From Longimicrobium sp. (lineage in GTDB: Bacteria > Gemmatimonadota > Gemmatimonadetes > Longimicrobiales > Longimicrobiaceae): DNA of 49,970 bases. The number at the start of each line of letters is the position of its first letter. The first letter of the stretch is position 1. The notes under the pieces were generated by a model that saw nothing but the letters and a program-made list of their open reading frames with translations, had not been told where the DNA came from and searched no databases. Shown piece after piece: positions 1-49,970 of the stretch. Both the position numbers and the translations under genes were made by a program. The stretch lies in NCBI GenBank assembly GCA_035638875.1, contig DASQZE010000232.1:1-49970 (forward strand). The letters are read 5' to 3'.

Positions 1-1562
1 TAGCGCGCCACGACGTCCACGCCGCGCGTGTTCTCGCGCAGGATGCGCGCAACGGTCCGCAGCACCTCGTCGCCCACGGCGTGCGAGAAGCGGTCGTTGA
101 CGTCCTTGAAGTGGTCGATGTCCGCCATGGCCACCGTCATCGCGCGGCCGAAGCGCAGGGCGCGTTCCCACTCCGCGGCCAGCAGCGTGTCCAGGTGGCG
201 GCGGTTGAACAGCCCCGTGAGGGCATCCTCGCGCGTCTGGCGCTCCAACTCCGCCGCCTGCTCGCGAAGGCGCGCCACGAGGAGCGCCTTTTCCTCGTCC
301 GCCTGGCGCAGCCGCCCGTACGCGGCCGTGAGCTCGTCGTTCTTCTGGCGCAGGATCTCCGCCTCGCGCTGCGCCTGCTGCACCTCCGCCCGCACCAGCA
401 CGCTCTTGATGCGCGCGTTGGTCTCCGCGTTGAAGACGTCGCGCCAGGCGGCGTGAAAGGCGCGGTAGTGCTCCAGCGCCCGGCCCAGGTCGCCCCGGGC
501 CTCGTACACCTCCGTGAGCGCCTCGTGGGCCGCGTACACCTGCGGCCGCGCGCCCAGCTCCAGCGCGGCGTGCAGGTCCGCCAGCCCCGCGTCGTGCTCT
601 CCCGTGTGCACGCGGAGGGCGCCCAGGCGGATGAGCGTCTCCGCCTCCAACATCCGTGCGCCCAGCGCCCGCGTCGTCGCCAGGCTCGCCAGGTAGCACG
701 ACAGTGCGCGCGCCACGTCGCCCCGGCGCTCGTGCACGCGGCCGATGTCGCGCAGGCAGGTGGCCTCGGCGTCGCGGGCGCCCGTTTCGCGCAGGCGCAC
801 GGCCGCGCGGTCCATGTACTCCAGCGCCCGGTCGTCGTCGCCCAGGTCCGCGTAGGCGCTCCCCACGTTCAGCAGGGAGATGGCGGCGGCCTGCGGATCC
901 GCCCCTTCCTTGATGGCCAGCGCCTGCAGCATGTACTCCAGGGCACGGTGCGACTCGCCCAGCTGCCCATGGATGTTGCCGATGTTGTTCAGGCAGTACG
1001 CCACGCCCACCCGGTCGCCGATCTCCTCGCGCAGCTTGAGGCTGGCCTGGTAGTAGTCCAGCGCCTGCCCGTAGTCGCCCAGGTGGTAGCTGACGTTGCC
1101 CAGCGCGTTGAGCGACAGGCCCTCGCCCAGCCGGTCGCCCGCCGCGCGCTGCATCTCCAGGGCGCGCAGCTGGCAGCGCATGGCCTCCGGGTACTCGCCC
1201 CGCTTCCAGTGCACGTTGCCGATGCCGTTCAGCACGTCCGCCCGGCCGCGCGGGTCGCCGGAGCGCTCCAGCAACGCGAGGGCGCGCCGCAGGTCGTGCA
1301 GCGCGCCCTCGTAGTCGGCGCGGGCGAGATATCGGTGGTGCCCCAGCATCCGCAGGGCCAGCGCGATGCCGGCCGTGTATCCCTCCGCCTCCGCCAGCCC
1401 CAGCGCCTCCTCCGCCAGCGACGCGGCCCGCGGCGCGTCCAGGGCGCGGATCTCCCAGGCGCGCGCGTTGAGCGCATCCACCCGCGCGCGCGGCGGCAGG
1501 TCGCCCGCCAGTGCGGGAACGGGGATGGGATCGAGTGCGTCCAACGGGGCGTTCGTGGCCAT
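1..1562 (-). CDS. TPR-repeat diguanylate cyclase (GGDEF), 3' end runs off the window
   Basis: Absent from the ORF track because its stop is outside the window. Hand translation from ATG 1562 gives TPR-like repeats, then DALTGLFNRR, MADIDHFKDVNDRFSHAVGDEVL and DVVARY at the window edge, just before the expected GG(D/E)EF. Confidence 0.9.
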   Translation of the reverse strand, partial: MATNAPLDALDPIPVPALAGDLPPRARVDALNARAWEIRALDAPRAASLAEEALGLAEAEGYTAGIALALRMLGHHRYLARADYEGALHDLRRALALLERSGDPRGRADVLNGIGNVHWKRGEYPEAMRCQLRALEMQRAAGDRLGEGLSLNALGNVSYHLGDYGQALDYYQASLKLREEIGDRVGVAYCLNNIGNIHGQLGESHRALEYMLQALAIKEGADPQAAAISLLNVGSAYADLGDDDRALEYMDRAAVRLRETGARDAEATCLRDIGRVHERRGDVARALSCYLASLATTRALGARMLEAETLIRLGALRVHTGEHDAGLADLHAALELGARPQVYAAHEALTEVYEARGDLGRALEHYRAFHAAWRDVFNAETNARIKSVLVRAEVQQAQREAEILRQKNDELTAAYGRLRQADEEKALLVARLREQAAELERQTREDALTGLFNRRHLDTLLAAEWERALRFGRAMTVAMADIDHFKDVNDRFSHAVGDEVLRTVARILRENTRGVDVVAR

Positions 1563-1705
1563 CGCCGCCGGTAAACTGGGAAGATGAAGGGGCGGATGCA
1601 CATCCGCCGAACGATCAATCGTGCTCACCCGCCGCGTACGCTCACCGCGCTTCGCCGACGGCGAAACCCGCCGACGCCGCGCACCTCCGAATCACCGCCC
1701 GTGCC

Positions 1706-1855
1706 TGCCCGTGCAGGCGGACTTCGCGAATTTCCAGCGGCGAATCATTCGCTCCTAGACCGGCTGCATGCCTGCCTCATCCCGAGGCACTCGCCCGTGC
1801 CGGATAGTCCGCGCAGGCGGACTTCGCGAATTTCCAGCGGCGAATTCATTCGCTC
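1706..1855 (+). repeat. Two tandem copies of the REP-like family A repeat (1706-1754, 1806-1855)
   Basis: GCAGGCGGACTTCGCGAATTTCCAGCGGCGAAT occurs twice; same family as copies at 27472, 43985, 46126, 46228, 49291, 49396 and 49555. Confidence 0.85.
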
Positions 1856-2230
1856 CGGACGGGTGGCCGCGCGTCCGCCGGGATCCGATCGACCCATCTG
1901 CTTCGTCGGTCCCGCACAACTGCCTGGATTCCACCGCCGCGGACCGATCCCGCACAACGGCTCCAAACCCATCGTTCCGGACGGGCGACCGCACATCGGA
2001 TTCGATCCCCTCCTGCGGATTCGCCTCCGAACGGGTGGCCGTGCATCCGCCTTGATCCTGATGCGATTCGATCCGGAACGATGGCCGCACATCCGCCTGG
2101 ATGCCATCGCCCGAATCTGCTCCGCCGGGTGGATGCGCATCCGCCTGCATCCTGACGGGATTCGCTCCGGACGGATGGCCGCGGCTGCCGCCGAACGGAT
2201 TACGCGTACGGCCTTCGCTCCGGATTCAGT
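1849..2230 (+). repeat. Degenerate ~47-bp tandem repeat array
   Basis: Recurrent unit resembling TTCGCTCCGGACGG(G/A)TGGCCGC..ATCCGCC near 1849, 1975, 2020, 2067, 2117, 2161 and 2214. Confidence 0.65.
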
Positions 2231-2277
2231 ATCCCAATCAACGGCCGCGACGCATCCAGGCGATCGCGGAATCCGTC

Positions 2278-3150
2278 CTACTCCGGCCCCGCCGCGTCCT
2301 CCGCCTCGGCGGCGCCGGCGGCTTCCTGCGCGATGCGGTAGGCGTCGTTGCGCGAGATGCCCATCCGCCGGCGCAGTTCCTTGGCGACGGCGCTGGCGGA
2401 CTGCCCCTGCCCCAGCAGCGCCTGGGCGATGGAGTGGGCCGCGAGCGCATCCACCTCTTCCTCGCGCTCCGCGTCCTCGGGGCGGCCAGCGACGACCACC
2501 ACCACCTCGCCCAGCACCTCCGCGTCCTCGTAGCGCTCCACGCCCTCCGCCAGCGTGCCGCGCCAGAACTCCTCGTGCATCTTGGTGAGCTCGCGGGCCA
2601 CGCACACCCGCCGCTCCCCGCCCGCGGCCTCCGCCAGGTCGCGCAGCAGCTTGCCGACGCGGTTGGGCGACTCGTACAGGACCACGGCGCGCGGCGAGGC
2701 GGCGATCTCCTCCATCATGTCCGCCCGCGAGCCGCCCTTGCGGGGGGGAAAGCCCAGAAAGGTGAACGTCCCCGCGTCAATCCCCGACGCCACCAGCGCC
2801 GCCAGCAGGGCCGACGCGCCCGGGATGGGGACCACCGCGAACCCCGCCGCCACCACGTCGCGGACGATGCGTGCGCCGGGGTCGGAAAGGAGCGGCGTTC
2901 CCGCGTCGGTGACCATGGCCACGTCGCGCCCCTCGCGCAGGATCTCCACCACCGTCCCCGCGCGCGACGCCTGGTTGTGCTCGTGGGCAGAAAGCAGGCG
3001 CGCCTTCACGTCCAGCAGCTTGAGCATGATCCCCGTGCGGCGCGTGTCCTCCGCCAGGACGACGTCCGCCGCGTTCAGCACCTCGATGGCGCGGCGGCTG
3101 ATGTCGCCCAGGTTGCCGATGGGCGTGCTGACGATGTAGAGGGAAGCCAC
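2278..3150 (-). CDS. rsmI: 16S rRNA (cytidine1402-2'-O)-methyltransferase
   Basis: LYIVSTPIGNLGDIS, AEDTRRT, DAGTPLLSDPG, YESPNR and RELTKMHEE motifs. Confidence 0.96.
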   Translation of the reverse strand: MASLYIVSTPIGNLGDISRRAIEVLNAADVVLAEDTRRTGIMLKLLDVKARLLSAHEHNQASRAGTVVEILREGRDVAMVTDAGTPLLSDPGARIVRDVVAAGFAVVPIPGASALLAALVASGIDAGTFTFLGFPPRKGGSRADMMEEIAASPRAVVLYESPNRVGKLLRDLAEAAGGERRVCVARELTKMHEEFWRGTLAEGVERYEDAEVLGEVVVVVAGRPEDAEREEEVDALAAHSIAQALLGQGQSASAVAKELRRRMGISRNDAYRIAQEAAGAAEAEDAAGPE

Positions 3151-3153
3151 GCG

Positions 3154-4131
3154 TCAGATCGCCACGGTCCACGGGAGCCGCGCGAAAAAGCCGTGCTCCT
3201 GCAGCACGAACCGGCTGTCGCGTCCCACCTTTTCCACCACGGCCGCGGGGTCCACGCCGTGGTGGTCCGCCGCGGCGATGAGCACCTCCGTGATCCACCG
3301 CGCCACCCCGTCCGTCAGCTCGTCCGGCGAGGCCACGGGGTCGCCCGCCACCCGCCCCTCGGGGGTGATGTCGAACGAGGCGACCACGGGGTGCTCCAGC
3401 GCCGCCAGCCCCTGCCCCCGCTGCACGATGGCCAGCGCCGTCTCGCGTCCCGTTGCCAGCGCCACCTCGCGCAGCGTGCCGCCGATCATCCGGCGGTACA
3501 GGTCCACGAAGCCGGGGCCGGCCTGGATGGGAAGCTCGTCCAGGAGGTCGTACAGCGACGCATTGAGCCCGGCGCCCAGCGTAAAGAGGGTGCGCAGGAA
3601 CTCGGGGATGGGGACGGACTCGTCACGCTCGGAGAACCACCCCGTGCGAAAGCCGCCGTCCTGGAACGCCAGGTAGTGCTTGCGCCCGCCGTCGCACAGC
3701 TCCAGCACGCCCGTGAACGCGCGCTCGCGCAGCACGGGGAACAGCCGCTCCGGCGCGGCCGCGTCCAGCTCCTGCGTGAGCGGCAGCGCCTCGTTCACCA
3801 GCGTGCTGAGCATCATGCGCAGCTGCTCCTCCGACGCGCCGAAGTAGCCGATCTGCCCGCCCTCGCCCCGCTCGCTTTCCGTGGAGGCCAGGCGCAGCAC
3901 TTCGCTGAGCGCCGCGGGCCCGCGCCCGCCGGGCGTCATGCGCGCGGCGTAGAACGGGTCCCCCTGGCGCATGAAGATCAGGAAGCAGCGCTCGCCCAGC
4001 TGCACGGCCACGAAGCCGTGGACGCGCGCCTGGCGGTCGCGCTTTCCGTCGCTGAGAATGCCGGGAAGGTTTACGTACGCCAGCTTGGTGCGCGGGAGGT
4101 ACGCCGCGTCGCAGGGAAAGCGGTAGATCAT
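3154..4131 (-). CDS. Hypothetical protein with two PATAN/DUF4388-like segments
   Basis: Probable start ATG 4131 (MIYRFP). Contains LRERAFTGVLELCDGGRKHYLAFQDG and a similar earlier segment, VHGFVAVQLGERCFLIFMRQG. Confidence 0.7.
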   Translation of the reverse strand: MIYRFPCDAAYLPRTKLAYVNLPGILSDGKRDRQARVHGFVAVQLGERCFLIFMRQGDPFYAARMTPGGRGPAALSEVLRLASTESERGEGGQIGYFGASEEQLRMMLSTLVNEALPLTQELDAAAPERLFPVLRERAFTGVLELCDGGRKHYLAFQDGGFRTGWFSERDESVPIPEFLRTLFTLGAGLNASLYDLLDELPIQAGPGFVDLYRRMIGGTLREVALATGRETALAIVQRGQGLAALEHPVVASFDITPEGRVAGDPVASPDELTDGVARWITEVLIAAADHHGVDPAAVVEKVGRDSRFVLQEHGFFARLPWTVAI

Positions 4132-4343
4132 TGTCTGGGGCGGGACGGGCGAAGAGGTGTGGCCTGAACGCATGCGGCGAACCTCGTCCCGGGAGTCACG
4201 TTCCGTGCCCGGGTGCAAGCCGGTGCGCCAAAATCACTTGCGAATGCACAGAGAGCGCGGCGCACCGCAATCCGCAACCGGCGGGGCAGAATGCGAGCGC
4301 GGACCGGGCGCGCGTGTTGCGCCCCGGCCCGCGCTCCGGTGCA

Positions 4344-4679
4344 TCAGGCCGCCAGCAGCTCCTGGATCTTGCGGTCCAGGGCCTGCTTGGGCACGGCGCC
4401 CACGACCGTGTCCACCACCTTGCCGTCCTTGAAGAACAGCACGGTGGGGATGGAGCGCACGCCGAACTGCGCGGCGGTCTGCTGGTTGGTGTCCACGTCC
4501 AGCTTGCCCACGGTCACGCGGCCGCTGTACTCGTCCGCGATCGCCTCCACGAAGGGGGCGATGATGCGGCAGGGGCCGCACCACGCCGCCCAGAAATCGA
4601 CCATGGAAAGGCCGTTGTTGTCCGCGATCTCCGACTGGAAGTTGCCGTCGGTGATGGTCTTGATGTTGTCTCCCGCCAT
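4344..4679 (-). CDS. trxA: Thioredoxin
   Basis: DFWAAWCGPC active site, VRSIPT motif, 111 aa. Confidence 0.97.
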   Translation of the reverse strand: MAGDNIKTITDGNFQSEIADNNGLSMVDFWAAWCGPCRIIAPFVEAIADEYSGRVTVGKLDVDTNQQTAAQFGVRSIPTVLFFKDGKVVDTVVGAVPKQALDRKIQELLAA

Positions 4680-4810
4680 GTGTCCCTTCCCCCGTTCTGT
4701 GCCCCGTCGCCGGGACCCTGTGCGGTAGCCGCGCCCGGCGCGCCGGGCTATCGTGTTCGCGGCTTACTCAAGATGTTCCGATCCATCCACACGACCCCGC
4801 AGGGAGGCCG

Positions 4811-5218
4811 ATGACCGAGCACGCGCTGGACCACGTGGGCATTGCGGTGCACTCGCTGGACGAATCGCTTCCCCTGTTCGAATCTATCACGGGGCACAAG
4901 GGGCATGGCCGCGAGCGGGTGGATTCGCAGGGTGTCGAGGTGGTGTTCCTCGGCACCGGCGAAGGCCGGCTGGAGCTGCTGGCCCCCACCCGCGACGACT
5001 CGGCCGTGGCCAAATACCTCGCGAAGCGCGGGCCCGGAATGCACCATCTGTGCTACCGCGTCGCCAGCATCGCCGACGAGCTGGACCGATACCGTGCGGA
5101 GGGCCGCCGGCTCATCGACGAGGCCCCGCGCGCCGGCGCCGCCGGGCACCTCGTGGCGTTCGTGCATCCGCGATCCACGGGCGGGGTGCTGGTGGAGCTG
5201 CTGCAGGCGGGGCACTGA
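4811..5218 (+). CDS. mce: Methylmalonyl-CoA epimerase (VOC fold)
   Basis: LDHVGIAV, LELLAP, GPGMHHLCYRV and FVHPRSTGGVLVEL motifs; GGAGG RBS. Confidence 0.92.
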   Translation: MTEHALDHVGIAVHSLDESLPLFESITGHKGHGRERVDSQGVEVVFLGTGEGRLELLAPTRDDSAVAKYLAKRGPGMHHLCYRVASIADELDRYRAEGRRLIDEAPRAGAAGHLVAFVHPRSTGGVLVELLQAGH

Positions 5219-5224
5219 GGAAAG

Positions 5225-5308
5225 CAGGGAATAGGGAAGTAGGGAATAGGGAATAGCCAGCAACGGCACGGACCGCAGTTGCCGGCTATTCCCTATTCCC
5301 TATCCCTG
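5225..5308. repeat. Inverted (GGGAATA)n/(TATTCCC)n element between convergent genes; may also act as terminator
   Basis: Four GGGAATA-like units, a short spacer, then TATTCCC units; related to the elements at 40761 and 42041. Confidence 0.85.
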
Positions 5309-5312
5309 CCGT

Positions 5313-5783
5313 TCAGCCCCTTCGCTGCCCCCCGGTCGCCGCCTCGATGTCCACCACCTCCACCAGCCAGCGCCCGCCGGGGCCCTGCACTACCGTAAAG
5401 GGCACGTCCACCGTGCGGCGGCCCTGGCGCAGCTGCACGGTCACCAGGCGCGCCTCGGGGCGGCCGTTGACGGGCCCCACGCCGGTCATCGCGAAGCTCT
5501 CGTGGCGCAGCACCGTCGCCAGCGCCTGCATGCGGCGGCTCACGCGCGCGGGGTCCTGCTGCTCGGCCAGCGGCCCGCGCGCGGTGCCGAAGACGTAGCC
5601 CATCTCCGTGTAGCGCTGCTGCTGCGCCAGGCCGATGAACTGCTCCACGGCCGCCGCCGGCTGGGTCGCGCCCACCACGCCGCTGGGGGCGGGCGACCCG
5701 CCCGTCCTGCCGCCCCCGCCTCCGCACGCCGCGGTTGCGAGGGTGAGCACGAGCGCGACTACGGGGAGATTCCTGCGATGCAC
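5313..5783 (-). CDS. Putative lipoprotein
   Basis: GTG start at 5783 after GGAGG; signal peptide ending in lipobox TAAC. The longer track ORF is an upstream extension. Confidence 0.75.
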   Translation of the reverse strand: MHRRNLPVVALVLTLATAACGGGGGRTGGSPAPSGVVGATQPAAAVEQFIGLAQQQRYTEMGYVFGTARGPLAEQQDPARVSRRMQALATVLRHESFAMTGVGPVNGRPEARLVTVQLRQGRRTVDVPFTVVQGPGGRWLVEVVDIEAATGGQRRG

Positions 5784-6073
5784 GGGACCTCCGAAATGTT
5801 TTCTGATGGGGAAAGATGCACGATTGCCTGGTAGTGTAACGGCCCCGGCGGCGGGGGGAAAGTGCGGAACGACGATGCGCACTTTCCGCAAAACGTGAAT
5901 GCGCAAAGAGATCGTCGGATCAGGAGAGGGTGCCCGGTCGCCCATCCCGGGATCCCGGGCAGGGACACCACGTCCTTTTCGCCGATCCGAAGTATCCGCA
6001 TCCGCATGCTTCCGCTGAAACGCTCCGCGACCCGCTGGCGTGAGGGACGGGGCCGGGCGAGAAGCCGCGCCGC

Positions 6074-6511
6074 TCAGCGGTTGCGGAAACCCATGGAGAT
6101 CGGCCGGTACTCCAGGGCACCTTCTTCGCGCTCGCGCCAAACGAAGGTGACGGACCACTCCGCGTAGATGTCCGCCTCCCACGACATCGCGACGGTCACC
6201 CGCTCGTCCCGAGCATCGCACTCCACGTGGTTGAAGTACGCCTCGCCGTGCATCCAGTGCCGCTCGGCGTCCACGATGCGGGCCAGGTACTCCGCGGCCT
6301 TCTGCTTGATCCCGTCCAGCTCCTCCATCACCTGCATCGCCATCGCGTAGGATTCCGGATGCGGCTTCCACGCGTCGTCGTCCTCGAACAGGACGTCGAT
6401 GTCCGGGATCGTGAGCGTAAAGTCCGCGCCGGCGGGATTCACGGACCACGGCCGTCCGTACGTCGGCCCGTTCGTCTTGCGGAAGTCTTCGAGCGCGGGG
6501 AGTTGCATCAT
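6074..6511 (-). CDS. Hypothetical acidic protein (immunity-protein-like, inferred)
   Basis: 145-aa protein-like ORF; aligns end to end with the adjacent pseudogene at 6564-6997. Confidence 0.75.
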   Translation of the reverse strand: MMQLPALEDFRKTNGPTYGRPWSVNPAGADFTLTIPDIDVLFEDDDAWKPHPESYAMAMQVMEELDGIKQKAAEYLARIVDAERHWMHGEAYFNHVECDARDERVTVAMSWEADIYAEWSVTFVWREREEGALEYRPISMGFRNR

Positions 6512-6563
6512 TGCAAGCCGGTGAGAAAGAGGTGGAGCACGGGAGCCAGGCCAGCGGGATGGG

Positions 6564-6997
6564 TCATCGTCCCCAGAACGCCATCCCTACCGCGATCCGG
6601 TTGTCGGGGAGTTGTGCGTGGTTCATCCGCCAGGAGAACGTCACGGAAAAGGTGCAGTAGAACTCGTTGGTCCACTCCAGTTCCACGACCAACCTTCTGC
6701 GTGTTCGCATTGCAGTGGATGCCGATCACGAACGGCTCGCCTTACATCCGCAGCGCGTCGAAGTTCACGATCCGCTGGAGACCCTCCTCCTTCAGCGCGT
6801 CAGCCTCGGGTTGCCACGGCGAGCGCCATCCGGTACGACGGCTCATGCGGCCGCGCGTCCCATCCGCCGTCCTCCCACACGGGCTCGCTGTCCGGGAGCA
6901 TGAGCGTAAGGCTGGCGCCCTCCGGATCGGCATCCCACGTAGTGCCGTACCGGCCCGCCGTGTCCTGCCGGAACTTCTCGATCGGGGGAATGTGCAT
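6564..6997 (-). pseudogene. Disrupted tandem paralog of 6074-6511
   Basis: MHIPPIEKFR...PHEPSYRMALAV, frameshift, EADALKEEGLQRIVNFDALRM*GEPFVIGIHCNANTQKV, frameshift, VVELEWTNEFYCTFSVTFSWR...GMAFWGR*. Confidence 0.8.
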
Positions 6998-7111
6998 GGC
7001 GGGATGAAAGAATGAGGGCAATGGGAAGAGGAAGCCGAGTGCAGGCACGGAGCGGGAGCCCGCACTGCCCGGCCCCCCGCCCCGCCGAACGAAAACCCGT
7101 CGACGTATATA

Positions 7112-7175
7112 CCTTCTCCCACGCAGTTTGTGGGAGACGGTGGACGAGCCTGAGCGAGGCCGGGTGAGGGCCCCC
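7112..7175 (+). repeat. Family B (DUF559-associated) repeat, diverged solo copy
   Basis: TCTCCCAC-loop-GTGGGAGA hairpin followed by GGTG..CGAGCCTGAGCGAG..GGTGAGGGC, matching 31801-31861. Confidence 0.65.
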
Positions 7176-7271
7176 GGCCCCCGGCCCCGACCCGCCGCGA
7201 TCCCATCCGCGACGCGCGCCGTTGCTGGCTGTCCCCTGTAACCTGTCCCCTGTAACCCGCAGTTCCGTCCC

Positions 7272-9881
7272 TTACGCCGCCCCCGACCGGAACGCCAGCC
7301 CCGCGCCGCCCGGATCCCGGTCCACGACCACCGTATCCCCATCCGCGAACTCACCCTCCAGCACGTGCAGCGCCAGCGGGTTCTGCACCAGGCGCTGGAT
7401 GGCGCGCTTGAGCGGGCGCGCGCCGTACGCGGGATCGTACCCCTCCTCCGCGATCAGCTCCTTGGCCGCCTCCGTCACCCGCAGCCCCAGCTTGCGGTCC
7501 GCCAGCAGCTTCTCCAGCCGCCGCAGCTGCAGGTCCACGATGGTCTTGAGCTCCGGCCGGCCCAGGGGACGGAAGACGACCGTGTCGTCCACGCGGTTCA
7601 GGAACTCCGGGCGAAAGTGGCGGCGCAGCTCCGCCAGCACGGCGTTCTCCACCACCACCGCCGTCGTCCGGTCCGCCAGCTCCGCCGAGCGCTCCAGGAT
7701 CAGCGGGCTGCCGATGTTGCTGGTCATGATGATGACCGTGTTGCGAAAGTTCACCGTCCGCCCCTGGCTGTCCGTCGCCCGCCCGTCGTCCAGGATCTGC
7801 AGCAGGATGTTGAACACGTCCGGGTGCGCCTTCTCGATCTCGTCGAACAGCACCACGCTGTACGGTCGCCGGCGCACGGCCTCCGTCAGCTGGCCGCCCT
7901 CCTCGTAGCCCACGTACCCCGGGGGCGCGCCGACGAGGCGGCTGACGGCGTGCTTCTCCATGTACTCCGACATGTCGATGCGCACCATGGCCTCCTCGTC
8001 GTCGAAGAGGAACTCCGCCAGGGCACGCGCCGTCTCCGTTTTGCCCACGCCCGTGGGGCCCAGGAAGATGAAGCTGCCGATGGGCCGGTTGGGGTCCTGC
8101 AGCCCCGCGCGGCTGCGGCGCACGGCGTTGGCGACGGCCTCCGTGGCCTCCGTCTGCCCGATGACGCGCTCGTTGAGGTGCTTGTCCAGCCGCGCCAGCC
8201 GCTCGCGCTCGCTCTGCACCATCCGCGTCACGGGAATGCCCGTCCACCGCGCCACCACCTCCGCGATGTCGTCCACGTCCACCTCTTCCTTCAGAAAGCG
8301 GGACGTCTTCTGCAGCTCCGCCAAGCGCCCCTCGTCGCGCTCGATCTCCTTCTGCAGCTGGGGGATGGTGCCGTACTGCAGCTCGGCCGCCGTGTTCAGG
8401 TCGCCCGTGCGGCTGGCGCGGTCCAGCTCCACCTTGAGCTCGTCCAGGCGCTCCTTCTTTTCGCGCATCACCTGGATGGCGGCCTTTTCCGCCTGCCACT
8501 GCGCCTTCATCCCCGACGAGCGCTCGCGCAGCCCCGCCAGCTCCTGCTCCAGCCGCTGCAGCCGGTCGCGCGACTCCGCGTCGCTCTCGCGGCCCAGCGC
8601 CTGCCGCTCGATCTCCAGCTGCACGATGCGGCGCTCCACCTCGTCGATCTCCAGCGGCAGCGAGTCGATCTCGATGCGCAGCCGGCTGGCGGCCTCGTCG
8701 ATCAGGTCGATGGCCTTGTCCGGAAGGAAGCGGTCGCCGATGTAGCGGTTCGAGAGCGTCGCGGCGGCCACGATGGCCGGGTCCGTGATGCGCACGCCGT
8801 GGTGCACCTCGTAGCGCTCCTTCAGGCCGCGCAGGATGGCGATGGTGTCTTCCACGCTGGGCTCGCCCACGAACACGGGCTGAAAGCGCCGCTCCAGGGC
8901 CGCGTCCTTCTCGATGTACTGGCGATACTCGTCCAGCGTGGTGGCGCCCACCAGCCGCAGGTCGCCGCGGGCCAGCGCCGGCTTGAGCATGTTGCCCGCG
9001 TCGGGCGATCCCTCCGTCTTGCCCGCGCCCACGATGGTGTGCAGCTCGTCCAGAAAGACGATGAACTTGCCGTCCGAGTCTGACAATTCCTTGAGCACGG
9101 CCTTCAGGCGCTCCTCGAACTCGCCGCGGTACTTGGCGCCGGCCAGCATGGCGCTGATGTCCAGCGAGACGAGCGTCTTGTCGCGCAGCCCCTCGGGCAC
9201 GTCGCCGTTGATGATGCGCTGCGCCAGCCCCTCGGCGATGGCCGTCTTGCCCACGCCGGGCTCGCCGATGAGCACGGGGTTGTTCTTGGTGCGGCGGCTG
9301 AGCACCTGCACCACGCGGCGGATCTCCTCGTCGCGGCCGATGACCGGGTCCAGCTTGCCCCGCCGCGCGCGCTCGGTGAGATCGACGGAGAAGCGCTGCA
9401 GGGCCTGGTACTTCTCCTCCGGGTTCTGGTCCGTGACGCGGTGCGAGCCGCGCACCTGCTCCAGCGCCTGGGCGAGCGCCTCGCGGCCGGCGCCCTGCGC
9501 GCGCAGCAGGTCGCGCACGGCAAAACCCTTGTCCGCCAGGGCCAGCAGCAGGTGCTCCGTGCTGATGTACTCGTCCTTCAGGTCGCGCGCTTCCTTCTCC
9601 GCGCGGTCCAGCACCTCGTTCAGCTCGCGCGAGAGCGTGGCCTGGGCCCCGCCCGACTGCTTGGGCAGCCGCGCGCGCGCCGCCTCTACCTCCGTGCGCA
9701 GGCGGGTGGCGTTCACGCCCACCTTCTGCAGAATGGGGACGACGATCCCCTCCTCCTGCTCCAGCAGGGCGCCGATGAGGTGCAGGTCCTCCACGGTGGG
9801 GTTTCCTGCCCGCCGCGCCTCGTTCGCGGCGGACTGGATGGCCTCTGCCGATTTGACAGTAAGTCGATCGAAGCTGATCAT
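7272..9881 (-). CDS. clpB: ATP-dependent chaperone ClpB
   Basis: Two AAA+ domains ([16 protein letters not shown]) and a coiled-coil M domain; likely start MISFDRLT at 9881. Confidence 0.97.
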
Positions 9882-10081
9882 GGCGATTCGTAAATTCAGG
9901 AATTTCAGTCGTTGCCCAATCGCCAGCAGCGACGCCATGCAATCCCCGTTTTGCTTCTCCGGTGATCCTGCCGACGTGCCTCGCCGCAGCGTTGCTGTCT
10001 TGATGGAAAACAACATCCGTGCCTTTCTCCACCTGCCATCCCGTCAGAATGGAATCCAGGGCGGCGAAGGCACCTGGGAAT

Positions 10082-10110
10082 TTGCATTGCACACAAATGC
10101 GTCCTAATAT
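10082..10110 (+). promoter_or_regulatory. Putative sigma70 promoter for the Cys-rich peptide genes
   Basis: TTGCAT-N17-TAATAT in an AT-rich patch. Confidence 0.5.
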
Positions 10111-10273
10111 GTATTACTTCAATTTCCTGCTCCGTATCGTCCATACATCTATTTTTCAGCGTTTTTTCAGGACGTGAGCGGATGCACACGCAGCCCTTTC
10201 GTGTTCCTGTGCGGCGCGATTGGAACGGACGATGTCGGCGGCGGGGCATGATCCACCCGGACCGGGAGGACGG

Positions 10274-10516
10274 ATGAACAGGATGATGACGGCCGCGCGA
10301 CGGACCGCCTACGCGGCGGGGGTACTGGTCTCGCTGGGATTCGGCGCGCGGGCGGCGCTCGCCTCGCCGCTGCCCATGCAGACGTGCACGGAACCGGCCT
10401 ACTCCGTGGGCAGTTGCACGTCCACGAGCGACTGCCGCAAGATCTGCAACCGCCTGTCCAACGGGCTCATCCCCATCTGCGACACGCGGACGTTCTGCTG
10501 CACCTGCCAGAAGTAG
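10274..10516 (+). CDS. Secreted 8-Cys defensin-like (CS-alpha-beta) peptide 1
   Basis: GGAGGA RBS; signal peptide ending in ALA; mature part C-x9-C-x5-C-x3-C-x10-C-x5-CC-x-C. Confidence 0.85.
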   Translation: MNRMMTAARRTAYAAGVLVSLGFGARAALASPLPMQTCTEPAYSVGSCTSTSDCRKICNRLSNGLIPICDTRTFCCTCQK

Positions 10517-10568
10517 CCGCCGCGCCGGACGAGCTCCGGCGCATCCACGCACAGCACGGGAGTACGCC

Positions 10569-10802
10569 ATGACGAAGATGATGAGGAACCTGCGGTCCAC
10601 GGTGTTCGCCGGGGGCGTCGGCGCGGCGCTCGTGTTCGGCGCCGCGTCGTTGCGGGCCGACGTGAGCCCCACGGCCGCCTGCTCGGAGCCGTTCGCCACC
10701 TCGTGCACCACGACGACGGCGTGCGCCAAGTACTGCCGCGGCGTAGAGGGTGCCGGTACGGGCCAGTGCAGCAGCGGCTGCTGCTACTGCATCTGGTTCT
10801 AA
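10569..10802 (+). CDS. Secreted 8-Cys defensin-like (CS-alpha-beta) peptide 2
   Basis: GGGAG RBS; signal peptide similar to peptide 1; C-x7-C-x5-C-x3-C-x10-C-x3-CC-x-C with a GxC (GQC) motif. Confidence 0.88.
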   Translation: MTKMMRNLRSTVFAGGVGAALVFGAASLRADVSPTAACSEPFATSCTTTTACAKYCRGVEGAGTGQCSSGCCYCIWF

Positions 10803-10827
10803 GCCGGTTTCTCCACGGGATTGAAAG

Positions 10828-10861
10828 CGAGAGGCCCCGCCGGCGACCGGCGGGGCTTCTC
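10828..10861 (+). terminator. Hairpin terminator after the defensin-like pair
   Basis: GCCCCGCCGG-cga-CCGGCGGGGC followed by TTCT. Confidence 0.7.
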
Positions 10862-10881
10862 GTGCGTTCGACGCAAGCCGC

Positions 10882-10910
10882 TTGACGAACGTAGCGGCAC
10901 CAACTACACT
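10882..10910 (+). promoter_or_regulatory. Putative sigma70 promoter
   Basis: TTGACG-N17-TACACT. Confidence 0.55.
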
Positions 10911-11019
10911 CAACTCGTCTACTTTGTCTCCTTGCTGCGTCCGCGCGACGGTCCGCGGCAATTCCCGCCTGCCGGGCACCAGGAGTTCCCGGCAATGCTG
11001 AATGCCGCGCCGTTGCTGA

Positions 11020-11075
11020 ATTATACGGATTATACAGAGACACGTATTGCGCCACTAGCTGAGAGTAAATATCAT
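11020..11075 (+). promoter_or_regulatory. Putative promoter with upstream ATTATAC direct repeat
   Basis: ATTATACGG-ATTATACAG, then TTGCGC-N17-TATCAT, about 50 nt before the ATG at 11126. Confidence 0.45.
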
Positions 11076-11125
11076 TCCGTGGGTATCCACACATTCTCGG
11101 CCATACCTTCTACCGGAATCCCACC

Positions 11126-11305
11126 ATGCGCAACTTTACCGCCACCCTGCTGCTCGCGCTCATGGCTGCCGTGCTGCCTTCCCTCCCCCGGCCTGCCAGC
11201 GCCCAGATCGTGACGTGCTACAAGAAGGTGTGCGCCGAGTATCCCGACGGAACCAAGATCTGCGAGCTGACGCCGGTGGACTGCAGCCAGGTGAAGATGC
11301 TATGA
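11126..11305 (+). CDS. Secreted 4-Cys peptide A, 59 aa (not in ORF track)
   Basis: MRNFTATLLLALMAAVLPSLPRPASA|QIVTCYKKVCAEYPDGTKICELTPVDCSQVKML; its stop overlaps the next ATG (ATGA); paralog at 12862. Confidence 0.85.
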   Translation: MRNFTATLLLALMAAVLPSLPRPASAQIVTCYKKVCAEYPDGTKICELTPVDCSQVKML

Positions 11306-11670
11306 AGCGCACATCCCTGCGCGTCCGTCGCGCCATTCCGAAGGGCGTCCTGCTCCTGGCCGGGTGCGGCCTGATCGCGTGCGGCGAGTTCACCACCACG
11401 GCACCCGTGGCACCCGCCCCGGCATCGCCACCCTCCGTCGCGGATCTGTCCCCGGAGCAGCGGGAGCTGTTCGACCGACCCGTTCCCGCGGAAGCGCTGG
11501 TGGAACGGCCGGCAACGCAGCAGGAGCTGCAGGCCTTCTTCGACCGGTTCCCACCGGGCCACCTGGAGGCGCTGCTGACCGTTGCCAACCGGCGCGCGGC
11601 CGCCCGCGGCGAGGACACCATCCCCCACTGCCTGCCCCGCTGCGGGACGGGCAAGGCACCCGCGCAGTGA
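11302..11670 (+). CDS. Putative lipoprotein, 122 aa
   Basis: ATGA coupling upstream and GTGA coupling downstream; lipobox-like LAGC/LIAC; Pro-rich linker; C-terminal CLPRC. Confidence 0.75.
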   Translation: MKRTSLRVRRAIPKGVLLLAGCGLIACGEFTTTAPVAPAPASPPSVADLSPEQRELFDRPVPAEALVERPATQQELQAFFDRFPPGHLEALLTVANRRAAARGEDTIPHCLPRCGTGKAPAQ

Positions 11671-12830
11671 AGGCATCGCACGTTCTCGCGGGAACGGCCC
11701 GATTCTTCGTCCCCGCGCTACTGGCTTTTTCGACGGCGTGCACGTCCGGGGAAGCACGCGACGCCGCGCCGGGGAGCGACCTTCCCGCCGCGTGGAACGT
11801 CGCCGAAAAGCCCACGCTGCGGATCGGGGCGTCGGAGGCGGACGCCCTGGGGTTTGTCACCAGCGCGGTGAGCCTGCCGGGCGGCGGCGTCGCCCTGGCC
11901 GACGCGGGCTCGAACCGCATCGACGTGTTCGACGCGCGCGGCCAGCGGGTGCGCACCATCGGCCGCGAAGGGCGCGGGCCGGGCGAGTTCACCCATCCGG
12001 AGTGGATCGGCCTGCGCGGGGACACGCTGCGGGTGTGGGATAGGGTCCAGGCCCGCCTCACCCTGTTCGACACCATCGGCCGGGTCATCCGCACCGAGCC
12101 CCCGCTCACGGACCTGGGATCGTTCCCCCGCGCCGCCGGCCAGTTCGCGGACGGGTCGCTCCTCCTGCTGGGCGGCTCCACCAAGTCGTGGCGGACGGGC
12201 CCGTTCCGCGACTCCATGCTCCTGGTCCGCGTGCACCCCGGCGGCCGCCGCGATACGCTGGGCCGTGTGCCGGGGGACGAGCAGATCGGAAGCGTCGAGC
12301 GAAACGGGACCGTCTCGAAGACCGACCAGCTGCCGTTCGGGCGTCATACGCTCGTGGCCGTGCGTGGCGAGCACGTGTTCCTGGGCACGGGCGACTCGTC
12401 CACCATCGTATCTTCCGCCGACGGCAGGGCGTGGGCGCGGGCGGCCGCCGTTCCGGGCCCACGGCGGCGTGTGACGCCGCAGGACATCGACGAACACTGG
12501 GAGCGGCTCCTGGTCCAGGGCTCCGGCTCCGGCTCCGCGGGCAAACGGCCCGAAGGCATCGACTACCCGGAGGAGTATCCGCCGTACGCGGACGTGCAGC
12601 CTGCCCCAGGCGGCGACCTGTGGGTCCTTCTTCCGTCACGCCCCTCCGAGTGGGGGGTGGGCAGCCGGTGGATCGTGTTCGCCCCGGACGGCGCCGTGCG
12701 GGGCACGGTCTACATCCCGGGGCGCACCCGCATCCTGGAGATCGGGGACGGCTGGATCCTCCTCTCCGAGACGGACGCGGATGACCAGCAACTCGTCGCA
12801 CGATATCCGCTGGCCGCACCCTCGTCCTGA
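11667..12830 (+). CDS. 6-bladed beta-propeller (NHL-like) lipoprotein
   Basis: GTG start overlaps the upstream stop; lipobox STAC; VALADAGSNRIDVFDARGQRVRTIGREGRGPGEF blade signature. Confidence 0.85.
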   Translation: MKASHVLAGTARFFVPALLAFSTACTSGEARDAAPGSDLPAAWNVAEKPTLRIGASEADALGFVTSAVSLPGGGVALADAGSNRIDVFDARGQRVRTIGREGRGPGEFTHPEWIGLRGDTLRVWDRVQARLTLFDTIGRVIRTEPPLTDLGSFPRAAGQFADGSLLLLGGSTKSWRTGPFRDSMLLVRVHPGGRRDTLGRVPGDEQIGSVERNGTVSKTDQLPFGRHTLVAVRGEHVFLGTGDSSTIVSSADGRAWARAAAVPGPRRRVTPQDIDEHWERLLVQGSGSGSAGKRPEGIDYPEEYPPYADVQPAPGGDLWVLLPSRPSEWGVGSRWIVFAPDGAVRGTVYIPGRTRILEIGDGWILLSETDADDQQLVARYPLAAPSS

Positions 12831-12861
12831 ATTCGCCCGTCCACTTCAACCTACCCGTTTC

Positions 12862-13041
12862 ATGAAACATGCGAAGAAGGTCGTCATGGCCTGTGCGGCC
12901 GCCATGCTGGGCGCCGCCGCCATCCCCGGACGCCCGCTGCCGCTGGAGGCGCAGATCATCCGCTGCTACGACGTGACGTGTACGAAGGACGAAAAGACCG
13001 GCATCGTTCGGTGCGTGGAGAAGCTGACCCCCTGCCCGTGA
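12862..13041 (+). CDS. Secreted 4-Cys peptide B, 59 aa
   Basis: MKHAKKVVMACAAAMLGAAAIPGRPLPLEA|QIIRCYDVTCTKDEKTGIVRCVEKLTPCP; same QI..CY...C framework as peptide A. Confidence 0.85.
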   Translation: MKHAKKVVMACAAAMLGAAAIPGRPLPLEAQIIRCYDVTCTKDEKTGIVRCVEKLTPCP

Positions 13042-13100
13042 AGCCGGGCACGCGCACTCCGTGACACAGGTGACGACGGCGCAGCATTTCGCAGGATGAA

Positions 13101-13135
13101 AGAAGGCCCCGCCGGGAATCCGGCGGGGCCTTTCT
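13101..13135. terminator. Bidirectional terminator
   Basis: AAGGCCCCGCCGG-gaat-CCGGCGGGGCCTTT between convergent genes. Confidence 0.8.
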
Positions 13136-13155
13136 CGTCTTCGTGGATCCATCCG

Positions 13156-14178
13156 CTACGGCTTTCGCAGCGCCTCCACCGCAACGTCGGGGTTGTCGGA
13201 GAACACGCCGTCCACGCCGGCCTCGATGTACGCGGCGATCTCCGCGCGCAGGTCGCCCGGGCGATGGAGAAACGCGGGATCGGTGATGTCGCCGGACCGG
13301 AAGTCCGCGGAGAGAAAGACGTTCTCGCGGCGAAACGTCCACGGGTGCACCTGCAGCCCCGCCGCGTGCGCGTCCGCCACCAGCGGCGTGGGGGGCAGCA
13401 TCCGCCCCTCCGCGTCGCGCGGGATGACGAGCGCCTTGTTGGGGCCGATGGCGTCCGCGTAGGTGGCGATCTCCGCCAGCCCCGCCGGCGTGGCCATGTC
13501 GGCGTAGCTGCGCGGATCGTTGCGCAGGTCCAGGTCGTACGGCTGGCCCTGTGCCTCCATCAGCTGCACCAGGCGCACCCCCGTCCGGCGCCGCAGCATC
13601 CGCAGGTTTGCCGTCTCGAACGACTGGATGAAGACGGGGTCCGCCGCCTCCGTCCACCCGGCCCGCTCCAGTGCAGCCAGCAGCGGCGGCTCCAGCGCCA
13701 GGCCGATGGACTCGAAGTAGCTGGGATGCTTGGTTTCCGGGTAGATGCCGATGGTCCGCCCCAGCCGCGTCGACTCCTCCTGCGCCAGCACGATCACCTC
13801 GTCCAGCGTGGGGATGCGGAAGCGGTCGTCGTAGTGCGCCGCCTCCGGCCGCACCTCCGGCAGCCGCTCGCGCGCCCACAGCGTCCGCAGCTCCGCCAGG
13901 GTGAAGTCCTCCGTGAACCATCCCGTCACGGGCAGGCCGTCGATCTCCTTGGTGGTGCGGCGGTCGATGAACTCGGGGCGGTCCTTTACGTCCGTCGTGC
14001 CGCCGATCTCGTTCTCGTGCCGCGCGACGAGCACGCCGTCGCGGGTGGCGACCAGGTCGGGCTCGATGAAGTCCGCGCCCATCTCGATTGCCAGCCGGTA
14101 CGATTCGATCGTGTGCTCCGGCCGGTACCCGCTCGCGCCGCGGTGCGCGATCACGATGGGCGATTGTGCGTTCGGCAT
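13156..14178 (-). CDS. glpQ: Glycerophosphodiester phosphodiesterase
   Basis: IAHRGASGYRPEHT, ADFIEPDLV, YPETKHP, IQSFE and DGVFSDNPD motifs; start uncertain (14178 or 14265). Confidence 0.92.
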   Translation of the reverse strand: MPNAQSPIVIAHRGASGYRPEHTIESYRLAIEMGADFIEPDLVATRDGVLVARHENEIGGTTDVKDRPEFIDRRTTKEIDGLPVTGWFTEDFTLAELRTLWARERLPEVRPEAAHYDDRFRIPTLDEVIVLAQEESTRLGRTIGIYPETKHPSYFESIGLALEPPLLAALERAGWTEAADPVFIQSFETANLRMLRRRTGVRLVQLMEAQGQPYDLDLRNDPRSYADMATPAGLAEIATYADAIGPNKALVIPRDAEGRMLPPTPLVADAHAAGLQVHPWTFRRENVFLSADFRSGDITDPAFLHRPGDLRAEIAAYIEAGVDGVFSDNPDVAVEALRKP

Positions 14179-14231
14179 CCCGGGCAGGCTCGGCAGGGGG
14201 AGCAGGGTGATGAGGACGGGCCACCGACGCG

Positions 14232-14678
14232 TCACGAGGCATCGTGCGCGGTCACGAGCGACCATCCGCCCTCAAGCGGCCGAACGCTCGCGCAGACCGG
14301 GCCGCCGTCCTGCATCGCGCCCGGGATCCGGACCTGGAGGGCGGCGCCGGGCGTATCCAGCGCCCGCGCCACGAGCCCGGCGGAGATCCCGGCCAGGCGC
14401 ACCTTCGCCCGCCGGGACCAGCACGAGCCCGGCTGCCCCGCCCTCGTCCCCGAGCTCACGTAGACGAAGCGGTCGTCCGGCCGCCCCTGCGCAAACGGCC
14501 CCAGGAAGTTCGGCGCCCCGTCCGCGCGGCTTCCCGTGCGGACGCTGAGGTCGAAGACGAGCGCATCCGCAGATTCCGCCACCGGCCCCAGCAACTCGCC
14601 CCGTCCGCGCTGGACACGGTACACGACCCCGGCCAGGGGGCGTACGATGACGATGCGCAGCGCGAGCTCACGATCCAT
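14232..14678 (-). CDS. DUF5990-like protein
   Basis: VQRGRGEL, GPFAQGRPDDRFVYV and RRAKVRL resemble this family (recognised from memory, not searched). Confidence 0.7.
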   Translation of the reverse strand: MDRELALRIVIVRPLAGVVYRVQRGRGELLGPVAESADALVFDLSVRTGSRADGAPNFLGPFAQGRPDDRFVYVSSGTRAGQPGSCWSRRAKVRLAGISAGLVARALDTPGAALQVRIPGAMQDGGPVCASVRPLEGGWSLVTAHDAS

Positions 14679-14694
14679 GGCTCCCCGTCAATGA

Positions 14695-16128
14695 TCAGAC
14701 CACCTTCGTCTTCCACTTTCCGCGCCGGAAGATGATCCCGCTGACCACCGCGAGCAGCGAGAACGCAAGGGTGATGGCCCAGAACGCGCCCGTGGGACCG
14801 AATCCGAACGTGTTCGCCAGCAGGTACGCCAGCGGGATCTCGAAGGCCCAGAACACGGCCAGGTTGATCCACGTGGGCGTCCACGTATCGCCCGCGCCGT
14901 TGAATGCCTGCGTGAGCACCATCCCGAACGCGTAGAGCGGAAAGCCCAGCGCCACCACCCGCAGCGCCATGGCCCCGTGCCGCACCACCTCGGGATCGGT
15001 GGAGAACAGGCGCACGATGGGCCCCGCCAGGATCACGAACAGCGCGCCCACGAATCCCAGGAACGCCAGGTTGTACAGGCACGCCTTCCACACGGCCTTT
15101 TCCGCGCGCTCCGGCTTGCCCGCGCCCAGCGCCTGCCCCACCAGCGTGGCCGCCGCGTTGCTCATCCCGTAGCTGGGCAGGATGGCGAACACCACCACCC
15201 GCATGGCCACCGTGTACCCGGCCAGCACCGGGCTGCCGAACCCGGCCAGGATGCGCGCGATCCCCGTCCAGCTGGCGGTGCTGATGAGCATCTGCACCGT
15301 CGCGGAGCCGGCGAGACGGACGATCTGCCCCATCACGGGCAGGTCCAGCCGCAGGCGGCGCCGCCCCACGGGAATGCGCCCGTCCGGCCGCCCCAGCCGC
15401 CACAGGGCGAACAGCGCGCCCAGGCTGCGCCCCGTCGTCGTGGCCACGGCCGCGCCCGTCACCCCCAGCTGCGGAAACGGGCCCAGGCCAAAGATCAGGC
15501 AGGGCGCCAGGACGATGTTGATGAGGTTCGCCAGCCACAGCACGCGCATGGCGATGGCCGCGTCGCCCGCGCCGCGGAAGATGGCGTTCACCACGAACAG
15601 GATGATGATGGCCGCCTCGCCGCCCAGCATGATGCGCGCGTACCCCGTGCCGATGGCGATGACCTCCGGCGTGGCCCCCATCAGCCCCAGCAGCCGCGTC
15701 GCCAGCAGCGAGCCGGCCGTTCCCAGGACGATGGAGATGCCGATGGCGAGGAGGATGGCCTGCACGGCGGCGTGCGCGGCGCCCTCCGCGTCCTTTTCGC
15801 CGATGCGGCGGGCCACCAGCGCCGTGGCGCCGATGCCCAGCCCCATGGCCAGCGCGTAGACGATGGTGAGCAGCGATTCCGTGAGCCCCACCGCCGCCAC
15901 CGCGTTCGCGCCCAGCCGCGAGACGAAGAAGATGTCGACGACGGCGAACACGCTCTCCATGGCCATCTCCAGCACCATGGGGATGGAGAGCAGCAGGATG
16001 GCGCGGCCGACGGGGCCGGAGGTGTAGTCTTCTTCGGTGCCGCGGAGTGCCTGGCCCACCGAGCGCCAGAAACCGGGGTGGGGGCCGTCCGCCGGAGCGG
16101 CGGAGGGCGGATCGAACGTCGTAGACAT
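14695..16128 (-). CDS. MATE family efflux transporter
   Basis: About 12 TM segments; LSIPMVLEM, VSRLGANAVAAVG, FRGAGDA and FNGAGDT motifs. Confidence 0.93.
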   Translation of the reverse strand: MSTTFDPPSAAPADGPHPGFWRSVGQALRGTEEDYTSGPVGRAILLLSIPMVLEMAMESVFAVVDIFFVSRLGANAVAAVGLTESLLTIVYALAMGLGIGATALVARRIGEKDAEGAAHAAVQAILLAIGISIVLGTAGSLLATRLLGLMGATPEVIAIGTGYARIMLGGEAAIIILFVVNAIFRGAGDAAIAMRVLWLANLINIVLAPCLIFGLGPFPQLGVTGAAVATTTGRSLGALFALWRLGRPDGRIPVGRRRLRLDLPVMGQIVRLAGSATVQMLISTASWTGIARILAGFGSPVLAGYTVAMRVVVFAILPSYGMSNAAATLVGQALGAGKPERAEKAVWKACLYNLAFLGFVGALFVILAGPIVRLFSTDPEVVRHGAMALRVVALGFPLYAFGMVLTQAFNGAGDTWTPTWINLAVFWAFEIPLAYLLANTFGFGPTGAFWAITLAFSLLAVVSGIIFRRGKWKTKVV

Positions 16129-16458
16129 GTGGAGCCTCCGTACGGTGCTTCTCCACCGCGGCGGAACGGGCGAGCCCGCGCCCGCGGCGAAGATCGTTGA
16201 TCAAGAACACGGTTGCCCGGGAGTGCGCGCGGTCAGGCGCGCGGCGCGTCAGTGGCGACGCGTGGGGTGAAGGGAGTCTCCCGGCGACTGCAACCTCACC
16301 CGATCAACGCAACGTCCATCAGCTCCTGCGACTGCGAGGGGAACGTGGGGGCGGGGTACGATACCGCTGTGCCCGGCCCGGAGAGCGACAAGTATATTGA
16401 AAACGGATGGATCGACAACCCCTTGCCACGGGTGGGGACAGGTTCCTGATCAGAACGC

Positions 16459-16492
16459 GAGAGGGGGACGGCACCGGTTGCCGTCCCCCTCT
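16459..16492. terminator. Hairpin, probable terminator of the peptide precursor gene
   Basis: GAGAGGGGGACGGCA...TGCCGTCCCCCTCTC inverted repeat. Confidence 0.6.
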
Positions 16493-16614
16493 CGTTCTCG
16501 GTCGTTCCCCACCCATCCAGGTGGATGGGATGCCCAGCCTCAAGGGGCCTGAGCCGCGCATCGTGGGATCGCGGATTGCGGGATCATCGTCCCGCATCAC
16601 ACGCGAAGGTCACT

Positions 16615-16836
16615 TCAGCACTGGCGCAGGCCGCACGTCCCGATGCCGTCCGCGTCGCAGGTGGCTCCGACCGTGGCGCAGTACCAATCGCACGAGTGGT
16701 AGCAGGTGTACCGGGGGTAGGTTTCGGGATAGGGGTCCTGCGCGCCGACCACCGTGCCCGCCGACCCGGCCGCCGCCGAAGTGTCAAACGACACCACGTT
16801 CACATCCTCAAGTGTCAGTCTGAGCTTGGTCCGCAT
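16615..16836 (-). CDS. RiPP precursor, pinensin-like lanthipeptide leader
   Basis: GGAGG RBS; leader KLRLTLEDVNVVSF...GTVVG; core with 6 Cys and repeated T/S-C pairs. Confidence 0.8.
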   Translation of the reverse strand: MRTKLRLTLEDVNVVSFDTSAAAGSAGTVVGAQDPYPETYPRYTCYHSCDWYCATVGATCDADGIGTCGLRQC

Positions 16837-17131
16837 GGGTGTACCTCCGGAGCTCTGATGCCTTCGACGTCATGCGGCCGATTGAGGCAGCGGGCAAACC
16901 GAGGGGGTTCGCTCCACGCCAGGGCGGCTGCGGGAATTCTCTGATAATAACGACGCAAAACGTAACGATCAAGTCCGCGCCGGCCAGCCGAAAACAGATG
17001 AGGGGGGCGGGCTTGGTGGCGAAGTCGTTTTTCCGAGGCGGTAGGGGGCACCATCTGCGCCGCATCCAGGCGTCCGGCGTGCTCCCCGCCTCCCCCGCCC
17101 TCTGCCCACCGGATCACGATCCTTCAGCCAC

Positions 17132-17172
17132 AAGAAGGCGCCCCGGAACCGCATCGGCCCCGGGGCGCTTCT
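17132..17172 (-). terminator. Terminator after the M14 peptidase
   Basis: GCGCCCCGG...CCGGGGCGC stem with a T-rich tail on the minus strand. Confidence 0.6.
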
Positions 17173-17200
17173 CATCCACCATCCACCGGCGCCGTTCAGC

Positions 17201-19729
17201 TCACGGCCCCAGCAGGATCGCGTTCACGTACAGCGGCTCGGTGGCCTGCCAGAACAGCCGGAAGAGCGGGTCGTCGGCAAAGAGCACGACGCTCCCCTGC
17301 CCCATCCGCTTGGTCACCAGCCACCCGCCCTGCTCCAGCCGCCGCACCTGCGCCGGGCTGATGACGCCCGCGATGCGCGTAAGCCGCTCGGGGAAGTAGG
17401 CGACCGTCTCCACCCCCTCCGCCGGCTCGAACACGGTCGTCCCCGCGTGCAGGGCGAACGTCTCGTTGGGCCGCGCGTCCAGCCCCGCGCCGAACGCCAG
17501 CGGGTGCGCCGGGTCCAGCCGCAGGGGAAAGATGGCGCCGGGCACCTCCTGCCTCCACTCGTGCCGCTGGCGCTCCTCGCGCCCCGCCAGCCACCGCGAG
17601 CGCGCATCCCCCGCGCTGTCGGCCGTGGCGCCCGGGCGGATCTTGATCTCCGCCATCCCCGCCGCCACCTCGGCGCCGCCCCCAACGGCCACCAGCCGGC
17701 CGCCGCGCTGGATCCACGCCTTGAGCGCGTCCTCCGCGCCGCGCAGGGCACGCGGCGACGCGTCCGGCAACACGATCACGTCGTACTCCGACAGGTCCAG
17801 GCCGCCCAGGTCCGACGCCATCACGGCATCGAACGGCATCCCCAGCTCCTGCTCCAGGTAGAACCAGTGCGCGCCGAACGAGGTGGGCGACACGCCGTCG
17901 CCCGCGATCACCGCCACGCGCGGCAGCTGCGCCCGGCCCACGTTCTCGCTCCCCAGGTCGATGCCGCTCTCCGCCATCCCCGTGGCCACGGGACGCACGA
18001 GGCCGCCCAGCCCGGCCGCCGTCACACGCCCCTGCACCGTGTCGTTCCCCGCCGCGGGGATGAACCACGACCCCGCCGGCCAGCGCTGCCCGCCAAAGGT
18101 GGACGGGCGCCCCAGGATGCGCGCGCGGCCGCCCCGCTGGAGAAAGCGCACCATGGCGCCCGACGCCGCGTCGCCCGGCGCCACCAGGTAGCCGATCCCC
18201 GGCGCGGGCGCCTGCAGCCCCGCGGCGCGGCCTGCGGGTGCCGGGACGGGGTTCCATCCGCTCCCCGCCCCCGCCGGCGCGCGGTACGCCGCCACGCCGT
18301 ACGCGTACGGCAGCGACCACGCGCTCACGTCGTACGAGTACTCGGCCTTGAGCTCCGTCTCCGCCTGCAGCAGCGTGATGGCCAGGCGGCCCAGCGGCTG
18401 CCGGGCGCGCACGCGGTACGTCCCGGCCGGGAACTGCGAGCGGTCCTCGAACCCCTCGTACGCTTCGGCACGGGCCGAGAAGCCGGAGGAGGCGCGCTCC
18501 ACCTCGACCCCCTGCCGGCGAAGGTGCGCCACCAGCGACTCGATGCGCGACGGGTCGCTCCCAGGCACGAGCAGGAAGTCCGCCTCGCCCTGCCCCGCCG
18601 TGCGCGCGGCCTGGGCGTAGTCCGCCAGCAGCTGCGCCTTGCCCGCGGCCGCCGTGCGCAGCGTGGCCTGCCCGCTGGTGCGGTGGTGCTGCGCGCGGTC
18701 GTGCAGGGTGAGCGTGTCGCCCGACTCCTGCTGGATGGCGATGCCGGCCGCGCCGTGGCCGGCCTGCTCGTACGTCATCCCCACGGCGCCCGTGAGGCTG
18801 GGCCACGAGTCGCCGTAGCCGGGGTAGAACAGGTCGAACGCCTCGCCCGTGTAGTAGCTCCAGCCGAACTGGTCGAACGCCCGCGCGTTCCCCTGCCCAA
18901 AGCGCCGCCCCCACGCCAGGATGTGCTCCGGGTAGATGGGGTTGATGGGCGCCGCGGCCGGAAAGAAGAAGTAGGTGCTGTTGAAGAACATTTCGTGGAA
19001 GTCCACGTGCACCTGCGGGTTCCACTGCCACCACGTGGCCAGCCGCGCCCGGGTCTCGGGCTGCGTGCCCCAGCTCCAGTCGCGGTTCAGGTCGAACATG
19101 TAGTGGTTGAAGCGGCCGCCCGGCCACGGCTCGCGGTGCTCGCGCGCCTGCGGATTGACGTTCGGCTCCGCGCCCACGACGGAGGTGAACCAGCCCACGT
19201 AGCGGTCGCGCCCGTCCGGATTGGCCACCGGATCGATGACGACGACGACGTCGTTCAGGACGCCCGCCACCTCCGGCGCCTCGCGGGCCAGGTCCCACGC
19301 CGTGTAGAGCGCCGCCTCGCTGGACGAGCTCTCGTTGCCGTGCACGCCGTAGCTGAAGTAGACCACGGCGGGGTTGCCCGACGCGATCTCCCGCGCCCGC
19401 TCGGCGCCGGCCCCGCGGGCCAGCTCGGCGTTGGCGGCCAGGATGCCGTCCAGCCGCTGCAGGTTCTGCGGGGTGGCGATCACCAGCTGAAAGAGCTCGC
19501 GCCCTTCCGGCGTGGTGCCGTACGCCCGGTAGTCTACGCGGTCCGACGCGTCGGCCAGGGCGCGCGAGTAGCGCTGCACGCCGGCGTACGGGGTAAAGCG
19601 CTCGCCCAGCGCGTACCCCAGCACGTCGGCCGGGGACGGGGGCGCCTGCTGTGCGGCCAGCCCCGGCGCGGCCAGGAGCGCGGCGAAGGCGGCGGCGTGC
19701 ACTCGCGTGCGGAGGGTGGAGCGTGCCAT
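17201..19729 (-). CDS. Secreted M14 zinc carboxypeptidase with C-terminal glutamine-amidotransferase-like domain
   Basis: Signal peptide; VHGNESS, NPDGRDR, DLNRDW and DFHEM zinc motifs. Confidence 0.9.
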   Translation of the reverse strand: MARSTLRTRVHAAAFAALLAAPGLAAQQAPPSPADVLGYALGERFTPYAGVQRYSRALADASDRVDYRAYGTTPEGRELFQLVIATPQNLQRLDGILAANAELARGAGAERAREIASGNPAVVYFSYGVHGNESSSSEAALYTAWDLAREAPEVAGVLNDVVVVIDPVANPDGRDRYVGWFTSVVGAEPNVNPQAREHREPWPGGRFNHYMFDLNRDWSWGTQPETRARLATWWQWNPQVHVDFHEMFFNSTYFFFPAAAPINPIYPEHILAWGRRFGQGNARAFDQFGWSYYTGEAFDLFYPGYGDSWPSLTGAVGMTYEQAGHGAAGIAIQQESGDTLTLHDRAQHHRTSGQATLRTAAAGKAQLLADYAQAARTAGQGEADFLLVPGSDPSRIESLVAHLRRQGVEVERASSGFSARAEAYEGFEDRSQFPAGTYRVRARQPLGRLAITLLQAETELKAEYSYDVSAWSLPYAYGVAAYRAPAGAGSGWNPVPAPAGRAAGLQAPAPGIGYLVAPGDAASGAMVRFLQRGGRARILGRPSTFGGQRWPAGSWFIPAAGNDTVQGRVTAAGLGGLVRPVATGMAESGIDLGSENVGRAQLPRVAVIAGDGVSPTSFGAHWFYLEQELGMPFDAVMASDLGGLDLSEYDVIVLPDASPRALRGAEDALKAWIQRGGRLVAVGGGAEVAAGMAEIKIRPGATADSAGDARSRWLAGREERQRHEWRQEVPGAIFPLRLDPAHPLAFGAGLDARPNETFALHAGTTVFEPAEGVETVAYFPERLTRIAGVISPAQVRRLEQGGWLVTKRMGQGSVVLFADDPLFRLFWQATEPLYVNAILLGP

Positions 19730-19938
19730 TCCGGTAGCTTCACGGGGTGGGGTGCCAGATTTTTACCAGGTGCCGAAGCTATCCGGGCGCCGCGGGCCGC
19801 GCAACGCGCCTTGACACGCGCGCGCGCGGCGGGTACGCTCCGGTGCCGTTCGCCCACGCGCACGGCGCCGTCTCCACGCGATCTCTCCGGACCGCTGGAT
19901 CTCGATTGATCGCAGACGCTTACGCGCATTCGCCTCAC

Positions 19939-20445
19939 GTGACGCATCGCACCCTGCCGCTGGCCCTCGCGGCGCTCCTGGCCACCGCCGCGTGCACCCC
20001 CGAGCCGGCGGTGCCCGCGGGCGTCATCTCCCGGGAAAAGTTCGTGGCGGCCAACGTGGCCGTGCGCACCCTGCCCGACACCGTCTCCCAGGCCCGCCGC
20101 GACGCCGCGCTCAAGAAGGTGGGCGTCACGGACCGGCAGCTGCGCACGTGGGTGACGGTCCACGCGCGGCAGCCGGAGACGCTGTCCAAGGCGTGGGAGG
20201 ACATCGCCTTCAAGGTGGACAGCGTCAGCGGCACGCAGCCCATGCTGGGCGGCGCCGAGCGCCCGGTGCCATCTGGCGGACCGGTGCCGCCCGGCGGGCC
20301 CGTCCCGCCGCCGTCCGTGGTGGGCTCGCCGCCCCCGCCCCGACCGCGCCCCGGATTTCGCAACGGCGTTCCCGGTGAGCGGCTTGACCGTCCCGCAAAG
20401 GTGGAGGACCTGGGCGACCACACGGTGCCGCCGGTCGTGCAGTAG
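19939..20445 (+). CDS. Putative lipoprotein with Pro-rich tail
   Basis: GTG start; LALAALLATAAC lipobox. Confidence 0.7.
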   Translation: MTHRTLPLALAALLATAACTPEPAVPAGVISREKFVAANVAVRTLPDTVSQARRDAALKKVGVTDRQLRTWVTVHARQPETLSKAWEDIAFKVDSVSGTQPMLGGAERPVPSGGPVPPGGPVPPPSVVGSPPPPRPRPGFRNGVPGERLDRPAKVEDLGDHTVPPVVQ

Positions 20446-20711
20446 CGCCTTCGGGACCTTGATCCCGTGCGCGGCACGAAGCAGCCGTGTGCCAATCCAG
20501 CAGCAAACGCAACGCGACCCTGGCGAGAACAGGACTGGAGATCTTTCGGAAGCGGCCGTGATCGTCATGGGGCCGATTGCATTCGCAGCGCGTTGCGAAG
20601 GCGGCCCGCACCTTCAGCAACCCTGCCCGTGAGACGTGATCGCTCTCGTACGACAAGGGTATACGCACGTCCGGACCACCACCCGCCCTCATCACCATCG
20701 GCATTGCAGGA

Positions 20712-20936
20712 ATGAGCGACACCAGCCCCGCCGCGCAGGCAATTCAGGACGACATCCATCGCCGGATGTCGGGCGAGGAGCGATTCGCCCTCGCGTGGGA
20801 CATGAGCCTTGCTGTGCGGGAGCTGGCCTGGGCACGGCTGCGAGAGGAGCACCCGGACTGGTCGGAGTGGGAGCTCATGCGTGAGACCCTCCGCTATGCG
20901 TTCGGCACCGCCCCCCTGCCGCCGCCGCTCCGATAA
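20712..20936 (+). CDS. Small helical protein, putative antitoxin partner of a nucleotidyltransferase
   Basis: 74 aa, MSDTSPAAQAIQ..RRMSGEERF..LREEHPDWSE; its stop overlaps the next ATG. Confidence 0.7.
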   Translation: MSDTSPAAQAIQDDIHRRMSGEERFALAWDMSLAVRELAWARLREEHPDWSEWELMRETLRYAFGTAPLPPPLR

Positions 20937-21229
20937 TGCCCGGAGCGATCCTGGATCGTGTGCTGGGCGCGCTGGAAAGCGAGGTCCATTTGGTAGGCAC
21001 CGACGTCCCCGTCGCATCTCCCGAGGACGTCATCATCGCGAAAATGGAATGGGCTCGCATGGGCGAGTCCGCGCGCCAGCTGGAGGACGCCGCGAAGATG
21101 CTCCGCGTGCGATTCCGCGAACTGGACCACGAGTATCTGGAGCACTGGGTTCGAGAGTTGAACCTGGAGATGCAGTGGACCGCCGTGCAGAACGCGGCCA
21201 GGCCAAGCGCGGACGCTACGGAAGCGTAG
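20936..21229 (+). pseudogene. Internally deleted nucleotidyltransferase-family gene
   Basis: N-terminus ILDRVLGALE is joined directly to the C-terminal VASPEDVIIAKMEW...RQLED...LDHEYLEHW; the GS/DxD catalytic region is absent. Confidence 0.65.
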
Positions 21230-21363
21230 CCACGCCCCCGCCAGAACTCGGCGCGCGACGCAACGCCGGGAGCACCTGCCGACACGTGGACCGGCGCAAC
21301 AAACGTGGCCCTCGGCGCATCGGCGCCGAGGGCCACGCTGCGGATTCCGCAACAGGCGCCGAT

Positions 21364-23178
21364 CTACTGCACCAGCACGCCTGAGAATTCCAGCAGGTCC
21401 GCGATCATGAAGGTGCCGGGCACGGAGCTCGGCAGCGACGGGGTGAACCCGGCCACGTTCATGAACGAGTCGCCGTCGCGCTTGAGCAGCCGCACGAACG
21501 TCTCGGCCACGATGCGCCCGCCCAGCGGCCCCAGCCGGTTGCCGGCCTGCAGCACCCGCGCCTCGCGCAGCACGTAGTACCACAGCGGTGTCTTGTTCAG
21601 CAGCACGCCCCCGTTGGAATTCAGCAGGGCGACCTCGTTGGCGGGCAGCCCCGCCGTCAGCTGCGCCGCCGTCAGCACGGGAACACCGAGCGCCGCGGCC
21701 GCCGCCTGGCCGCTGGGCAGCCCGAACGCCAGCCCGCGCCGAAGGTTGCGCGCCGCCAGGATGGCCATGATCCCCGCGCCGCCGGGAATCTGCTCCAGCC
21801 CCTGCGCCAGCACGCTGTCGATGCGCCGCGCGTTGTTGAACGCCCCCGGCACCGGGTGCGCCGTGTTGAAGAACATGTTGAAGTCCGTGGCCCAGTTGGA
21901 GAACAGCGGCAGCCGGGGCACGCGTACAAAGTCGAACACCCCCTGCAGCGAGCTGGCCGCGGGCGGGAGCGACGTGTTCAGGATGTAGCCGTTCCGGATC
22001 ATGCTGTGGCCGAACCGGTACGCGCCCACGGCGAACTCCACGGGCATCCGGAACGCGCTCCCCACCGGCGCGGCGACCGTTGCGATGGCGGCGTTGACCG
22101 CCGCCGCGCCGCAGATGCGCGGGAGAAAGTCGTGCACCACCGCCCACTGGTAGTGGTGCGTCACGATGCGCTTGGCTTCGGCGAACACGTCGCCGGGGAA
22201 GGCCGCCAGCAGGAGCAGGTCCACCACGCGGTTGTGGAACTTGAGCATCGAGTGGTGCAGCTGCGAGACGATGACGTTCTCGTCGTTGCGCGGGTCGCCG
22301 ATGATGGCGGTGAAGGTGCTCGCCGCGGCGTTGACGGTGGTGTCGGTGCCGCTCAGCACGCGCGGAACGTCGAAGTTCGTGGGCGTGGCATTGGCGTTCG
22401 CGGCCGTCCGCGGGCCTCCCGTGCCCGCGGGGCGGTTGCGGCCCAGCTGCATCTTGACCGCCGTGGGCGGCACGCCGGCCGCGGTGGGAAAGCTGTACAG
22501 GTACGGGTCCAGCGCCGGCCCGCGCCCGTATACGCTGTCCAGATCCAGCGCCGGCCGCCGCATGTTGGGGATGGTGTTGGCGTCCGTCGCGGCGTCGATG
22601 GAGGACGTGACGTCGAGCGTGATGTCGTGGTCCACGAACTGTCCGAAGTACGTATACCCGGCCGGGATGGTGGAGTCTGCCCCCACGTCGCGCGCGGGGT
22701 CGCCCATCAGGTTGCCCAGCTGGGTGAGCAGCGCCTGGTGGGGGGCGTCGAACGGCAGCTTGGAGGCCGTGCGCACGGCGGCCGAGAACATGTAGCCGAA
22801 CATGTCCGCGCAGGGCGACGCCACCAGCGGCCCGGGAAACCAGAGCAGCGGCACCTTAACGCCGTGGAACCGCTTGATGTGCGGGTCCAGGGCCTTGAGC
22901 GATCGCACGATGGACTCCGGCGGCTGCGGCAGCGGCCGGGGCACCACGCGGCTCACGAGCTGCCGGGCCGTCTCCGGCTGCAGCGCCGCCATGGTGATGG
23001 CGATCCGCTGCGGCGTCCGGAACGCCGACGTGCCGGGCTGCGGCTCGCCCTCCTTGAGCACCGACGTGTCGCGCACCAGGCTGATGGGCAGGCCGCCCTC
23101 GCCGGCGGTTGCAAAGCCCGCGGCGACGGCCGTGTCGCTGGAGGCGCCTGCGGTTCCTTCCATGGGATTGTCGGGCAT
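21364..23178 (-). CDS. Heme peroxidase (peroxidase-cyclooxygenase superfamily)
   Basis: YTYFGQFVDHDIT (distal His), GDPRNDEN, AYRFGHSMIR (proximal His) and TPLWYYVLREA motifs. Confidence 0.92.
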   Translation of the reverse strand: MPDNPMEGTAGASSDTAVAAGFATAGEGGLPISLVRDTSVLKEGEPQPGTSAFRTPQRIAITMAALQPETARQLVSRVVPRPLPQPPESIVRSLKALDPHIKRFHGVKVPLLWFPGPLVASPCADMFGYMFSAAVRTASKLPFDAPHQALLTQLGNLMGDPARDVGADSTIPAGYTYFGQFVDHDITLDVTSSIDAATDANTIPNMRRPALDLDSVYGRGPALDPYLYSFPTAAGVPPTAVKMQLGRNRPAGTGGPRTAANANATPTNFDVPRVLSGTDTTVNAAASTFTAIIGDPRNDENVIVSQLHHSMLKFHNRVVDLLLLAAFPGDVFAEAKRIVTHHYQWAVVHDFLPRICGAAAVNAAIATVAAPVGSAFRMPVEFAVGAYRFGHSMIRNGYILNTSLPPAASSLQGVFDFVRVPRLPLFSNWATDFNMFFNTAHPVPGAFNNARRIDSVLAQGLEQIPGGAGIMAILAARNLRRGLAFGLPSGQAAAAALGVPVLTAAQLTAGLPANEVALLNSNGGVLLNKTPLWYYVLREARVLQAGNRLGPLGGRIVAETFVRLLKRDGDSFMNVAGFTPSLPSSVPGTFMIADLLEFSGVLVQ

Positions 23179-23520
23179 GACGTACCTTTCCGGTTGCTGA
23201 AGCGGGAGGATGAAAGGTGTGGAGACCGGCCTGAAACGGCGCGCGCCGGCTCCACGGAAGAGCGAACGCCGTCGCTGGACGCGACGAAGCCCGCTGGGGA
23301 GCGCTTCGGGATCAAGTGGGAATGTCCGGCGTGGCAGCGGATGACGTGCTGCGTACCGGGAGCCAGCGGACGTGGGGGGATGGGTCCGCCGGGACTTGAA
23401 CGGCTTCGAGAGGAGCCTGGATGATGCTCCACCGAGCGTTCCTTATCCGCCTTTCAGCGGACGATGAGTGCACGATAATACGCCCGTCCGCATCTGCCAA
23501 GCATTTTGTGCACGCCACGA

Positions 23521-23557
23521 AAAAAGAAAAACCGCGCGGAGCCTTCTCCGCGCGGTT
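23521..23557 (-). terminator. Rho-independent terminator
   Basis: ACCGCGCGGAG...CTCCGCGCGGT stem with a long A tract on the + strand. Confidence 0.8.
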
Positions 23558-23638
23558 CCTCCGCTCCGTTAGACCGGCCGTGGAGGCCGGGAGCCGCTAA
23601 CCGCCCCTCCGACTTGATCCATCAAGCTGGAATGTACA

Positions 23639-24253
23639 TCAGGGAAGGATAGACACAGTGACTCCTGGTACTCTTATGTAATCCTGTGGACGACAACTAA
23701 CTTTGAATCCCTGTGCTTCCATCAGGGCAGCACGAAGCCCGGGCGACGTTTGCCTCCAAATGAGGTACGCTTGCTCCAGTGGAAGATCGGGAAAATCGCA
23801 ATCGGCGGTGAATCCTTGAAGCTCCTTGAAGCTCTGCAACACACGCTCATGAAGAAAATAGAAATCCGTGCGCATCAGGCCACGCTCGCTTGCATCTGCC
23901 AACAGCCGGCCAAAGTACTCCGTAATCAAATCATTGTCATCTCCGCCCTGGGCATCCATCGGCTGCTGGAAATCCGGTCTACGGTTGAACCTTTCATGGG
24001 GCTCCCGATGACAATCCACACAAAGCGTGATTCCGTTTCCGCGCTGCAGCCTCGCCTGGGGTAGGAAGCTCTTCCTCACGATATGGTGTGCAGACAATGC
24101 TCTTGCGCCACGACACACGACGCACCGTTTGCCATCCCGAATTCGGATGAATTCACTCCAAAGCCGGAGACAGTAGCGGTCGCTTCGAGTTCGAGCGACT
24201 GCCTGAAACAGCCTCGATTGCGCTGTCTCAATCTCGTCTAGGGTCGAATCCAT
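23639..24253 (-). CDS. HNH endonuclease-family protein, lower GC
   Basis: RDGKRCVVC...AHHI...NGITLCVDCH; likely start MDSTLD at 24253. Confidence 0.8.
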   Translation of the reverse strand: MDSTLDEIETAQSRLFQAVARTRSDRYCLRLWSEFIRIRDGKRCVVCRGARALSAHHIVRKSFLPQARLQRGNGITLCVDCHREPHERFNRRPDFQQPMDAQGGDDNDLITEYFGRLLADASERGLMRTDFYFLHERVLQSFKELQGFTADCDFPDLPLEQAYLIWRQTSPGLRAALMEAQGFKVSCRPQDYIRVPGVTVSILP

Positions 24254-24320
24254 ATCGTGAGTCGGAGGGGGGAGTACTGGATACTCGGCTCCATCACGAG
24301 GAGAGCCGTCACCATGCGCC

Positions 24321-25208
24321 CTACGCCCCCTCCCGCTCCGCCAGGTCCCCCCACTTGAGCTTGCGGCGCAGTGTCTGGAAGAAGCTCTGCCCGGCGAAGC
24401 GCACCAGGCGCACGGGCTGGTCGGCACGGCGGGCGACCACCTTCTGGCCGGGGACCAGGTGCTCGTTCTGCTGGCCGTCGATGGTCAGGATCAGCTCCTC
24501 GGAGGGGGACAGCACCTCCACCGTCACCGTCTCGTGCGCGGGGAGCACCAGCGGGCGCACGCCCAGCGTGTGCGGGCAGATGGGCGTGGCGATGATGCAG
24601 TCCACCGACGGCGACACGATGGGCCCGCCCGCGGAGAGCGAGTACGCCGTGGAGCCCGTCGGCGTGGCCAGGATGATGCCGTCCGCGCTGTAGCTGCCCA
24701 CCACGTCGTGCATGGCGCGCATGCTCAGGCGGATCACGCGCCCGCCGCCCCCCTTGTGCAGCACGGCGTCGTTCAGCGCCAGGTGCGTCTTGCCCGCCAC
24801 GCCGTCCGCCCCCTCCACGTGCACGGCCAGCACCATCCGCGTGTCGATGGCGAACTCGCCGGCCAGCCAGTGTGCCAGCGCCGACTCCACCTCGTCGCGG
24901 GGAGCGGAGGTCAGGAACCCCAGGTGCCCCAGGTTGATCCCGAGCACCGGCACCCCCGCCAGCACCACCATCCGCGCGCCCCGCAGCAGCGTGCCGTCGC
25001 CGCCCAGCGTGAGCAGCAGGTCCAGGTCGCCGCACATCTCGGGCGTAAGCAGGTTGCCGTCGCCCACGTGCTCGCGGAGGGCTTCCTCGAAGTACAGCGA
25101 GACCCCCTCCCGCCCGGCGAACGCCTGGATGCGGGCGAGGGTCTCGCGCAGGATGGCATAGTTGCTGTGGCCAACGACGCCGATGCGGCGCCCGGTGTGC
25201 GCCGTCAC
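24321..25208 (-). CDS. nadK: NAD(+) kinase
   Basis: LGGDGTLL, GINLGHLGFL, ALNDAV and DGIILATPTGSTAYSLSAGGP motifs; GTG start overlaps the dxs stop. Confidence 0.95.
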   Translation of the reverse strand: MTAHTGRRIGVVGHSNYAILRETLARIQAFAGREGVSLYFEEALREHVGDGNLLTPEMCGDLDLLLTLGGDGTLLRGARMVVLAGVPVLGINLGHLGFLTSAPRDEVESALAHWLAGEFAIDTRMVLAVHVEGADGVAGKTHLALNDAVLHKGGGGRVIRLSMRAMHDVVGSYSADGIILATPTGSTAYSLSAGGPIVSPSVDCIIATPICPHTLGVRPLVLPAHETVTVEVLSPSEELILTIDGQQNEHLVPGQKVVARRADQPVRLVRFAGQSFFQTLRRKLKWGDLAEREGA

Positions 25209-27145
25209 GCCGTCTCGGCCAGCTTCCGCAGCGGCCTGCCCAGCAGCGTGCGGCCGCGTGCGGCGATCCCCTCGGGGGTCAGCCCCAGCTCCGCCAGCAG
25301 CTCGGCGCGCTCGCCGTGCTCCACGAAGGCGTCCGGCAGCCCCAGCGTGGCCCCCTGCACCCCGGGCCAGCGGTCGGCGATGAAGCGCCGGACGTACGCG
25401 CCGAAGCCGTTGGCATCCGTCCCCTCCTCCACCGTGAGCACGAAGCCGTGGTGCGGGAACAGGCGCTCCAGCATGGCCTCGTCCAGCGGCTTGATGAACC
25501 GGCAGTCCACCACCGTGGCCGACACGCCCTCGCGCTGCAGCGCCTCGGCCGCGGCCAGCGACGGGAGCACCATCGTCCCCGTGGCCAGGATGGCGAGGTC
25601 CTTTCCCTGCCGCAGCGTCTCCCACGTGCCGTAGGGGACGGGCTGGATCTCCGCCAGCGCCTTCGGCAAGGCCGGGACGCCGTCACGGGGAATGCGGATG
25701 CCGAACGGGCCGCCCGTGTGCGCCAGCGCCGTCCGCATCAGGCCGATGAGCTCGTCCGCGTCGCGGGGGGCCGTGACCGTCATCCCCGGGATGGAGAGCA
25801 TGTAGCCGATGTCGATGCCGCCATGGTGCGTGGGCCCGTCGTCGCCGGCAATGCCGGCGCGGTCCATCACGAACGTCACCGGCAGGTCCTGCAGCGCCAC
25901 GTCGTGCACGATGCTGTCGAAGGCGCGCTGCAGGAAGGTGGAGTAGATGGCCACCACCGGCTTTATGCCCTGCGTCGCCAGGCCGGCGGCAAAGGTCACG
26001 GCGTGCCCCTCGGCGATCCCCACGTCGAAGAAGCGGCCGGGGTGCGCCTTTTCGAAGATGTCCATCCCCGTCCCGGTCGCCATGGCCGCCGTGATGGCGA
26101 CCACGTCCCCGTCCTCGGCCGCCAGCGCCGTGAGCGCCTCGCCGAACACCTGCTGGTAGCGCGGCATGGCGCCGGACGCGGACTTCTTGAGCGGCGCGCC
26201 CGTCTCCTTGTCGAACAGGGCCGCGGCGTGCCACTTGACCTGGTCCGCCTCGGCCGGGGCGAAGCCCTTGCCCTTGGTGGTCAGCACGTGGACCAGGCGC
26301 GGGCCCTTCATCCGCTTCACCTGCTCGAAGGTGCGGCACAGCGCGCCCACGTCGTGCCCGTCCACGGGGCCCACGTAGCGGAATCCCAGCTGCTCGAAGA
26401 GCATGCCGGGGACGAACATCCCCTTCATGGCATCGTCCGCGCGCACCGCGAAGTGCTCCACCATCTCGCCCAGGGTGCCGAACTTGGGCGCGGCGTGCAC
26501 CATCTTCTTCACCTCGTCGCGGATGCGGTTGTACAGCGGCGAGGTGCGGACGTCCGTGATCTTCTTGTGGATGCCCAGGTACTTGTGCAGCGCCCCCACG
26601 TTGGGCGAGATGGACATCTCGTTGTCGTTCAGGACGACGATCATGTCGCGGTCCGTGTCGCCCGCGTTGTTGAGCGCCTCGTACGGCAGCCCGCACGTCA
26701 TGCTGCCGTCGCCGATGACGGCGATGACCTCGAAGTCGTGCCCCTTGATGTCGCGCGCGGCGGCCACGCCCACGGCGGCGGAGATGCTCGTCCCCGCGTG
26801 CCCGGCGCCGAACACGTCGTATTCGCTCTCGTCGCGGCGCAGAAAGCCGCTCAGGCCGTGGCGCTTGCGGATGCTGTCCATCCGCTCGTTGCGCCCCGTG
26901 AGGATCTTGTGCGGATACGCCTGGTGGCCCACGTCCCAGATCAGCTGGTCGCGCGGGGTGTCGAAGGCGCGGTGCAGGGCCACGGTGAGCTCCACCGTGC
27001 CCAGGTTGGAGCCGAAGTGGGCTCCCTTGTGCCGCGACACCACGTCGATGATGCGGTCGCGCACATCGATGCACAGCTGGTCCAGCTGCGCCTCGGGCAG
27101 GGCGCGGACGTCGTCGGGGGTCTTTACGGTATCCAGGAGCGACAC
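25205..27145 (-). CDS. dxs: 1-deoxy-D-xylulose-5-phosphate synthase
   Basis: WDVGHQAYPHK, GDGSMTCG, LNDNEMSIS, YSTFLQRA and DRAGIAGDDGPTH motifs. Confidence 0.98.
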   Translation of the reverse strand: MSLLDTVKTPDDVRALPEAQLDQLCIDVRDRIIDVVSRHKGAHFGSNLGTVELTVALHRAFDTPRDQLIWDVGHQAYPHKILTGRNERMDSIRKRHGLSGFLRRDESEYDVFGAGHAGTSISAAVGVAAARDIKGHDFEVIAVIGDGSMTCGLPYEALNNAGDTDRDMIVVLNDNEMSISPNVGALHKYLGIHKKITDVRTSPLYNRIRDEVKKMVHAAPKFGTLGEMVEHFAVRADDAMKGMFVPGMLFEQLGFRYVGPVDGHDVGALCRTFEQVKRMKGPRLVHVLTTKGKGFAPAEADQVKWHAAALFDKETGAPLKKSASGAMPRYQQVFGEALTALAAEDGDVVAITAAMATGTGMDIFEKAHPGRFFDVGIAEGHAVTFAAGLATQGIKPVVAIYSTFLQRAFDSIVHDVALQDLPVTFVMDRAGIAGDDGPTHHGGIDIGYMLSIPGMTVTAPRDADELIGLMRTALAHTGGPFGIRIPRDGVPALPKALAEIQPVPYGTWETLRQGKDLAILATGTMVLPSLAAAEALQREGVSATVVDCRFIKPLDEAMLERLFPHHGFVLTVEEGTDANGFGAYVRRFIADRWPGVQGATLGLPDAFVEHGERAELLAELGLTPEGIAARGRTLLGRPLRKLAETA

Positions 27146-27398
27146 GGGCTCATCCTCGGTAAGTCAGGTTGGTCGGGCAGGGCCGGCCGCACCCCGCCGC
27201 CGTTCAATGTAGACAACTGAGCCGCGCTCGTCCAATCTTCGCACGCACGGCGGAGTTGGATGCAGCCGGCGGTGGCAGGATCAGTACCAGGGACCGTGTC
27301 CCAGTGCCAGGTCCGAAGTGCAACTTCCGGACATGCGCCGCGTCTTCACTTTATGATACAAAGCGAACAGCGAACCGTCAATGTCCATCATGTCGGGC

Positions 27399-27521
27399 GA
27401 TCCGGGTGCCGGAGCGCTGATCGAGTGCCGGAGCGATGATCGAGTGCCGGAGCGGTGGCAGTCCTCCCGCCGAGCGAATGAATTCGCCGCAACGAACACA
27501 CGATGTCCGCCTGCGCGGACT
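27399..27521. repeat. Three ~19-bp tandem units followed by a family A REP-like copy (minus strand)
   Basis: GATCGAGTGCCGGAGCG x3 (first imperfect); GCGAATGAATTCGC...GTCCGCCTGCGCGGACT at 27472-27521. Confidence 0.75.
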
Positions 27522-27675
27522 CTCCGTCACGGGAAAGTGCCACGCCGGCACGGGCTCCGCGAAAGGACAAGGGCGGCATCAACGGATTGCGACCCAGATC
27601 GGCAGATGCGCGAAGCCCCGCCACGGGGCGGGGCTTTGCTGATCGCGGGCATCGGCCTGTCCGCCCGATCCGCTC

Positions 27676-28056
27676 TCACGTGTCGTCGCTCGCCACTCCA
27701 GCTGGCGAGGGAAGGTTGTAGCCGCGCTCCCCGTACGGCTTCAGTTCGTCCAGCCACAGCCGCTCCAGGGCATCGAGCTCGTCGCGGGGATCGGCGCCGG
27801 GCTCGGGCTTCAGCGCGTCCAGCACCTCCCAGGCGAAGCTCGCCTCGCCGTGCGCCTTCCAGTCCGCCTGCAGCTCGCGGTTGCGGTGCGAGCCCATCCG
27901 CAGCTGAAAGCGGAGCGCGTTCTCCGCGCCGGGCAGGTTCTGGCTGGCGCCCACGAGCACCTTGCCGTTGGTCGCGTTGCGAAAGGCGTACACGCCCATC
28001 GGCCGGCCCTCTTCCTTGTATCGGCGGCGCAGGTCCGCGCGCGACTCCGTCATCAT
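27676..28056 (-). CDS. GIY-YIG-like small protein (partner of DUF2087 regulators)
   Basis: MGVYAFRNATNGKVLVG, NALRFQL, ELQADWKAHG motifs; coupled to the upstream gene. Confidence 0.8.
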   Translation of the reverse strand: MMTESRADLRRRYKEEGRPMGVYAFRNATNGKVLVGASQNLPGAENALRFQLRMGSHRNRELQADWKAHGEASFAWEVLDALKPEPGADPRDELDALERLWLDELKPYGERGYNLPSPAGVASDDT

Positions 28057-28646
28057 GGTTTCTCCGTGTTTTCCGTGCGCCAGTAGGCGCCGCCCCCGCC
28101 CTCGCGCCGCATCAATCCCACTTCCACCAGGGAGCGGCGCAGCCGGGCGGTGTCATCGTTGAAGCACAGCAGGATGTCGTTCACCTCCGGCTCCCCGTAG
28201 CGCACGCCCGGCTCGAACGCCTGGACCACGTGCCGCAGCAGCACGCGATACTTCTTCTGCTGCACGGGAAAGGATCGGATGCGGCCGTCCGGCTGGACGA
28301 ACGTGGCCAGCACCTTCCGGTCGAACGCATCCACGTCCACGTCGCTGGCGAACGCCGCCAGCTGCTCGCGGCTCAAGATGCGCTTCGCCACGTCCTGCAG
28401 CGCGTCCAGGTGCAGGGAGTAGACGTTGTTGTAGCCGTCCACGTGCGCCGTGGTGAGCCCCGCCCGCGACAGCCGCGACAGGTGATGCGACACGGTGGAT
28501 GCGCCCAGCCCCAGGTTGGCGGCGAGCTCCTCCACCGCGGCCGGCTTCTGCGCCAGCAACCCGATGATCTTCAGCCGGCTGGGATCGGCCAGCGCCTTGA
28601 AGATTTCCAGGATCTCCTCCGGCACGCTCTCGACGGCGACCGACAT
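28053..28646 (-). CDS. ArsR-family regulator with C-terminal DUF2087 domain
   Basis: FKALADPSRLKII...STVSHHLSRL HTH; GRIRSFPVQQKK, YGEPEVN, DTARLRRSLV; likely start MSVAVE. Confidence 0.88.
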   Translation of the reverse strand: MSVAVESVPEEILEIFKALADPSRLKIIGLLAQKPAAVEELAANLGLGASTVSHHLSRLSRAGLTTAHVDGYNNVYSLHLDALQDVAKRILSREQLAAFASDVDVDAFDRKVLATFVQPDGRIRSFPVQQKKYRVLLRHVVQAFEPGVRYGEPEVNDILLCFNDDTARLRRSLVEVGLMRREGGGGAYWRTENTEKP

Positions 28647-28654
28647 GGATTGAT

Positions 28655-28678
28655 TTGATTCGATGTTCATAGAATTGA
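28655..28678. promoter_or_regulatory. Putative ArsR operator
   Basis: Imperfect palindrome ATTCGATG-TT-CATAGAAT immediately upstream of the ArsR start. Confidence 0.55.
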
Positions 28679-29043
28679 ATTTACACAGGTCGCTCCGGTT
28701 CAGGCAAGCCCCTGTGGAGGGATCCAACGGGAGTGATACCAGATTCTCTGGTTGATTGTGCATTCCAGCATCAAGAGATGGCCTCACGCGGAGTCCGCGG
28801 AGACTGCAGTAGATCTTCGACTGCACAATGAACTGCAGAATTCGGGATGATGCGGTGTGAACGCCGTGGAAGGAGTCCGAGCCGCAAGGATCAATTCCGG
28901 GAATGCGAGATGGAGCGTGTCATCACATCGATTCGGCAGAAGCTGTGGAGGGGCTTGTGCTGGTGAAAAGCTGGAGCGAACCTGGAAGGTCAGGTGCGCG
29001 GTACTGTCTGGATTCTCGCGCAATTTCGACAGGAGGAGTAGCG

Positions 29044-29227
29044 ATGGCTGCAGTACGCATGATCCCCTGGGAGCAGGATGGTGGCTGGCTCGGCTACCTG
29101 GAAGAGTATCCGGACTACTGGACGCAGGGTGAGAGTCTCGAGGATCTTCGAGAGCATCTGAAGGACCGATCTCACGAGTGGCGAGCTCCCGGGAATCCGC
29201 AAAGCGGAGGAGCGGATCGTCTCGTGA
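29044..29227 (+). pseudogene. hicB: HicB-like antitoxin, frameshifted
   Basis: AGGAGG RBS; WLGYLEEYPDYWTQGESLEDLREHLKD, shift, DLTSGELPGIRK...*. Confidence 0.8.
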
Positions 29228-29408
29228 AACGGACGGATTTGATCAGACAGCTTGCGGGGGCGGGTTGTGTTCTGGTGAGGCACGGGGCAGGCACGACGAG
29301 TATCGGAATCCCCAAACCGGAGTTTCCCAACCGGTTCCGCGCCATCGAGAGATCAAGGACCATCTCGCCAACCAGATCCTGCGAATGCTGGACGCGGATC
29401 AGGACTGA
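29224..29408 (+). pseudogene. hicA: HicA-like toxin, frameshifted
   Basis: MKRTDLIRQLAGAGCVLVRHG, shift in a G run, RHDEYRNPQTGVSQPVPRHREIKDHLANQILR. Confidence 0.82.
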
Positions 29409-29476
29409 GCCGCTGCACGGCAGCGAGGCGTGCTGCGCTGCCTTTTGACGATTGCATCGCACGATGCTAGCTGCGC

Positions 29477-29509
29477 GAACGGGACCGGCTCCGATGGCCG
29501 GTCCCGTTC
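29477..29509. terminator. Hairpin between convergent units
   Basis: GAACGGGACCGGC...GCCGGTCCCGTTC. Confidence 0.65.
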
Positions 29510-29578
29510 CTGTTGATGTGCGTGGCGTCTATGAGCGCGATTCAGGAAAACCGTCGCCACAAGCGCGTGGAATCCCCG

Positions 29579-30040
29579 TCAGGGATGCAGCGCAAAGGCG
29601 AGCACGGCGCCGTACAGGGCGCCGACGACCACCTCCAGCGGGGTGTGGCCCAGCAGCTCGGCCAGGCGTTCCAGGTCCAGCTTGTGGTGCTCGCGCAGGC
29701 CTTCGGCGAGTTGGTTGAGGATGCGGGCCTGCCGGCCGGCCGCGCGGCGGATGCCCGTGGCGTCGTACATGGTGATGAGCGCGAAGAACGTCGCCAGCCC
29801 GAACACGGACGAGCCCCACCCCTCGCTCAGCCCCACGCCCACGGCCAGCGCCGTCACCGACGCCGAGTGCGCCGACGGCATCCCCCCCGTGCCGATGAGC
29901 CGCGTGAAGTCGGGCCGGTTCCGGCGGACGAGCGTGCGCAGGAACTTGAAGCCCTGCGCCGTCATCATGGCCAGCAGGGCCAGCGCGAGCGGCGGATTCC
30001 ACCCGATGAGCGGGGCGAAGAGCTCGCGCAGGGCGTTCAC
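29579..30040 (-). CDS. Divergent PAP2 family (DUF212) protein
   Basis: GTGGMPSAHSA, MYDATGIRRAAG and ELLGHTPLEV motifs; GTG start overlaps the ispA stop. Confidence 0.92.
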   Translation of the reverse strand: MNALRELFAPLIGWNPPLALALLAMMTAQGFKFLRTLVRRNRPDFTRLIGTGGMPSAHSASVTALAVGVGLSEGWGSSVFGLATFFALITMYDATGIRRAAGRQARILNQLAEGLREHHKLDLERLAELLGHTPLEVVVGALYGAVLAFALHP

Positions 30041-30978
30041 CGGCCGCGCTCCAGCACGTACGCCGCCAGCGCCTCCAGCTCCGCCGACGCGATCCCCGCC
30101 TCGTGCAGCGCGCCCACGGCCCGCGCCGTCCGCTCGCGCGCCATCTCCTCCGCCCGCGCCAGCCCGAAGAGCGACGGGTAGGTGGCCTTCCCCGCCCCGG
30201 CGTCCTTGCCCGCCGTCTTGCCCAGCTCCGCGTCCGTGCGCGTCACGTCCAGCACGTCGTCCACGATCTGGAACGCCAGCCCCAGCTCGCGCCCGTAGGC
30301 CGTCAGCCCCTCCACCCGCCGCGCGTCCGCTCCCGCCGCCAGCGCCCCGATGCGCAGCGACGCGGCCAGCAGGGCGCCCGTCTTGAGGCGGTGGATGCGC
30401 TCCAGCCCGTCCGCGTCCACGCGCGCACCGGGCTCCTCGCCCAGCAGGTCCAGCCACTGCCCGCCCACCATGCCGCGCGCCCCGCCCGCCTGGCACAGCT
30501 CCGCCACCAGCCGCCCCCGCCCCGCCGCGTCGATCCCCAGGTCGCGCGCGGCGCCGTCCAGCACGCGCACGGCCGCGGGGATGAGCGCCGCGCCCGCCAG
30601 CAGCGCCGCACGCTCGCCGTACACCACGTGCACCGTGGGCCGGCCGCGGCGCAGGGCGTCGTCGTCCATGCACGGCAGGTCGTCGTGCACGAGCGAGTAC
30701 GTGTGCACGATCTCCAGCGCGCACGCCAGCCGGTACACCGCGTCCGGCGGATGCGCCGGACGCACCATTCGCCACGCGGCCACGCAGAGGATCGGCCGCA
30801 GGCGCTTGCCGGGCGTGGCCAGCGCGTAGGCCACGGGCGCGCCCAGGTCGTCCGGCGCACCTTCCGCCAACCCCGGCGCGACGACGGCCAGGGTCGCGTT
30901 GACCCGCTCGCGCTCCCGGTGCAGGAACGCGTCCGTGTCGAACGGCGCCGGCGGGTCCATGACGGCGGACTCGCTCAC
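30037..30978 (-). CDS. ispA: Farnesyl diphosphate synthase / polyprenyl synthetase
   Basis: GKRLRP, HTYSLVHDDLPCMDDD, GQWLDL and FQIVDDVLD motifs. Confidence 0.95.
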   Translation of the reverse strand: MSESAVMDPPAPFDTDAFLHRERERVNATLAVVAPGLAEGAPDDLGAPVAYALATPGKRLRPILCVAAWRMVRPAHPPDAVYRLACALEIVHTYSLVHDDLPCMDDDALRRGRPTVHVVYGERAALLAGAALIPAAVRVLDGAARDLGIDAAGRGRLVAELCQAGGARGMVGGQWLDLLGEEPGARVDADGLERIHRLKTGALLAASLRIGALAAGADARRVEGLTAYGRELGLAFQIVDDVLDVTRTDAELGKTAGKDAGAGKATYPSLFGLARAEEMARERTARAVGALHEAGIASAELEALAAYVLERGR

Positions 30979-31226
30979 GGCTCCCCGGCAAAGTCTTCCA
31001 GGCGGCTGCCGCCCAGCCCGTCGTCCAGCAGCTGGCGGATGCGGTGGTCGGCCCCTTCGAGCACGCCCTCGGCAAAGCGGAGCAGCCGCACGCCCTCTTC
31101 GAACAGGGCCAGCGACTCGTCCAGCTCCAGCGACTCGCCCTCGATGCGCCCCACGATCTCGCCCAGGCGGTCGAGCGCAGCCTCGAAGGTCCAGCCGGCG
31201 TGGGTGTCGGTGGCGGATTGCGCCAT
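30975..31226 (-). CDS. xseB: Exodeoxyribonuclease VII small subunit
   Basis: FEAALDRLGEIV..IE...LELDESLALFEEG; start 31226 or 31232. Confidence 0.93.
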   Translation of the reverse strand: MAQSATDTHAGWTFEAALDRLGEIVGRIEGESLELDESLALFEEGVRLLRFAEGVLEGADHRIRQLLDDGLGGSRLEDFAGEP

Positions 31227-31288
31227 GGTCATCGTATCGATCGAAAGCCTGGGGAGATCAGTGACTGCAAGCGTCAGATTCAGTGCAC

Positions 31289-31878
31289 GTGGGCAGGCAT
31301 CCGGCGGCGCCCCCACCGCTCGCTTAGGCTCGCACCTCCCCCAAAAAAAACCTGGGGGAGGTTAAACTGCGGGTACGTGCACCGTGAAATGATGGTGCGT
31401 CAGGCCGGCTCTGAGCCGGCCGCGGCGGCGGCGATCCGGCGCACGACGTCATCCAGATTGCGCAGAACCTCTTCATTGCGGAAGCGCAGCACGCGATACC
31501 CGTGCGTCTCCAGCGCCTCCGTACGCGCGGCGTCGCGGTCTTGTTGTGCATCGTGGATGCCGCCGTCCACTTCCACCACCAGCCGGAGCGACGCGCAGTA
31601 GAAATCCAGGACGAAGCGGCCTACCGGATGCTGCCGCCGGAACTTCAGGCCGGCGACCTGCTTCTTCTGCAACGCGCCCCAGAGCGCCGCCTCGGCGGCG
31701 GTCGGCTCGCGACGCATGGCCTGCGCCGCCTGCTCCAACTCCGGTGTGGTTCCGCGGATCGTCTTCCGCATCGAGTCTCCCCTCTCCGCACCGAACCGCT
31801 GTTCAACCTCCCCCAGGGTTTTTTGGGGGAGGTGCGAGCCTAAGCGAGCGGTGGGGGCGCCTTTGGATGCCCGCCACC
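31289..31878. mobile_element. Inverted-repeat-bounded DUF559 cassette inserted between xseA and xseB
   Basis: Near-perfect ~85-bp inverted repeats (31289-31372 and 31796-31878), each with an internal CCTCCCCCA..TGGGGGAGG hairpin, enclose one nuclease ORF. Confidence 0.75.
31400..31771 (-). CDS. DUF559 / Vsr-like endonuclease-domain protein
   Basis: MRREPTAAEAALW, KFRRQHPVGRFVLDFYC, VVEVDGGIH, RD..RT..L...GYRVLRF.N motifs. Confidence 0.92.
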   Translation of the reverse strand: MRKTIRGTTPELEQAAQAMRREPTAAEAALWGALQKKQVAGLKFRRQHPVGRFVLDFYCASLRLVVEVDGGIHDAQQDRDAARTEALETHGYRVLRFRNEEVLRNLDDVVRRIAAAAAGSEPA

Positions 31879-31927
31879 TCGGTGTATCACCCGTCTCGCT
31901 CCTACTCACCCACCTCGCTCCCCCGCC

Positions 31928-33316
31928 CTACTCCGCCTCTGCCGCGCCCTCCACCGCCTCCACCCGCGCCGTCACCGACCCGTCGACCACGCGCAGCCGG
32001 AATTCCGCGCCCGGCGCAAAGTCCGCCGCGCGGCGCAGCACGCGGCCGGCGGGGTCCAGGGGGACGGCGTAGCCGCGGGCCAGGGTGGAGAGCGGCGACA
32101 GCGCGTTCAATCGCCCCGCCAGCGCGGCGATGCGGTCGCGGCGGCCGGCCACCAGCCGCTCGCGCGCGTCGCGCAGGTCCAGCCGCGCCTCGAACAACCG
32201 CTCGCGATGGTTCTCCACACGCTCCGCCACGCACCGTCCCATCCGCCCCCGCAGGTCCACCAGCCCGCGGCGCAGCGTCAGGCGGTCCGGCACGGCGGCC
32301 TCGGCGGCGGCGGAGGGCGTGGGCGCGCGCAGGTCCGCGACCAGGTCCGCGATGGTGAAGTCCGTCTCGTGGCCGACCGCGCTGATCACGGGCACGGGCG
32401 ATTCCGCGATGGCGCGGGCCACGGGCTCTTCGTTGAAGGCCCACAGGTCCTCCGTGGATCCCCCGCCCCGCCCCACGATCAGCACGTCCGCGCACCCCGC
32501 CGCGCCAATGCGCCGGATGGCCGCCGCGATCTCGTCCGCCGCGCCCTCGCCCTGCACCCGCGCCGCGCTCAGCACGATGCGCGTCCACGGCGCGCGGCGG
32601 CGGATCACGCTGATCACGTCGTGCAGCGCCGCGCCGGCAGACGACGTGACGATCCCCACGCACGCCGGATGCAGCGGGATGGGGCGCTTCCGCGCGGGGG
32701 ACGTGAGCCCCTCCATCTCCAGTTTGATCCGCAGCCGGTCGAACGCCAGCTTCCACAGCCCCTCGCCCCGCGCCTCCAGCTCCGAGACCACGAGCTGGAA
32801 CTCGCCGCGGCCCTCGTAGATGGTCAGCTTGCCCAGGGCGCGGACCTCCATCCCCTCGGCCGGCTGCGTGGGCAGGCGCTTGGCGTCCGGCCGCCACATC
32901 ACGCAGCGCACCTGCGATTCGCGGTCGCGCAGGGTGAAGTAGCAGTGGCCCGACTTGGCCCGGGTAAAGCTGGTCACCTCGCCGTTCACCCACACGGCGG
33001 AGAACATCCCCTCGATCAGGGCGCGCGCGGCCGCGTTCAGCGTGGTGGGCGTCCATCCGCCCTCCGGCGTCTCCTCCTTCTCCTTCCGCTTCACCGCGGG
33101 CGCACGGCGGGGCTTGGCGGACTTGACCGGGAGCAGGATCTCCTCCTCGATCTCAGCCATGACCTCCATCTCCACCGACGCCTGGATGGGATCGGCGAGA
33201 AAGCCCGCGTCCGCCTGGCGCGCGGCGACGCGGCGCGCCACGTCCTCGTTGCGCGTCTCGTTCAGCTCGCCAGGTTTTTCGGCGGCCGCGGCGGAGGAGA
33301 ACAGGTCCCAGCTCAC
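31928..33316 (-). CDS. xseA: Exodeoxyribonuclease VII large subunit
   Basis: VWVNGEV..F....SGHCYFTL, GRGGGS.EDLWAFN and SAVGHETD motifs; GTG start overlaps the folD stop. Confidence 0.95.
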   Translation of the reverse strand: MSWDLFSSAAAAEKPGELNETRNEDVARRVAARQADAGFLADPIQASVEMEVMAEIEEEILLPVKSAKPRRAPAVKRKEKEETPEGGWTPTTLNAAARALIEGMFSAVWVNGEVTSFTRAKSGHCYFTLRDRESQVRCVMWRPDAKRLPTQPAEGMEVRALGKLTIYEGRGEFQLVVSELEARGEGLWKLAFDRLRIKLEMEGLTSPARKRPIPLHPACVGIVTSSAGAALHDVISVIRRRAPWTRIVLSAARVQGEGAADEIAAAIRRIGAAGCADVLIVGRGGGSTEDLWAFNEEPVARAIAESPVPVISAVGHETDFTIADLVADLRAPTPSAAAEAAVPDRLTLRRGLVDLRGRMGRCVAERVENHRERLFEARLDLRDARERLVAGRRDRIAALAGRLNALSPLSTLARGYAVPLDPAGRVLRRAADFAPGAEFRLRVVDGSVTARVEAVEGAAEAE

Positions 33317-34221
33317 CGGAGCGCGGCGGCGGGGCGGCGGCGGGCGGCATCGTGCGCCCGGCGGGCCGCGGTGATGGTGTTGCGCAGCAGCATGGCGATG
33401 GTCATCGGCCCCACGCCACCAGGGACGGGGGTGATGGCGGACGCCACCTCCGCCACCGCGTCGAAGTCCACGTCGCCCTTGATGACGTAGCCCCGGGGGG
33501 ACGACGGATCGTCCACGCGCGTCACCCCCACGTCGAACACGGCCGCGCCCGGCTTGACCATGTCCGCCGTGATCAATCCCGGCTTGCCGACCGCGACGAC
33601 CAGGATGTCGGCCATCCGCGTGTGCTGCGCCAGGTCGACCGTGTGGCGGTGGCAGAGCGTGACCGTCGCGTTGGGCCCCGGCGCCATCAGCAGCGACGCC
33701 AGCGGCTTGCTCACGATCAGGCTGCGCCCCACGACGACGGCGTGCTTGCCGTGCGTGTCGATGCGCTCGCGGCGCAGCAGCTCCATGATCCCCTCCGGCG
33801 TGGCGGGGACGAAGCCGTTGGGATCGCCCACGAAGGCACGGCCCACGTTCATGGGATGGAATCCGTCCACGTCCTTGTTCGGCGCCACGCGCTCCAGGAA
33901 CGCCTTGGAGCTCAGGTGCACCGGCAAGGGGAGCTGGACGAGGATGCCGTGGATTGCGGGATCGGCGTTCAGCCCGTCGATGGTGCCGAACAGTTCGTCG
34001 GCCGACGTGTGCTCGGGGAGGTGGAGGACGCGCGAGTGCATCCCCGCCTCCTGGCACGCGCGGGCCTTGCTGCGCACGTACACCTCGCTGGCGCCGTCGC
34101 TGCCCACCAGCACCACGGCCAGCCCCGGCACCGTGCCCCCCGCCCGAAGCTGCGCCACCTCCGCCGCCGCCTCTTCGCGGATGGAGCGCGCCACCGCCGT
34201 CCCGTCGATGATCCTGGCCAC
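33313..34221 (-). CDS. folD: Methylenetetrahydrofolate dehydrogenase/cyclohydrolase
   Basis: IIDG, GILVQLPLP, KDVDGFHP and ITPVPGGVGPMT motifs. Confidence 0.97.
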   Translation of the reverse strand: MARIIDGTAVARSIREEAAAEVAQLRAGGTVPGLAVVLVGSDGASEVYVRSKARACQEAGMHSRVLHLPEHTSADELFGTIDGLNADPAIHGILVQLPLPVHLSSKAFLERVAPNKDVDGFHPMNVGRAFVGDPNGFVPATPEGIMELLRRERIDTHGKHAVVVGRSLIVSKPLASLLMAPGPNATVTLCHRHTVDLAQHTRMADILVVAVGKPGLITADMVKPGAAVFDVGVTRVDDPSSPRGYVIKGDVDFDAVAEVASAITPVPGGVGPMTIAMLLRNTITAARRAHDAARRRPAAALR

Positions 34222-34228
34222 GATCCTC

Positions 34229-35041
34229 TTATTTCCGTTTGAACTCGCCCTGGAGCACCCGCTCGTAGGGAACGTCCACACGCTCGATGGAGCGCGCAAG
34301 CCCCGTCTTTTCATCCACGTCCACCACCGCGCCCTGCACGCGCAGGTCCCCGTCCGCGGGCTGCATGCGCTCGCCCTTGGACTGCCGCAGCTGCCGGTCG
34401 AGCGAGATGTCGGCCTTCATCCCGATGACGCCGTCGTGCCCGCCCGTCATCCCCAGGTCCGTGATGCGCGCCGTCCCCTTGGGCTGCACGCGCTCGTCCG
34501 CCGTCTGCACGTGCGTGTGCGTGCCCACCACGGCCGCCACGCGCCCGTCCAGGTACCGCGCGAACGCCTGCTTCTCGCTCGTGGCCTCGGCGTGGAACTC
34601 AACGACGATCACGTCGGCCAGCCCCTTGAGCTCGGCGAGCATGGCGTCCGCCGCGCGGAACGGGTCGTCGATGGGGACCATGAAGGTGCGCCCCTGCAGG
34701 TTCATCACCGCCAGCCGCACCCCGTCGAACACGCGGACCACGGAGCCGTGGCCGGGGTTGCCGGGCGGAAAGTTGGCCGGGCGCAGCAGGCGCGGCTCCT
34801 CGTCCAGGAGCCTGAGGATCTCCTTCTTGTCCCAGACGTGGTTGCCCGTGGTGATCACGTCCACGCCCGCCTCGAAGAACTCGGCCACTTCCGCCGGCGT
34901 GATGCCGAAACCGCCCGCCGAGTTCTCGCCGTTGGCGATGACCACGTCCGCGCGCACGTCGCCCTTGATGAGCCGGAGCAGCTGCTTGAGCACCCGCCGC
35001 CCCGGCGACCCGATCACGTCCGCGATGAAGAGAATCCGCAC
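34229..35041 (-). CDS. ymdB: YmdB/TIGR00282 metallophosphoesterase
   Basis: ILFIADVIG, NGENSAGG.G, GNHVWD, HAEATSEK and GTHTHVQTAD motifs. Confidence 0.93.
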   Translation of the reverse strand: MRILFIADVIGSPGRRVLKQLLRLIKGDVRADVVIANGENSAGGFGITPAEVAEFFEAGVDVITTGNHVWDKKEILRLLDEEPRLLRPANFPPGNPGHGSVVRVFDGVRLAVMNLQGRTFMVPIDDPFRAADAMLAELKGLADVIVVEFHAEATSEKQAFARYLDGRVAAVVGTHTHVQTADERVQPKGTARITDLGMTGGHDGVIGMKADISLDRQLRQSKGERMQPADGDLRVQGAVVDVDEKTGLARSIERVDVPYERVLQGEFKRK

Positions 35042-35087
35042 GTACGGCCTGTTCGTAAGATGATGAGTCCCGCGCCGGCAGCAGCCC

Positions 35088-35265
35088 GCCCCCCTCCCCG
35101 TCCCTCCCCCGCAAACTGCGCGGGGGAGGGAGAGAAAACCTTGCCTCCTCATACCCCGCAAACGCTCACGGACTCCGCCTTCAACCACCCCTCCCCCGAA
35201 AAGAGTTGGGGGAGGGGTCGGCCGCCGTTGCGAGGAACGAGCAAAAGGCAGCCGGGGGAGAGGGC
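35088..35265. repeat. Gene-less inverted pair of family B-like hairpin repeats
   Basis: CCCTCCCCCGC..GCGGGGGAGGG (35101-35131) and CCCCTCCCCC..GGGGGAGGGG plus GCGAGGAACGAGC..GGGGGAGAGGGC (35187-35265), in opposite orientation. Confidence 0.6.
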
Positions 35266-35536
35266 TCCCGTTGCATCGCGACGGCCGATGAGCCACAGCC
35301 CCCTCGCACGGCGGAGAATACACCCGCCATCCCCGAAGCGCGAGTCCGACCGAACATAATCCGAATATCGATGTTCGTCCATCCACCTTTTCCGGCCCCA
35401 GCGGTACCGAAAATCCTGGATCTCCAAGCAACGCAGCAGCTTGAAAGCGGCGGAGCCGTGCGGGACCGGCTTCGTACAACGCAAAAGCCCGCCGGAACGG
35501 TCTCCAGCGGGCCCTGCGGGAACCTCGTCCTCCCGG

Positions 35537-37111
35537 TCAGCGCGCGAAGTCGACCGCGCGCGTTTCGCGGATCACGACGACCTTGATCTGCCCCGGGTAC
35601 TGCAGCTCGGCCTCGATGCGGCGCGCCGTTTCTTCGCTCAGACGCGTCATGTCCTCGTCCGAGATGGCCTCGGGGGTCACCAGCACGCGCAGCTCGCGGC
35701 CGGCCTGGATGGCGAAGCAGCGCTCCACGCCGGGGAACGAGGTTGCGATCTCCTCCAGCTTCTCCAGCCGCTTGACGTACGTCTCGAACATCTCGCGCCG
35801 CGCGCCCGGCCGCGACCCGCTGATCGCATCGGCCGCGGTCACCAGGAACGACTCGGGGAACAGGTGCGGCTCCTCGTCGTGGTGCGCCTTGATGCCGTTG
35901 AGCACCTGCGCCGGCTCGTTGTACTTCTTGGCCAGGTTGTAGCCCAGCTCCACGTGCGTGCCCTCGTGCTCGTGGGTCATGCCCTTGCCCACGTCGTGCA
36001 GGATGCCCATGCGCTTGGCCATGGTGGCGTCGAAGCCCATCTCCGCGGCCATGTTGCCGGCCAGGATGGCGACTTCCTTGGCGTGCAGCAGCTGGTTCTG
36101 CCCGTACGACGTGCGGAACTTCAGGCGCCCCAGCACCTTGACGACCTCCGGGTGCACGCCGTGGATCCCCAGCTCGTACAGGATCTCCTCGGCGGCCTCG
36201 CGCATGCCGTTCTCCACCTCCTTGCGCGCCTTGCCGACCACTTCCTCGATGCGCCCGGGGTGGATGCGCCCGTCCGACACCAGCTTTTCCAGGGCGATGC
36301 GGGCCGTTTCGCGCCGCACGGGATCGAACCCGCTGAGCACCACCGCTTCCGGCGTGTCGTCGATGATGACGTCGATGCCGGTGGCCTGCTCGAACGCGCG
36401 GATGTTGCGCCCCTCGCGGCCGATGATGCGCCCCTTCATCTCGTCCGACGGCAGCGCCACGACGGAGACGGTGGTCTCCGCCGTGTGGTCCGCGGCGATG
36501 CGCTGGATGGCCAGGGAGATGATCTTCTTGGCCTCGCGCTCGGCGTCGCGCTTGGCCTCTTCCTTGATCTCGCGCACGCGCTGGGCACCGGCCGCGCGGG
36601 CCTGCTCCTCCATCTCGTGCATGAGCTGGCGGCGCGCCTCGTCGGCGTTCAACCCCGCGAGCGACTCCAGCCGGTGCTGCACCTCGGCGATGCGGTTCTG
36701 CAGCTCCACGCCCTGCGCCTCCACCTGTTTTTCGCGGTGGCCCAGCTCGTGGCCGCGGCGCTCCTGCGCCTCGCCCTTCTCGTCCAGCAGGTGGAACTTG
36801 CGGTCCAGGGCCTCCGTGCGCTCCTGCAGCCGCCGCTCCAGGCGGTCCACCTCGTCGCGCCGCTTGGTCTCCTCGCGCTCCCACTCCTCGCGCGACTTGA
36901 TGGCCTCTTCGCGCCCCTTGAGCACCTCGCCCTTGCGCAGGCTCTCGGCGTCCTGCTGGGCGGCGGCCAGGATGCGCGCGCGCTCGTCCTCGGCGGTCGC
37001 CCTGGCGGCGACTAGGCGTGCCTGGGTACGCGAATCGGTGACCGATTTCCCAGCGAAGAAGCCGACTGCGCCCGCGACCACGGCCGCGATGGCGATCAGC
37101 AGAATGTCCAT
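35537..37111 (-). CDS. rny: Ribonuclease Y
   Basis: N-terminal TM, coiled coil, KH domain (MKGRIIGREGRNIR), HD domain (LHDVGK), DAISGSRPGAR; start MDILL. Confidence 0.97.
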   Translation of the reverse strand: MDILLIAIAAVVAGAVGFFAGKSVTDSRTQARLVAARATAEDERARILAAAQQDAESLRKGEVLKGREEAIKSREEWEREETKRRDEVDRLERRLQERTEALDRKFHLLDEKGEAQERRGHELGHREKQVEAQGVELQNRIAEVQHRLESLAGLNADEARRQLMHEMEEQARAAGAQRVREIKEEAKRDAEREAKKIISLAIQRIAADHTAETTVSVVALPSDEMKGRIIGREGRNIRAFEQATGIDVIIDDTPEAVVLSGFDPVRRETARIALEKLVSDGRIHPGRIEEVVGKARKEVENGMREAAEEILYELGIHGVHPEVVKVLGRLKFRTSYGQNQLLHAKEVAILAGNMAAEMGFDATMAKRMGILHDVGKGMTHEHEGTHVELGYNLAKKYNEPAQVLNGIKAHHDEEPHLFPESFLVTAADAISGSRPGARREMFETYVKRLEKLEEIATSFPGVERCFAIQAGRELRVLVTPEAISDEDMTRLSEETARRIEAELQYPGQIKVVVIRETRAVDFAR

Positions 37112-37453
37112 GGAACGTCTATTTTCAGCGCGGGATAGGCCCCCGCGACGCCGGTCCAAAACAGAAAAAGGTGGCCGAGCCCCGTCACCCGCCACCGCAA
37201 TGCTGAGCCGCGCTCAGTTTATCTGCGGCTTTGGTTCGGCCGCAACGGGAAAACATACGAAGAGTTGCGGGTTGGTGGCAAGGTGCTGCGCGGGTCGGGC
37301 GCGTGCCGGGTTTGGCCTTTGTACTCGTTCTGTGTAGATTCGGTGCATTGAACCCAGCCACATATACCCCGTGTCAGGCGGTCTTTTGGTCTTTCACCAT
37401 GGAATCCGTGAAGTCTAAACGCCGTCAGTCATCTCCGACGGGAGGTCAAAGCC

Positions 37454-37630
37454 ATGACAGAAACGCCGATCAAAGCGGTTGAACTGACGCGGTCGATTCG
37501 CGATCAGATGTACGAGGAGACCAAGAGCATGACTCCAGACGAGTTCGTGGCGTTCATCACGCGCGAAGCCGGAAAGGCTCGGCCCGCATTGGCCACGGTC
37601 CCGAGCACCGGCGACGGTCACGCGGTCTGA
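37454..37630 (+). CDS. Small 58-aa protein, orphan antitoxin-like (not in ORF track)
   Basis: GGAGG RBS at 37441; MTETPIKAVELTRSIRDQMYEETKSMTPDEFVAFITREAG...; followed by a terminator. Confidence 0.65.
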   Translation: MTETPIKAVELTRSIRDQMYEETKSMTPDEFVAFITREAGKARPALATVPSTGDGHAV

Positions 37631-37646
37631 CGAATGCCTGGATGAG

Positions 37647-37688
37647 AAAGGCGCTGGTCCCCCTTTACGTGGACCAGCGCCTTTTCTT
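37647..37688. terminator. Bidirectional terminator
   Basis: AAAGGCGCTGGTCC...GGACCAGCGCCTTTT. Confidence 0.8.
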
Positions 37689-37771
37689 CACCGGAATCAA
37701 CTCATCACCCGCGCAGCGTGTACAGAAGCGCTCGAATCCGCTGTTGCTGGCCGTAACCTGTCCCCCGCAGT

Positions 37772-38074
37772 TCAGCCGAGCGCGTCCTCCAGAAGGTCCG
37801 CGATCTCCGCCGTCCGCACCTCGGCCTCGGCGCGCAGCCGCTCGATCTCTTCGCGGGCCTTGAACAGCTCGTCCGTGATCGACAGGCTCGCCAGGATGGC
37901 CGCCCGGTCGCGCTCCAGCGTGGGAAAGGAGGGGAGTGAGCGGATGATCTCGTCCACGTGCGCGGCGATGGCGCGCGTGCGCTCGGGCGGGACGTCGCTG
38001 CGCAGCACGTGGCGCTCGCCCGCGATCTCCACGGCGACGGTGTGGCGCTGCGGCGGCGGCTTGCGCGGGCTCAT
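37772..38074 (-). CDS. zapA: Cell division protein ZapA
   Basis: VAVEIAGERHVL...IAAHVDE...AAILASLSITDELF; pheT-zapA-rny synteny. Confidence 0.88.
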   Translation of the reverse strand: MSPRKPPPQRHTVAVEIAGERHVLRSDVPPERTRAIAAHVDEIIRSLPSFPTLERDRAAILASLSITDELFKAREEIERLRAEAEVRTAEIADLLEDALG

Positions 38075-38409
38075 GGGCGGTTCTCCAGCACGGTGAGCCG
38101 CGCCAGCAGCCCCATGATGCGCTGCCGGGCCTCCGCCGCGCGGCTCGTGAGCACGGCGTTCTCCGCGCGCAGCCGCCGCAGCTCGTCCCCCGCCTCGTCC
38201 GAGGGGAGCGGCCCGAGCGACGTAAGCTGCTCCAGCTCCGTACGCAGCCGCTGCACCTCGTGCTCCGCCTCCGTAGCGCGCTTGCGCCACTCCGCCAGCG
38301 CCTCCGCGGCGGCCCGGGAGGCACGCTCCAGCCGCTCCCACCCGGCGTTCTCGGCGGATGGGGTGTCATCAAGCGTCTCCAGGGCGGAATCAGCGGCGCC
38401 GGATGCCAT
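38071..38409 (-). CDS. Coiled-coil protein upstream of zapA (ZapB-like)
   Basis: Heptad pattern (LRRLRAENAVL); ATGA coupling to zapA. Confidence 0.7.
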   Translation of the reverse strand: MASGAADSALETLDDTPSAENAGWERLERASRAAAEALAEWRKRATEAEHEVQRLRTELEQLTSLGPLPSDEAGDELRRLRAENAVLTSRAAEARQRIMGLLARLTVLENRP

Positions 38410-40753
38410 GCCGCTCCTCGAGGGTGCGGAGGACGAGGCTCACCGCCCCATCCACCTCCGCGTCCGTCAGCGTGCGTTCGGGCGCGCGGAAGCGCAGGCG
38501 GAACGCCACGCTCCGCGTCCCGTCCGGAATCCCCTTGCCCTCGTACAGGTCGAACGGGAACACGTCCTCCAGCAGCGCACCCGCCGCCTCGCGGATCGTC
38601 CCGTCCACGTCCCCCGCGCTCTTTCCCGCCGGCAGCAGCAGCGCCAGGTCGCGCTCCGAGCCGGGGTGGACCGGGATCGGCTGATACAGCACCTCGCGGC
38701 GCGCGGCGGAGGTGCCCGGGAGCGTGGCTTCCACGATCAGCACGGGCCCGGCCCACGCGGGCGCATCCACCTCGCCCGCCGCGGCCACGCGCCCGTTGCC
38801 CTTCTCGTGCCCGTCCGCCGTGCGCAGGACGAACGCGCCGTCCACCGCCTCCACGCGGGCGCCGGGGTACTCGGCCGCGAGTTCCTCCATCAATCCCTTC
38901 ACGTCCCACACGTCGTAGTCCGGCGCGGCGCCGGACCAGTGCGGCGGCCGGCTGGCGCCCGTGAACGCCGCCGCCACGCGCTGCTCCTCGCGCGGCAGCC
39001 CCCCGTCCGGCGCGGCGAAGAAGGCCGTGCCCAACTCGAACAGGCGCACGTCGCGGACGCCGCGGGCCAGGTTGTGCTCCACGCGCCGCAGCAGCCCGGG
39101 CGCCAGGGTGCCGCGCAGGAAGCCCTCCTCCGCCGACAGCGGGTTCAGCAGGGGCACGGTGCCGGCGCCCTCCGGCGCGAAGCCGCCCGCGACCGACTCC
39201 AGGAATCCCCAGCGGACGAAGAGCGCGCGCATCCGCCGCTCCACGGCGATCACCGGGTGCTCCGGCACGGCCGTGGGGCGGAAGGGGAGCAGCTGCTCGG
39301 GGAACGAGCCATAGCCGCGGCGGCGCGCGATCTCCTCCACCAGGTCGATCTCCCCCGTCACGTCCGGCCGGAAGCCGGGAACGAGCACGCGGATGGGCTT
39401 GGGGCGCGTGTTCACGTCGAAGCCGATGGGCTCCAGCAGGTCGCGGATCTCGTTGGGGGTCAGGGAGATGCCCAGCACCTTCTCTGCCCGCTCCTCGCGC
39501 AGCCCGATGGCGCGCCGCTCGAACCGTTGCGGCACCAGGTCCACGGCGCCCGCCGCCTGCCCGCCCGCCACGGCCAGGATGAGCTCGATGACGCGCTGCA
39601 TGGCCGTGGGCTGCCCCTCGGGGTCCACGCCGCGCTCGAAGCGGTGCGACGCGTCCGTGTTCAGCCCCAGCCGCCGCGCCGTCTTGCGCACGCGCCGGGC
39701 GTCGAAGAGCGCGACCTCGATGAACAGGTCCGTCGTGCGCTCGCTCACCTCGCTGTCCTGCCCGCCCATCACGCCGGCCAGGGCGACCGCGCCCTCGCCG
39801 TCCGCGATCACCACGTCCGTCTCCAGCAGCGCGCGCTCGGCGCCGTCCAGCGTCGTCAGCGTCTCGCCGGCATGGGCGCGGCGGACGGCGATCCGTCCGC
39901 CCCGCAGCAGGCGGAGGTCGAAGGCGTGGATGGGCTGCCCCAGCTCGTGCAGCACGTAGTTGGTGGCATCCACCACGTTGTTGATGGGACGCAGCCCCAC
40001 GGCGCGCAGCCGCGTGGCCAGCCACTCCGGCGACGGGCCCACGGTGACGCCGTGGATGACGGCGCCCATGTAGCGCGAGCAGCCCTCCTCGTCGTCGATG
40101 GCCACCTCGATCCCCGGCGCGTCCGCCTCGCGCTTGCCCTGCTTTACGGGGCAGGCGTGGCCGCGATCGTTCGGAAACTTCGGGAGCTCGATGCCGTCCT
40201 CGCCGCGGGGCGCCAGCTCGCGCGCCACGCCCAGGTGCGACAGCAGCTCGCCGCGGTTGGGCGTGACGTCGACGACGAGCCGCCAGTCGTCCAGCCCCAG
40301 CGCCTGGCGGAAGTTGGCGCCGGGGGCGAAGTCGCCGTGCAGCGTCATCAACCCGCCGTGGTCGCGCCCCAGCCCCAGCTCGCGCGCGGAGCACAGCATC
40401 CCCTGCGACTCTTCGCCGCGGAGCCTGGCCTTCTTGATCTCCATGCCGCCCGGCAGCGTGGCGCCGATGGGGGCAAAGGGATACAGGCCGCCCGCCTCCA
40501 CGTTGGGCGCGCCGCACACCACCTGGAGCGGGTCGCCGCTCCCGGCGTTGACGGTGCAGATGCGCAGGCGGTCGGCGTTGGGGTGCTGGCGCACGTCTTC
40601 AACGCGCGCGATGACCACGTCGCCGATGCCGGCGCCCAGGTCCACCACCTCGTCCACGGGTGCGCCCAGCATGGCCAACCGCTCCGCCAGCTCGTGCGGG
40701 GTGCCCCGCAGGCCCGGGGCGATGGAGTGCAGCCAGCGATAGGAGATGTTCAT
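38390..40753 (-). CDS. pheT: Phenylalanine-tRNA ligase beta subunit
   Basis: HPNADRL, VVCGAPNV, SQGMLCS, TPNRG and INNVVD motifs; FDX-ACB C-terminus. Confidence 0.97.
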   Translation of the reverse strand: MNISYRWLHSIAPGLRGTPHELAERLAMLGAPVDEVVDLGAGIGDVVIARVEDVRQHPNADRLRICTVNAGSGDPLQVVCGAPNVEAGGLYPFAPIGATLPGGMEIKKARLRGEESQGMLCSARELGLGRDHGGLMTLHGDFAPGANFRQALGLDDWRLVVDVTPNRGELLSHLGVARELAPRGEDGIELPKFPNDRGHACPVKQGKREADAPGIEVAIDDEEGCSRYMGAVIHGVTVGPSPEWLATRLRAVGLRPINNVVDATNYVLHELGQPIHAFDLRLLRGGRIAVRRAHAGETLTTLDGAERALLETDVVIADGEGAVALAGVMGGQDSEVSERTTDLFIEVALFDARRVRKTARRLGLNTDASHRFERGVDPEGQPTAMQRVIELILAVAGGQAAGAVDLVPQRFERRAIGLREERAEKVLGISLTPNEIRDLLEPIGFDVNTRPKPIRVLVPGFRPDVTGEIDLVEEIARRRGYGSFPEQLLPFRPTAVPEHPVIAVERRMRALFVRWGFLESVAGGFAPEGAGTVPLLNPLSAEEGFLRGTLAPGLLRRVEHNLARGVRDVRLFELGTAFFAAPDGGLPREEQRVAAAFTGASRPPHWSGAAPDYDVWDVKGLMEELAAEYPGARVEAVDGAFVLRTADGHEKGNGRVAAAGEVDAPAWAGPVLIVEATLPGTSAARREVLYQPIPVHPGSERDLALLLPAGKSAGDVDGTIREAAGALLEDVFPFDLYEGKGIPDGTRSVAFRLRFRAPERTLTDAEVDGAVSLVLRTLEERHGIRRR

Positions 40754-40760
40754 TGACGGC

Positions 40761-40930
40761 CAGGGAATAGGGAATAGGGAATAGGGAATAGCGGGCCGTT
40801 GATCCGCCGAGTCCCCGCCCTGCTCCCGGTTGTTTGTCGTTGCTCAGCCTCTCCGTTCGAGGGAATGGGGAGGGGAACCGGAATGCCGTGCAGTTGCAGG
40901 CTATTCCCTATTCCCTATTCCCTATTCCCT
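40761..40930. repeat. ~170-bp MITE-like element with (GGGAATA)n inverted ends
   Basis: (GGGAATA)4 ... GCCGTGCAGTTGCAGGC(TATTCCC)4; interior homologous to 42041-42211. Confidence 0.85.
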
Positions 40931-41967
40931 CACGAGAACTGCCCCAAAAACCGCATGTCCCCCTCGTACAGCAGCCGGATGTCCGGCAGCTTGTACCGCT
41001 GCAGGGCGATGCGGCCGGGGCCCATGCCAAAGGCGTAGCCCGTGTACTTCTCGGGATCGTAGCCCACGTTCTCGAAGACGTTGGGGTGCACCATGCCGGC
41101 GCCCATGATCTCCATCCACCCCGTGTGCTTGCACGCGCTGCACCCCGCGCCGGCGCAGATGCGGCACGACACGTCCACCTCCGCCGACGGCTCGGTAAAG
41201 GGGAAGAACGAGGGGCGAAAGCGCGTCCTGGCGTCCGCGCCGAAGAAGCGGCGCACGAACTCGCTGATGGTCGCCTTGAAGTCGGAGAAGGTGATCCCCT
41301 CGTCCACGGCCAGCCCCTCCAGCTGGGCGAACGCGGGCGCATGGCTGGCGTCGTACGGGTCGCGGCGGTACACCATGCCGGGCACCACCACGCGCACGGG
41401 CGGCGCGAACGCCTCCATCACGTGCGCCTGCGCCGGCGACGTGTGGGTGCGCAGCACGACGCCGTCCGCCAGGTAGAAGGTGTCGTGCATGTCGGCCGCG
41501 GGGTGGTCCAGCGGTGTGTTGAGCTTGCTGAAGTTGTACTCGACCGTCTCCACCTCCGGCCCCGCCACGCGGCTGAACCCCAGGTCGCGGAAGATGTCGC
41601 AGATCTCGTCGATCACCAGCGTCACGGGATGCACCCCGCCCCGCCAGCGCTGCCGGCCGGGGAGGGTGAGGTCGATGCGCGGCCCCTCGTCCGCCGTGCC
41701 CGAGAACGCGGACTCGCGCTCCTCCAGCAGGGCGTTCAGGGCCTCCTTGACCCGGTTGGCCTCGGCGCCCACGACGGGCTTTTCCTCGGCGGAGAGCTCG
41801 CCCAGGCGGCGCAGAATGCCCGTGAGCCGGCCCTTGCGGCCCAGGTACTCCGTGCGCAGCCCCTCCAGCGCCTCGGCCCCGCCGGCGGCGCGCACGGCCT
41901 CGGCGCCTTCGCCTTCCAGGCCGCGGAGCTGGGCGATCAGTTCTTCGGTTACGGTCGTCATCGTCAT
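40930..41967 (-). CDS. pheS: Phenylalanine-tRNA ligase alpha subunit
   Basis: HPAADMHDTFY, LRTHTS, RPSFFPFTEPS and GAGMVHP motifs; start 41967 or 41961. Confidence 0.97.
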   Translation of the reverse strand: MTMTTVTEELIAQLRGLEGEGAEAVRAAGGAEALEGLRTEYLGRKGRLTGILRRLGELSAEEKPVVGAEANRVKEALNALLEERESAFSGTADEGPRIDLTLPGRQRWRGGVHPVTLVIDEICDIFRDLGFSRVAGPEVETVEYNFSKLNTPLDHPAADMHDTFYLADGVVLRTHTSPAQAHVMEAFAPPVRVVVPGMVYRRDPYDASHAPAFAQLEGLAVDEGITFSDFKATISEFVRRFFGADARTRFRPSFFPFTEPSAEVDVSCRICAGAGCSACKHTGWMEIMGAGMVHPNVFENVGYDPEKYTGYAFGMGPGRIALQRYKLPDIRLLYEGDMRFLGQFS

Positions 41968-42040
41968 CCGTGGTTCCGCCCTGCTGAATGCAGGAACCCA
42001 AACTTAGCCGCGCGCGTGCATTTGGCTACCCCAGGAAGAA

Positions 42041-42211
42041 CAGGGAATAGGGAATAGGTAATAGGGAATAGCGGGATTGGGGACCCGCGGGCTCCCTGCC
42101 CTCCTTCCGGTGTTCGTTGCAGCCTCAGCCCTCCGGGCAGGGATTGGACCGAGGGAGGAGCCGGGATGCCGTGCAGTTGCAGGCTATTCCCTATTCCCTA
42201 TTCCTATTCCC
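42041..42211. repeat. Second ~170-bp (GGGAATA)n MITE-like element
   Basis: Same ends and related interior as 40761-40930. Confidence 0.85.
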
Positions 42212-42282
42212 TCGTCGTGCAAACGGAAAGCGGCGCCGGAGGAAAGAATCCCCCGGCGCCGCTGACTCCCGTCCCGCCGCCG

Positions 42283-42642
42283 TCAGGCAGCCAGGCTCGT
42301 CTTGGCGGCGCTGGCGATCTGCCCAAAGGCGTTGGGATCGCGCACGGCGATGTCCGCCAGCACCTTGCGGTCGATCTCGATGCCGCCCTTGCGAAGGCCG
42401 TCCATCAGCCGCGAGTACGAAAGGCCGTTCAGGCGGGCCGCCGCGTTGATGCGGACGATCCACAGGCGGCGGAACTCGCGCTTGCGGTTCTTGCGGTCGC
42501 GGTACGCGTACTTGTGTGCGCGCTCCACGGCCTCCTTGGCCGTCTTGTACAGGTTCTTGCGGCGGCCGAAGTATCCCTTGGCCTGGGCAAGGATCTGGTT
42601 CTTGCGCTTGAGTCGCGCAACGTTGGTGCTTACACGCGGCAT
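42283..42642 (-). CDS. rplT: 50S ribosomal protein L20
   Basis: AKGYFG, YAYRDRK.RKR.FRRLWI.RINAA and DRKVLAD motifs. Confidence 0.98.
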
Positions 42643-42683
42643 TTCAGCCCTCCCGTTCTAAGAAATCGTTAGGTCGGCGAAAG

Positions 42684-42878
42684 TCAGTTGGCGAGCAGAC
42701 GCTTTACGCGCTGTTCGTCGGCCTTGGCGAGCATGGTGGTGCCGCGCAGGTTCCGCTTCCGCTTCGGCGACTTCTTGGTCAGGATGTGGCTGGTGAACGC
42801 GCTTCCACGCTTCACACGGCCCTTGGCCGTGACCTTGAAGCGCTTGGCGGCGCCGCGGTGGCTCTTCATCTTGGGCAT
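42684..42878 (-). CDS. rpmI: 50S ribosomal protein L35
   Basis: [14 protein letters not shown]...HILTKK. Confidence 0.98.
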
Positions 42879-42882
42879 CGTA

Positions 42883-43464
42883 CTACCTTTCGTCCGCCGC
42901 CGCAGCCGCGGCGGTAGGTTGGCTGGTCTGTTGTTGTTGCTGCTGCTGAGGGGGCTTCGCCGTGGGGGCGAGCACCATCACCATGCTGCGGCCTTCGAGC
43001 ATGGGGTGCGCCTCGATCTTCGAGACTTCCTGCAGCTCCTGAAACACACGGTCCAGCACCTTGCGCCCGTACTCCGGATGGGCCATCTGGCGCCCGCGGA
43101 ACATCATGGTGAGCTTGACCTTGTTCCCTTCCTCCAGGAACCTCTTGGCGTGGCGCACCTTGAATTCGAAGTCGTGTCCCTCGATTCCCGGGCGCATTTT
43201 CACTTCCTTCAGCTGCACGTGGTGCTGCTTCTTGCGCGCCTCGCGCGCCTGACGCTGCTCCTCGTACTTGAACTTGCCGTAGTCCATGATGCGGCAGACC
43301 GGCGGACGAGCCATGGGTGCGACCTCGACCAGGTCCAGCCCCTGCTCTTCCGCGATCTCCATCGCCCGTTCGATCGGCAGGATTCCCATCTGCTCGCCGG
43401 CCGGGTCGATGACACGGACGGGGCTGATGCGGATCTGCCGGTTCACACGCACTTTCTCGTTGAT
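42883..43464 (-). CDS. infC: Translation initiation factor IF-3, probable AUC start
   Basis: RVNRQIR, LDLVEV and [14 protein letters not shown] motifs; in-frame ATC at 43464 preceded by GGAGAG. Confidence 0.95.
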
Positions 43465-43504
43465 ACGCCGCTCTCCGGGCTTCGGGGTAAGGTGATGGTG
43501 CCAA

Positions 43505-43545
43505 ACAAAAAAAACGGACCCAATCATTCGATCAGGTCCGTCCAT
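43505..43545 (-). promoter_or_regulatory. Terminator-like hairpin in the infC leader (possible L20-type attenuator)
   Basis: ACGGACC...GGTCCGT followed by a U8 tract on the minus strand, ~40 nt before infC. Confidence 0.6.
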
Positions 43546-43681
43546 GCGCTGCACGCCGGCAATCGTCCCGGGTAACCGGGACGGCCGTCGTGCCTCGCGC
43601 GGACCTGGCAGCATCGCGTTTTGCGCGAGCCATACAGGTGGAGGACCCGCCGGTCCCCACTTTCCAGCAATTTGGCCGGGT

Positions 43682-43711
43682 AATCTACCCCCGGGGAGGG
43701 CATCCTGTCAA
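43682..43711 (-). promoter_or_regulatory. Putative sigma70 promoter of infC-rpmI-rplT
   Basis: TTGACA-N18-TAGATT on the minus strand. Confidence 0.6.
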
Positions 43712-43984
43712 CGGGGCGGCGAAGCTGAATTGCAAAGATCTCATCCAGACGCCGATGGACACTGGTCCACTCGCCACGTTTCGTTGTACACATCGGGATT
43801 GTATACAACACCAATGCAAGCGGAACCGTACTGGCAACCATCCGTCCTGAGCGGGTAAACCCGCCGCTGGGAATGCGATAAGCCCTGTCTCGCGCGACGC
43901 GCTTGCGAACAGGGTTTCAACTGCGTTACGGCACCGCGGCTCGGCCGGGGACGATGTTGCCATTACGACAACGCTCACCCGTGC

Positions 43985-44034
43985 AGTCTGCGCAGGCGGA
44001 CTTCGTGTCGTTGTTGCGGCGAATTCATTCGCTC
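43985..44034 (+). repeat. Family A REP-like copy
   Basis: AGTCTGCGCAGGCGGACTTCGTG...GCGGCGAATTCATTCGCTC. Confidence 0.85.
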
Positions 44035-44093
44035 GGCGGGAGAGTGGCTCCGGGGTTGGATGCTCGTGGGGCACGGCCGCGTCCGGCCCTTGT

Positions 44094-44573
44094 CTACTCG
44101 CCGTCCACGAAGCGCGTGAGCAGGCGGGCGAAGGTGCGGCGCTCGTCGTCCGTCCAGCCACCCATGGTCTCGGCGAAGGCGCGCTGGCGGATGCGATGCG
44201 CGGATTCGGCGAGGGCGCGACCGGTGTCCGTCAGGCGCAGGCCCACGCGGCGGCCGTCGGACTGGGAGGCCACGCGCTCCACGTAGCCGGCCTGGAGGGC
44301 GGACGTCACCACGCGGCTGGCCCGCGACGGATCGATGCCCAGCCGCTCGCCCACCATCCCCACCGTCACCGCACCGCCGGACGCGCCGGGGCCCTCCTCG
44401 ACCGCATCCACCACGCCCAGGTGGGCCAGGTCCACGTCTCCACCGAGCTCGCGCACCAGCCGCGCGCCCAGGTTGCGCCGGGTCATGTCGCGCCGCAGCC
44501 GCACGAAGGCGCGCTCCACGGCTGCCAGCGCCTCATCCGCCTCGGGTACGCTCTCTCGCTGTCGCTTGCTCAT
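44094..44573 (-). CDS. MarR-family transcriptional regulator
   Basis: TVGMVGERLGIDPSRASRVV and DGRRVGLRLTDTG winged HTH. Confidence 0.9.
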   Translation of the reverse strand: MSKRQRESVPEADEALAAVERAFVRLRRDMTRRNLGARLVRELGGDVDLAHLGVVDAVEEGPGASGGAVTVGMVGERLGIDPSRASRVVTSALQAGYVERVASQSDGRRVGLRLTDTGRALAESAHRIRQRAFAETMGGWTDDERRTFARLLTRFVDGE

Positions 44574-44591
44574 GGGATCCAAAGCTACCGG

Positions 44592-44649
44592 TTGACACTG
44601 GACAGCGGCAAGAATATGCTTTGATCAGTTATATGCTTTAAACACATAT
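44592..44649 (+). promoter_or_regulatory. Promoter and putative MarR operator
   Basis: TTGACA-N17-TATGCT; ATATG-N9-CATAT palindrome at 44631-44649 and a second ATATGCTTT half-site at 44614. Confidence 0.65.
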
Positions 44650-44666
44650 CGACTGGCGAGGACGAG

Positions 44667-45140
44667 ATGCGAGAGTTGACCATCGCGGTGCACTGGCTGC
44701 ACGTGCTGGGCGGGATCGTGTGGTTCGGCGGGCACGTGTTCACGGCGGCGGTGATCTGGCCCGCCCTGCTCCGCCGCCCCGCGCCGGAGGCGAAGGCGCT
44801 CAGCGACGCCATGGCGGAACCGGCGATGCGGGTGATGGGGCCGGCGGGGATGCTCGTGCTGGTGCTGGGGATCGTGCGCGGGACGGTGCTGGGGCCGGTG
44901 CGGTCGCTGGACGTGCTGTTCGGAACGGCGTACGGGTGGACGTTCGCGGCGGCGCTGCTGCTGACGTTCTTCCTGATGGGATACGCGGGCGCCACGCGGA
45001 AGGAGATGGAGGATCGCGTGTGGGACGGCGAGCGCTTTCAGCCCGGCGCGGCGGCGTACCTGCGCCGCAGCAGCGCCATCAACCTCGGCGGATTGGCCGC
45101 GATCCTCGTCTGCATGGTGCTGATGCGCTTCGGGCTGTAG
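44667..45140 (+). CDS. Four-TM membrane protein (CopD/DUF2269-like)
   Basis: HWLHVLGGIVWFGG, four hydrophobic segments, divergent from marR. Confidence 0.8.
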   Translation: MRELTIAVHWLHVLGGIVWFGGHVFTAAVIWPALLRRPAPEAKALSDAMAEPAMRVMGPAGMLVLVLGIVRGTVLGPVRSLDVLFGTAYGWTFAAALLLTFFLMGYAGATRKEMEDRVWDGERFQPGAAAYLRRSSAINLGGLAAILVCMVLMRFGL

Positions 45141-45160
45141 GGGGTGAACGGCGAGTGGAA

Positions 45161-45237
45161 TGGCGGGCTTCCGGCGGGCGCCCCCACCGCTCGCCGAGGC
45201 TCGCACCTCCCCCCAAAACCCTGGGGGAGGTTGAACT
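45161..45237 (+). repeat. Family B repeat, solo copy nearly identical to the DUF559-flanking repeats
   Basis: GGCGCCCCCACCGCTCGCCGAGGCTCGCACCTCCCCCCAAAACCCTGGGGGAGGTTGAAC. Confidence 0.9.
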
Positions 45238-45344
45238 TCATCAGTTGCAGAGCACTCGATGCGGAGCGGGGCTGGGCCGGGAGATGAACTCGCCCGTCTG
45301 TGAATCCACGGCGCAGGTCAAGCTCCGCCGGATTCATACGGCGG

Positions 45345-46046
45345 TCACCAGTCGCGGATGCCGTGGATCTTCGACTGGTCGCGCTTGAGCTGCTGGCGCT
45401 GGATGCCCTGCTCGCGCGCCTCGGCTCCGGCGAGGATGCGCTCGGCCTGGGCACGCGTCATCGGCTGGTCGTTGCCCTGCGCGCCCTGGCCGGGCTTGGG
45501 CTGCGGGGTGGCGGGCGAGGGCGGGCCCTGGCCTCCGCCGCCCTTCGGCTGCTCGTCCTCCTTTTCCTCGTCGGCCCCGCCGCCGCCGGACTGCAGACGC
45601 AGCAGGCGCTGGGCGAGTTCCAGGTTCCACTTGGCGTCCGCGTCCGCGGGGTCGATCGTGAGCGCCCGGCGGTAGCGGGCGATGGAGCGCATCAGCCGCT
45701 CGCGGTGCTGCTCCTGCGGCACGCGCTTGCCGGCGACGGGCGCGAGGTCCGCGTTGCCGGCGTTGTACTCCGCGCGCACGGGGAGCCCAGCGCGCGCGCG
45801 GAGGCGGGCGGCGGCCTCCAGGTGCGGGCGCGCCTCGTCGTGGCGGCCCAGGCGCAGCAGCGTGGTGCCCAGGTTGTAGCGCACGGTCGCGGACGAGTCG
45901 CCGTCGGCCATGGCGCGGCCGTACGCCTCCGCCGCGAGCCGGAAATCGCCGCGCCGGAAAGCGGCGTCGCCCTCCGCCAGTGCCCCGCCGCCGATCAGCA
46001 GCACGAGCCCGAAAATCGCGATCGATTTCATCATCATCATCATCAC
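45345..46046 (-). CDS. TPR protein (BatC-like)
   Basis: YNLG, YNAGN and DADAKWNLELA motifs; low-complexity linker; MTRAQAERIL; terminal DW. Confidence 0.85.
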   Translation of the reverse strand: MMMMMMKSIAIFGLVLLIGGGALAEGDAAFRRGDFRLAAEAYGRAMADGDSSATVRYNLGTTLLRLGRHDEARPHLEAAARLRARAGLPVRAEYNAGNADLAPVAGKRVPQEQHRERLMRSIARYRRALTIDPADADAKWNLELAQRLLRLQSGGGGADEEKEDEQPKGGGGQGPPSPATPQPKPGQGAQGNDQPMTRAQAERILAGAEAREQGIQRQQLKRDQSKIHGIRDW

Positions 46047-46125
46047 CTATCTACCTGCTGGCCTGCATCTACCTGCCGCCGGAATCGCCAAACGGGATCG
46101 TGCCCCGAAGGCACACACCCGTCCG

Positions 46126-46277
46126 GGCGAATGAATTCGCTGCAATAAACACACGAAGTCCGCCTGCGCGGACTGCCGGCTCCGCCCGTCACGCCGCCCC
46201 CGTGCACACGCCTCGCTCCTGACGGATTGTCCGCGGAGGCGGACAGCGTGACGTTGTAGCCGCGAATTCATTCGCTC
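46126..46277. repeat. Inverted pair of family A repeats (REPIN-like)
   Basis: Minus copy at 46126-46175 and plus copy at 46228-46277. Confidence 0.85.
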
Positions 46278-46321
46278 CCGTCTGCGGCTCCGGACGTCCC
46301 TCTCAATCCGCATCCCGCCCC

Positions 46322-47350
46322 TCACCCCTCCCGCCGCACGCGCCCCCGCTCCGCCAGCGCATCCGCCGCCACGAGCAGCAGCGCGAGGGCGAGCGGCCAG
46401 GCGTAGCGGTTGTCCGGCAGCGATTCGCCGGGGGCACGCGTGGCCCGTCCTCCACGCGATGCAGCCGCGGCTAGGATCGCGAGGGAGCGGGCATCCGTCG
46501 CGGCGGTGTAGGTGCCGCCCGTCGCCTGGGCAATGCGGCGGAGCGTGGCCTCGTCCAAGCGCGAGACGGCGACGCTGCCGTCCGGCTCGCGCTTGAAGCC
46601 GATGCGGCGGCCGGACAGCTCGTCCACGTCCGGCACCGGCCCGCCCGCCGCGGTGCCGATCCCCACCGTGTGCACGGGCACGCCGCGGCGCGCGGCCTCC
46701 TCCACCGACAGGTCCACCATCCGCGGCGGGTCCAAGGCCTCGCCGTCGCTCACGAGCACGATGGAGCCCGGAGAACCGCCCGGTCCGGCGGGGCCCAGCA
46801 GTTCCAGCGCGTGCCGCAGCGCGGAGTACAGCGAGGTGCCGCTCTGGTTCACGATCTCCGGCGAGAGCGCATCCAGGTACAGGTGCAGCGCCGGCGCGTC
46901 CGATGTCAGCGGCGACAGCACCTGCCCGCTCCCGCCGAACGCGACCAGCGCCACGCGCCCCCCGAGCCCATCCACCAGCGCCCGCGCCGCCTCGCGCTCG
47001 CGCTCCAGCCGGCTGGGGGGCACGTCCTCCGCCAGCATGGAGTTGCTCGCATCCAGCACCAGCACCACGTCGCCCTGCGTGGAGTCCGGCGGGGCACTGG
47101 CGGTGCCCCAGCGCGGACCGGCCGCGGCCACACCCAGCAGCGCCGCGGCGGGAAGGAGCAGCGCGGCGCGGCGGCGGGGGAACGCGCGCAGGTTCGTGCC
47201 GGCCAGGCGGCGGACGAGCGCGGGATCGCCCAGCGCCTCGGCCACGTCGCGCCGGCGCCGCCACCAGAGCAGGATGCCCACCAGCACGAGGACCGGCAGG
47301 AGCGCGATCAGGTGCAGCAGGAACGGGTCCGCCCAGCGCACGCCCGTCAC
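46322..47350 (-). CDS. vWA-domain protein (BatB-like)
   Basis: N-terminal BatA-type TM; DASNSM MIDAS; LVSDGE; C-terminal TM. Confidence 0.9.
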   Translation of the reverse strand: MTGVRWADPFLLHLIALLPVLVLVGILLWWRRRRDVAEALGDPALVRRLAGTNLRAFPRRRAALLLPAAALLGVAAAGPRWGTASAPPDSTQGDVVLVLDASNSMLAEDVPPSRLEREREAARALVDGLGGRVALVAFGGSGQVLSPLTSDAPALHLYLDALSPEIVNQSGTSLYSALRHALELLGPAGPGGSPGSIVLVSDGEALDPPRMVDLSVEEAARRGVPVHTVGIGTAAGGPVPDVDELSGRRIGFKREPDGSVAVSRLDEATLRRIAQATGGTYTAATDARSLAILAAAASRGGRATRAPGESLPDNRYAWPLALALLLVAADALAERGRVRREG

Positions 47351-48333
47351 GGCACCCGTCCCCAGCGCGTGGCGCGAAAGAGCATCTCCGCCACCAGCAG
47401 CGCCGCGCCCGCAAGGAGGAACGGCAGGTACCAGTCGCGCGTGCGATGGTAGCGGCGCACGCGCACGGGCGTCCGCTCCAGCCGGTCGATGTCGGTGTAG
47501 ATGCGGCGCAGCGTCTCCGTGTCCCGCGCGCGGTAGTAGCGGCCCTTGGTCGTCCGGGCGATGTCGGCCAGCAGCACCTCGTCCACGGCCGTCTTCGCAT
47601 ACGCGTAGCGCACGCCCACGCGGGTGATGGCAACGGGCACGCGCGCGACCGTGTCCGAGCCCATGGCGATCGTGTAGACGCGGATGCCCAGCGCCGCGGC
47701 CGCCTGCGCCGCCTGCCGGGGATTGATGTCGCCGCGGTTGCTGGCGCCGTCGCTCATCAGCACGACCACTTTCGACCGCTCCTCCGCCCGCCGCAGCCGC
47801 GCCGCCGACGCCGCCAGCCCGTCGCCGATGGCCGTGCCCTCGCCCAGCCCGCCGCTCTCCAGCCCGGCGACGGCCTCGGACAGGATGCCGTAGTCACGCG
47901 TCAGCGGCACGCGCGTCATGGCCTGCGCGGCGAACGCGACGAGGCCGATGCGGTCGTGCTCGCGCCCCTGGATGAAGCGCGCGACCGTCTGCTTGGCCGC
48001 GCCCAGGCGGTTCCGCGGGCGCAGGTCCTCCGCCAGCATGGACTGCGACACGTCCACCGCCAGGATGATGGCGATCCCCTCCGACGTCTCCTCCACGATC
48101 CGCGCGCGCAGCTGCGGCCCCGCGAGCGCGACCACGAGCAGCGCGAAGCTCATCGCCCGAAGCACGTCCGGGATCGGCCCTGCCCAGCGGCCCCGCCCGC
48201 GCGATGCCTCGCCCAGCGCGCGGGCCGGCGCGAACGCCACCGCGCCGGGCGCACGCCGCCGCAGCCACTGCAGCCACAGGGGGATGAGCAGCAGCAGGAG
48301 CAGCGCCCACGGGTTCGCGAAGCCGATGCTCAT
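47347..48333 (-). CDS. vWA-domain protein (BatA-like)
   Basis: FANPWALLLL, DVSQSM MIDAS, DRIGLVAF, GTAIGDGL and LMSDG motifs. Confidence 0.92.
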   Translation of the reverse strand: MSIGFANPWALLLLLLIPLWLQWLRRRAPGAVAFAPARALGEASRGRGRWAGPIPDVLRAMSFALLVVALAGPQLRARIVEETSEGIAIILAVDVSQSMLAEDLRPRNRLGAAKQTVARFIQGREHDRIGLVAFAAQAMTRVPLTRDYGILSEAVAGLESGGLGEGTAIGDGLAASAARLRRAEERSKVVVLMSDGASNRGDINPRQAAQAAAALGIRVYTIAMGSDTVARVPVAITRVGVRYAYAKTAVDEVLLADIARTTKGRYYRARDTETLRRIYTDIDRLERTPVRVRRYHRTRDWYLPFLLAGAALLVAEMLFRATRWGRVP

Positions 48334-49733
48334 CGTCCCGCCGGCGTCCGCGCGGACGTGTCGGAACCCGGGGACTCCGCCGATGCGGGGCGGTGGAACT
48401 CCGCGATCCAGCGCCGCGCCGCCTCCCAATCCTGCAGGGCGCGGGCGGGCGGCGGCGGGCGGCGCGCGAACTTGGCGAGGTCCGCCTGCGACAGCGCACG
48501 CTCCAGGGCATCCACGTCCGCCGCGCGGGCGCCCGTGGCGATCAGCCGGTCCAGCAGCTCGGACGTGGTCAGGTCCGCGCCCAGCTGCGGATCCGCCGTG
48601 GCGGCGAACGCGCGCAGGACGGTGCTCGTCTCCGCCGTGAACGCCTCCACGTCACGCTCCAGCACGCCTGACGCGCGCAGCCGGTCCAGCTCCGCGAGCG
48701 CGTGCTCCCGCGGGTCGGCCGGCGGCGCGATCCGTGGATGCCGGCGGCGGCGCCAGAGCCAGAAGGCGAGCAGCGCCAGCGCCGCGAGCACGCCGGCCGC
48801 GATCCACGCCCACGTCCAGTCGCGGCGCGGCGTTGCCACGATGTCCTTGGGCGGGCGCGGCTGCGTGGAATCCGCCGGCAGCACGGCGCGCACGAACGGC
48901 AGGGGGAGCTGGATGGGGATCGTCCGCGCGGCGCCGCCCGGCAGCGTGACGCGGGCTTCGGCGCGCGCGTTGGCCGCGGGGTCCGTGATCCACAGCACCA
49001 CCGTGGCGACGGCGCGGTGCACGCCGGCCGAGTCCGGCGGATACGCGCGCGACTCGCCGACCTGCTGATACGCCCCGTCCGCCGCGGCCGGCACCACCAG
49101 CGCGACCGTCGACCCCGCCGGCGCGCGCACGAACACCGCCGCACGAAAGCGGTCGCCCACGGTCACGGTATCCGGCTCCACCCGCATCCCCACGACGACG
49201 GCGGAATCGGCGGATGGGGCTCGGCCCTGTGCATCCACCGAAGCTACGGATGCAAGGAGGGCAACCAGGATGATGGCCACGATCCAGACGGGCGAATGAA
49301 TTCGCTGCAACAAACACACGAAGTCCACCTGCGTGGACTGCCGGCTCCTGCTCCACCGCATCCTTCCGGTGTACACGGGCTGTCCGTGACGGGCCAGTCC
49401 ACGAAGGTGGACTTCGTGCCTTTCCAGCGGCGAATTCATTCGCTCGGCCGGGACTTCGCCTTGGGCTTCGGTCCCGACCTCGGCACGGACTTCCCCTCGG
49501 ACATCGGCCCGTGCTCCATCTTCCGCCCCCTCCGACGAACGCCGCCTGGCACAGAGTCCACGCAGGTGGACTTCGTGTAGTCGTTGCGGCGAATTCATTT
49601 GCTTGGCCGGGACTCTGCCTCGAGCTTCAACTCGGCCTTCGGCTCCAGCTCGAACTTCACTTCGAACCTCGGCTGGAATTCCGCCTCGCTCGGCCACTGG
49701 TCTGGCCTTCGCCGCCCTCCGCATCCCGCTCAT
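48330..49733 (-). CDS. bat-operon membrane protein with repeat-derived N-terminal extension
   Basis: ATG overlaps the DUF58 stop; signal-like segment near aa 150; VTVGDRF, TM segment, ELDRL and ADLAKFAR motifs. True start uncertain. Confidence 0.75.
   Translation of the reverse strand: MSGMRRAAKARPVAERGGIPAEVRSEVRAGAEGRVEARGRVPAKQMNSPQRLHEVHLRGLCARRRSSEGAEDGARADVRGEVRAEVGTEAQGEVPAERMNSPLERHEVHLRGLARHGQPVYTGRMRWSRSRQSTQVDFVCLLQRIHSPVWIVAIILVALLASVASVDAQGRAPSADSAVVVGMRVEPDTVTVGDRFRAAVFVRAPAGSTVALVVPAAADGAYQQVGESRAYPPDSAGVHRAVATVVLWITDPAANARAEARVTLPGGAARTIPIQLPLPFVRAVLPADSTQPRPPKDIVATPRRDWTWAWIAAGVLAALALLAFWLWRRRRHPRIAPPADPREHALAELDRLRASGVLERDVEAFTAETSTVLRAFAATADPQLGADLTTSELLDRLIATGARAADVDALERALSQADLAKFARRPPPPARALQDWEAARRWIAEFHRPASAESPGSDTSARTPAGR
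49291..49603. repeat. Three family A repeats inside the ORF
   Basis: 49291-49340 (-), 49396-49445 (+), 49555-49603 (+). Confidence 0.85.
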
Positions 49734-49970
49734 CGGCGCAGCCGGCGCTCCCGGCGGCGGAAGAACGAGAGCACGGCGTTGGAGACGGGCCGGTCCGTCC
49801 GCAGCTCGATGTCGTCCATCCCCAGCCGGCGGAACAGGCGGCGCAATTCCGTGCGCTCCGCCTGCGCATCCTTCGTGAAGCGCTCCGATGCCATGTCCGT
49901 GTCCACGTACGCCGCGCGTCCCGTCTCGGGATCCATCACCCGCAGCACCCCCACGTCCGGCACCTTTGCA
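49730..49970 (-). CDS. DUF58 protein, C-terminal part
   Basis: PDVGVLRVMDPETG...VDT...FRRLGMDDIELRTD...FFRRR; position ahead of the bat genes. Confidence 0.8.
   Translation of the reverse strand, partial: AKVPDVGVLRVMDPETGRAAYVDTDMASERFTKDAQAERTELRRLFRRLGMDDIELRTDRPVSNAVLSFFRRRERRLRR

Follow-up and report, generated by a model that had tools for sequence, protein, structure and literature searches.

Tandem Longimicrobium genes for predicted four-disulfide CS-alpha-beta peptides, with relatives across Gemmatimonadota

Introduction

Two small adjacent genes of Longimicrobium sp. raise the question of whether a bacterium of the phylum Gemmatimonadota encodes exported peptides of the defensin/scorpion-toxin type, and of what such peptides might do. 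The initial annotation of the window (the whole stretch of DNA analysed, 49,970 nt) described a tandem pair of secreted, cysteine-rich peptides and regarded bacterial CS-alpha-beta peptides as rarely reported. That view was overstated, the passages covered of Cardoso et al. 2024 (PMC11561630) describing 74 bacterial cis-defensins in five classes, besides the actifensins, with hosts in Proteobacteria (mostly myxobacteria), Acidobacteria and Actinobacteria. According to the same passages, of the few cis-defensins tested, actifensin kills and xanthusin-1 does not. The main text of that paper, as far as covered, contains neither "Gemmatimonad" nor "Longimicrobi", and a literature search on Longimicrobium or Gemmatimonadota with defensins, DUF4876 or DUF6850, covering few subscription journals, returned no paper dealing with this family, nor any on the association with an oxidoreductase and a transporter described below. 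Dash et al. 2019 (Structure), as summarised in the available part of PMC11561630, found defensin-like peptides in many bacterial phyla and may already have noticed members in Gemmatimonadota.

Gene structure of the locus

The features of the locus are collected in Table 1. GC content falls to 0.54 at 9800-10199, against about 0.70 in the surroundings. The description of the pair as two paralogous genes, each with a ribosome-binding site, is borne out by the sequence and by profile-profile comparison of the peptides (probability 98.9, E 2.7e-17, 36% identity). The expected signal peptides are seen on both ORFs as Sec-like leaders, each with a basic N-region, a hydrophobic stretch and an A-x-A-like site near residue 30; the leaders were called by eye and from the family alignment, the cleavage site by eye. 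Both translations carry the eight cysteines first noted, which follow a 7-residue spacer in the mature peptide and end in CC-x-C. The framework of peptide 1 is C38-x9-C-x5-C-x3-C-x10-C-x5-CC-x-C and that of peptide 2 is C38-x7-C-x5-C-x3-C-x10-C-x3-CC-x-C, with net charges of +2 (mature eight-cysteine peptide) and -1, respectively. The terminator that the genes were thought to share is represented by a strong hairpin but lacks the U-tract, and a terminator scan of the locus found no canonical terminator; the hairpin is likely the 3' end of the transcript or a terminator.

Table 1. Coordinates of the two peptide genes and adjoining features in the window.
Feature	Position	Strand	Remarks
Peptide gene 1	10274..10516	+	80 aa; residues 1-30 (nt 10274-10363) a predicted Sec leader
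Peptide gene 2	10569..10802	+	77 aa; residues 1-30 (nt 10569-10658) a predicted Sec leader
Shine-Dalgarno-like GGGAGG, peptide gene 1	10264..10269	+	from sequence
Shine-Dalgarno-like GGGAG, peptide gene 2	10558..10562	+	from sequence
17-bp G+C hairpin 3' of gene 2	10827..10863	+	z -4.74; no T run
clpB	7272..9881	-	divergent from the peptide genes; context gene
A+T-richer divergent intergenic region, clpB/peptide genes	9882..10263	.	putative promoters, none identified

Conservation and RNA-library evidence

One reading takes the ORFs for chance frames in G+C-rich DNA or unexpressed relics. Across 66,220 six-frame ORFs, a regular expression of the framework matches just two in the genome, peptides 1 and 2. 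Homologues number 62 among 65 candidates for peptide 1 and 34 among 36 for peptide 2, with all organism-named matches of both assigned to Longimicrobium sp. All eight cysteines are invariant in the 62-row alignment of peptide 1, which leaves out one 48-aa fragment, and the framework of peptide 2 is present in 34 of 35 sequences, the exception being a truncated fragment without the last four cysteines. The cysteine pattern, whose loss in homologues had been named as grounds for abandoning the annotation, is thus conserved in both alignments.

Selection on the coding sequence points the same way. Omega (GY94) for the mature parts is 0.073 for peptide 1 (9 sequences) and 0.017 for peptide 2 (7 sequences), rising to 0.090 and 0.034 without the cysteine columns, while the leaders give 0.17 and 0.09 and the N-terminus of clpB, taken for comparison, 0.046; the orthologues were chosen by similarity, which biases omega downward. 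Simple codon counting gave dN/dS of 0.32-0.35 for the peptides, values probably inflated by the GC3 of 0.93 (0.92-0.93 in the orthologue sets). The mature regions are under purifying selection.

Contigs from relatives cover both genes in four of four RNA libraries from three studies (soil, biocrust and ice metagenomes), one 574-nt contig spanning 10282-10799. RNA-library contigs may include DNA, which is the point left in favour of the chance-frame reading, and over the wider window many genes show scattered cover, with DNA carry-over possible; the zero cover of the intergenic region 5' of gene 1 carries no weight as evidence. Against chance frames or relics stand the invariant cysteines, omega far below 1, the GC3, the conserved arrays described below and the presence of relatives' contigs in every library, so that this reading is already largely refuted and keeps almost no probability.

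Structural prediction

AlphaFold2 models were built with family alignments; they contain the long helix of the leader, and the domains themselves are very small. Peptide 1 is modelled with a helix at residues 51-62 and strands at 66-70 and 75-79 (pLDDT 78), and peptide 2 with a helix at 49-60 and strands at 64-68 and 71-75 (pLDDT 67). In both, CxxxC falls in the predicted helix and CxC in a predicted strand, with a third cysteine pair present, and the helix is predicted to pack on an antiparallel beta-sheet. A fold lacking a helix disulfide-linked to a beta-hairpin was the first outcome that was to count against the annotation; the models display the helix and the hairpin. The nearest folds are plant defensins and alpha-KTx toxins, at low scores. 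Peptide 2 matches SlD26 with a Foldseek probability of 0.99 (rmsd 0.9, E 0.083) and gives VIA Z 5.1 (rmsd 1.9 over 45 residues). Peptide 1 reaches at best Z 3.9, against an alpha-KTx chain; in Foldseek a spider knottin ranks first for it, with defensins below. Neither peptide has a Foldseek match at E 0.001 or better, and in the ESM Atlas the feature-based leads are all below 0.9, with one plant defensin-like cluster among the low-TM rows. NCBIfam holds no family for either peptide and gave no meaningful match in 30 members. Both peptides are predicted to adopt the defensin/scorpion-toxin (CS-alpha-beta) fold; the suggested comparison with these groups thus returned the expected matches, at weak scores, with plant defensins at least equal to alpha-KTx.

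The resemblance to alpha-KTx toxins, read at face value, would make the peptides K+ channel blockers. The reduced cysteine spacing of peptide 2 and its GxC (G65-Q66-C67) were described correctly, and in peptide 1 P-I-C stands at that position in place of GxC; the gamma-core glycine is found in 34 of 34 peptide-2 homologues and 0 of 63 peptide-1 homologues. The core spacing agrees with that of alpha-KTx, family profiles find alpha-KTx as their best matches in the PDB (E 0.003-0.02), and Pfam Toxin_2 is matched at E 0.0094, but its 16.7 bits lie below the cut-off of 25.1, and 4 of 30 family members match it weakly. Cysteines and glycine account for most of the match, the family is mostly neutral or acidic, and plant defensins fit the models equally well or better. 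As the initial annotation had claimed, Q or I precedes the fourth core cysteine; among the parsed homologues, lysine occupies that place in none of the 63 of peptide 1 and none of the 34 of peptide 2. Channel blocking is accordingly rated very improbable.

Cysteine framework and a proposed fourth bridge

When the fetched loci and the genome were searched with a model of the leader alone, 56 clusters at <60% identity resulted, in which eight-cysteine forms are enriched, the loci having been fetched with peptide profiles. CC-x-C occurs in 26 of these clusters, all 26 with an extra N-terminal cysteine. The other 30 comprise 17 plain six-cysteine forms, 2 four-cysteine forms (CxxxC and CxC only), 6 with an N-terminal cysteine and an extra helix cysteine, 3 with C-terminal extras and 2 others. 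One family member has lost C2 and C5 together, keeping C1 and C6. Because cysteines are gained and lost in pairs across the 56 clusters, we infer the bridges C1-C6, C2-C5, C3-C7 and C4-C8, and a fourth disulfide is likely present. The proposal of a four-disulfide, defensin-like family is supported by the eight-cysteine conservation, the fold prediction and the paired loss. One leader serving four-, six- and eight-cysteine forms offers a natural test set for the addition of disulfides to the CSH core.

Seven members (L036, L040, L043, L045, L014, L125 and L128) have an N-terminal cysteine and an extra helix cysteine as their additional pair, giving CxxCC, a framework that, as we see it, recalls chlorotoxin; no chlorotoxin-type Pfam match was found among the CxxCC members scanned. 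Three four-cysteine peptides (CSH-only, AdDLP-like) at L060:5302-5511, L061:4644-4853 and L064:8414-8620 share the common leader and lie inside clpB arrays.

Probable export route and candidate folding partners

The leaders make Sec export of the peptides likely. Tat export was considered and ruled out, a Tat-like motif occurring in 5 of 135 family leaders. The source genome carries a DsbA-type gene beside VKOR (contig C390), and DsbB was not found in this genome, which is 73% complete.

A scan of neighbours took in 70 of 107 candidate ORFs at 37 loci and placed an AhpC-TSA/Redoxin gene at 9 loci. These neighbours make up one clade of membrane-anchored CxxC proteins with weak similarity to MauD and ResA; MauD has a role in disulfide formation. 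Among 71 Longimicrobiaceae genomes, the clade profile and the peptide-1 profile each match 32, with 29 in common and 36 having neither, and in the 3 genomes with the oxidoreductase only, a leader-bearing cysteine-rich peptide gene adjoins it. At 29 of 50 loci the oxidoreductase has a peptide gene no farther than about 1.5 kb away, or at 18 of 38 without the 12 loci used to build the profile; the genomes are kin, and these counts are not independent and are inflated by kinship. In the subgroup of the source genome the oxidoreductase stands alone (contig C261, motif CQFC, at the contig end). The CxxC oxidoreductase is likely a dedicated disulfide-folding enzyme of the peptide family.

At one locus (L079, G331:C37) the oxidoreductase-peptide unit is flanked by Kelch-repeat lipoproteins, with a TonB-dependent transporter and DUF6850 nearby, the Kelch lipoproteins taking the place of DUF4876 lids.

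Distribution and genomic context

The family extends well beyond the pair. A leader search of the source genome recovered 14 cysteine-rich ORFs, 13 of them of CS-alpha-beta type. Close peptide-1 orthologues occur in 9 genomes of the genus, peptide 2 has no match on plasmids, and many genomes of the genus carry arrays of 1-6 diverging paralogues divergent from clpB. The proposed HMM search across Gemmatimonadota also found the family more widely, a diverse eight-cysteine profile matching 11 of 301 sampled genomes of the phylum in four further families (18 candidates scored per genome). The same profile matches 677 clusters at 50% identity, and the 30 representatives looked up came without a taxon. 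Among the best 150 representatives, 148 have eight cysteines and all have CC-x-C, a feature selected by the profile itself.

The position beside the heat-shock gene clpB invites a reading of the peptides as periplasmic or envelope protease inhibitors or stress-protective binders. The window locus has no linked exporter, and proteinase inhibitors and metal chelators occur among cis-defensins in the passages covered of PMC11561630, both in keeping with it. Yet no array accompanies clpB in five of five good genomes of the genus that were chosen because they showed no matches, further family genes sit in unrelated contexts, and in other lineages outer-membrane transporters occur as neighbours. The functional tie to clpB is weak, its flank may be just an insertion site, and a protective periplasmic role appears quite improbable.

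A diversified arsenal against neighbours is the more serious alternative, with the peptides as defensin-like bacteriocins or antifungal or anti-grazer weapons, while the lipoproteins or transporters next to them would provide export or immunity. The 13 family genes of one genome, the arrays at clpB and the 677 clusters would suit it, as would the charge of +2 on peptide 1. Actifensin, according to the parts covered of PMC12284004, binds lipid II and kills Gram-positives, and its multi-copy operons are described in PMC6989792 (covered in part). CAAX-type proteases adjoin 3 loci. Charge speaks against membrane lysis, however: 118 of the best 150 representatives stand at -1 or lower and 2 at +3 or more, which argues that these are not lytic antimicrobial peptides; the peptide-1 family is mildly cationic, with a mean of +1.65. 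The subfamilies show strong purifying selection and not rapid change, no ABC exporter was found among the 70 neighbour ORFs scanned, and neither peptide has GXGCP, the motif of the actifensin group in the available text of PMC12284004. Myxobacterial xanthusin-1, whose leader is alike by eye, is without antimicrobial activity in the part covered of PMC11561630. Killing is rated somewhat unlikely on this balance.

As an observation on context, the CAAX (Rce1-like) proteases lie beside peptide genes at L017, L021 and L025, with a LytTR regulator at L017, a bacteriocin-like setting.

Functional interpretation

Outside Longimicrobiaceae the neighbourhoods point to a likely partner. Ten genomes there carry the peptide, and in 8 of them DUF4876 lipoprotein genes adjoin it, 7 of these 8 with a TonB-dependent transporter, most with DUF6850 and some with repeated peptide-lid units; the remaining two genomes have the oxidoreductase only beside the peptide. 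DUF4876 proteins are described as predicted transporter lids in the passages covered of bioRxiv 10.1101/2023.03.17.533168, and in the part covered of PMC10434189, iron-stimulon tables of Bacteroidota give 21-215-fold and 38-128-fold changes for DUF4876-type loci, which may be read as induction by iron depletion, the passages themselves not stating so. The same set of lid, transporter and DUF6850 flanks the peptides in other Gemmatimonadota, whereas the Bacteroidota DUF4876/TonB-dependent loci, in the available parts of bioRxiv 2023.03.17.533168 and PMC10434189, come with no mention of a defensin-like peptide. Kelch, RCC1 and six-bladed propeller proteins also turn up repeatedly beside the peptide genes.

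From these observations a role as exported ligands of a specific, conserved partner, rather than as membrane lytics or K+ channel blockers, is given an even chance, and it is favoured over killing on the purifying selection, the acidic charge and the lipoprotein and transporter neighbours. Several findings weigh against the ligand role. Lids occur in 22 of 301 phylum genomes, and of the 14 outside the profile-building set the peptide is present in only 4; structure-search scores are low and peptide 1 is mildly cationic; and tandem arrays of diverging paralogues are also seen in the actifensin bacteriocins of PMC6989792, in the part covered. The lid was found in 0 of 71 Longimicrobiaceae genomes (one query) and not in the source genome (73% complete), so that the receptor link does not reach the window locus directly. 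A complex prediction for the G273 peptide with its adjacent DUF4876 lid scored 0.01 and weighs neither way.

The order of events that we propose starts from what is observed, namely two genes with a conserved eight-cysteine framework under purifying selection, their family and their neighbourhoods. It continues with the predicted helix and beta-hairpin core and the putative bridges set out above, these three steps being jointly regarded as highly probable. After cleavage of the leader, DsbA/VKOR would oxidise the peptide in the periplasm with the aid of the family-dedicated, membrane-anchored MauD/ResA-like CxxC oxidoreductase putatively represented by the gene on contig C261, a step held with fair confidence. 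In the weakest step the folded peptide would serve as a ligand, either signal or cargo, for a surface protein, which in other Gemmatimonadota lineages is likely the DUF4876 lid with its TonB-dependent transporter; this stands slightly short of an even chance.

A more elaborate version, which is considered unlikely, has CS-alpha-beta peptides, folded by a dedicated oxidoreductase, passing through their cognate DUF4876-lid/TonB-dependent transporter, whether to scavenge metal or heme, as signals or as cargo for export; Longimicrobium would have lost the transporter while its peptides multiplied into a combinatorial library of two-, three- and four-disulfide forms. If true, the cis-defensin fold would have an ancient bacterial role other than defence, and one leader family would display the disulfide series proposed for the origins of defensins and toxins. 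The family size, the mostly anionic charge, the likely C1-C6 bridge, the CxxC oxidoreductase and the link to TonB-dependent transporters had all escaped the initial annotation.

Relation to known systems

Macins are longer animal peptides in which the bridging cysteine lies several residues before CxC; here it directly precedes CxC. In hydramacin the fourth bond is C1-C7 of a ten-cysteine array (Tarr 2016, PMC5116183, covered in part), which is the same topology as the fourth bridge proposed here, from an N-terminal cysteine to one between the gamma-core cysteine and CxC. The likeness is probably convergent, as macins were absent from the results of the sequence and fold searches; xanthusin-1 was likewise missing from the fold and PDB sequence results.

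The myxobacterial cis-defensin classes I-III share a signal peptide and CS-alpha-beta core with the present family, and the leaders of classes I and II look alike by eye (Tables S2-S3, no score), as far as PMC11561630 was covered. For class III a fourth bridge is predicted between the first cysteine and a hairpin cysteine, like the C1-C6 suggested here, given as 1-6 in one place of that text and 1-5 in another. Its spacing in three Polyangiaceae sequences is C-x2-C-x5-C-x3-C-x7-C-x4-C-x2-C-x-C with a 15-residue acidic tail; unlike this, the present family has C-x(4-12)-C ... CC-x-C (x7 and x9 in the window peptides) and a 7-residue tail. The available text of PMC11561630 describes no oxidoreductase or transporter neighbours. 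In class V and plant defensins the fourth bond joins the first and last cysteines, the last lying C-terminal of CxC, and no cysteine follows CxC here. Compared at the sequence level, the spacing is unlike all five published bacterial defensin classes.

Actifensin and actinomycesin (PMC6989792, PMC8819291 and PMC12284004, in the parts covered) are likewise CS-alpha-beta peptides encoded in multi-copy tandem operons, but the six core cysteines, GXGCP, GA/GG-type leader and ABC transporters of that group are not seen here; that group also binds lipid II. Core spacing and predicted fold are held in common with alpha-KTx (Toxin_2) and plant defensins (Gamma-thionin); scores below the curated cut-offs set the family apart from both, and from alpha-KTx also the lack of the dyad lysine (KCXN motif in the passages covered of PMC11561630). 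AdDLP of Anaeromyxobacter is a four-cysteine CSH peptide (PMC5116183, covered in part), against eight cysteines in the window peptides.

Bacterial cis-defensins are thus already known, and what is new is this putative four-disulfide variant with a C1-C6 framework in Gemmatimonadota. It adds a phylum absent from the cis-defensin literature covered and at least 677 sequence clusters to the 74 catalogued peptides, together with first genomic handles, as candidates, on folding (the co-occurring CxxC oxidoreductase) and on binding partners (the transporter lids). Stable four-disulfide mini-proteins with a bacterial folding helper would be of practical interest as scaffolds.

Additional observations

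Downstream of the pair, 11126-11305, 11302-11670 and 11667-12830 (all +) encode a four-cysteine small secreted-type peptide, a lipoprotein and a six-bladed propeller lipoprotein in one likely operon, the last with a weak DUF5128 match. Other genomes of the genus also have homologues of these genes near clpB, and a 2041-nt RNA-library contig spans 11120-13056. The window propeller is 30% identical to a G273 propeller sited between oxidoreductase and peptide.

At 16615-16836 (-), a 73-aa ORF has a leader-like N-terminus and a core with six cysteines and several threonines, presumably resembling a lanthipeptide-type precursor; it has no NCBIfam match, and a similar ORF lies on contig C313 of the source genome. 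Contigs C35, C366, C486, C32 and C602 of that genome carry small secreted-type cysteine-rich ORFs of unrelated pattern, some in tandem, and the source genome is rich in putative disulfide mini-proteins.

Follow-up and report, generated by a model that had tools for sequence, protein, structure and literature searches.

What is the role of a compact bacterial gene cassette in which two lipoproteins are bracketed by two small secreted cysteine peptides? We address this question for a contig of Longimicrobium sp. (DASQZE010000232.1, assembly GCA_035638875.1), of which positions 1 to 49,970 were analysed, and this 49,970-nt stretch is referred to as the window below. The initial annotation had described two secreted 59-aa paralogs around a small lipoprotein and a beta-propeller lipoprotein and had proposed a peptide-receptor or toxin-immunity system. 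All four open reading frames are present in the order peptide A, small lipoprotein, propeller and peptide B, and the coordinates, Cys spacings and Ala-Gln sites of the two peptides were confirmed (Table 1).

Table 1. Features of the cassette and its surroundings in the window
Feature	Position	Strand	Remarks
Two secreted 8-Cys defensin-like (CS-alpha-beta-like) genes	10274-10516, 10569-10802	+	Separate unit with its own hairpin
Second hairpin	10827-10863		Between the 8-Cys genes and the cassette
Sigma-70-type promoter-like site	10882..10910	+	TTGACG-N17-TACACT; heads the cassette
Hairpin peptide A	11126..11305	+	59 aa; C31-x4-C36-x9-C46-x6-C53
Small lipoprotein	11302..11670	+	122 aa; lipobox LIAC, Cys27; Pro-rich linker
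Propeller lipoprotein	11667..12830	+	387 aa; GTG start; STAC lipobox, Cys25
Hairpin peptide B	12862..13041	+	59 aa; C-x4-C-x10-C-x6-C
Terminator-like hairpin	13102..13133	+	Cassette end; -36.7 kcal/mol, z -6.37
Short Cys-rich ORF	16615..16836	-	'L.LE.L.V.SF.T' leader

Organization and expression of the cassette

The coupling of the first three genes is as initially annotated, with an ATGA overlap between peptide A and the small lipoprotein (at 11302) and a GTGA overlap between the small lipoprotein and the propeller (at 11667); peptide B follows the propeller stop codon after 31 nt. The promoter-like site is the single match in a scan of positions 10000-14500, where 0.2 would be expected, and the same motif is found in loci L004 and L124 and twice in L123. 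At the other end, the one terminator predicted previously is borne out by a stable hairpin that is faced by a convergent GDPD gene and had been missed by a consensus terminator scan because its T run is short. The cassette is flanked by clpB on one side and this GDPD gene on the other, and the GC3 of its four genes is 0.86-0.89. Rfam searches of positions 10000-13300 returned two sub-threshold matches, both on the terminator, and nothing else. The terminator and the second hairpin upstream of the cassette have a common GGCCCCGCCGG arm. This arm is found again in related loci and could act as a recombination substrate.

Two RNA libraries contain contigs of relatives. A 2041-nt contig from soil RNA run X7 (204 differences) covers positions 11120-13056 with just 64 and 39 letters beyond them, and contigs from biocrust RNA run X5 tile positions 11190-13101, though such contigs give neither strand nor level and may stem from carried-over DNA. 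In both libraries the contigs of relatives stop within about 10 nt of the terminator hairpin, and the 8-Cys genes lie on contigs separate from the cassette. The flanking genes likewise have contigs in X5 and X7, so that no silent stretch is established. That contigs from two studies end at the terminator is a weak hint at a single four-gene transcript.

The hairpin peptides form a new family

Peptide A has a predicted Sec signal (residues 1-26) that would leave a mature peptide of 33 aa starting at Gln27 with net charge 0, and for peptide B a predicted signal of residues 1-30 would leave 29 aa from Gln31 with net charge +1; in both, the predicted cleavage site is Ala-Gln. The two are distant paralogs (BLASTP E 2e-5, 9/22 identical) covered by one profile. 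An AlphaFold2 model of peptide A predicts a signal helix followed by a beta-hairpin with strands at residues 31-38 and 44-51 (pLDDT 92-93), and the strand register of this model suggests a C1-C4/C2-C3 disulfide ladder. The two-disulfide beta-hairpin proposed initially thus agrees with a predicted hairpin and four invariant cysteines, with the disulfides themselves read from the model.

Ala-Gln and all four cysteines are invariant across a 37-row alignment of the peptides. A peptide A homolog at 88% identity carries the source label Longimicrobium sp. The family profile finds 92 proteins among 1.84 billion representatives at 50% identity, 90 of which have the motif C-x4-C-x(3-10)-C-x6-C, and 80 of these 90 also have Ala-Gln. 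Their net charge is at most 0 in 76/90 and never exceeds +2. Pfam and NCBIfam searches with a 97-row alignment gave no meaningful match (best E 0.007-0.01, one member each), a PDB sequence search gave nothing at E<=1, and Foldseek with the peptide model gave nothing at E<=0.001; in the ESM Atlas, the best scores for peptide A and the small lipoprotein (0.80-0.81) are at chance level. Judged by the Pfam, NCBIfam and PDB searches, the peptides are a new family. Pooled over six close ortholog pairs (only two for mature B), dN/dS is 0.25 for both mature A and mature B, 0.44 for the signal of A, 0.34 for the small lipoprotein and 0.23 for the propeller. These values show that the small ORFs are selected as proteins and that the mature peptides are under purifying rather than diversifying selection.

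Six-Cys ladder variants of the hairpin are found at loci L026, L059, L051 and L115; the three that are linked to a propeller have their own propeller clade and lack the small lipoprotein. In further families of Gemmatimonadota, ten weak profile matches (E 5e-5 to 6e-4) were rejected as mostly a different protein of 89-91 aa, and one of them is a Cys peptide pair ahead of a distant propeller. This conserved Cys-rich exported protein of 89-91 aa is unrelated to the hairpins and occurs in other Gemmatimonadota families (L094, L096-L101 and L103).

Plausible peptide maturation by housekeeping enzymes

The Gln that follows the predicted cleavage site had been noted in both peptides and is indeed there, but it does not hold as a signature of the cassette: genome-wide, Gln follows the first AxA in 59/231 crudely predicted signal peptidase I (SPI) substrates compared to 3.3% elsewhere. 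We therefore rejected Gln+1 as a cassette-specific signal. The genome encodes a glutaminyl cyclase of the Glu_cyclase_2 type (contig C471, E 4.9e-96), three DsbA-type proteins and one VKOR, with two of the DsbA matches flanking VKOR on contig C390; all of these genes lie on contigs other than that of the cassette. It seems plausible from these gene contents that the peptides acquire pyroglutamate and disulfides through housekeeping rather than cassette-specific enzymes. The excess of Gln+1 resembles the Q-rule described for Bacteroidetes (PMC5837995), and two of its features are found here, a Gln that SPI cleavage would place at +1 and a genomic glutaminyl cyclase; the parts of that paper available to us do not mention Gemmatimonadetes. 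As stated in the initial annotation, no RiPP-type modifying enzyme is found among the four genes or the scanned flanks.

The propeller has variable loops and no conserved His or Asn

The AlphaFold2 model of the propeller lipoprotein (pLDDT 90.5, pTM 0.87) predicts a six-bladed NHL/DUF4221/DUF5128-like fold with Z scores of 19-21.5 to NHL and DUF4221 structures. The closest match is the NHL domain of Brat (Z 21.5, rmsd 3.3, 262 aligned); Bacteroides proteins BVU_1028 (DUF4221, PDB 3s9j; Z 19.1, rmsd 4.4, 305 aligned) and BF0058 (PDB 4raa; Z 16.9, rmsd 4.1, 279 aligned) are similar as well. DUF5128 (PF17170) scores 22.5 bits against a cut-off of 22.9, at residues 79-138 only, and is found at E<=0.001 in 40/87 homologs (SGL in 1/87). 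The likeness to small-peptide plus propeller loci of Bacteroidota that had been suggested for this locus therefore stands for the fold, since BVU_1028 and BF0058 are six-bladed lipoprotein-type propellers with insertions, but their identity to the window propeller is 12-13%, and the cassette additionally has a small lipoprotein and hairpin peptides at both ends. For the peptides the likeness fails: 0/97 match NVEALA (PF14055) at E<=0.01, the family that we take to form the small-protein neighbourhoods beside Bacteroides six-bladed propellers.

Two insertions stand out in the model, a beta-arm at about residues 206-221 and a helical insert at about 265-300. Among 24 hairpin-linked propellers, identity falls from 37-50% in the blades to 30% in the helical insert and 17% in a loop at residues 171-179 together with the beta-arm. 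By standard propeller topology, these variable loops would be b-c and d-a connectors on the usual ligand face. The top fold matches, eukaryotic NHL proteins (Brat, Mei-P26 and TRIM71) and PAL, have a GxGPGEF-type stretch in common with the propeller, which differs from them in being an extracytoplasmic lipoprotein without a conserved His for PAL-type catalysis. PAL-type NHL enzymes have conserved His metal ligands, and SMP-30/lactonase propellers have a central Glu/Asn/Asp metal site. No His or Asn column is conserved in 60% of 87 propeller rows, a check of the SMP-30-type metal site found no conserved Asn in these rows, and the invariant residues are W43, G92 and P105, which favours a binder over an enzyme. 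Complex prediction for the propeller (residues 36-387) and mature peptide A (27-59), with alignments for each, gave no answer, with scores of 0.87, 0.02 and 0.02 in three runs relative to a mark of 0.32; it is evidence neither for nor against binding. On contig C132 (2925-4348), a propeller gene is matched in two overlapping frames and is apparently frameshifted.

Peptides and propellers are co-inherited as a cassette

A genome-wide scan for the Cys motif yields three ORFs, which are peptides A and B and one on contig C469 that is followed by a small lipoprotein and a propeller with 32% identity to that of the window. The same genome thus holds a divergent three-gene copy of the cassette, and this layout is not a product of chance, because the third motif ORF also precedes a lipoprotein and a propeller. 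A secreted Cys peptide lies within 1.3 kb upstream of 8/20 propeller ORF matches in this genome (some truncated or duplicated), compared to 0/76 other lipoprotein genes and 14/3000 random sites. Propeller matches are found in 33 of the 71 family genomes, with 91 distinct sequences of which 89 were long enough for a tree (a quick IQ-TREE search). We labelled 24 of them as hairpin-linked, 15 as linked to another Cys peptide, 41 as without any and 9 as at a contig edge. The hairpin-linked label changes 6 times on the tree versus 21.2 times when shuffled, and 21 of these rows share one branch of 24 (SH-aLRT 92), where L008, first labelled otherwise, was later found to be the 22nd. All 8 loci of the branch with the window propeller (SH-aLRT 96) have both peptides in the full layout of A, lipoprotein, propeller and B.

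The peptide profile has 40 matches in 17/71 family genomes, up to 6 per genome, though 33 of the 40 are rows of the alignment itself and hence circular. Of the remaining 7, 2 are linked to a propeller, 2 precede a lipoprotein at the end of the contig, 2 are in L112, and 1 stands alone (L115). A pattern scan of metagenomes added 6 loci: a propeller is present at 4 of them, and at the other 2 a lipoprotein precedes the contig end. The proteins of L124 are the same as those of L004, so that it does not count as independent. The survey of small ORFs beside homologous propellers proposed at the outset thus uncovers a conserved, co-inherited peptide-lipoprotein-propeller cassette but not a general rule: 40/80 propellers with enough upstream DNA have no peptide, and about half lack one even under a looser filter. 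None of the best 28 loci outside the genus has a small Cys peptide upstream, and many have another propeller there. Cassettes occupy several unrelated neighbourhoods with a patchy, multi-copy distribution. Peptide and propeller similarities are correlated (Mantel rho 0.54, 0/2000 permutations), a co-divergence that physical linkage alone would yield. A scan of 26 flank and lipoprotein sequences revealed neither a recognisable sensor nor a regulator. More widely in Gemmatimonadota, this type of six-bladed lipoprotein is strongly expanded, with matches in 66/121 class genomes and many genomes with at least 10 copies. Immediately upstream of more distant propellers on contigs C35, C39, C383, C436, C486, C508 and C373, there are secreted Cys peptides of other classes (with 2, 4, 5, 6 or 8 Cys), so that the pairing extends past the hairpin family.

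Rearranged loci separate the modules

The small lipoprotein is hypervariable, has no family assignment, and adjoins the peptide in 22/26 hairpin loci, being absent from the other 4. Several loci have lost parts of the cassette. In L123, a promoter, peptide A', a lipoprotein X, a propeller and peptide B' come first. Another copy of the promoter then precedes what is left of A, an ortholog of the window lipoprotein that is intact, a leftover of the beginning of the propeller, and the terminator. In L004/L124, which are not independent, a relative of lipoprotein X stands behind the promoter and its peptide is absent. Conversely, the propeller is deleted in L112, where peptide A and the lipoprotein remain and the first propeller codons continue into peptide B, and in L115 a six-Cys hairpin stands by itself; the propeller is thus not obligatory in cis. 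Orphan retention is typical of immunity genes, and the orphan lipoproteins in two rearranged loci are suggestive in this direction, though only that. The small lipoprotein is a candidate immunity or adaptor protein. For the propeller as cognate immunity partner, the initial proposal has the co-inheritance with the peptides in its favour, but on orphan retention the small lipoprotein is as good a candidate.

A candidate toxin-immunity module and its alternatives

Our leading reading, held tentatively and at somewhat less than even confidence, is that the cassette is a polymorphic peptide toxin-immunity module, and we favour it ahead of an envelope complex, a signalling system, a stress peptide and an enzyme-substrate pair, in this order. 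One predicted transcript would yield two Sec-exported two-disulfide hairpins and two lipoproteins that capture them at the producer envelope and thereby protect the producer. Signal peptidase I would expose the Gln for capping as pyroglutamate by the housekeeping glutaminyl cyclase, and housekeeping DsbA/VKOR would close C1-C4 and C2-C3. In related cells, the neutral hairpin may then act on one particular protein, for instance through pairing of beta-strands, and not through charge-driven membrane lysis. The variable propeller face and the small lipoprotein would bind the cognate hairpin, and protection from the peptides of neighbours would fall to orphan lipoproteins and to propellers without a peptide. 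This reading draws on the co-inheritance of the cassette, its patchy multi-copy spread at unrelated sites, orphan retention, the defensin-like neighbours, the variable propeller loops, the lack of a conserved His, the lack of a recognised regulator and the precedent of TolB, a six-bladed propeller with colicin A's TolB box bound as a hairpin in its central canyon (PMC2821528). TolB itself is a housekeeping protein that a toxin has hijacked, whereas here propeller and peptide are co-encoded and co-diversifying. Against toxin-immunity speak the non-cationic peptides, the purifying selection on them, the missing propeller at L112 and L115, the 4/26 hairpin loci without small lipoprotein and the lack of a dedicated exporter, which would leave a Sec product in the periplasm unless it is released by a further route.

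Several of these same points would be expected if the hairpins were permanent subunits of an envelope-tethered complex, pairing with the propeller beta-arm and the small lipoprotein in a variable surface or periplasmic module for binding or adhesion: the peptides are neutral and conserved, Sec export comes without an outer-membrane exporter, ATGA/GTGA coupling suggests stoichiometric synthesis, and a variable beta-arm protrudes from the propeller model. We nonetheless consider this unlikely, given that the parts persist apart (orphan lipoproteins in L123 and L124, propeller-less peptides in L112 and L115) and that a peptide is missing from half of the homologous propellers. Less likely again are strain-specific kin or quorum signals, with released hairpins as ligands of a propeller receptor that feeds a transducer encoded elsewhere. 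The diversity of Cys-peptide classes, each ahead of its own propeller clade, and variable loops on a binding-type NHL fold would fit such a role, as would a putative sigma-54-type regulator ORF ahead of one propeller pair on C373, but a lipoprotein by itself has no output in the cytoplasm, and neither a kinase nor an anti-sigma factor or regulator could be recognised next to the hairpin cassettes examined. Bufferin-like peptides are the model for an improbable alternative in which the peptides buffer metals or stress in the periplasm and the lipoproteins are loosely linked passengers; small size, Sec export and Cys content agree with it, yet the spacing of the cysteines suits a disulfide ladder across the strands, the propeller linkage is tight and no DUF692-type enzyme was recognised nearby. 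Least probable is a PAL- or lactonase-like propeller that matures the peptides as a periplasmic tailoring enzyme, i.e., a RiPP system: the weak similarity to PAL (E 8.7e-6, fold Z 16.3) and the fold likeness to SMP-30-type lactonases are outweighed by best fold matches to non-catalytic NHL domains and by the pattern of invariant residues described above.

Known peptide systems resemble the cassette only in part. Tachyplesin, protegrin and gomesin are two-disulfide beta-hairpin antimicrobial peptides with which our peptides would share a hairpin with a four-Cys ladder and possibly an N-terminal pyroglutamate, but the hairpins described here are bacterial, near neutral and never strongly positively charged. 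Actifensin and class IId bacteriocins (PMC6989792) are likewise unmodified disulfide-rich peptides from multi-copy diversified loci, and the 8-Cys genes next to our cassette are defensin-like. Actifensin has a GA-type leader and ABC transporters (PMC6989792), whereas the peptides of the cassette have Sec signals with a predicted Ala-Gln cleavage site and fold as predicted hairpins, lipoproteins are their putative partners, and a transporter gene is absent. Class IId loci are expected to have a co-transcribed cognate immunity gene and orphans of it elsewhere; here, coupled lipoproteins, orphan lipoproteins and orphan propellers are candidates for this role. Whether the propeller acts as receptor or immunity protein is judged here from gene context. 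Going beyond toxin-immunity, it is conceivable, if doubtful, that the cassettes form a polymorphic code of peptide warfare or kin recognition in which each neutral hairpin comes with its own propeller reader and small lipoprotein, and orphan Gemmatimonadota propellers are a library of readers for the peptides of other strains. If true, this would assign a function to large uncharacterised DUF5128/DUF4221-like propeller families and make neutral hairpin peptides available as a new scaffold from nature.

To our knowledge, no role has been described for the Bacteroides structural relatives of the propeller. Literature searches at the level of listings and the openings of abstracts, outside subscription journals and supplements, found no paper on the cassette or the peptide family, and the available parts of PMC10352776 and PMC6989792 do not cover the cassette. 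Its compact size, with synthesizable peptides of 29-33 residues and a soluble propeller, makes the role of the propeller directly testable, and a soil phylum that has hardly been mined would contribute a family of natural disulfide hairpins that are neutral and may act as target-specific antimicrobials or signals.

Other Cys-rich peptide genes nearby

Of the two 8-Cys genes upstream of the cassette, only the second has weak Pfam matches, both below cut-off (Toxin_2, E 0.0094; Gamma-thionin, E 0.029). The site between clpB and the GDPD gene carries 2-6 secreted defensin-like genes (mostly 8 Cys) that vary between species in the window, L031, L003, L112, L123 and L124, with the longest array, six genes, in L031; these neighbours are not independent, because all are at one insertion site. 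The window genome has further lone defensin-like copies on contigs C38, C65, C449, C482 and C575. The window copy of another type of short Cys-rich ORF with an 'L.LE.L.V.SF.T' leader (Table 1) has no recognised modifying enzyme beside it. Such ORFs, which resemble lanthipeptide-type precursors, are also present in L086 (3097-3300 and 3506-3745) and L028.

Follow-up and report, generated by a model that had tools for sequence, protein, structure and literature searches.

A DUF559 gene enclosed by inverted, predicted triplex-forming repeats in Longimicrobium: a candidate enzyme-repeat partnership

The cassette between xseA and xseB

The window analysed here is the whole stretch of 49,970 nucleotides taken from a Longimicrobium sp. 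contig (DASQZE010000232.1). Its source assembly (GCA_035638875.1, hereafter G000) amounts to 4.68 Mb, with 70% GC and a completeness of 73%. Between two host genes, the window carries a cassette made of a short DUF559 gene and two inverted arms:

30975..31229, minus strand: xseB (Exonuc_VII_S, Pfam), host gene downstream of the cassette
31292..31375, minus strand: 3' arm, on the xseB side, with a third strand at ~31310-31317, a 17-nt linker and a core hairpin at 31335-31361 toward the gene
31400..31771, minus strand: DUF559 gene, 123 aa, a stand-alone Vsr/EDxHD-fold nuclease domain with residues E27, D56, E67, D69, H73 and D80
31796..31875, plus strand: 5' arm, on the xseA side, with a core hairpin at 31807-31832 toward the gene and a 17-nt linker, TGCGAGCCTAAGCGAGC
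31928..33316, minus strand: xseA (Exonuc_VII_L, Pfam), the host gene that lies upstream of the cassette, with an approximate start

The open reading frame at 31771..31400 (minus strand) scores 136.5 bits against Pfam PF04480 (DUF559), for which the curated cut-off is 20.6, and therefore belongs to this family; DUF559 is the only Pfam domain that it contains. This bears out the preliminary description of the window, which had recognised a 123-aa DUF559 gene enclosed by inverted repeats.

Structure of the arms

The two arms (31292-31372 and 31796-31875) align over 81 nt with 90% identity and one gap. They do form an inverted repeat, although its description as near-perfect and ~85 bp long slightly overstated both length and identity. 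On the G-rich strand, which is the plus strand in the 5' arm and the minus strand, predicted to be triplex-forming, in the 3' arm, the order of the elements is CCTCCCCC, a loop, GGGGGAGG, the 17-nt linker and GGTGGGGG, the last lying at ~31850-31857 in the 5' arm. The hairpin and the GCTCGC-TTAG-GCTCGC module had been correctly described, the latter being a direct repeat in the linker that joins the hairpin to a mirror-image purine run, but this third run of the G-rich strand had been overlooked. It mirrors the purine stem, and in the window arms all eight of its triads (8/8) are allowed. The arms thereby have the broad layout of a class II intrastrand triplex, with a pyrimidine stem, a complementary purine stem, a mirror third strand, and G·GC and A/T·AT triads, and each arm is predicted to form a hairpin plus a triplex in single-stranded DNA.

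A mirror third strand lies at most 75 nt from the hairpin in 293 of the 336 copies of the core hairpin found in the genome, against 109 of 5000 random windows. Where the purine stem has an A, the mirror has A or T in 78 of 84 cases, a partial covariation among copies that are not independent. Where the stem has a G, the mirror has G in 132 of 209 cases and a mismatching A in 77, and these 77 count against the explanation that we favour below. At one triad position, T occurs in 23 of the 25 G000 copies of the window-arm subtype (both arms included) and A in the copies and arms listed for its relatives, both bases being compatible with a triad.

The repeat family has at least four linker classes. 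The pattern CGA[GA]-N3-8-CGA[GA] was found in 186 of 219 long linkers, and the longest class has an outer stem with compensatory variants. Tandem G·A pairs in hairpins are stable, and we infer that the linker may form a tandem-G·A hairpin on the G-rich strand, in place of a short loop. Standard folding with ViennaRNA did not form this hairpin, which counts against our favoured explanation; folding programs do not model triplexes. Searches with the Rfam families gave no match across positions 30500-46500 of the window.

Copies in the window and in the genome

The genome-wide count that the preliminary description had proposed yields 336 core hairpins in the 4.68-Mb assembly, 25 exact copies of the window-arm subtype and, by an iterated profile search, 239 repeat matches. 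As the core hairpin pattern read backwards has 0 matches, this abundance is beyond chance. Within the window, the following copies lie outside the cassette:

7110..7174, plus strand: diverged family member with a 23-nt linker
35088..35265, no strand assigned: gene-less pair of two other subtypes, hairpins inward, like the arrangement around DUF559
45162..45237, minus strand: solo copy of the window-arm subtype, 87% identity over 78 nt

All three places had been noticed from the letters alone. The diverged copy at 7112 proves to be a related subtype with another linker; the solo repeat at 45161 is present, its "near-identical" match being one of 87% over 78 nt; and what had been taken for a diverged copy at 35088-35265 is instead two facing units of two other subtypes. 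A comparison of window positions 45140-45345 with the corresponding locus of a close relative (L157 in G041, flanks ~90-96%) revealed a repeat remnant followed by a GIY-YIG-type repeat, which reads as turnover of the repeat family at this one site.

The copies are intergenic, with 1 of 293 inside a called gene. They divide 85:67 (p 0.17) with respect to the mRNA strand, and this absence of bias favours a role at the DNA level; a terminator-like or mRNA-strand role was rejected on this ground. Among 51 close repeat pairs, 37 have their hairpins inward, 13 are tandem and 1 is outward. A profile search found no DUF559 remnant in any of the 35 spacers of gene-less pairs and, since the two ends are also mostly of different subtypes, we rejected the idea that these pairs are deletion derivatives.

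Several other features of these regions were observed. The gene-less spacers of the 37 inward pairs of G000 often hold further units, including RAYT-type and GIY-YIG-type ones, and the three repeat families cluster and nest within the same intergenic regions of this genome. At 5226-5306, 40761-40930 and 42041-42204, the window has a tandem repeat of the heptamer GGGAATA arranged as inverted pairs, which is unrelated to the DUF559 arms. Near a contig end of G000, there is a DUF559 fragment of ~45 codons (L003, G000:C11:2974-3108), and the repeats preceding it are GIY-YIG-type, not triplex-type. Finally, in comparison with L155, ~430 nt of a PIN-like toxin-type ORF (translated by eye) are missing from the window at 37340-37440; in G041, this ORF lies upstream of a short conserved ORF.

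Association of the repeats with DUF559 genes

Of the 72 DUF559 loci fetched from the genus, 8 were dropped for short flanks, and the 64 remaining loci, which include the window, represent ~24 site clusters; therefore, the sites and not the loci are the independent units. Inverted repeats surround the gene in 59 of these 64 loci. When a single pattern was used for the core hairpin, it was found on both flanks of 54/64 DUF559 genes, 0/30 Y1/RAYT genes and 0/29 small GIY-YIG genes, and of 20 among 2796 ordinary genes called by our own rough gene caller. Across phyla, 80 DUF559 loci were fetched (roughly a dozen from Longimicrobiaceae) and 5 dropped, and inverted flanks were present in 54 of the remaining 75, against 0 of 52 distal controls. 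Both expectations of the preliminary description, that DUF559 homologs would be flanked by repeats and that the repeats would not track RAYT/IS200 genes, hold in these samples. Inverted flanks were found in 0/6 multi-domain DUF559 loci, a contrast that speaks for a specific link. In a further set of DUF559 loci they were called in only 10/19, which counts against the favoured explanation.

At the genome level, all 24 genus relatives have core hairpins (79-679 per genome), and 22 of the 24 have a full-length DUF559 match, mostly in 1-4 copies. In two other families without a short DUF559 gene, 15 of 16 genomes have 0-1 hairpins, a comparison confounded by kinship. Within an unrelated family of the same phylum (f4), at least five hairpins occur in 6/13 genomes with DUF559 versus 5/61 genomes without it (Fisher p 0.003, kin not being independent). 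The gene itself is patchy in the phylum, in 22 of 151 genomes.

Other genomes fit the pairing less well and count against the favoured explanation. In family f10, the gene is present in 7 of 9 genomes with only 0-2 matches to the pattern, because the flanks there carry another hairpin variant. In one 93% complete relative (G013), 88 hairpins occur without any match to DUF559, another (G024) has 77 copies of the window-arm subtype and no gene at xseA-xseB, and in the 73% complete G000, most copies are of subtypes without a resident cognate gene. Given the G024 copies and the orphan subtypes of G000, a strict specificity of one enzyme for one subtype is doubtful.

Among the cross-phylum matches, the arms are reversed in L099, L113, L115-L117, L130, L135, L136, L139-L142, L145 and L150, with the third strand beside the gene; these loci are mostly alphaproteobacterial and often have a GCGAAGC-type linker hairpin. 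In 14 of the 80 matches (within L083-L110), DUF559 plus translated arms lie in frame inside ORFs of at least 230 aa, in Chloroflexota, Bacteroidota and others. DUF559 has been reported as enriched among predicted targets of programmed inversion (PMC9881135), which probably reflects the same inverted arms.

Repeats of the RAYT and GIY-YIG genes

In the genus, inverted repeats of their own, different from the DUF559 arms, flank RAYT genes in 28/30 loci and small GIY-YIG genes in 21/29. The second repeat family of G000, of the GAATGAATTCGC...GTCCGCCTGCGCGGAC type, has several hundred motif matches genome-wide and is also present in the window:

1783-1856, 27464-27544, 43983-44048, 46105-46278 and 49275-49620: members of the second family

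It flanks the RAYT-like Y1 genes of this genome (C99, C53 and C598), whose four Y1 matches lie on other contigs than the window. With subtype-matched arms in 28 of the 30 genus loci, these genes and repeats make up a conventional REP/RAYT system. A third family, of the GTCATCCTGAG...CCGAAGGATCT type (278 motif matches in G000), flanks a small stand-alone GIY-YIG gene (L009/L267, G000:C460:370-684), and GTCAT-type repeats flank the GIY-YIG genes of the genus. This gene is probably Ssn or belongs to a sister group.

Residence and exchange of the cassettes

As the preliminary description stated, the cassette separates xseA from xseB, two genes that abut in 6 of the 17 genus relatives examined. 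Of the other relatives, four have the cassette (one frameshifted), one has repeats only, one another insert, one repeats at a contig end, and four have no xseA within the locus. The five DUF559 genes found at xseA-xseB form one clade (99/91) that roughly tracks the host tree; the gene entered this site once, long ago, and has been passed on vertically, and a recent insertion was rejected for these reasons. The preliminary description held that a gene vertically fixed at its site would speak against a mobile system, and such fixation is what we observed at xseA-xseB. Nevertheless, it does not refute the idea, as the genes of the genus occupy ~24 site clusters, with apparent in-place exchange elsewhere.

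This exchange concerns two other sites, each compared among close relatives. At the first one, G021 differs from G020/G023 by a DUF559 protein of only 53-54% aa identity and by different arms, with flanks at 93-97% nt identity and ispA at 92-95%; at the second one, G003 and G006/G011 have flanks at 97%, DUF559 proteins at 52-54% and different arms. For comparison, the remaining pairs of DUF559 orthologs in these genomes are at 93-96%. Near-identical flanks around divergent genes and arms point to an exchange of the cassette in place. This reading depends on the divergence mismatch, because with the short protein alignment of the first site, an AU test did not reject monophyly of its genes (p 0.28). 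An inverted cassette was found at the first site in G019. At L021 and L023 (G006/G011), in comparison with L032, the right arm of G003 persists as the outermost repeat, inside which lie new arms and another DUF559 gene. A sequence resembling the left flank of G003 is inverted on the right, a layout that suggests a switch of template from one arm to another.

One arm subtype is common to three supported protein clades that occupy different sites. The deep co-phylogeny of nuclease and repeat that had been anticipated was not found overall, however (rho ~0.07, median p 0.28, with one locus per site and n=22). In 50 of 61 cases, the best-ranking match of an arm is its own mate, a result that carries little weight because it is biased by the definition of the arms from their mutual alignment. 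Target duplication, also anticipated, was not seen above control: across 56 cassettes, the direct repeats found at the outer ends are, at their longest, comparable with the control, a weak test because these ends are ill-defined. In the assembled contigs (contigs only, not reads), there is no joint skipping or inverting the cassette, which says nothing for or against inversion or excision. DUF559 occurs in 5 of 50,697 phage records and 45 of 72,556 plasmid records.

The DUF559 protein

The model of the protein (pLDDT 84) matches PDB 3hrl in Foldseek with a TM-score of 0.71, 3r3p (I-Bth0305I) with 0.64 and 1vsr more weakly, and 3hrl is also matched by sequence. E67, D69, H73, D80, R83 and R96 are invariant in all 70 genus proteins (70/70), and D56 and E27 are conserved in 69 of 70. 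I-Bth0305I is described as using D196, H213 and D222 (PMC3239194), and the spacing of its D196 and H213 equals that of D56 and H73 here. The protein thus combines a Vsr-type fold with conserved acidic and histidine active-site residues. Among the xseA-xseB orthologs, dN/dS is 0.06-0.22, indicating purifying selection. From these features, the enzyme appears to be an active nuclease that, like SsnA, has no DNA-binding domain besides the catalytic one.

The synonymous divergence of the xseA-xseB orthologs is 2-3x that of ispA in the same pairs (~0.9-1.0 versus 0.3-0.4), for which a less biased codon usage, a locally raised mutation rate or a hidden replacement may be considered.

Possible mechanisms

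By analogy with SsnA, from which all the steps beyond the anatomy are borrowed, we lean cautiously towards an explanation in which the enzyme would recognise the folded G-rich repeat and nick beside it, host repair then copying repeats and swapping cassettes. The G-rich strand would fold during replication or repair, and the DUF559 enzyme would bind the folded repeat and nick near the fold, in the manner of Ssn and its hairpin. To repair the nick, the host would use another repeat copy as a template, or proceed by template switching; occasionally, this would copy repeats beside existing ones and keep the two arms alike, or replace the cassette of an occupied site by another. Neither strand-transfer chemistry nor target duplication would be required, and the xseA-xseB unit would be an old resident, kept vertically. 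The data themselves show the layout of gene and arms, its restriction to DUF559 among the three enzyme/repeat pairs of the genus, conserved catalytic-type residues under purifying selection, hundreds of scattered copies with a regular pair orientation, and a large number of occupied sites. To our knowledge, Vsr-fold enzymes of known chemistry act on duplex DNA, which counts against this explanation.

An alternative is a selfish homing cassette, whose minimal EDxHD-type nuclease would cut duplex DNA at or beside repeat sites, with the arms as portable homology. The gene would be copied in by recombination, and the dispersed repeats would be landing pads or debris rather than folded substrates. 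The nearest characterised fold is indeed that of I-Bth0305I, and the in-place exchange at occupied sites, the cassette that G019 carries inverted at the first of these sites and the 14 of 80 cross-phylum matches in frame inside ORFs of at least 230 aa can all be read in this sense. Still, we consider homing unlikely, as the protein has no DNA-binding domain beyond its catalytic core, the gene-less pairs of mostly two subtypes (no DUF559 remnant in 35/35 spacers) are not deletion debris, and the third strand and the linker are conserved beyond what plain homology needs. The rarity of the gene on phages and plasmids and its long vertical residence at xseA-xseB are also at odds with it. The purifying selection (dN/dS 0.06-0.22) and the full-length matches in 22 of 24 genus relatives could rather indicate a domesticated host function, modelled on the role proposed for SsnA in transformation, in which enzyme and repeats guard against single-stranded DNA that enters the cell or is exposed, or resolve forks that stall at these folds, and the spread is a by-product. 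SsnA modulates transformation (PMC11893778) and triplex motifs block polymerase in vitro (PMC4666352), as described in these papers, and such a function would be compatible with recognition and nicking of the folded repeat. Nevertheless, we give it little credence, considering the patchy distribution in the phylum (22/151), the many sites and paralogs with turnover, and the loss or frameshift of the gene at xseA-xseB in G024 and G018.

The gene might also be mere cargo of repeats that spread without it, through template switching where forks stall at triplexes, or via another protein; in a variant of this idea, the arms would possibly act in the RNA and dampen the expression of a toxic nuclease. 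Genomes rich in repeats in which no gene (G013) or no cognate gene (G024) was found speak for it, as do the lack of deep co-phylogeny and the reported instability of triplex-motif sites in E. coli (PMC4666352), and template switching alone could keep the arms alike. Yet cargo would not be expected to be one protein family across many phyla, and other small genes of the same repeat-rich genomes are not enclosed. A role in RNA fits poorly with the reversed arms of several Alphaproteobacteria loci and with solo copies lacking mRNA-strand bias. We hold this to be improbable as well, and recognition and nicking of the folded repeat by the DUF559 enzyme remains the explanation that we prefer.

Comparison with known systems

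REPtrons consist of a RAYT/TnpA-REP gene with REP/REPIN/BIME repeats (as described in PMC8266576 and PMC3733652). The DUF559 cassette resembles them, insofar as these papers describe them, in its inverted structured flanks, which occur elsewhere both singly and as oriented doublets, in its long vertical residence and in the absence of target duplication. In contrast, it has no HUH/Y1 domain, since Pfam gives DUF559 alone between the repeats, and lacks the catalytic tyrosine for strand transfer. No GTAG is found at the foot of the arm hairpin, the tails being subtype-specific, and the resident RAYT genes pair with a repeat family other than the DUF559 arms. Similarly, I-Bth0305I (PMC3239194) and Vsr share with DUF559 a common fold and the residue order E..D..H..D, but the 123-aa single domain has no N-terminal NUMOD DNA-binding repeats and is intergenic, not hosted by an intron or intein; repeats flank it instead. 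In contrast to Vsr, there is no partner methyltransferase in the window neighbourhood.

The published kin of the repeat, missed in the preliminary description, are the BoxC/PIT/TM (TMECO) intrastrand triplex motifs (Holder et al., 2015; PMC4666352), which have been known since the 1990s and for which Holder et al. report no mobilising gene. According to the same source, these motifs block polymerase in vitro and their sites are unstable in E. coli, and little triplex was detected in vivo, which counts against our favoured explanation. As in these motifs, the arms combine a pyrimidine stem, a purine stem and a mirror purine/T third strand (class II), are intergenic, show no strand bias and occur as inverted pairs of two different subtypes. 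However, the strict TMECO consensus, CCCTCNCCC N3-6 GGGNGAGGG N3 GGGNGAGGG, has 0 matches in G000, and 1 match when the loops are relaxed up to 6 nt. Strict membership was therefore rejected, and the arm repeat is to be regarded as a BoxC/TM variant. Its loops are of 10-11 nt (loop 1) and 17 nt (loop 2), against the 1-6 nt taken in the search of Holder et al.; it is tied to a nuclease gene, and its loop 2 has a predicted tandem-G·A hairpin. The CIR repeats (PMC2229807), described as GANTC-bearing two-arm elements, were considered and rejected as members of the arm family.

E. coli YcjD, to which the protein is 42% identical, and N. gonorrhoeae NGO0050 (PDB 3hrl) are uncharacterised DUF559 proteins. 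An exact TMECO lies ~170 nt downstream of the E. coli ycjD stop (located by eye), with a decayed unit over the stop and none upstream. The exact match speaks for the favoured explanation, and the restriction of the repeats to the 3' side counts against it. Within a literature scope that left aside subscription journals and the supplement of Holder et al., no link of DUF559 or ycjD to flanking repeats was found. The pairing bears on two gaps at once, namely the BoxC/PIT/TM repeats without a mobilising gene in PMC4666352 and the DUF559/YcjD proteins without a function. Both could be addressed using a single 14-kDa protein together with an oligonucleotide of 70 nt, and E. coli K-12, with ycjD and 23 TMECOs, offers a further setting. 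Should the enzyme prove to read a single-stranded DNA triplex, this would indicate that these folds arise in living cells, and would provide a new ssDNA-specific tool like Ssn.

The closest functional counterpart is Ssn, in which SsnA (GIY-YIG, cd10448) acts on the NTS/SRM hairpins (Chenal et al., 2025; PMC11893778). SsnA binds and cuts one strand of the hairpin only, as ssDNA, and its authors compare the gene layout to that of RAYT/REP. In the main text and 12 of the 14 supplements of that paper, DUF559 is unmentioned. The preliminary description knew of no mechanistic description of a system of this kind; Ssn, a biochemically described non-transposase nuclease flanked by its own hairpins, shows that the concept is not unprecedented, and what is new is the DUF559 fold with a triplex repeat class. 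Both systems, as far as Ssn is described there, have a tiny single-domain nuclease, not a transposase, enclosed by oriented hairpin repeats in hundreds of copies, and the layout of a small nuclease gene with a repeat on both sides was found in 54/64 DUF559 loci of the genus. In contrast, their folds are different (Vsr-like PD-(D/E)XK versus GIY-YIG), the arm sequence is unrelated to the Ssn hairpin (CGTCATTCCC...GGGAATC), and the DUF559 repeat has a purine hairpin with a mirror third strand and no CGTC tag. Moreover, SsnA activity has been demonstrated, whereas DUF559 is known here from its sequence and predicted structure. The genus GIY-YIG genes keep their own repeats, apart from the DUF559 pairs.

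The three-way partition of enzymes and repeats in one genus, the triplex variant with expanded loops and the same-site exchanges are new here, and the DUF559/repeat pairing is likely a third enzyme-repeat partnership beside RAYT and Ssn. More tentatively, DUF559/YcjD proteins could be dedicated enzymes of the BoxC/triplex repeats, whose triplex-recognising nicking would drive repeat spread and cassette exchange; theirs would be the third independent fold after HUH RAYT and GIY-YIG Ssn, with the three systems strictly partitioned in one genome. We see this as a possible generalisation, held with less confidence than the explanation favoured above. Three unrelated folds, each with its own repeat in one genus, suggest that a recurring scheme, a small nuclease paired with its cognate folded repeat, stands behind families of bacterial repeats.
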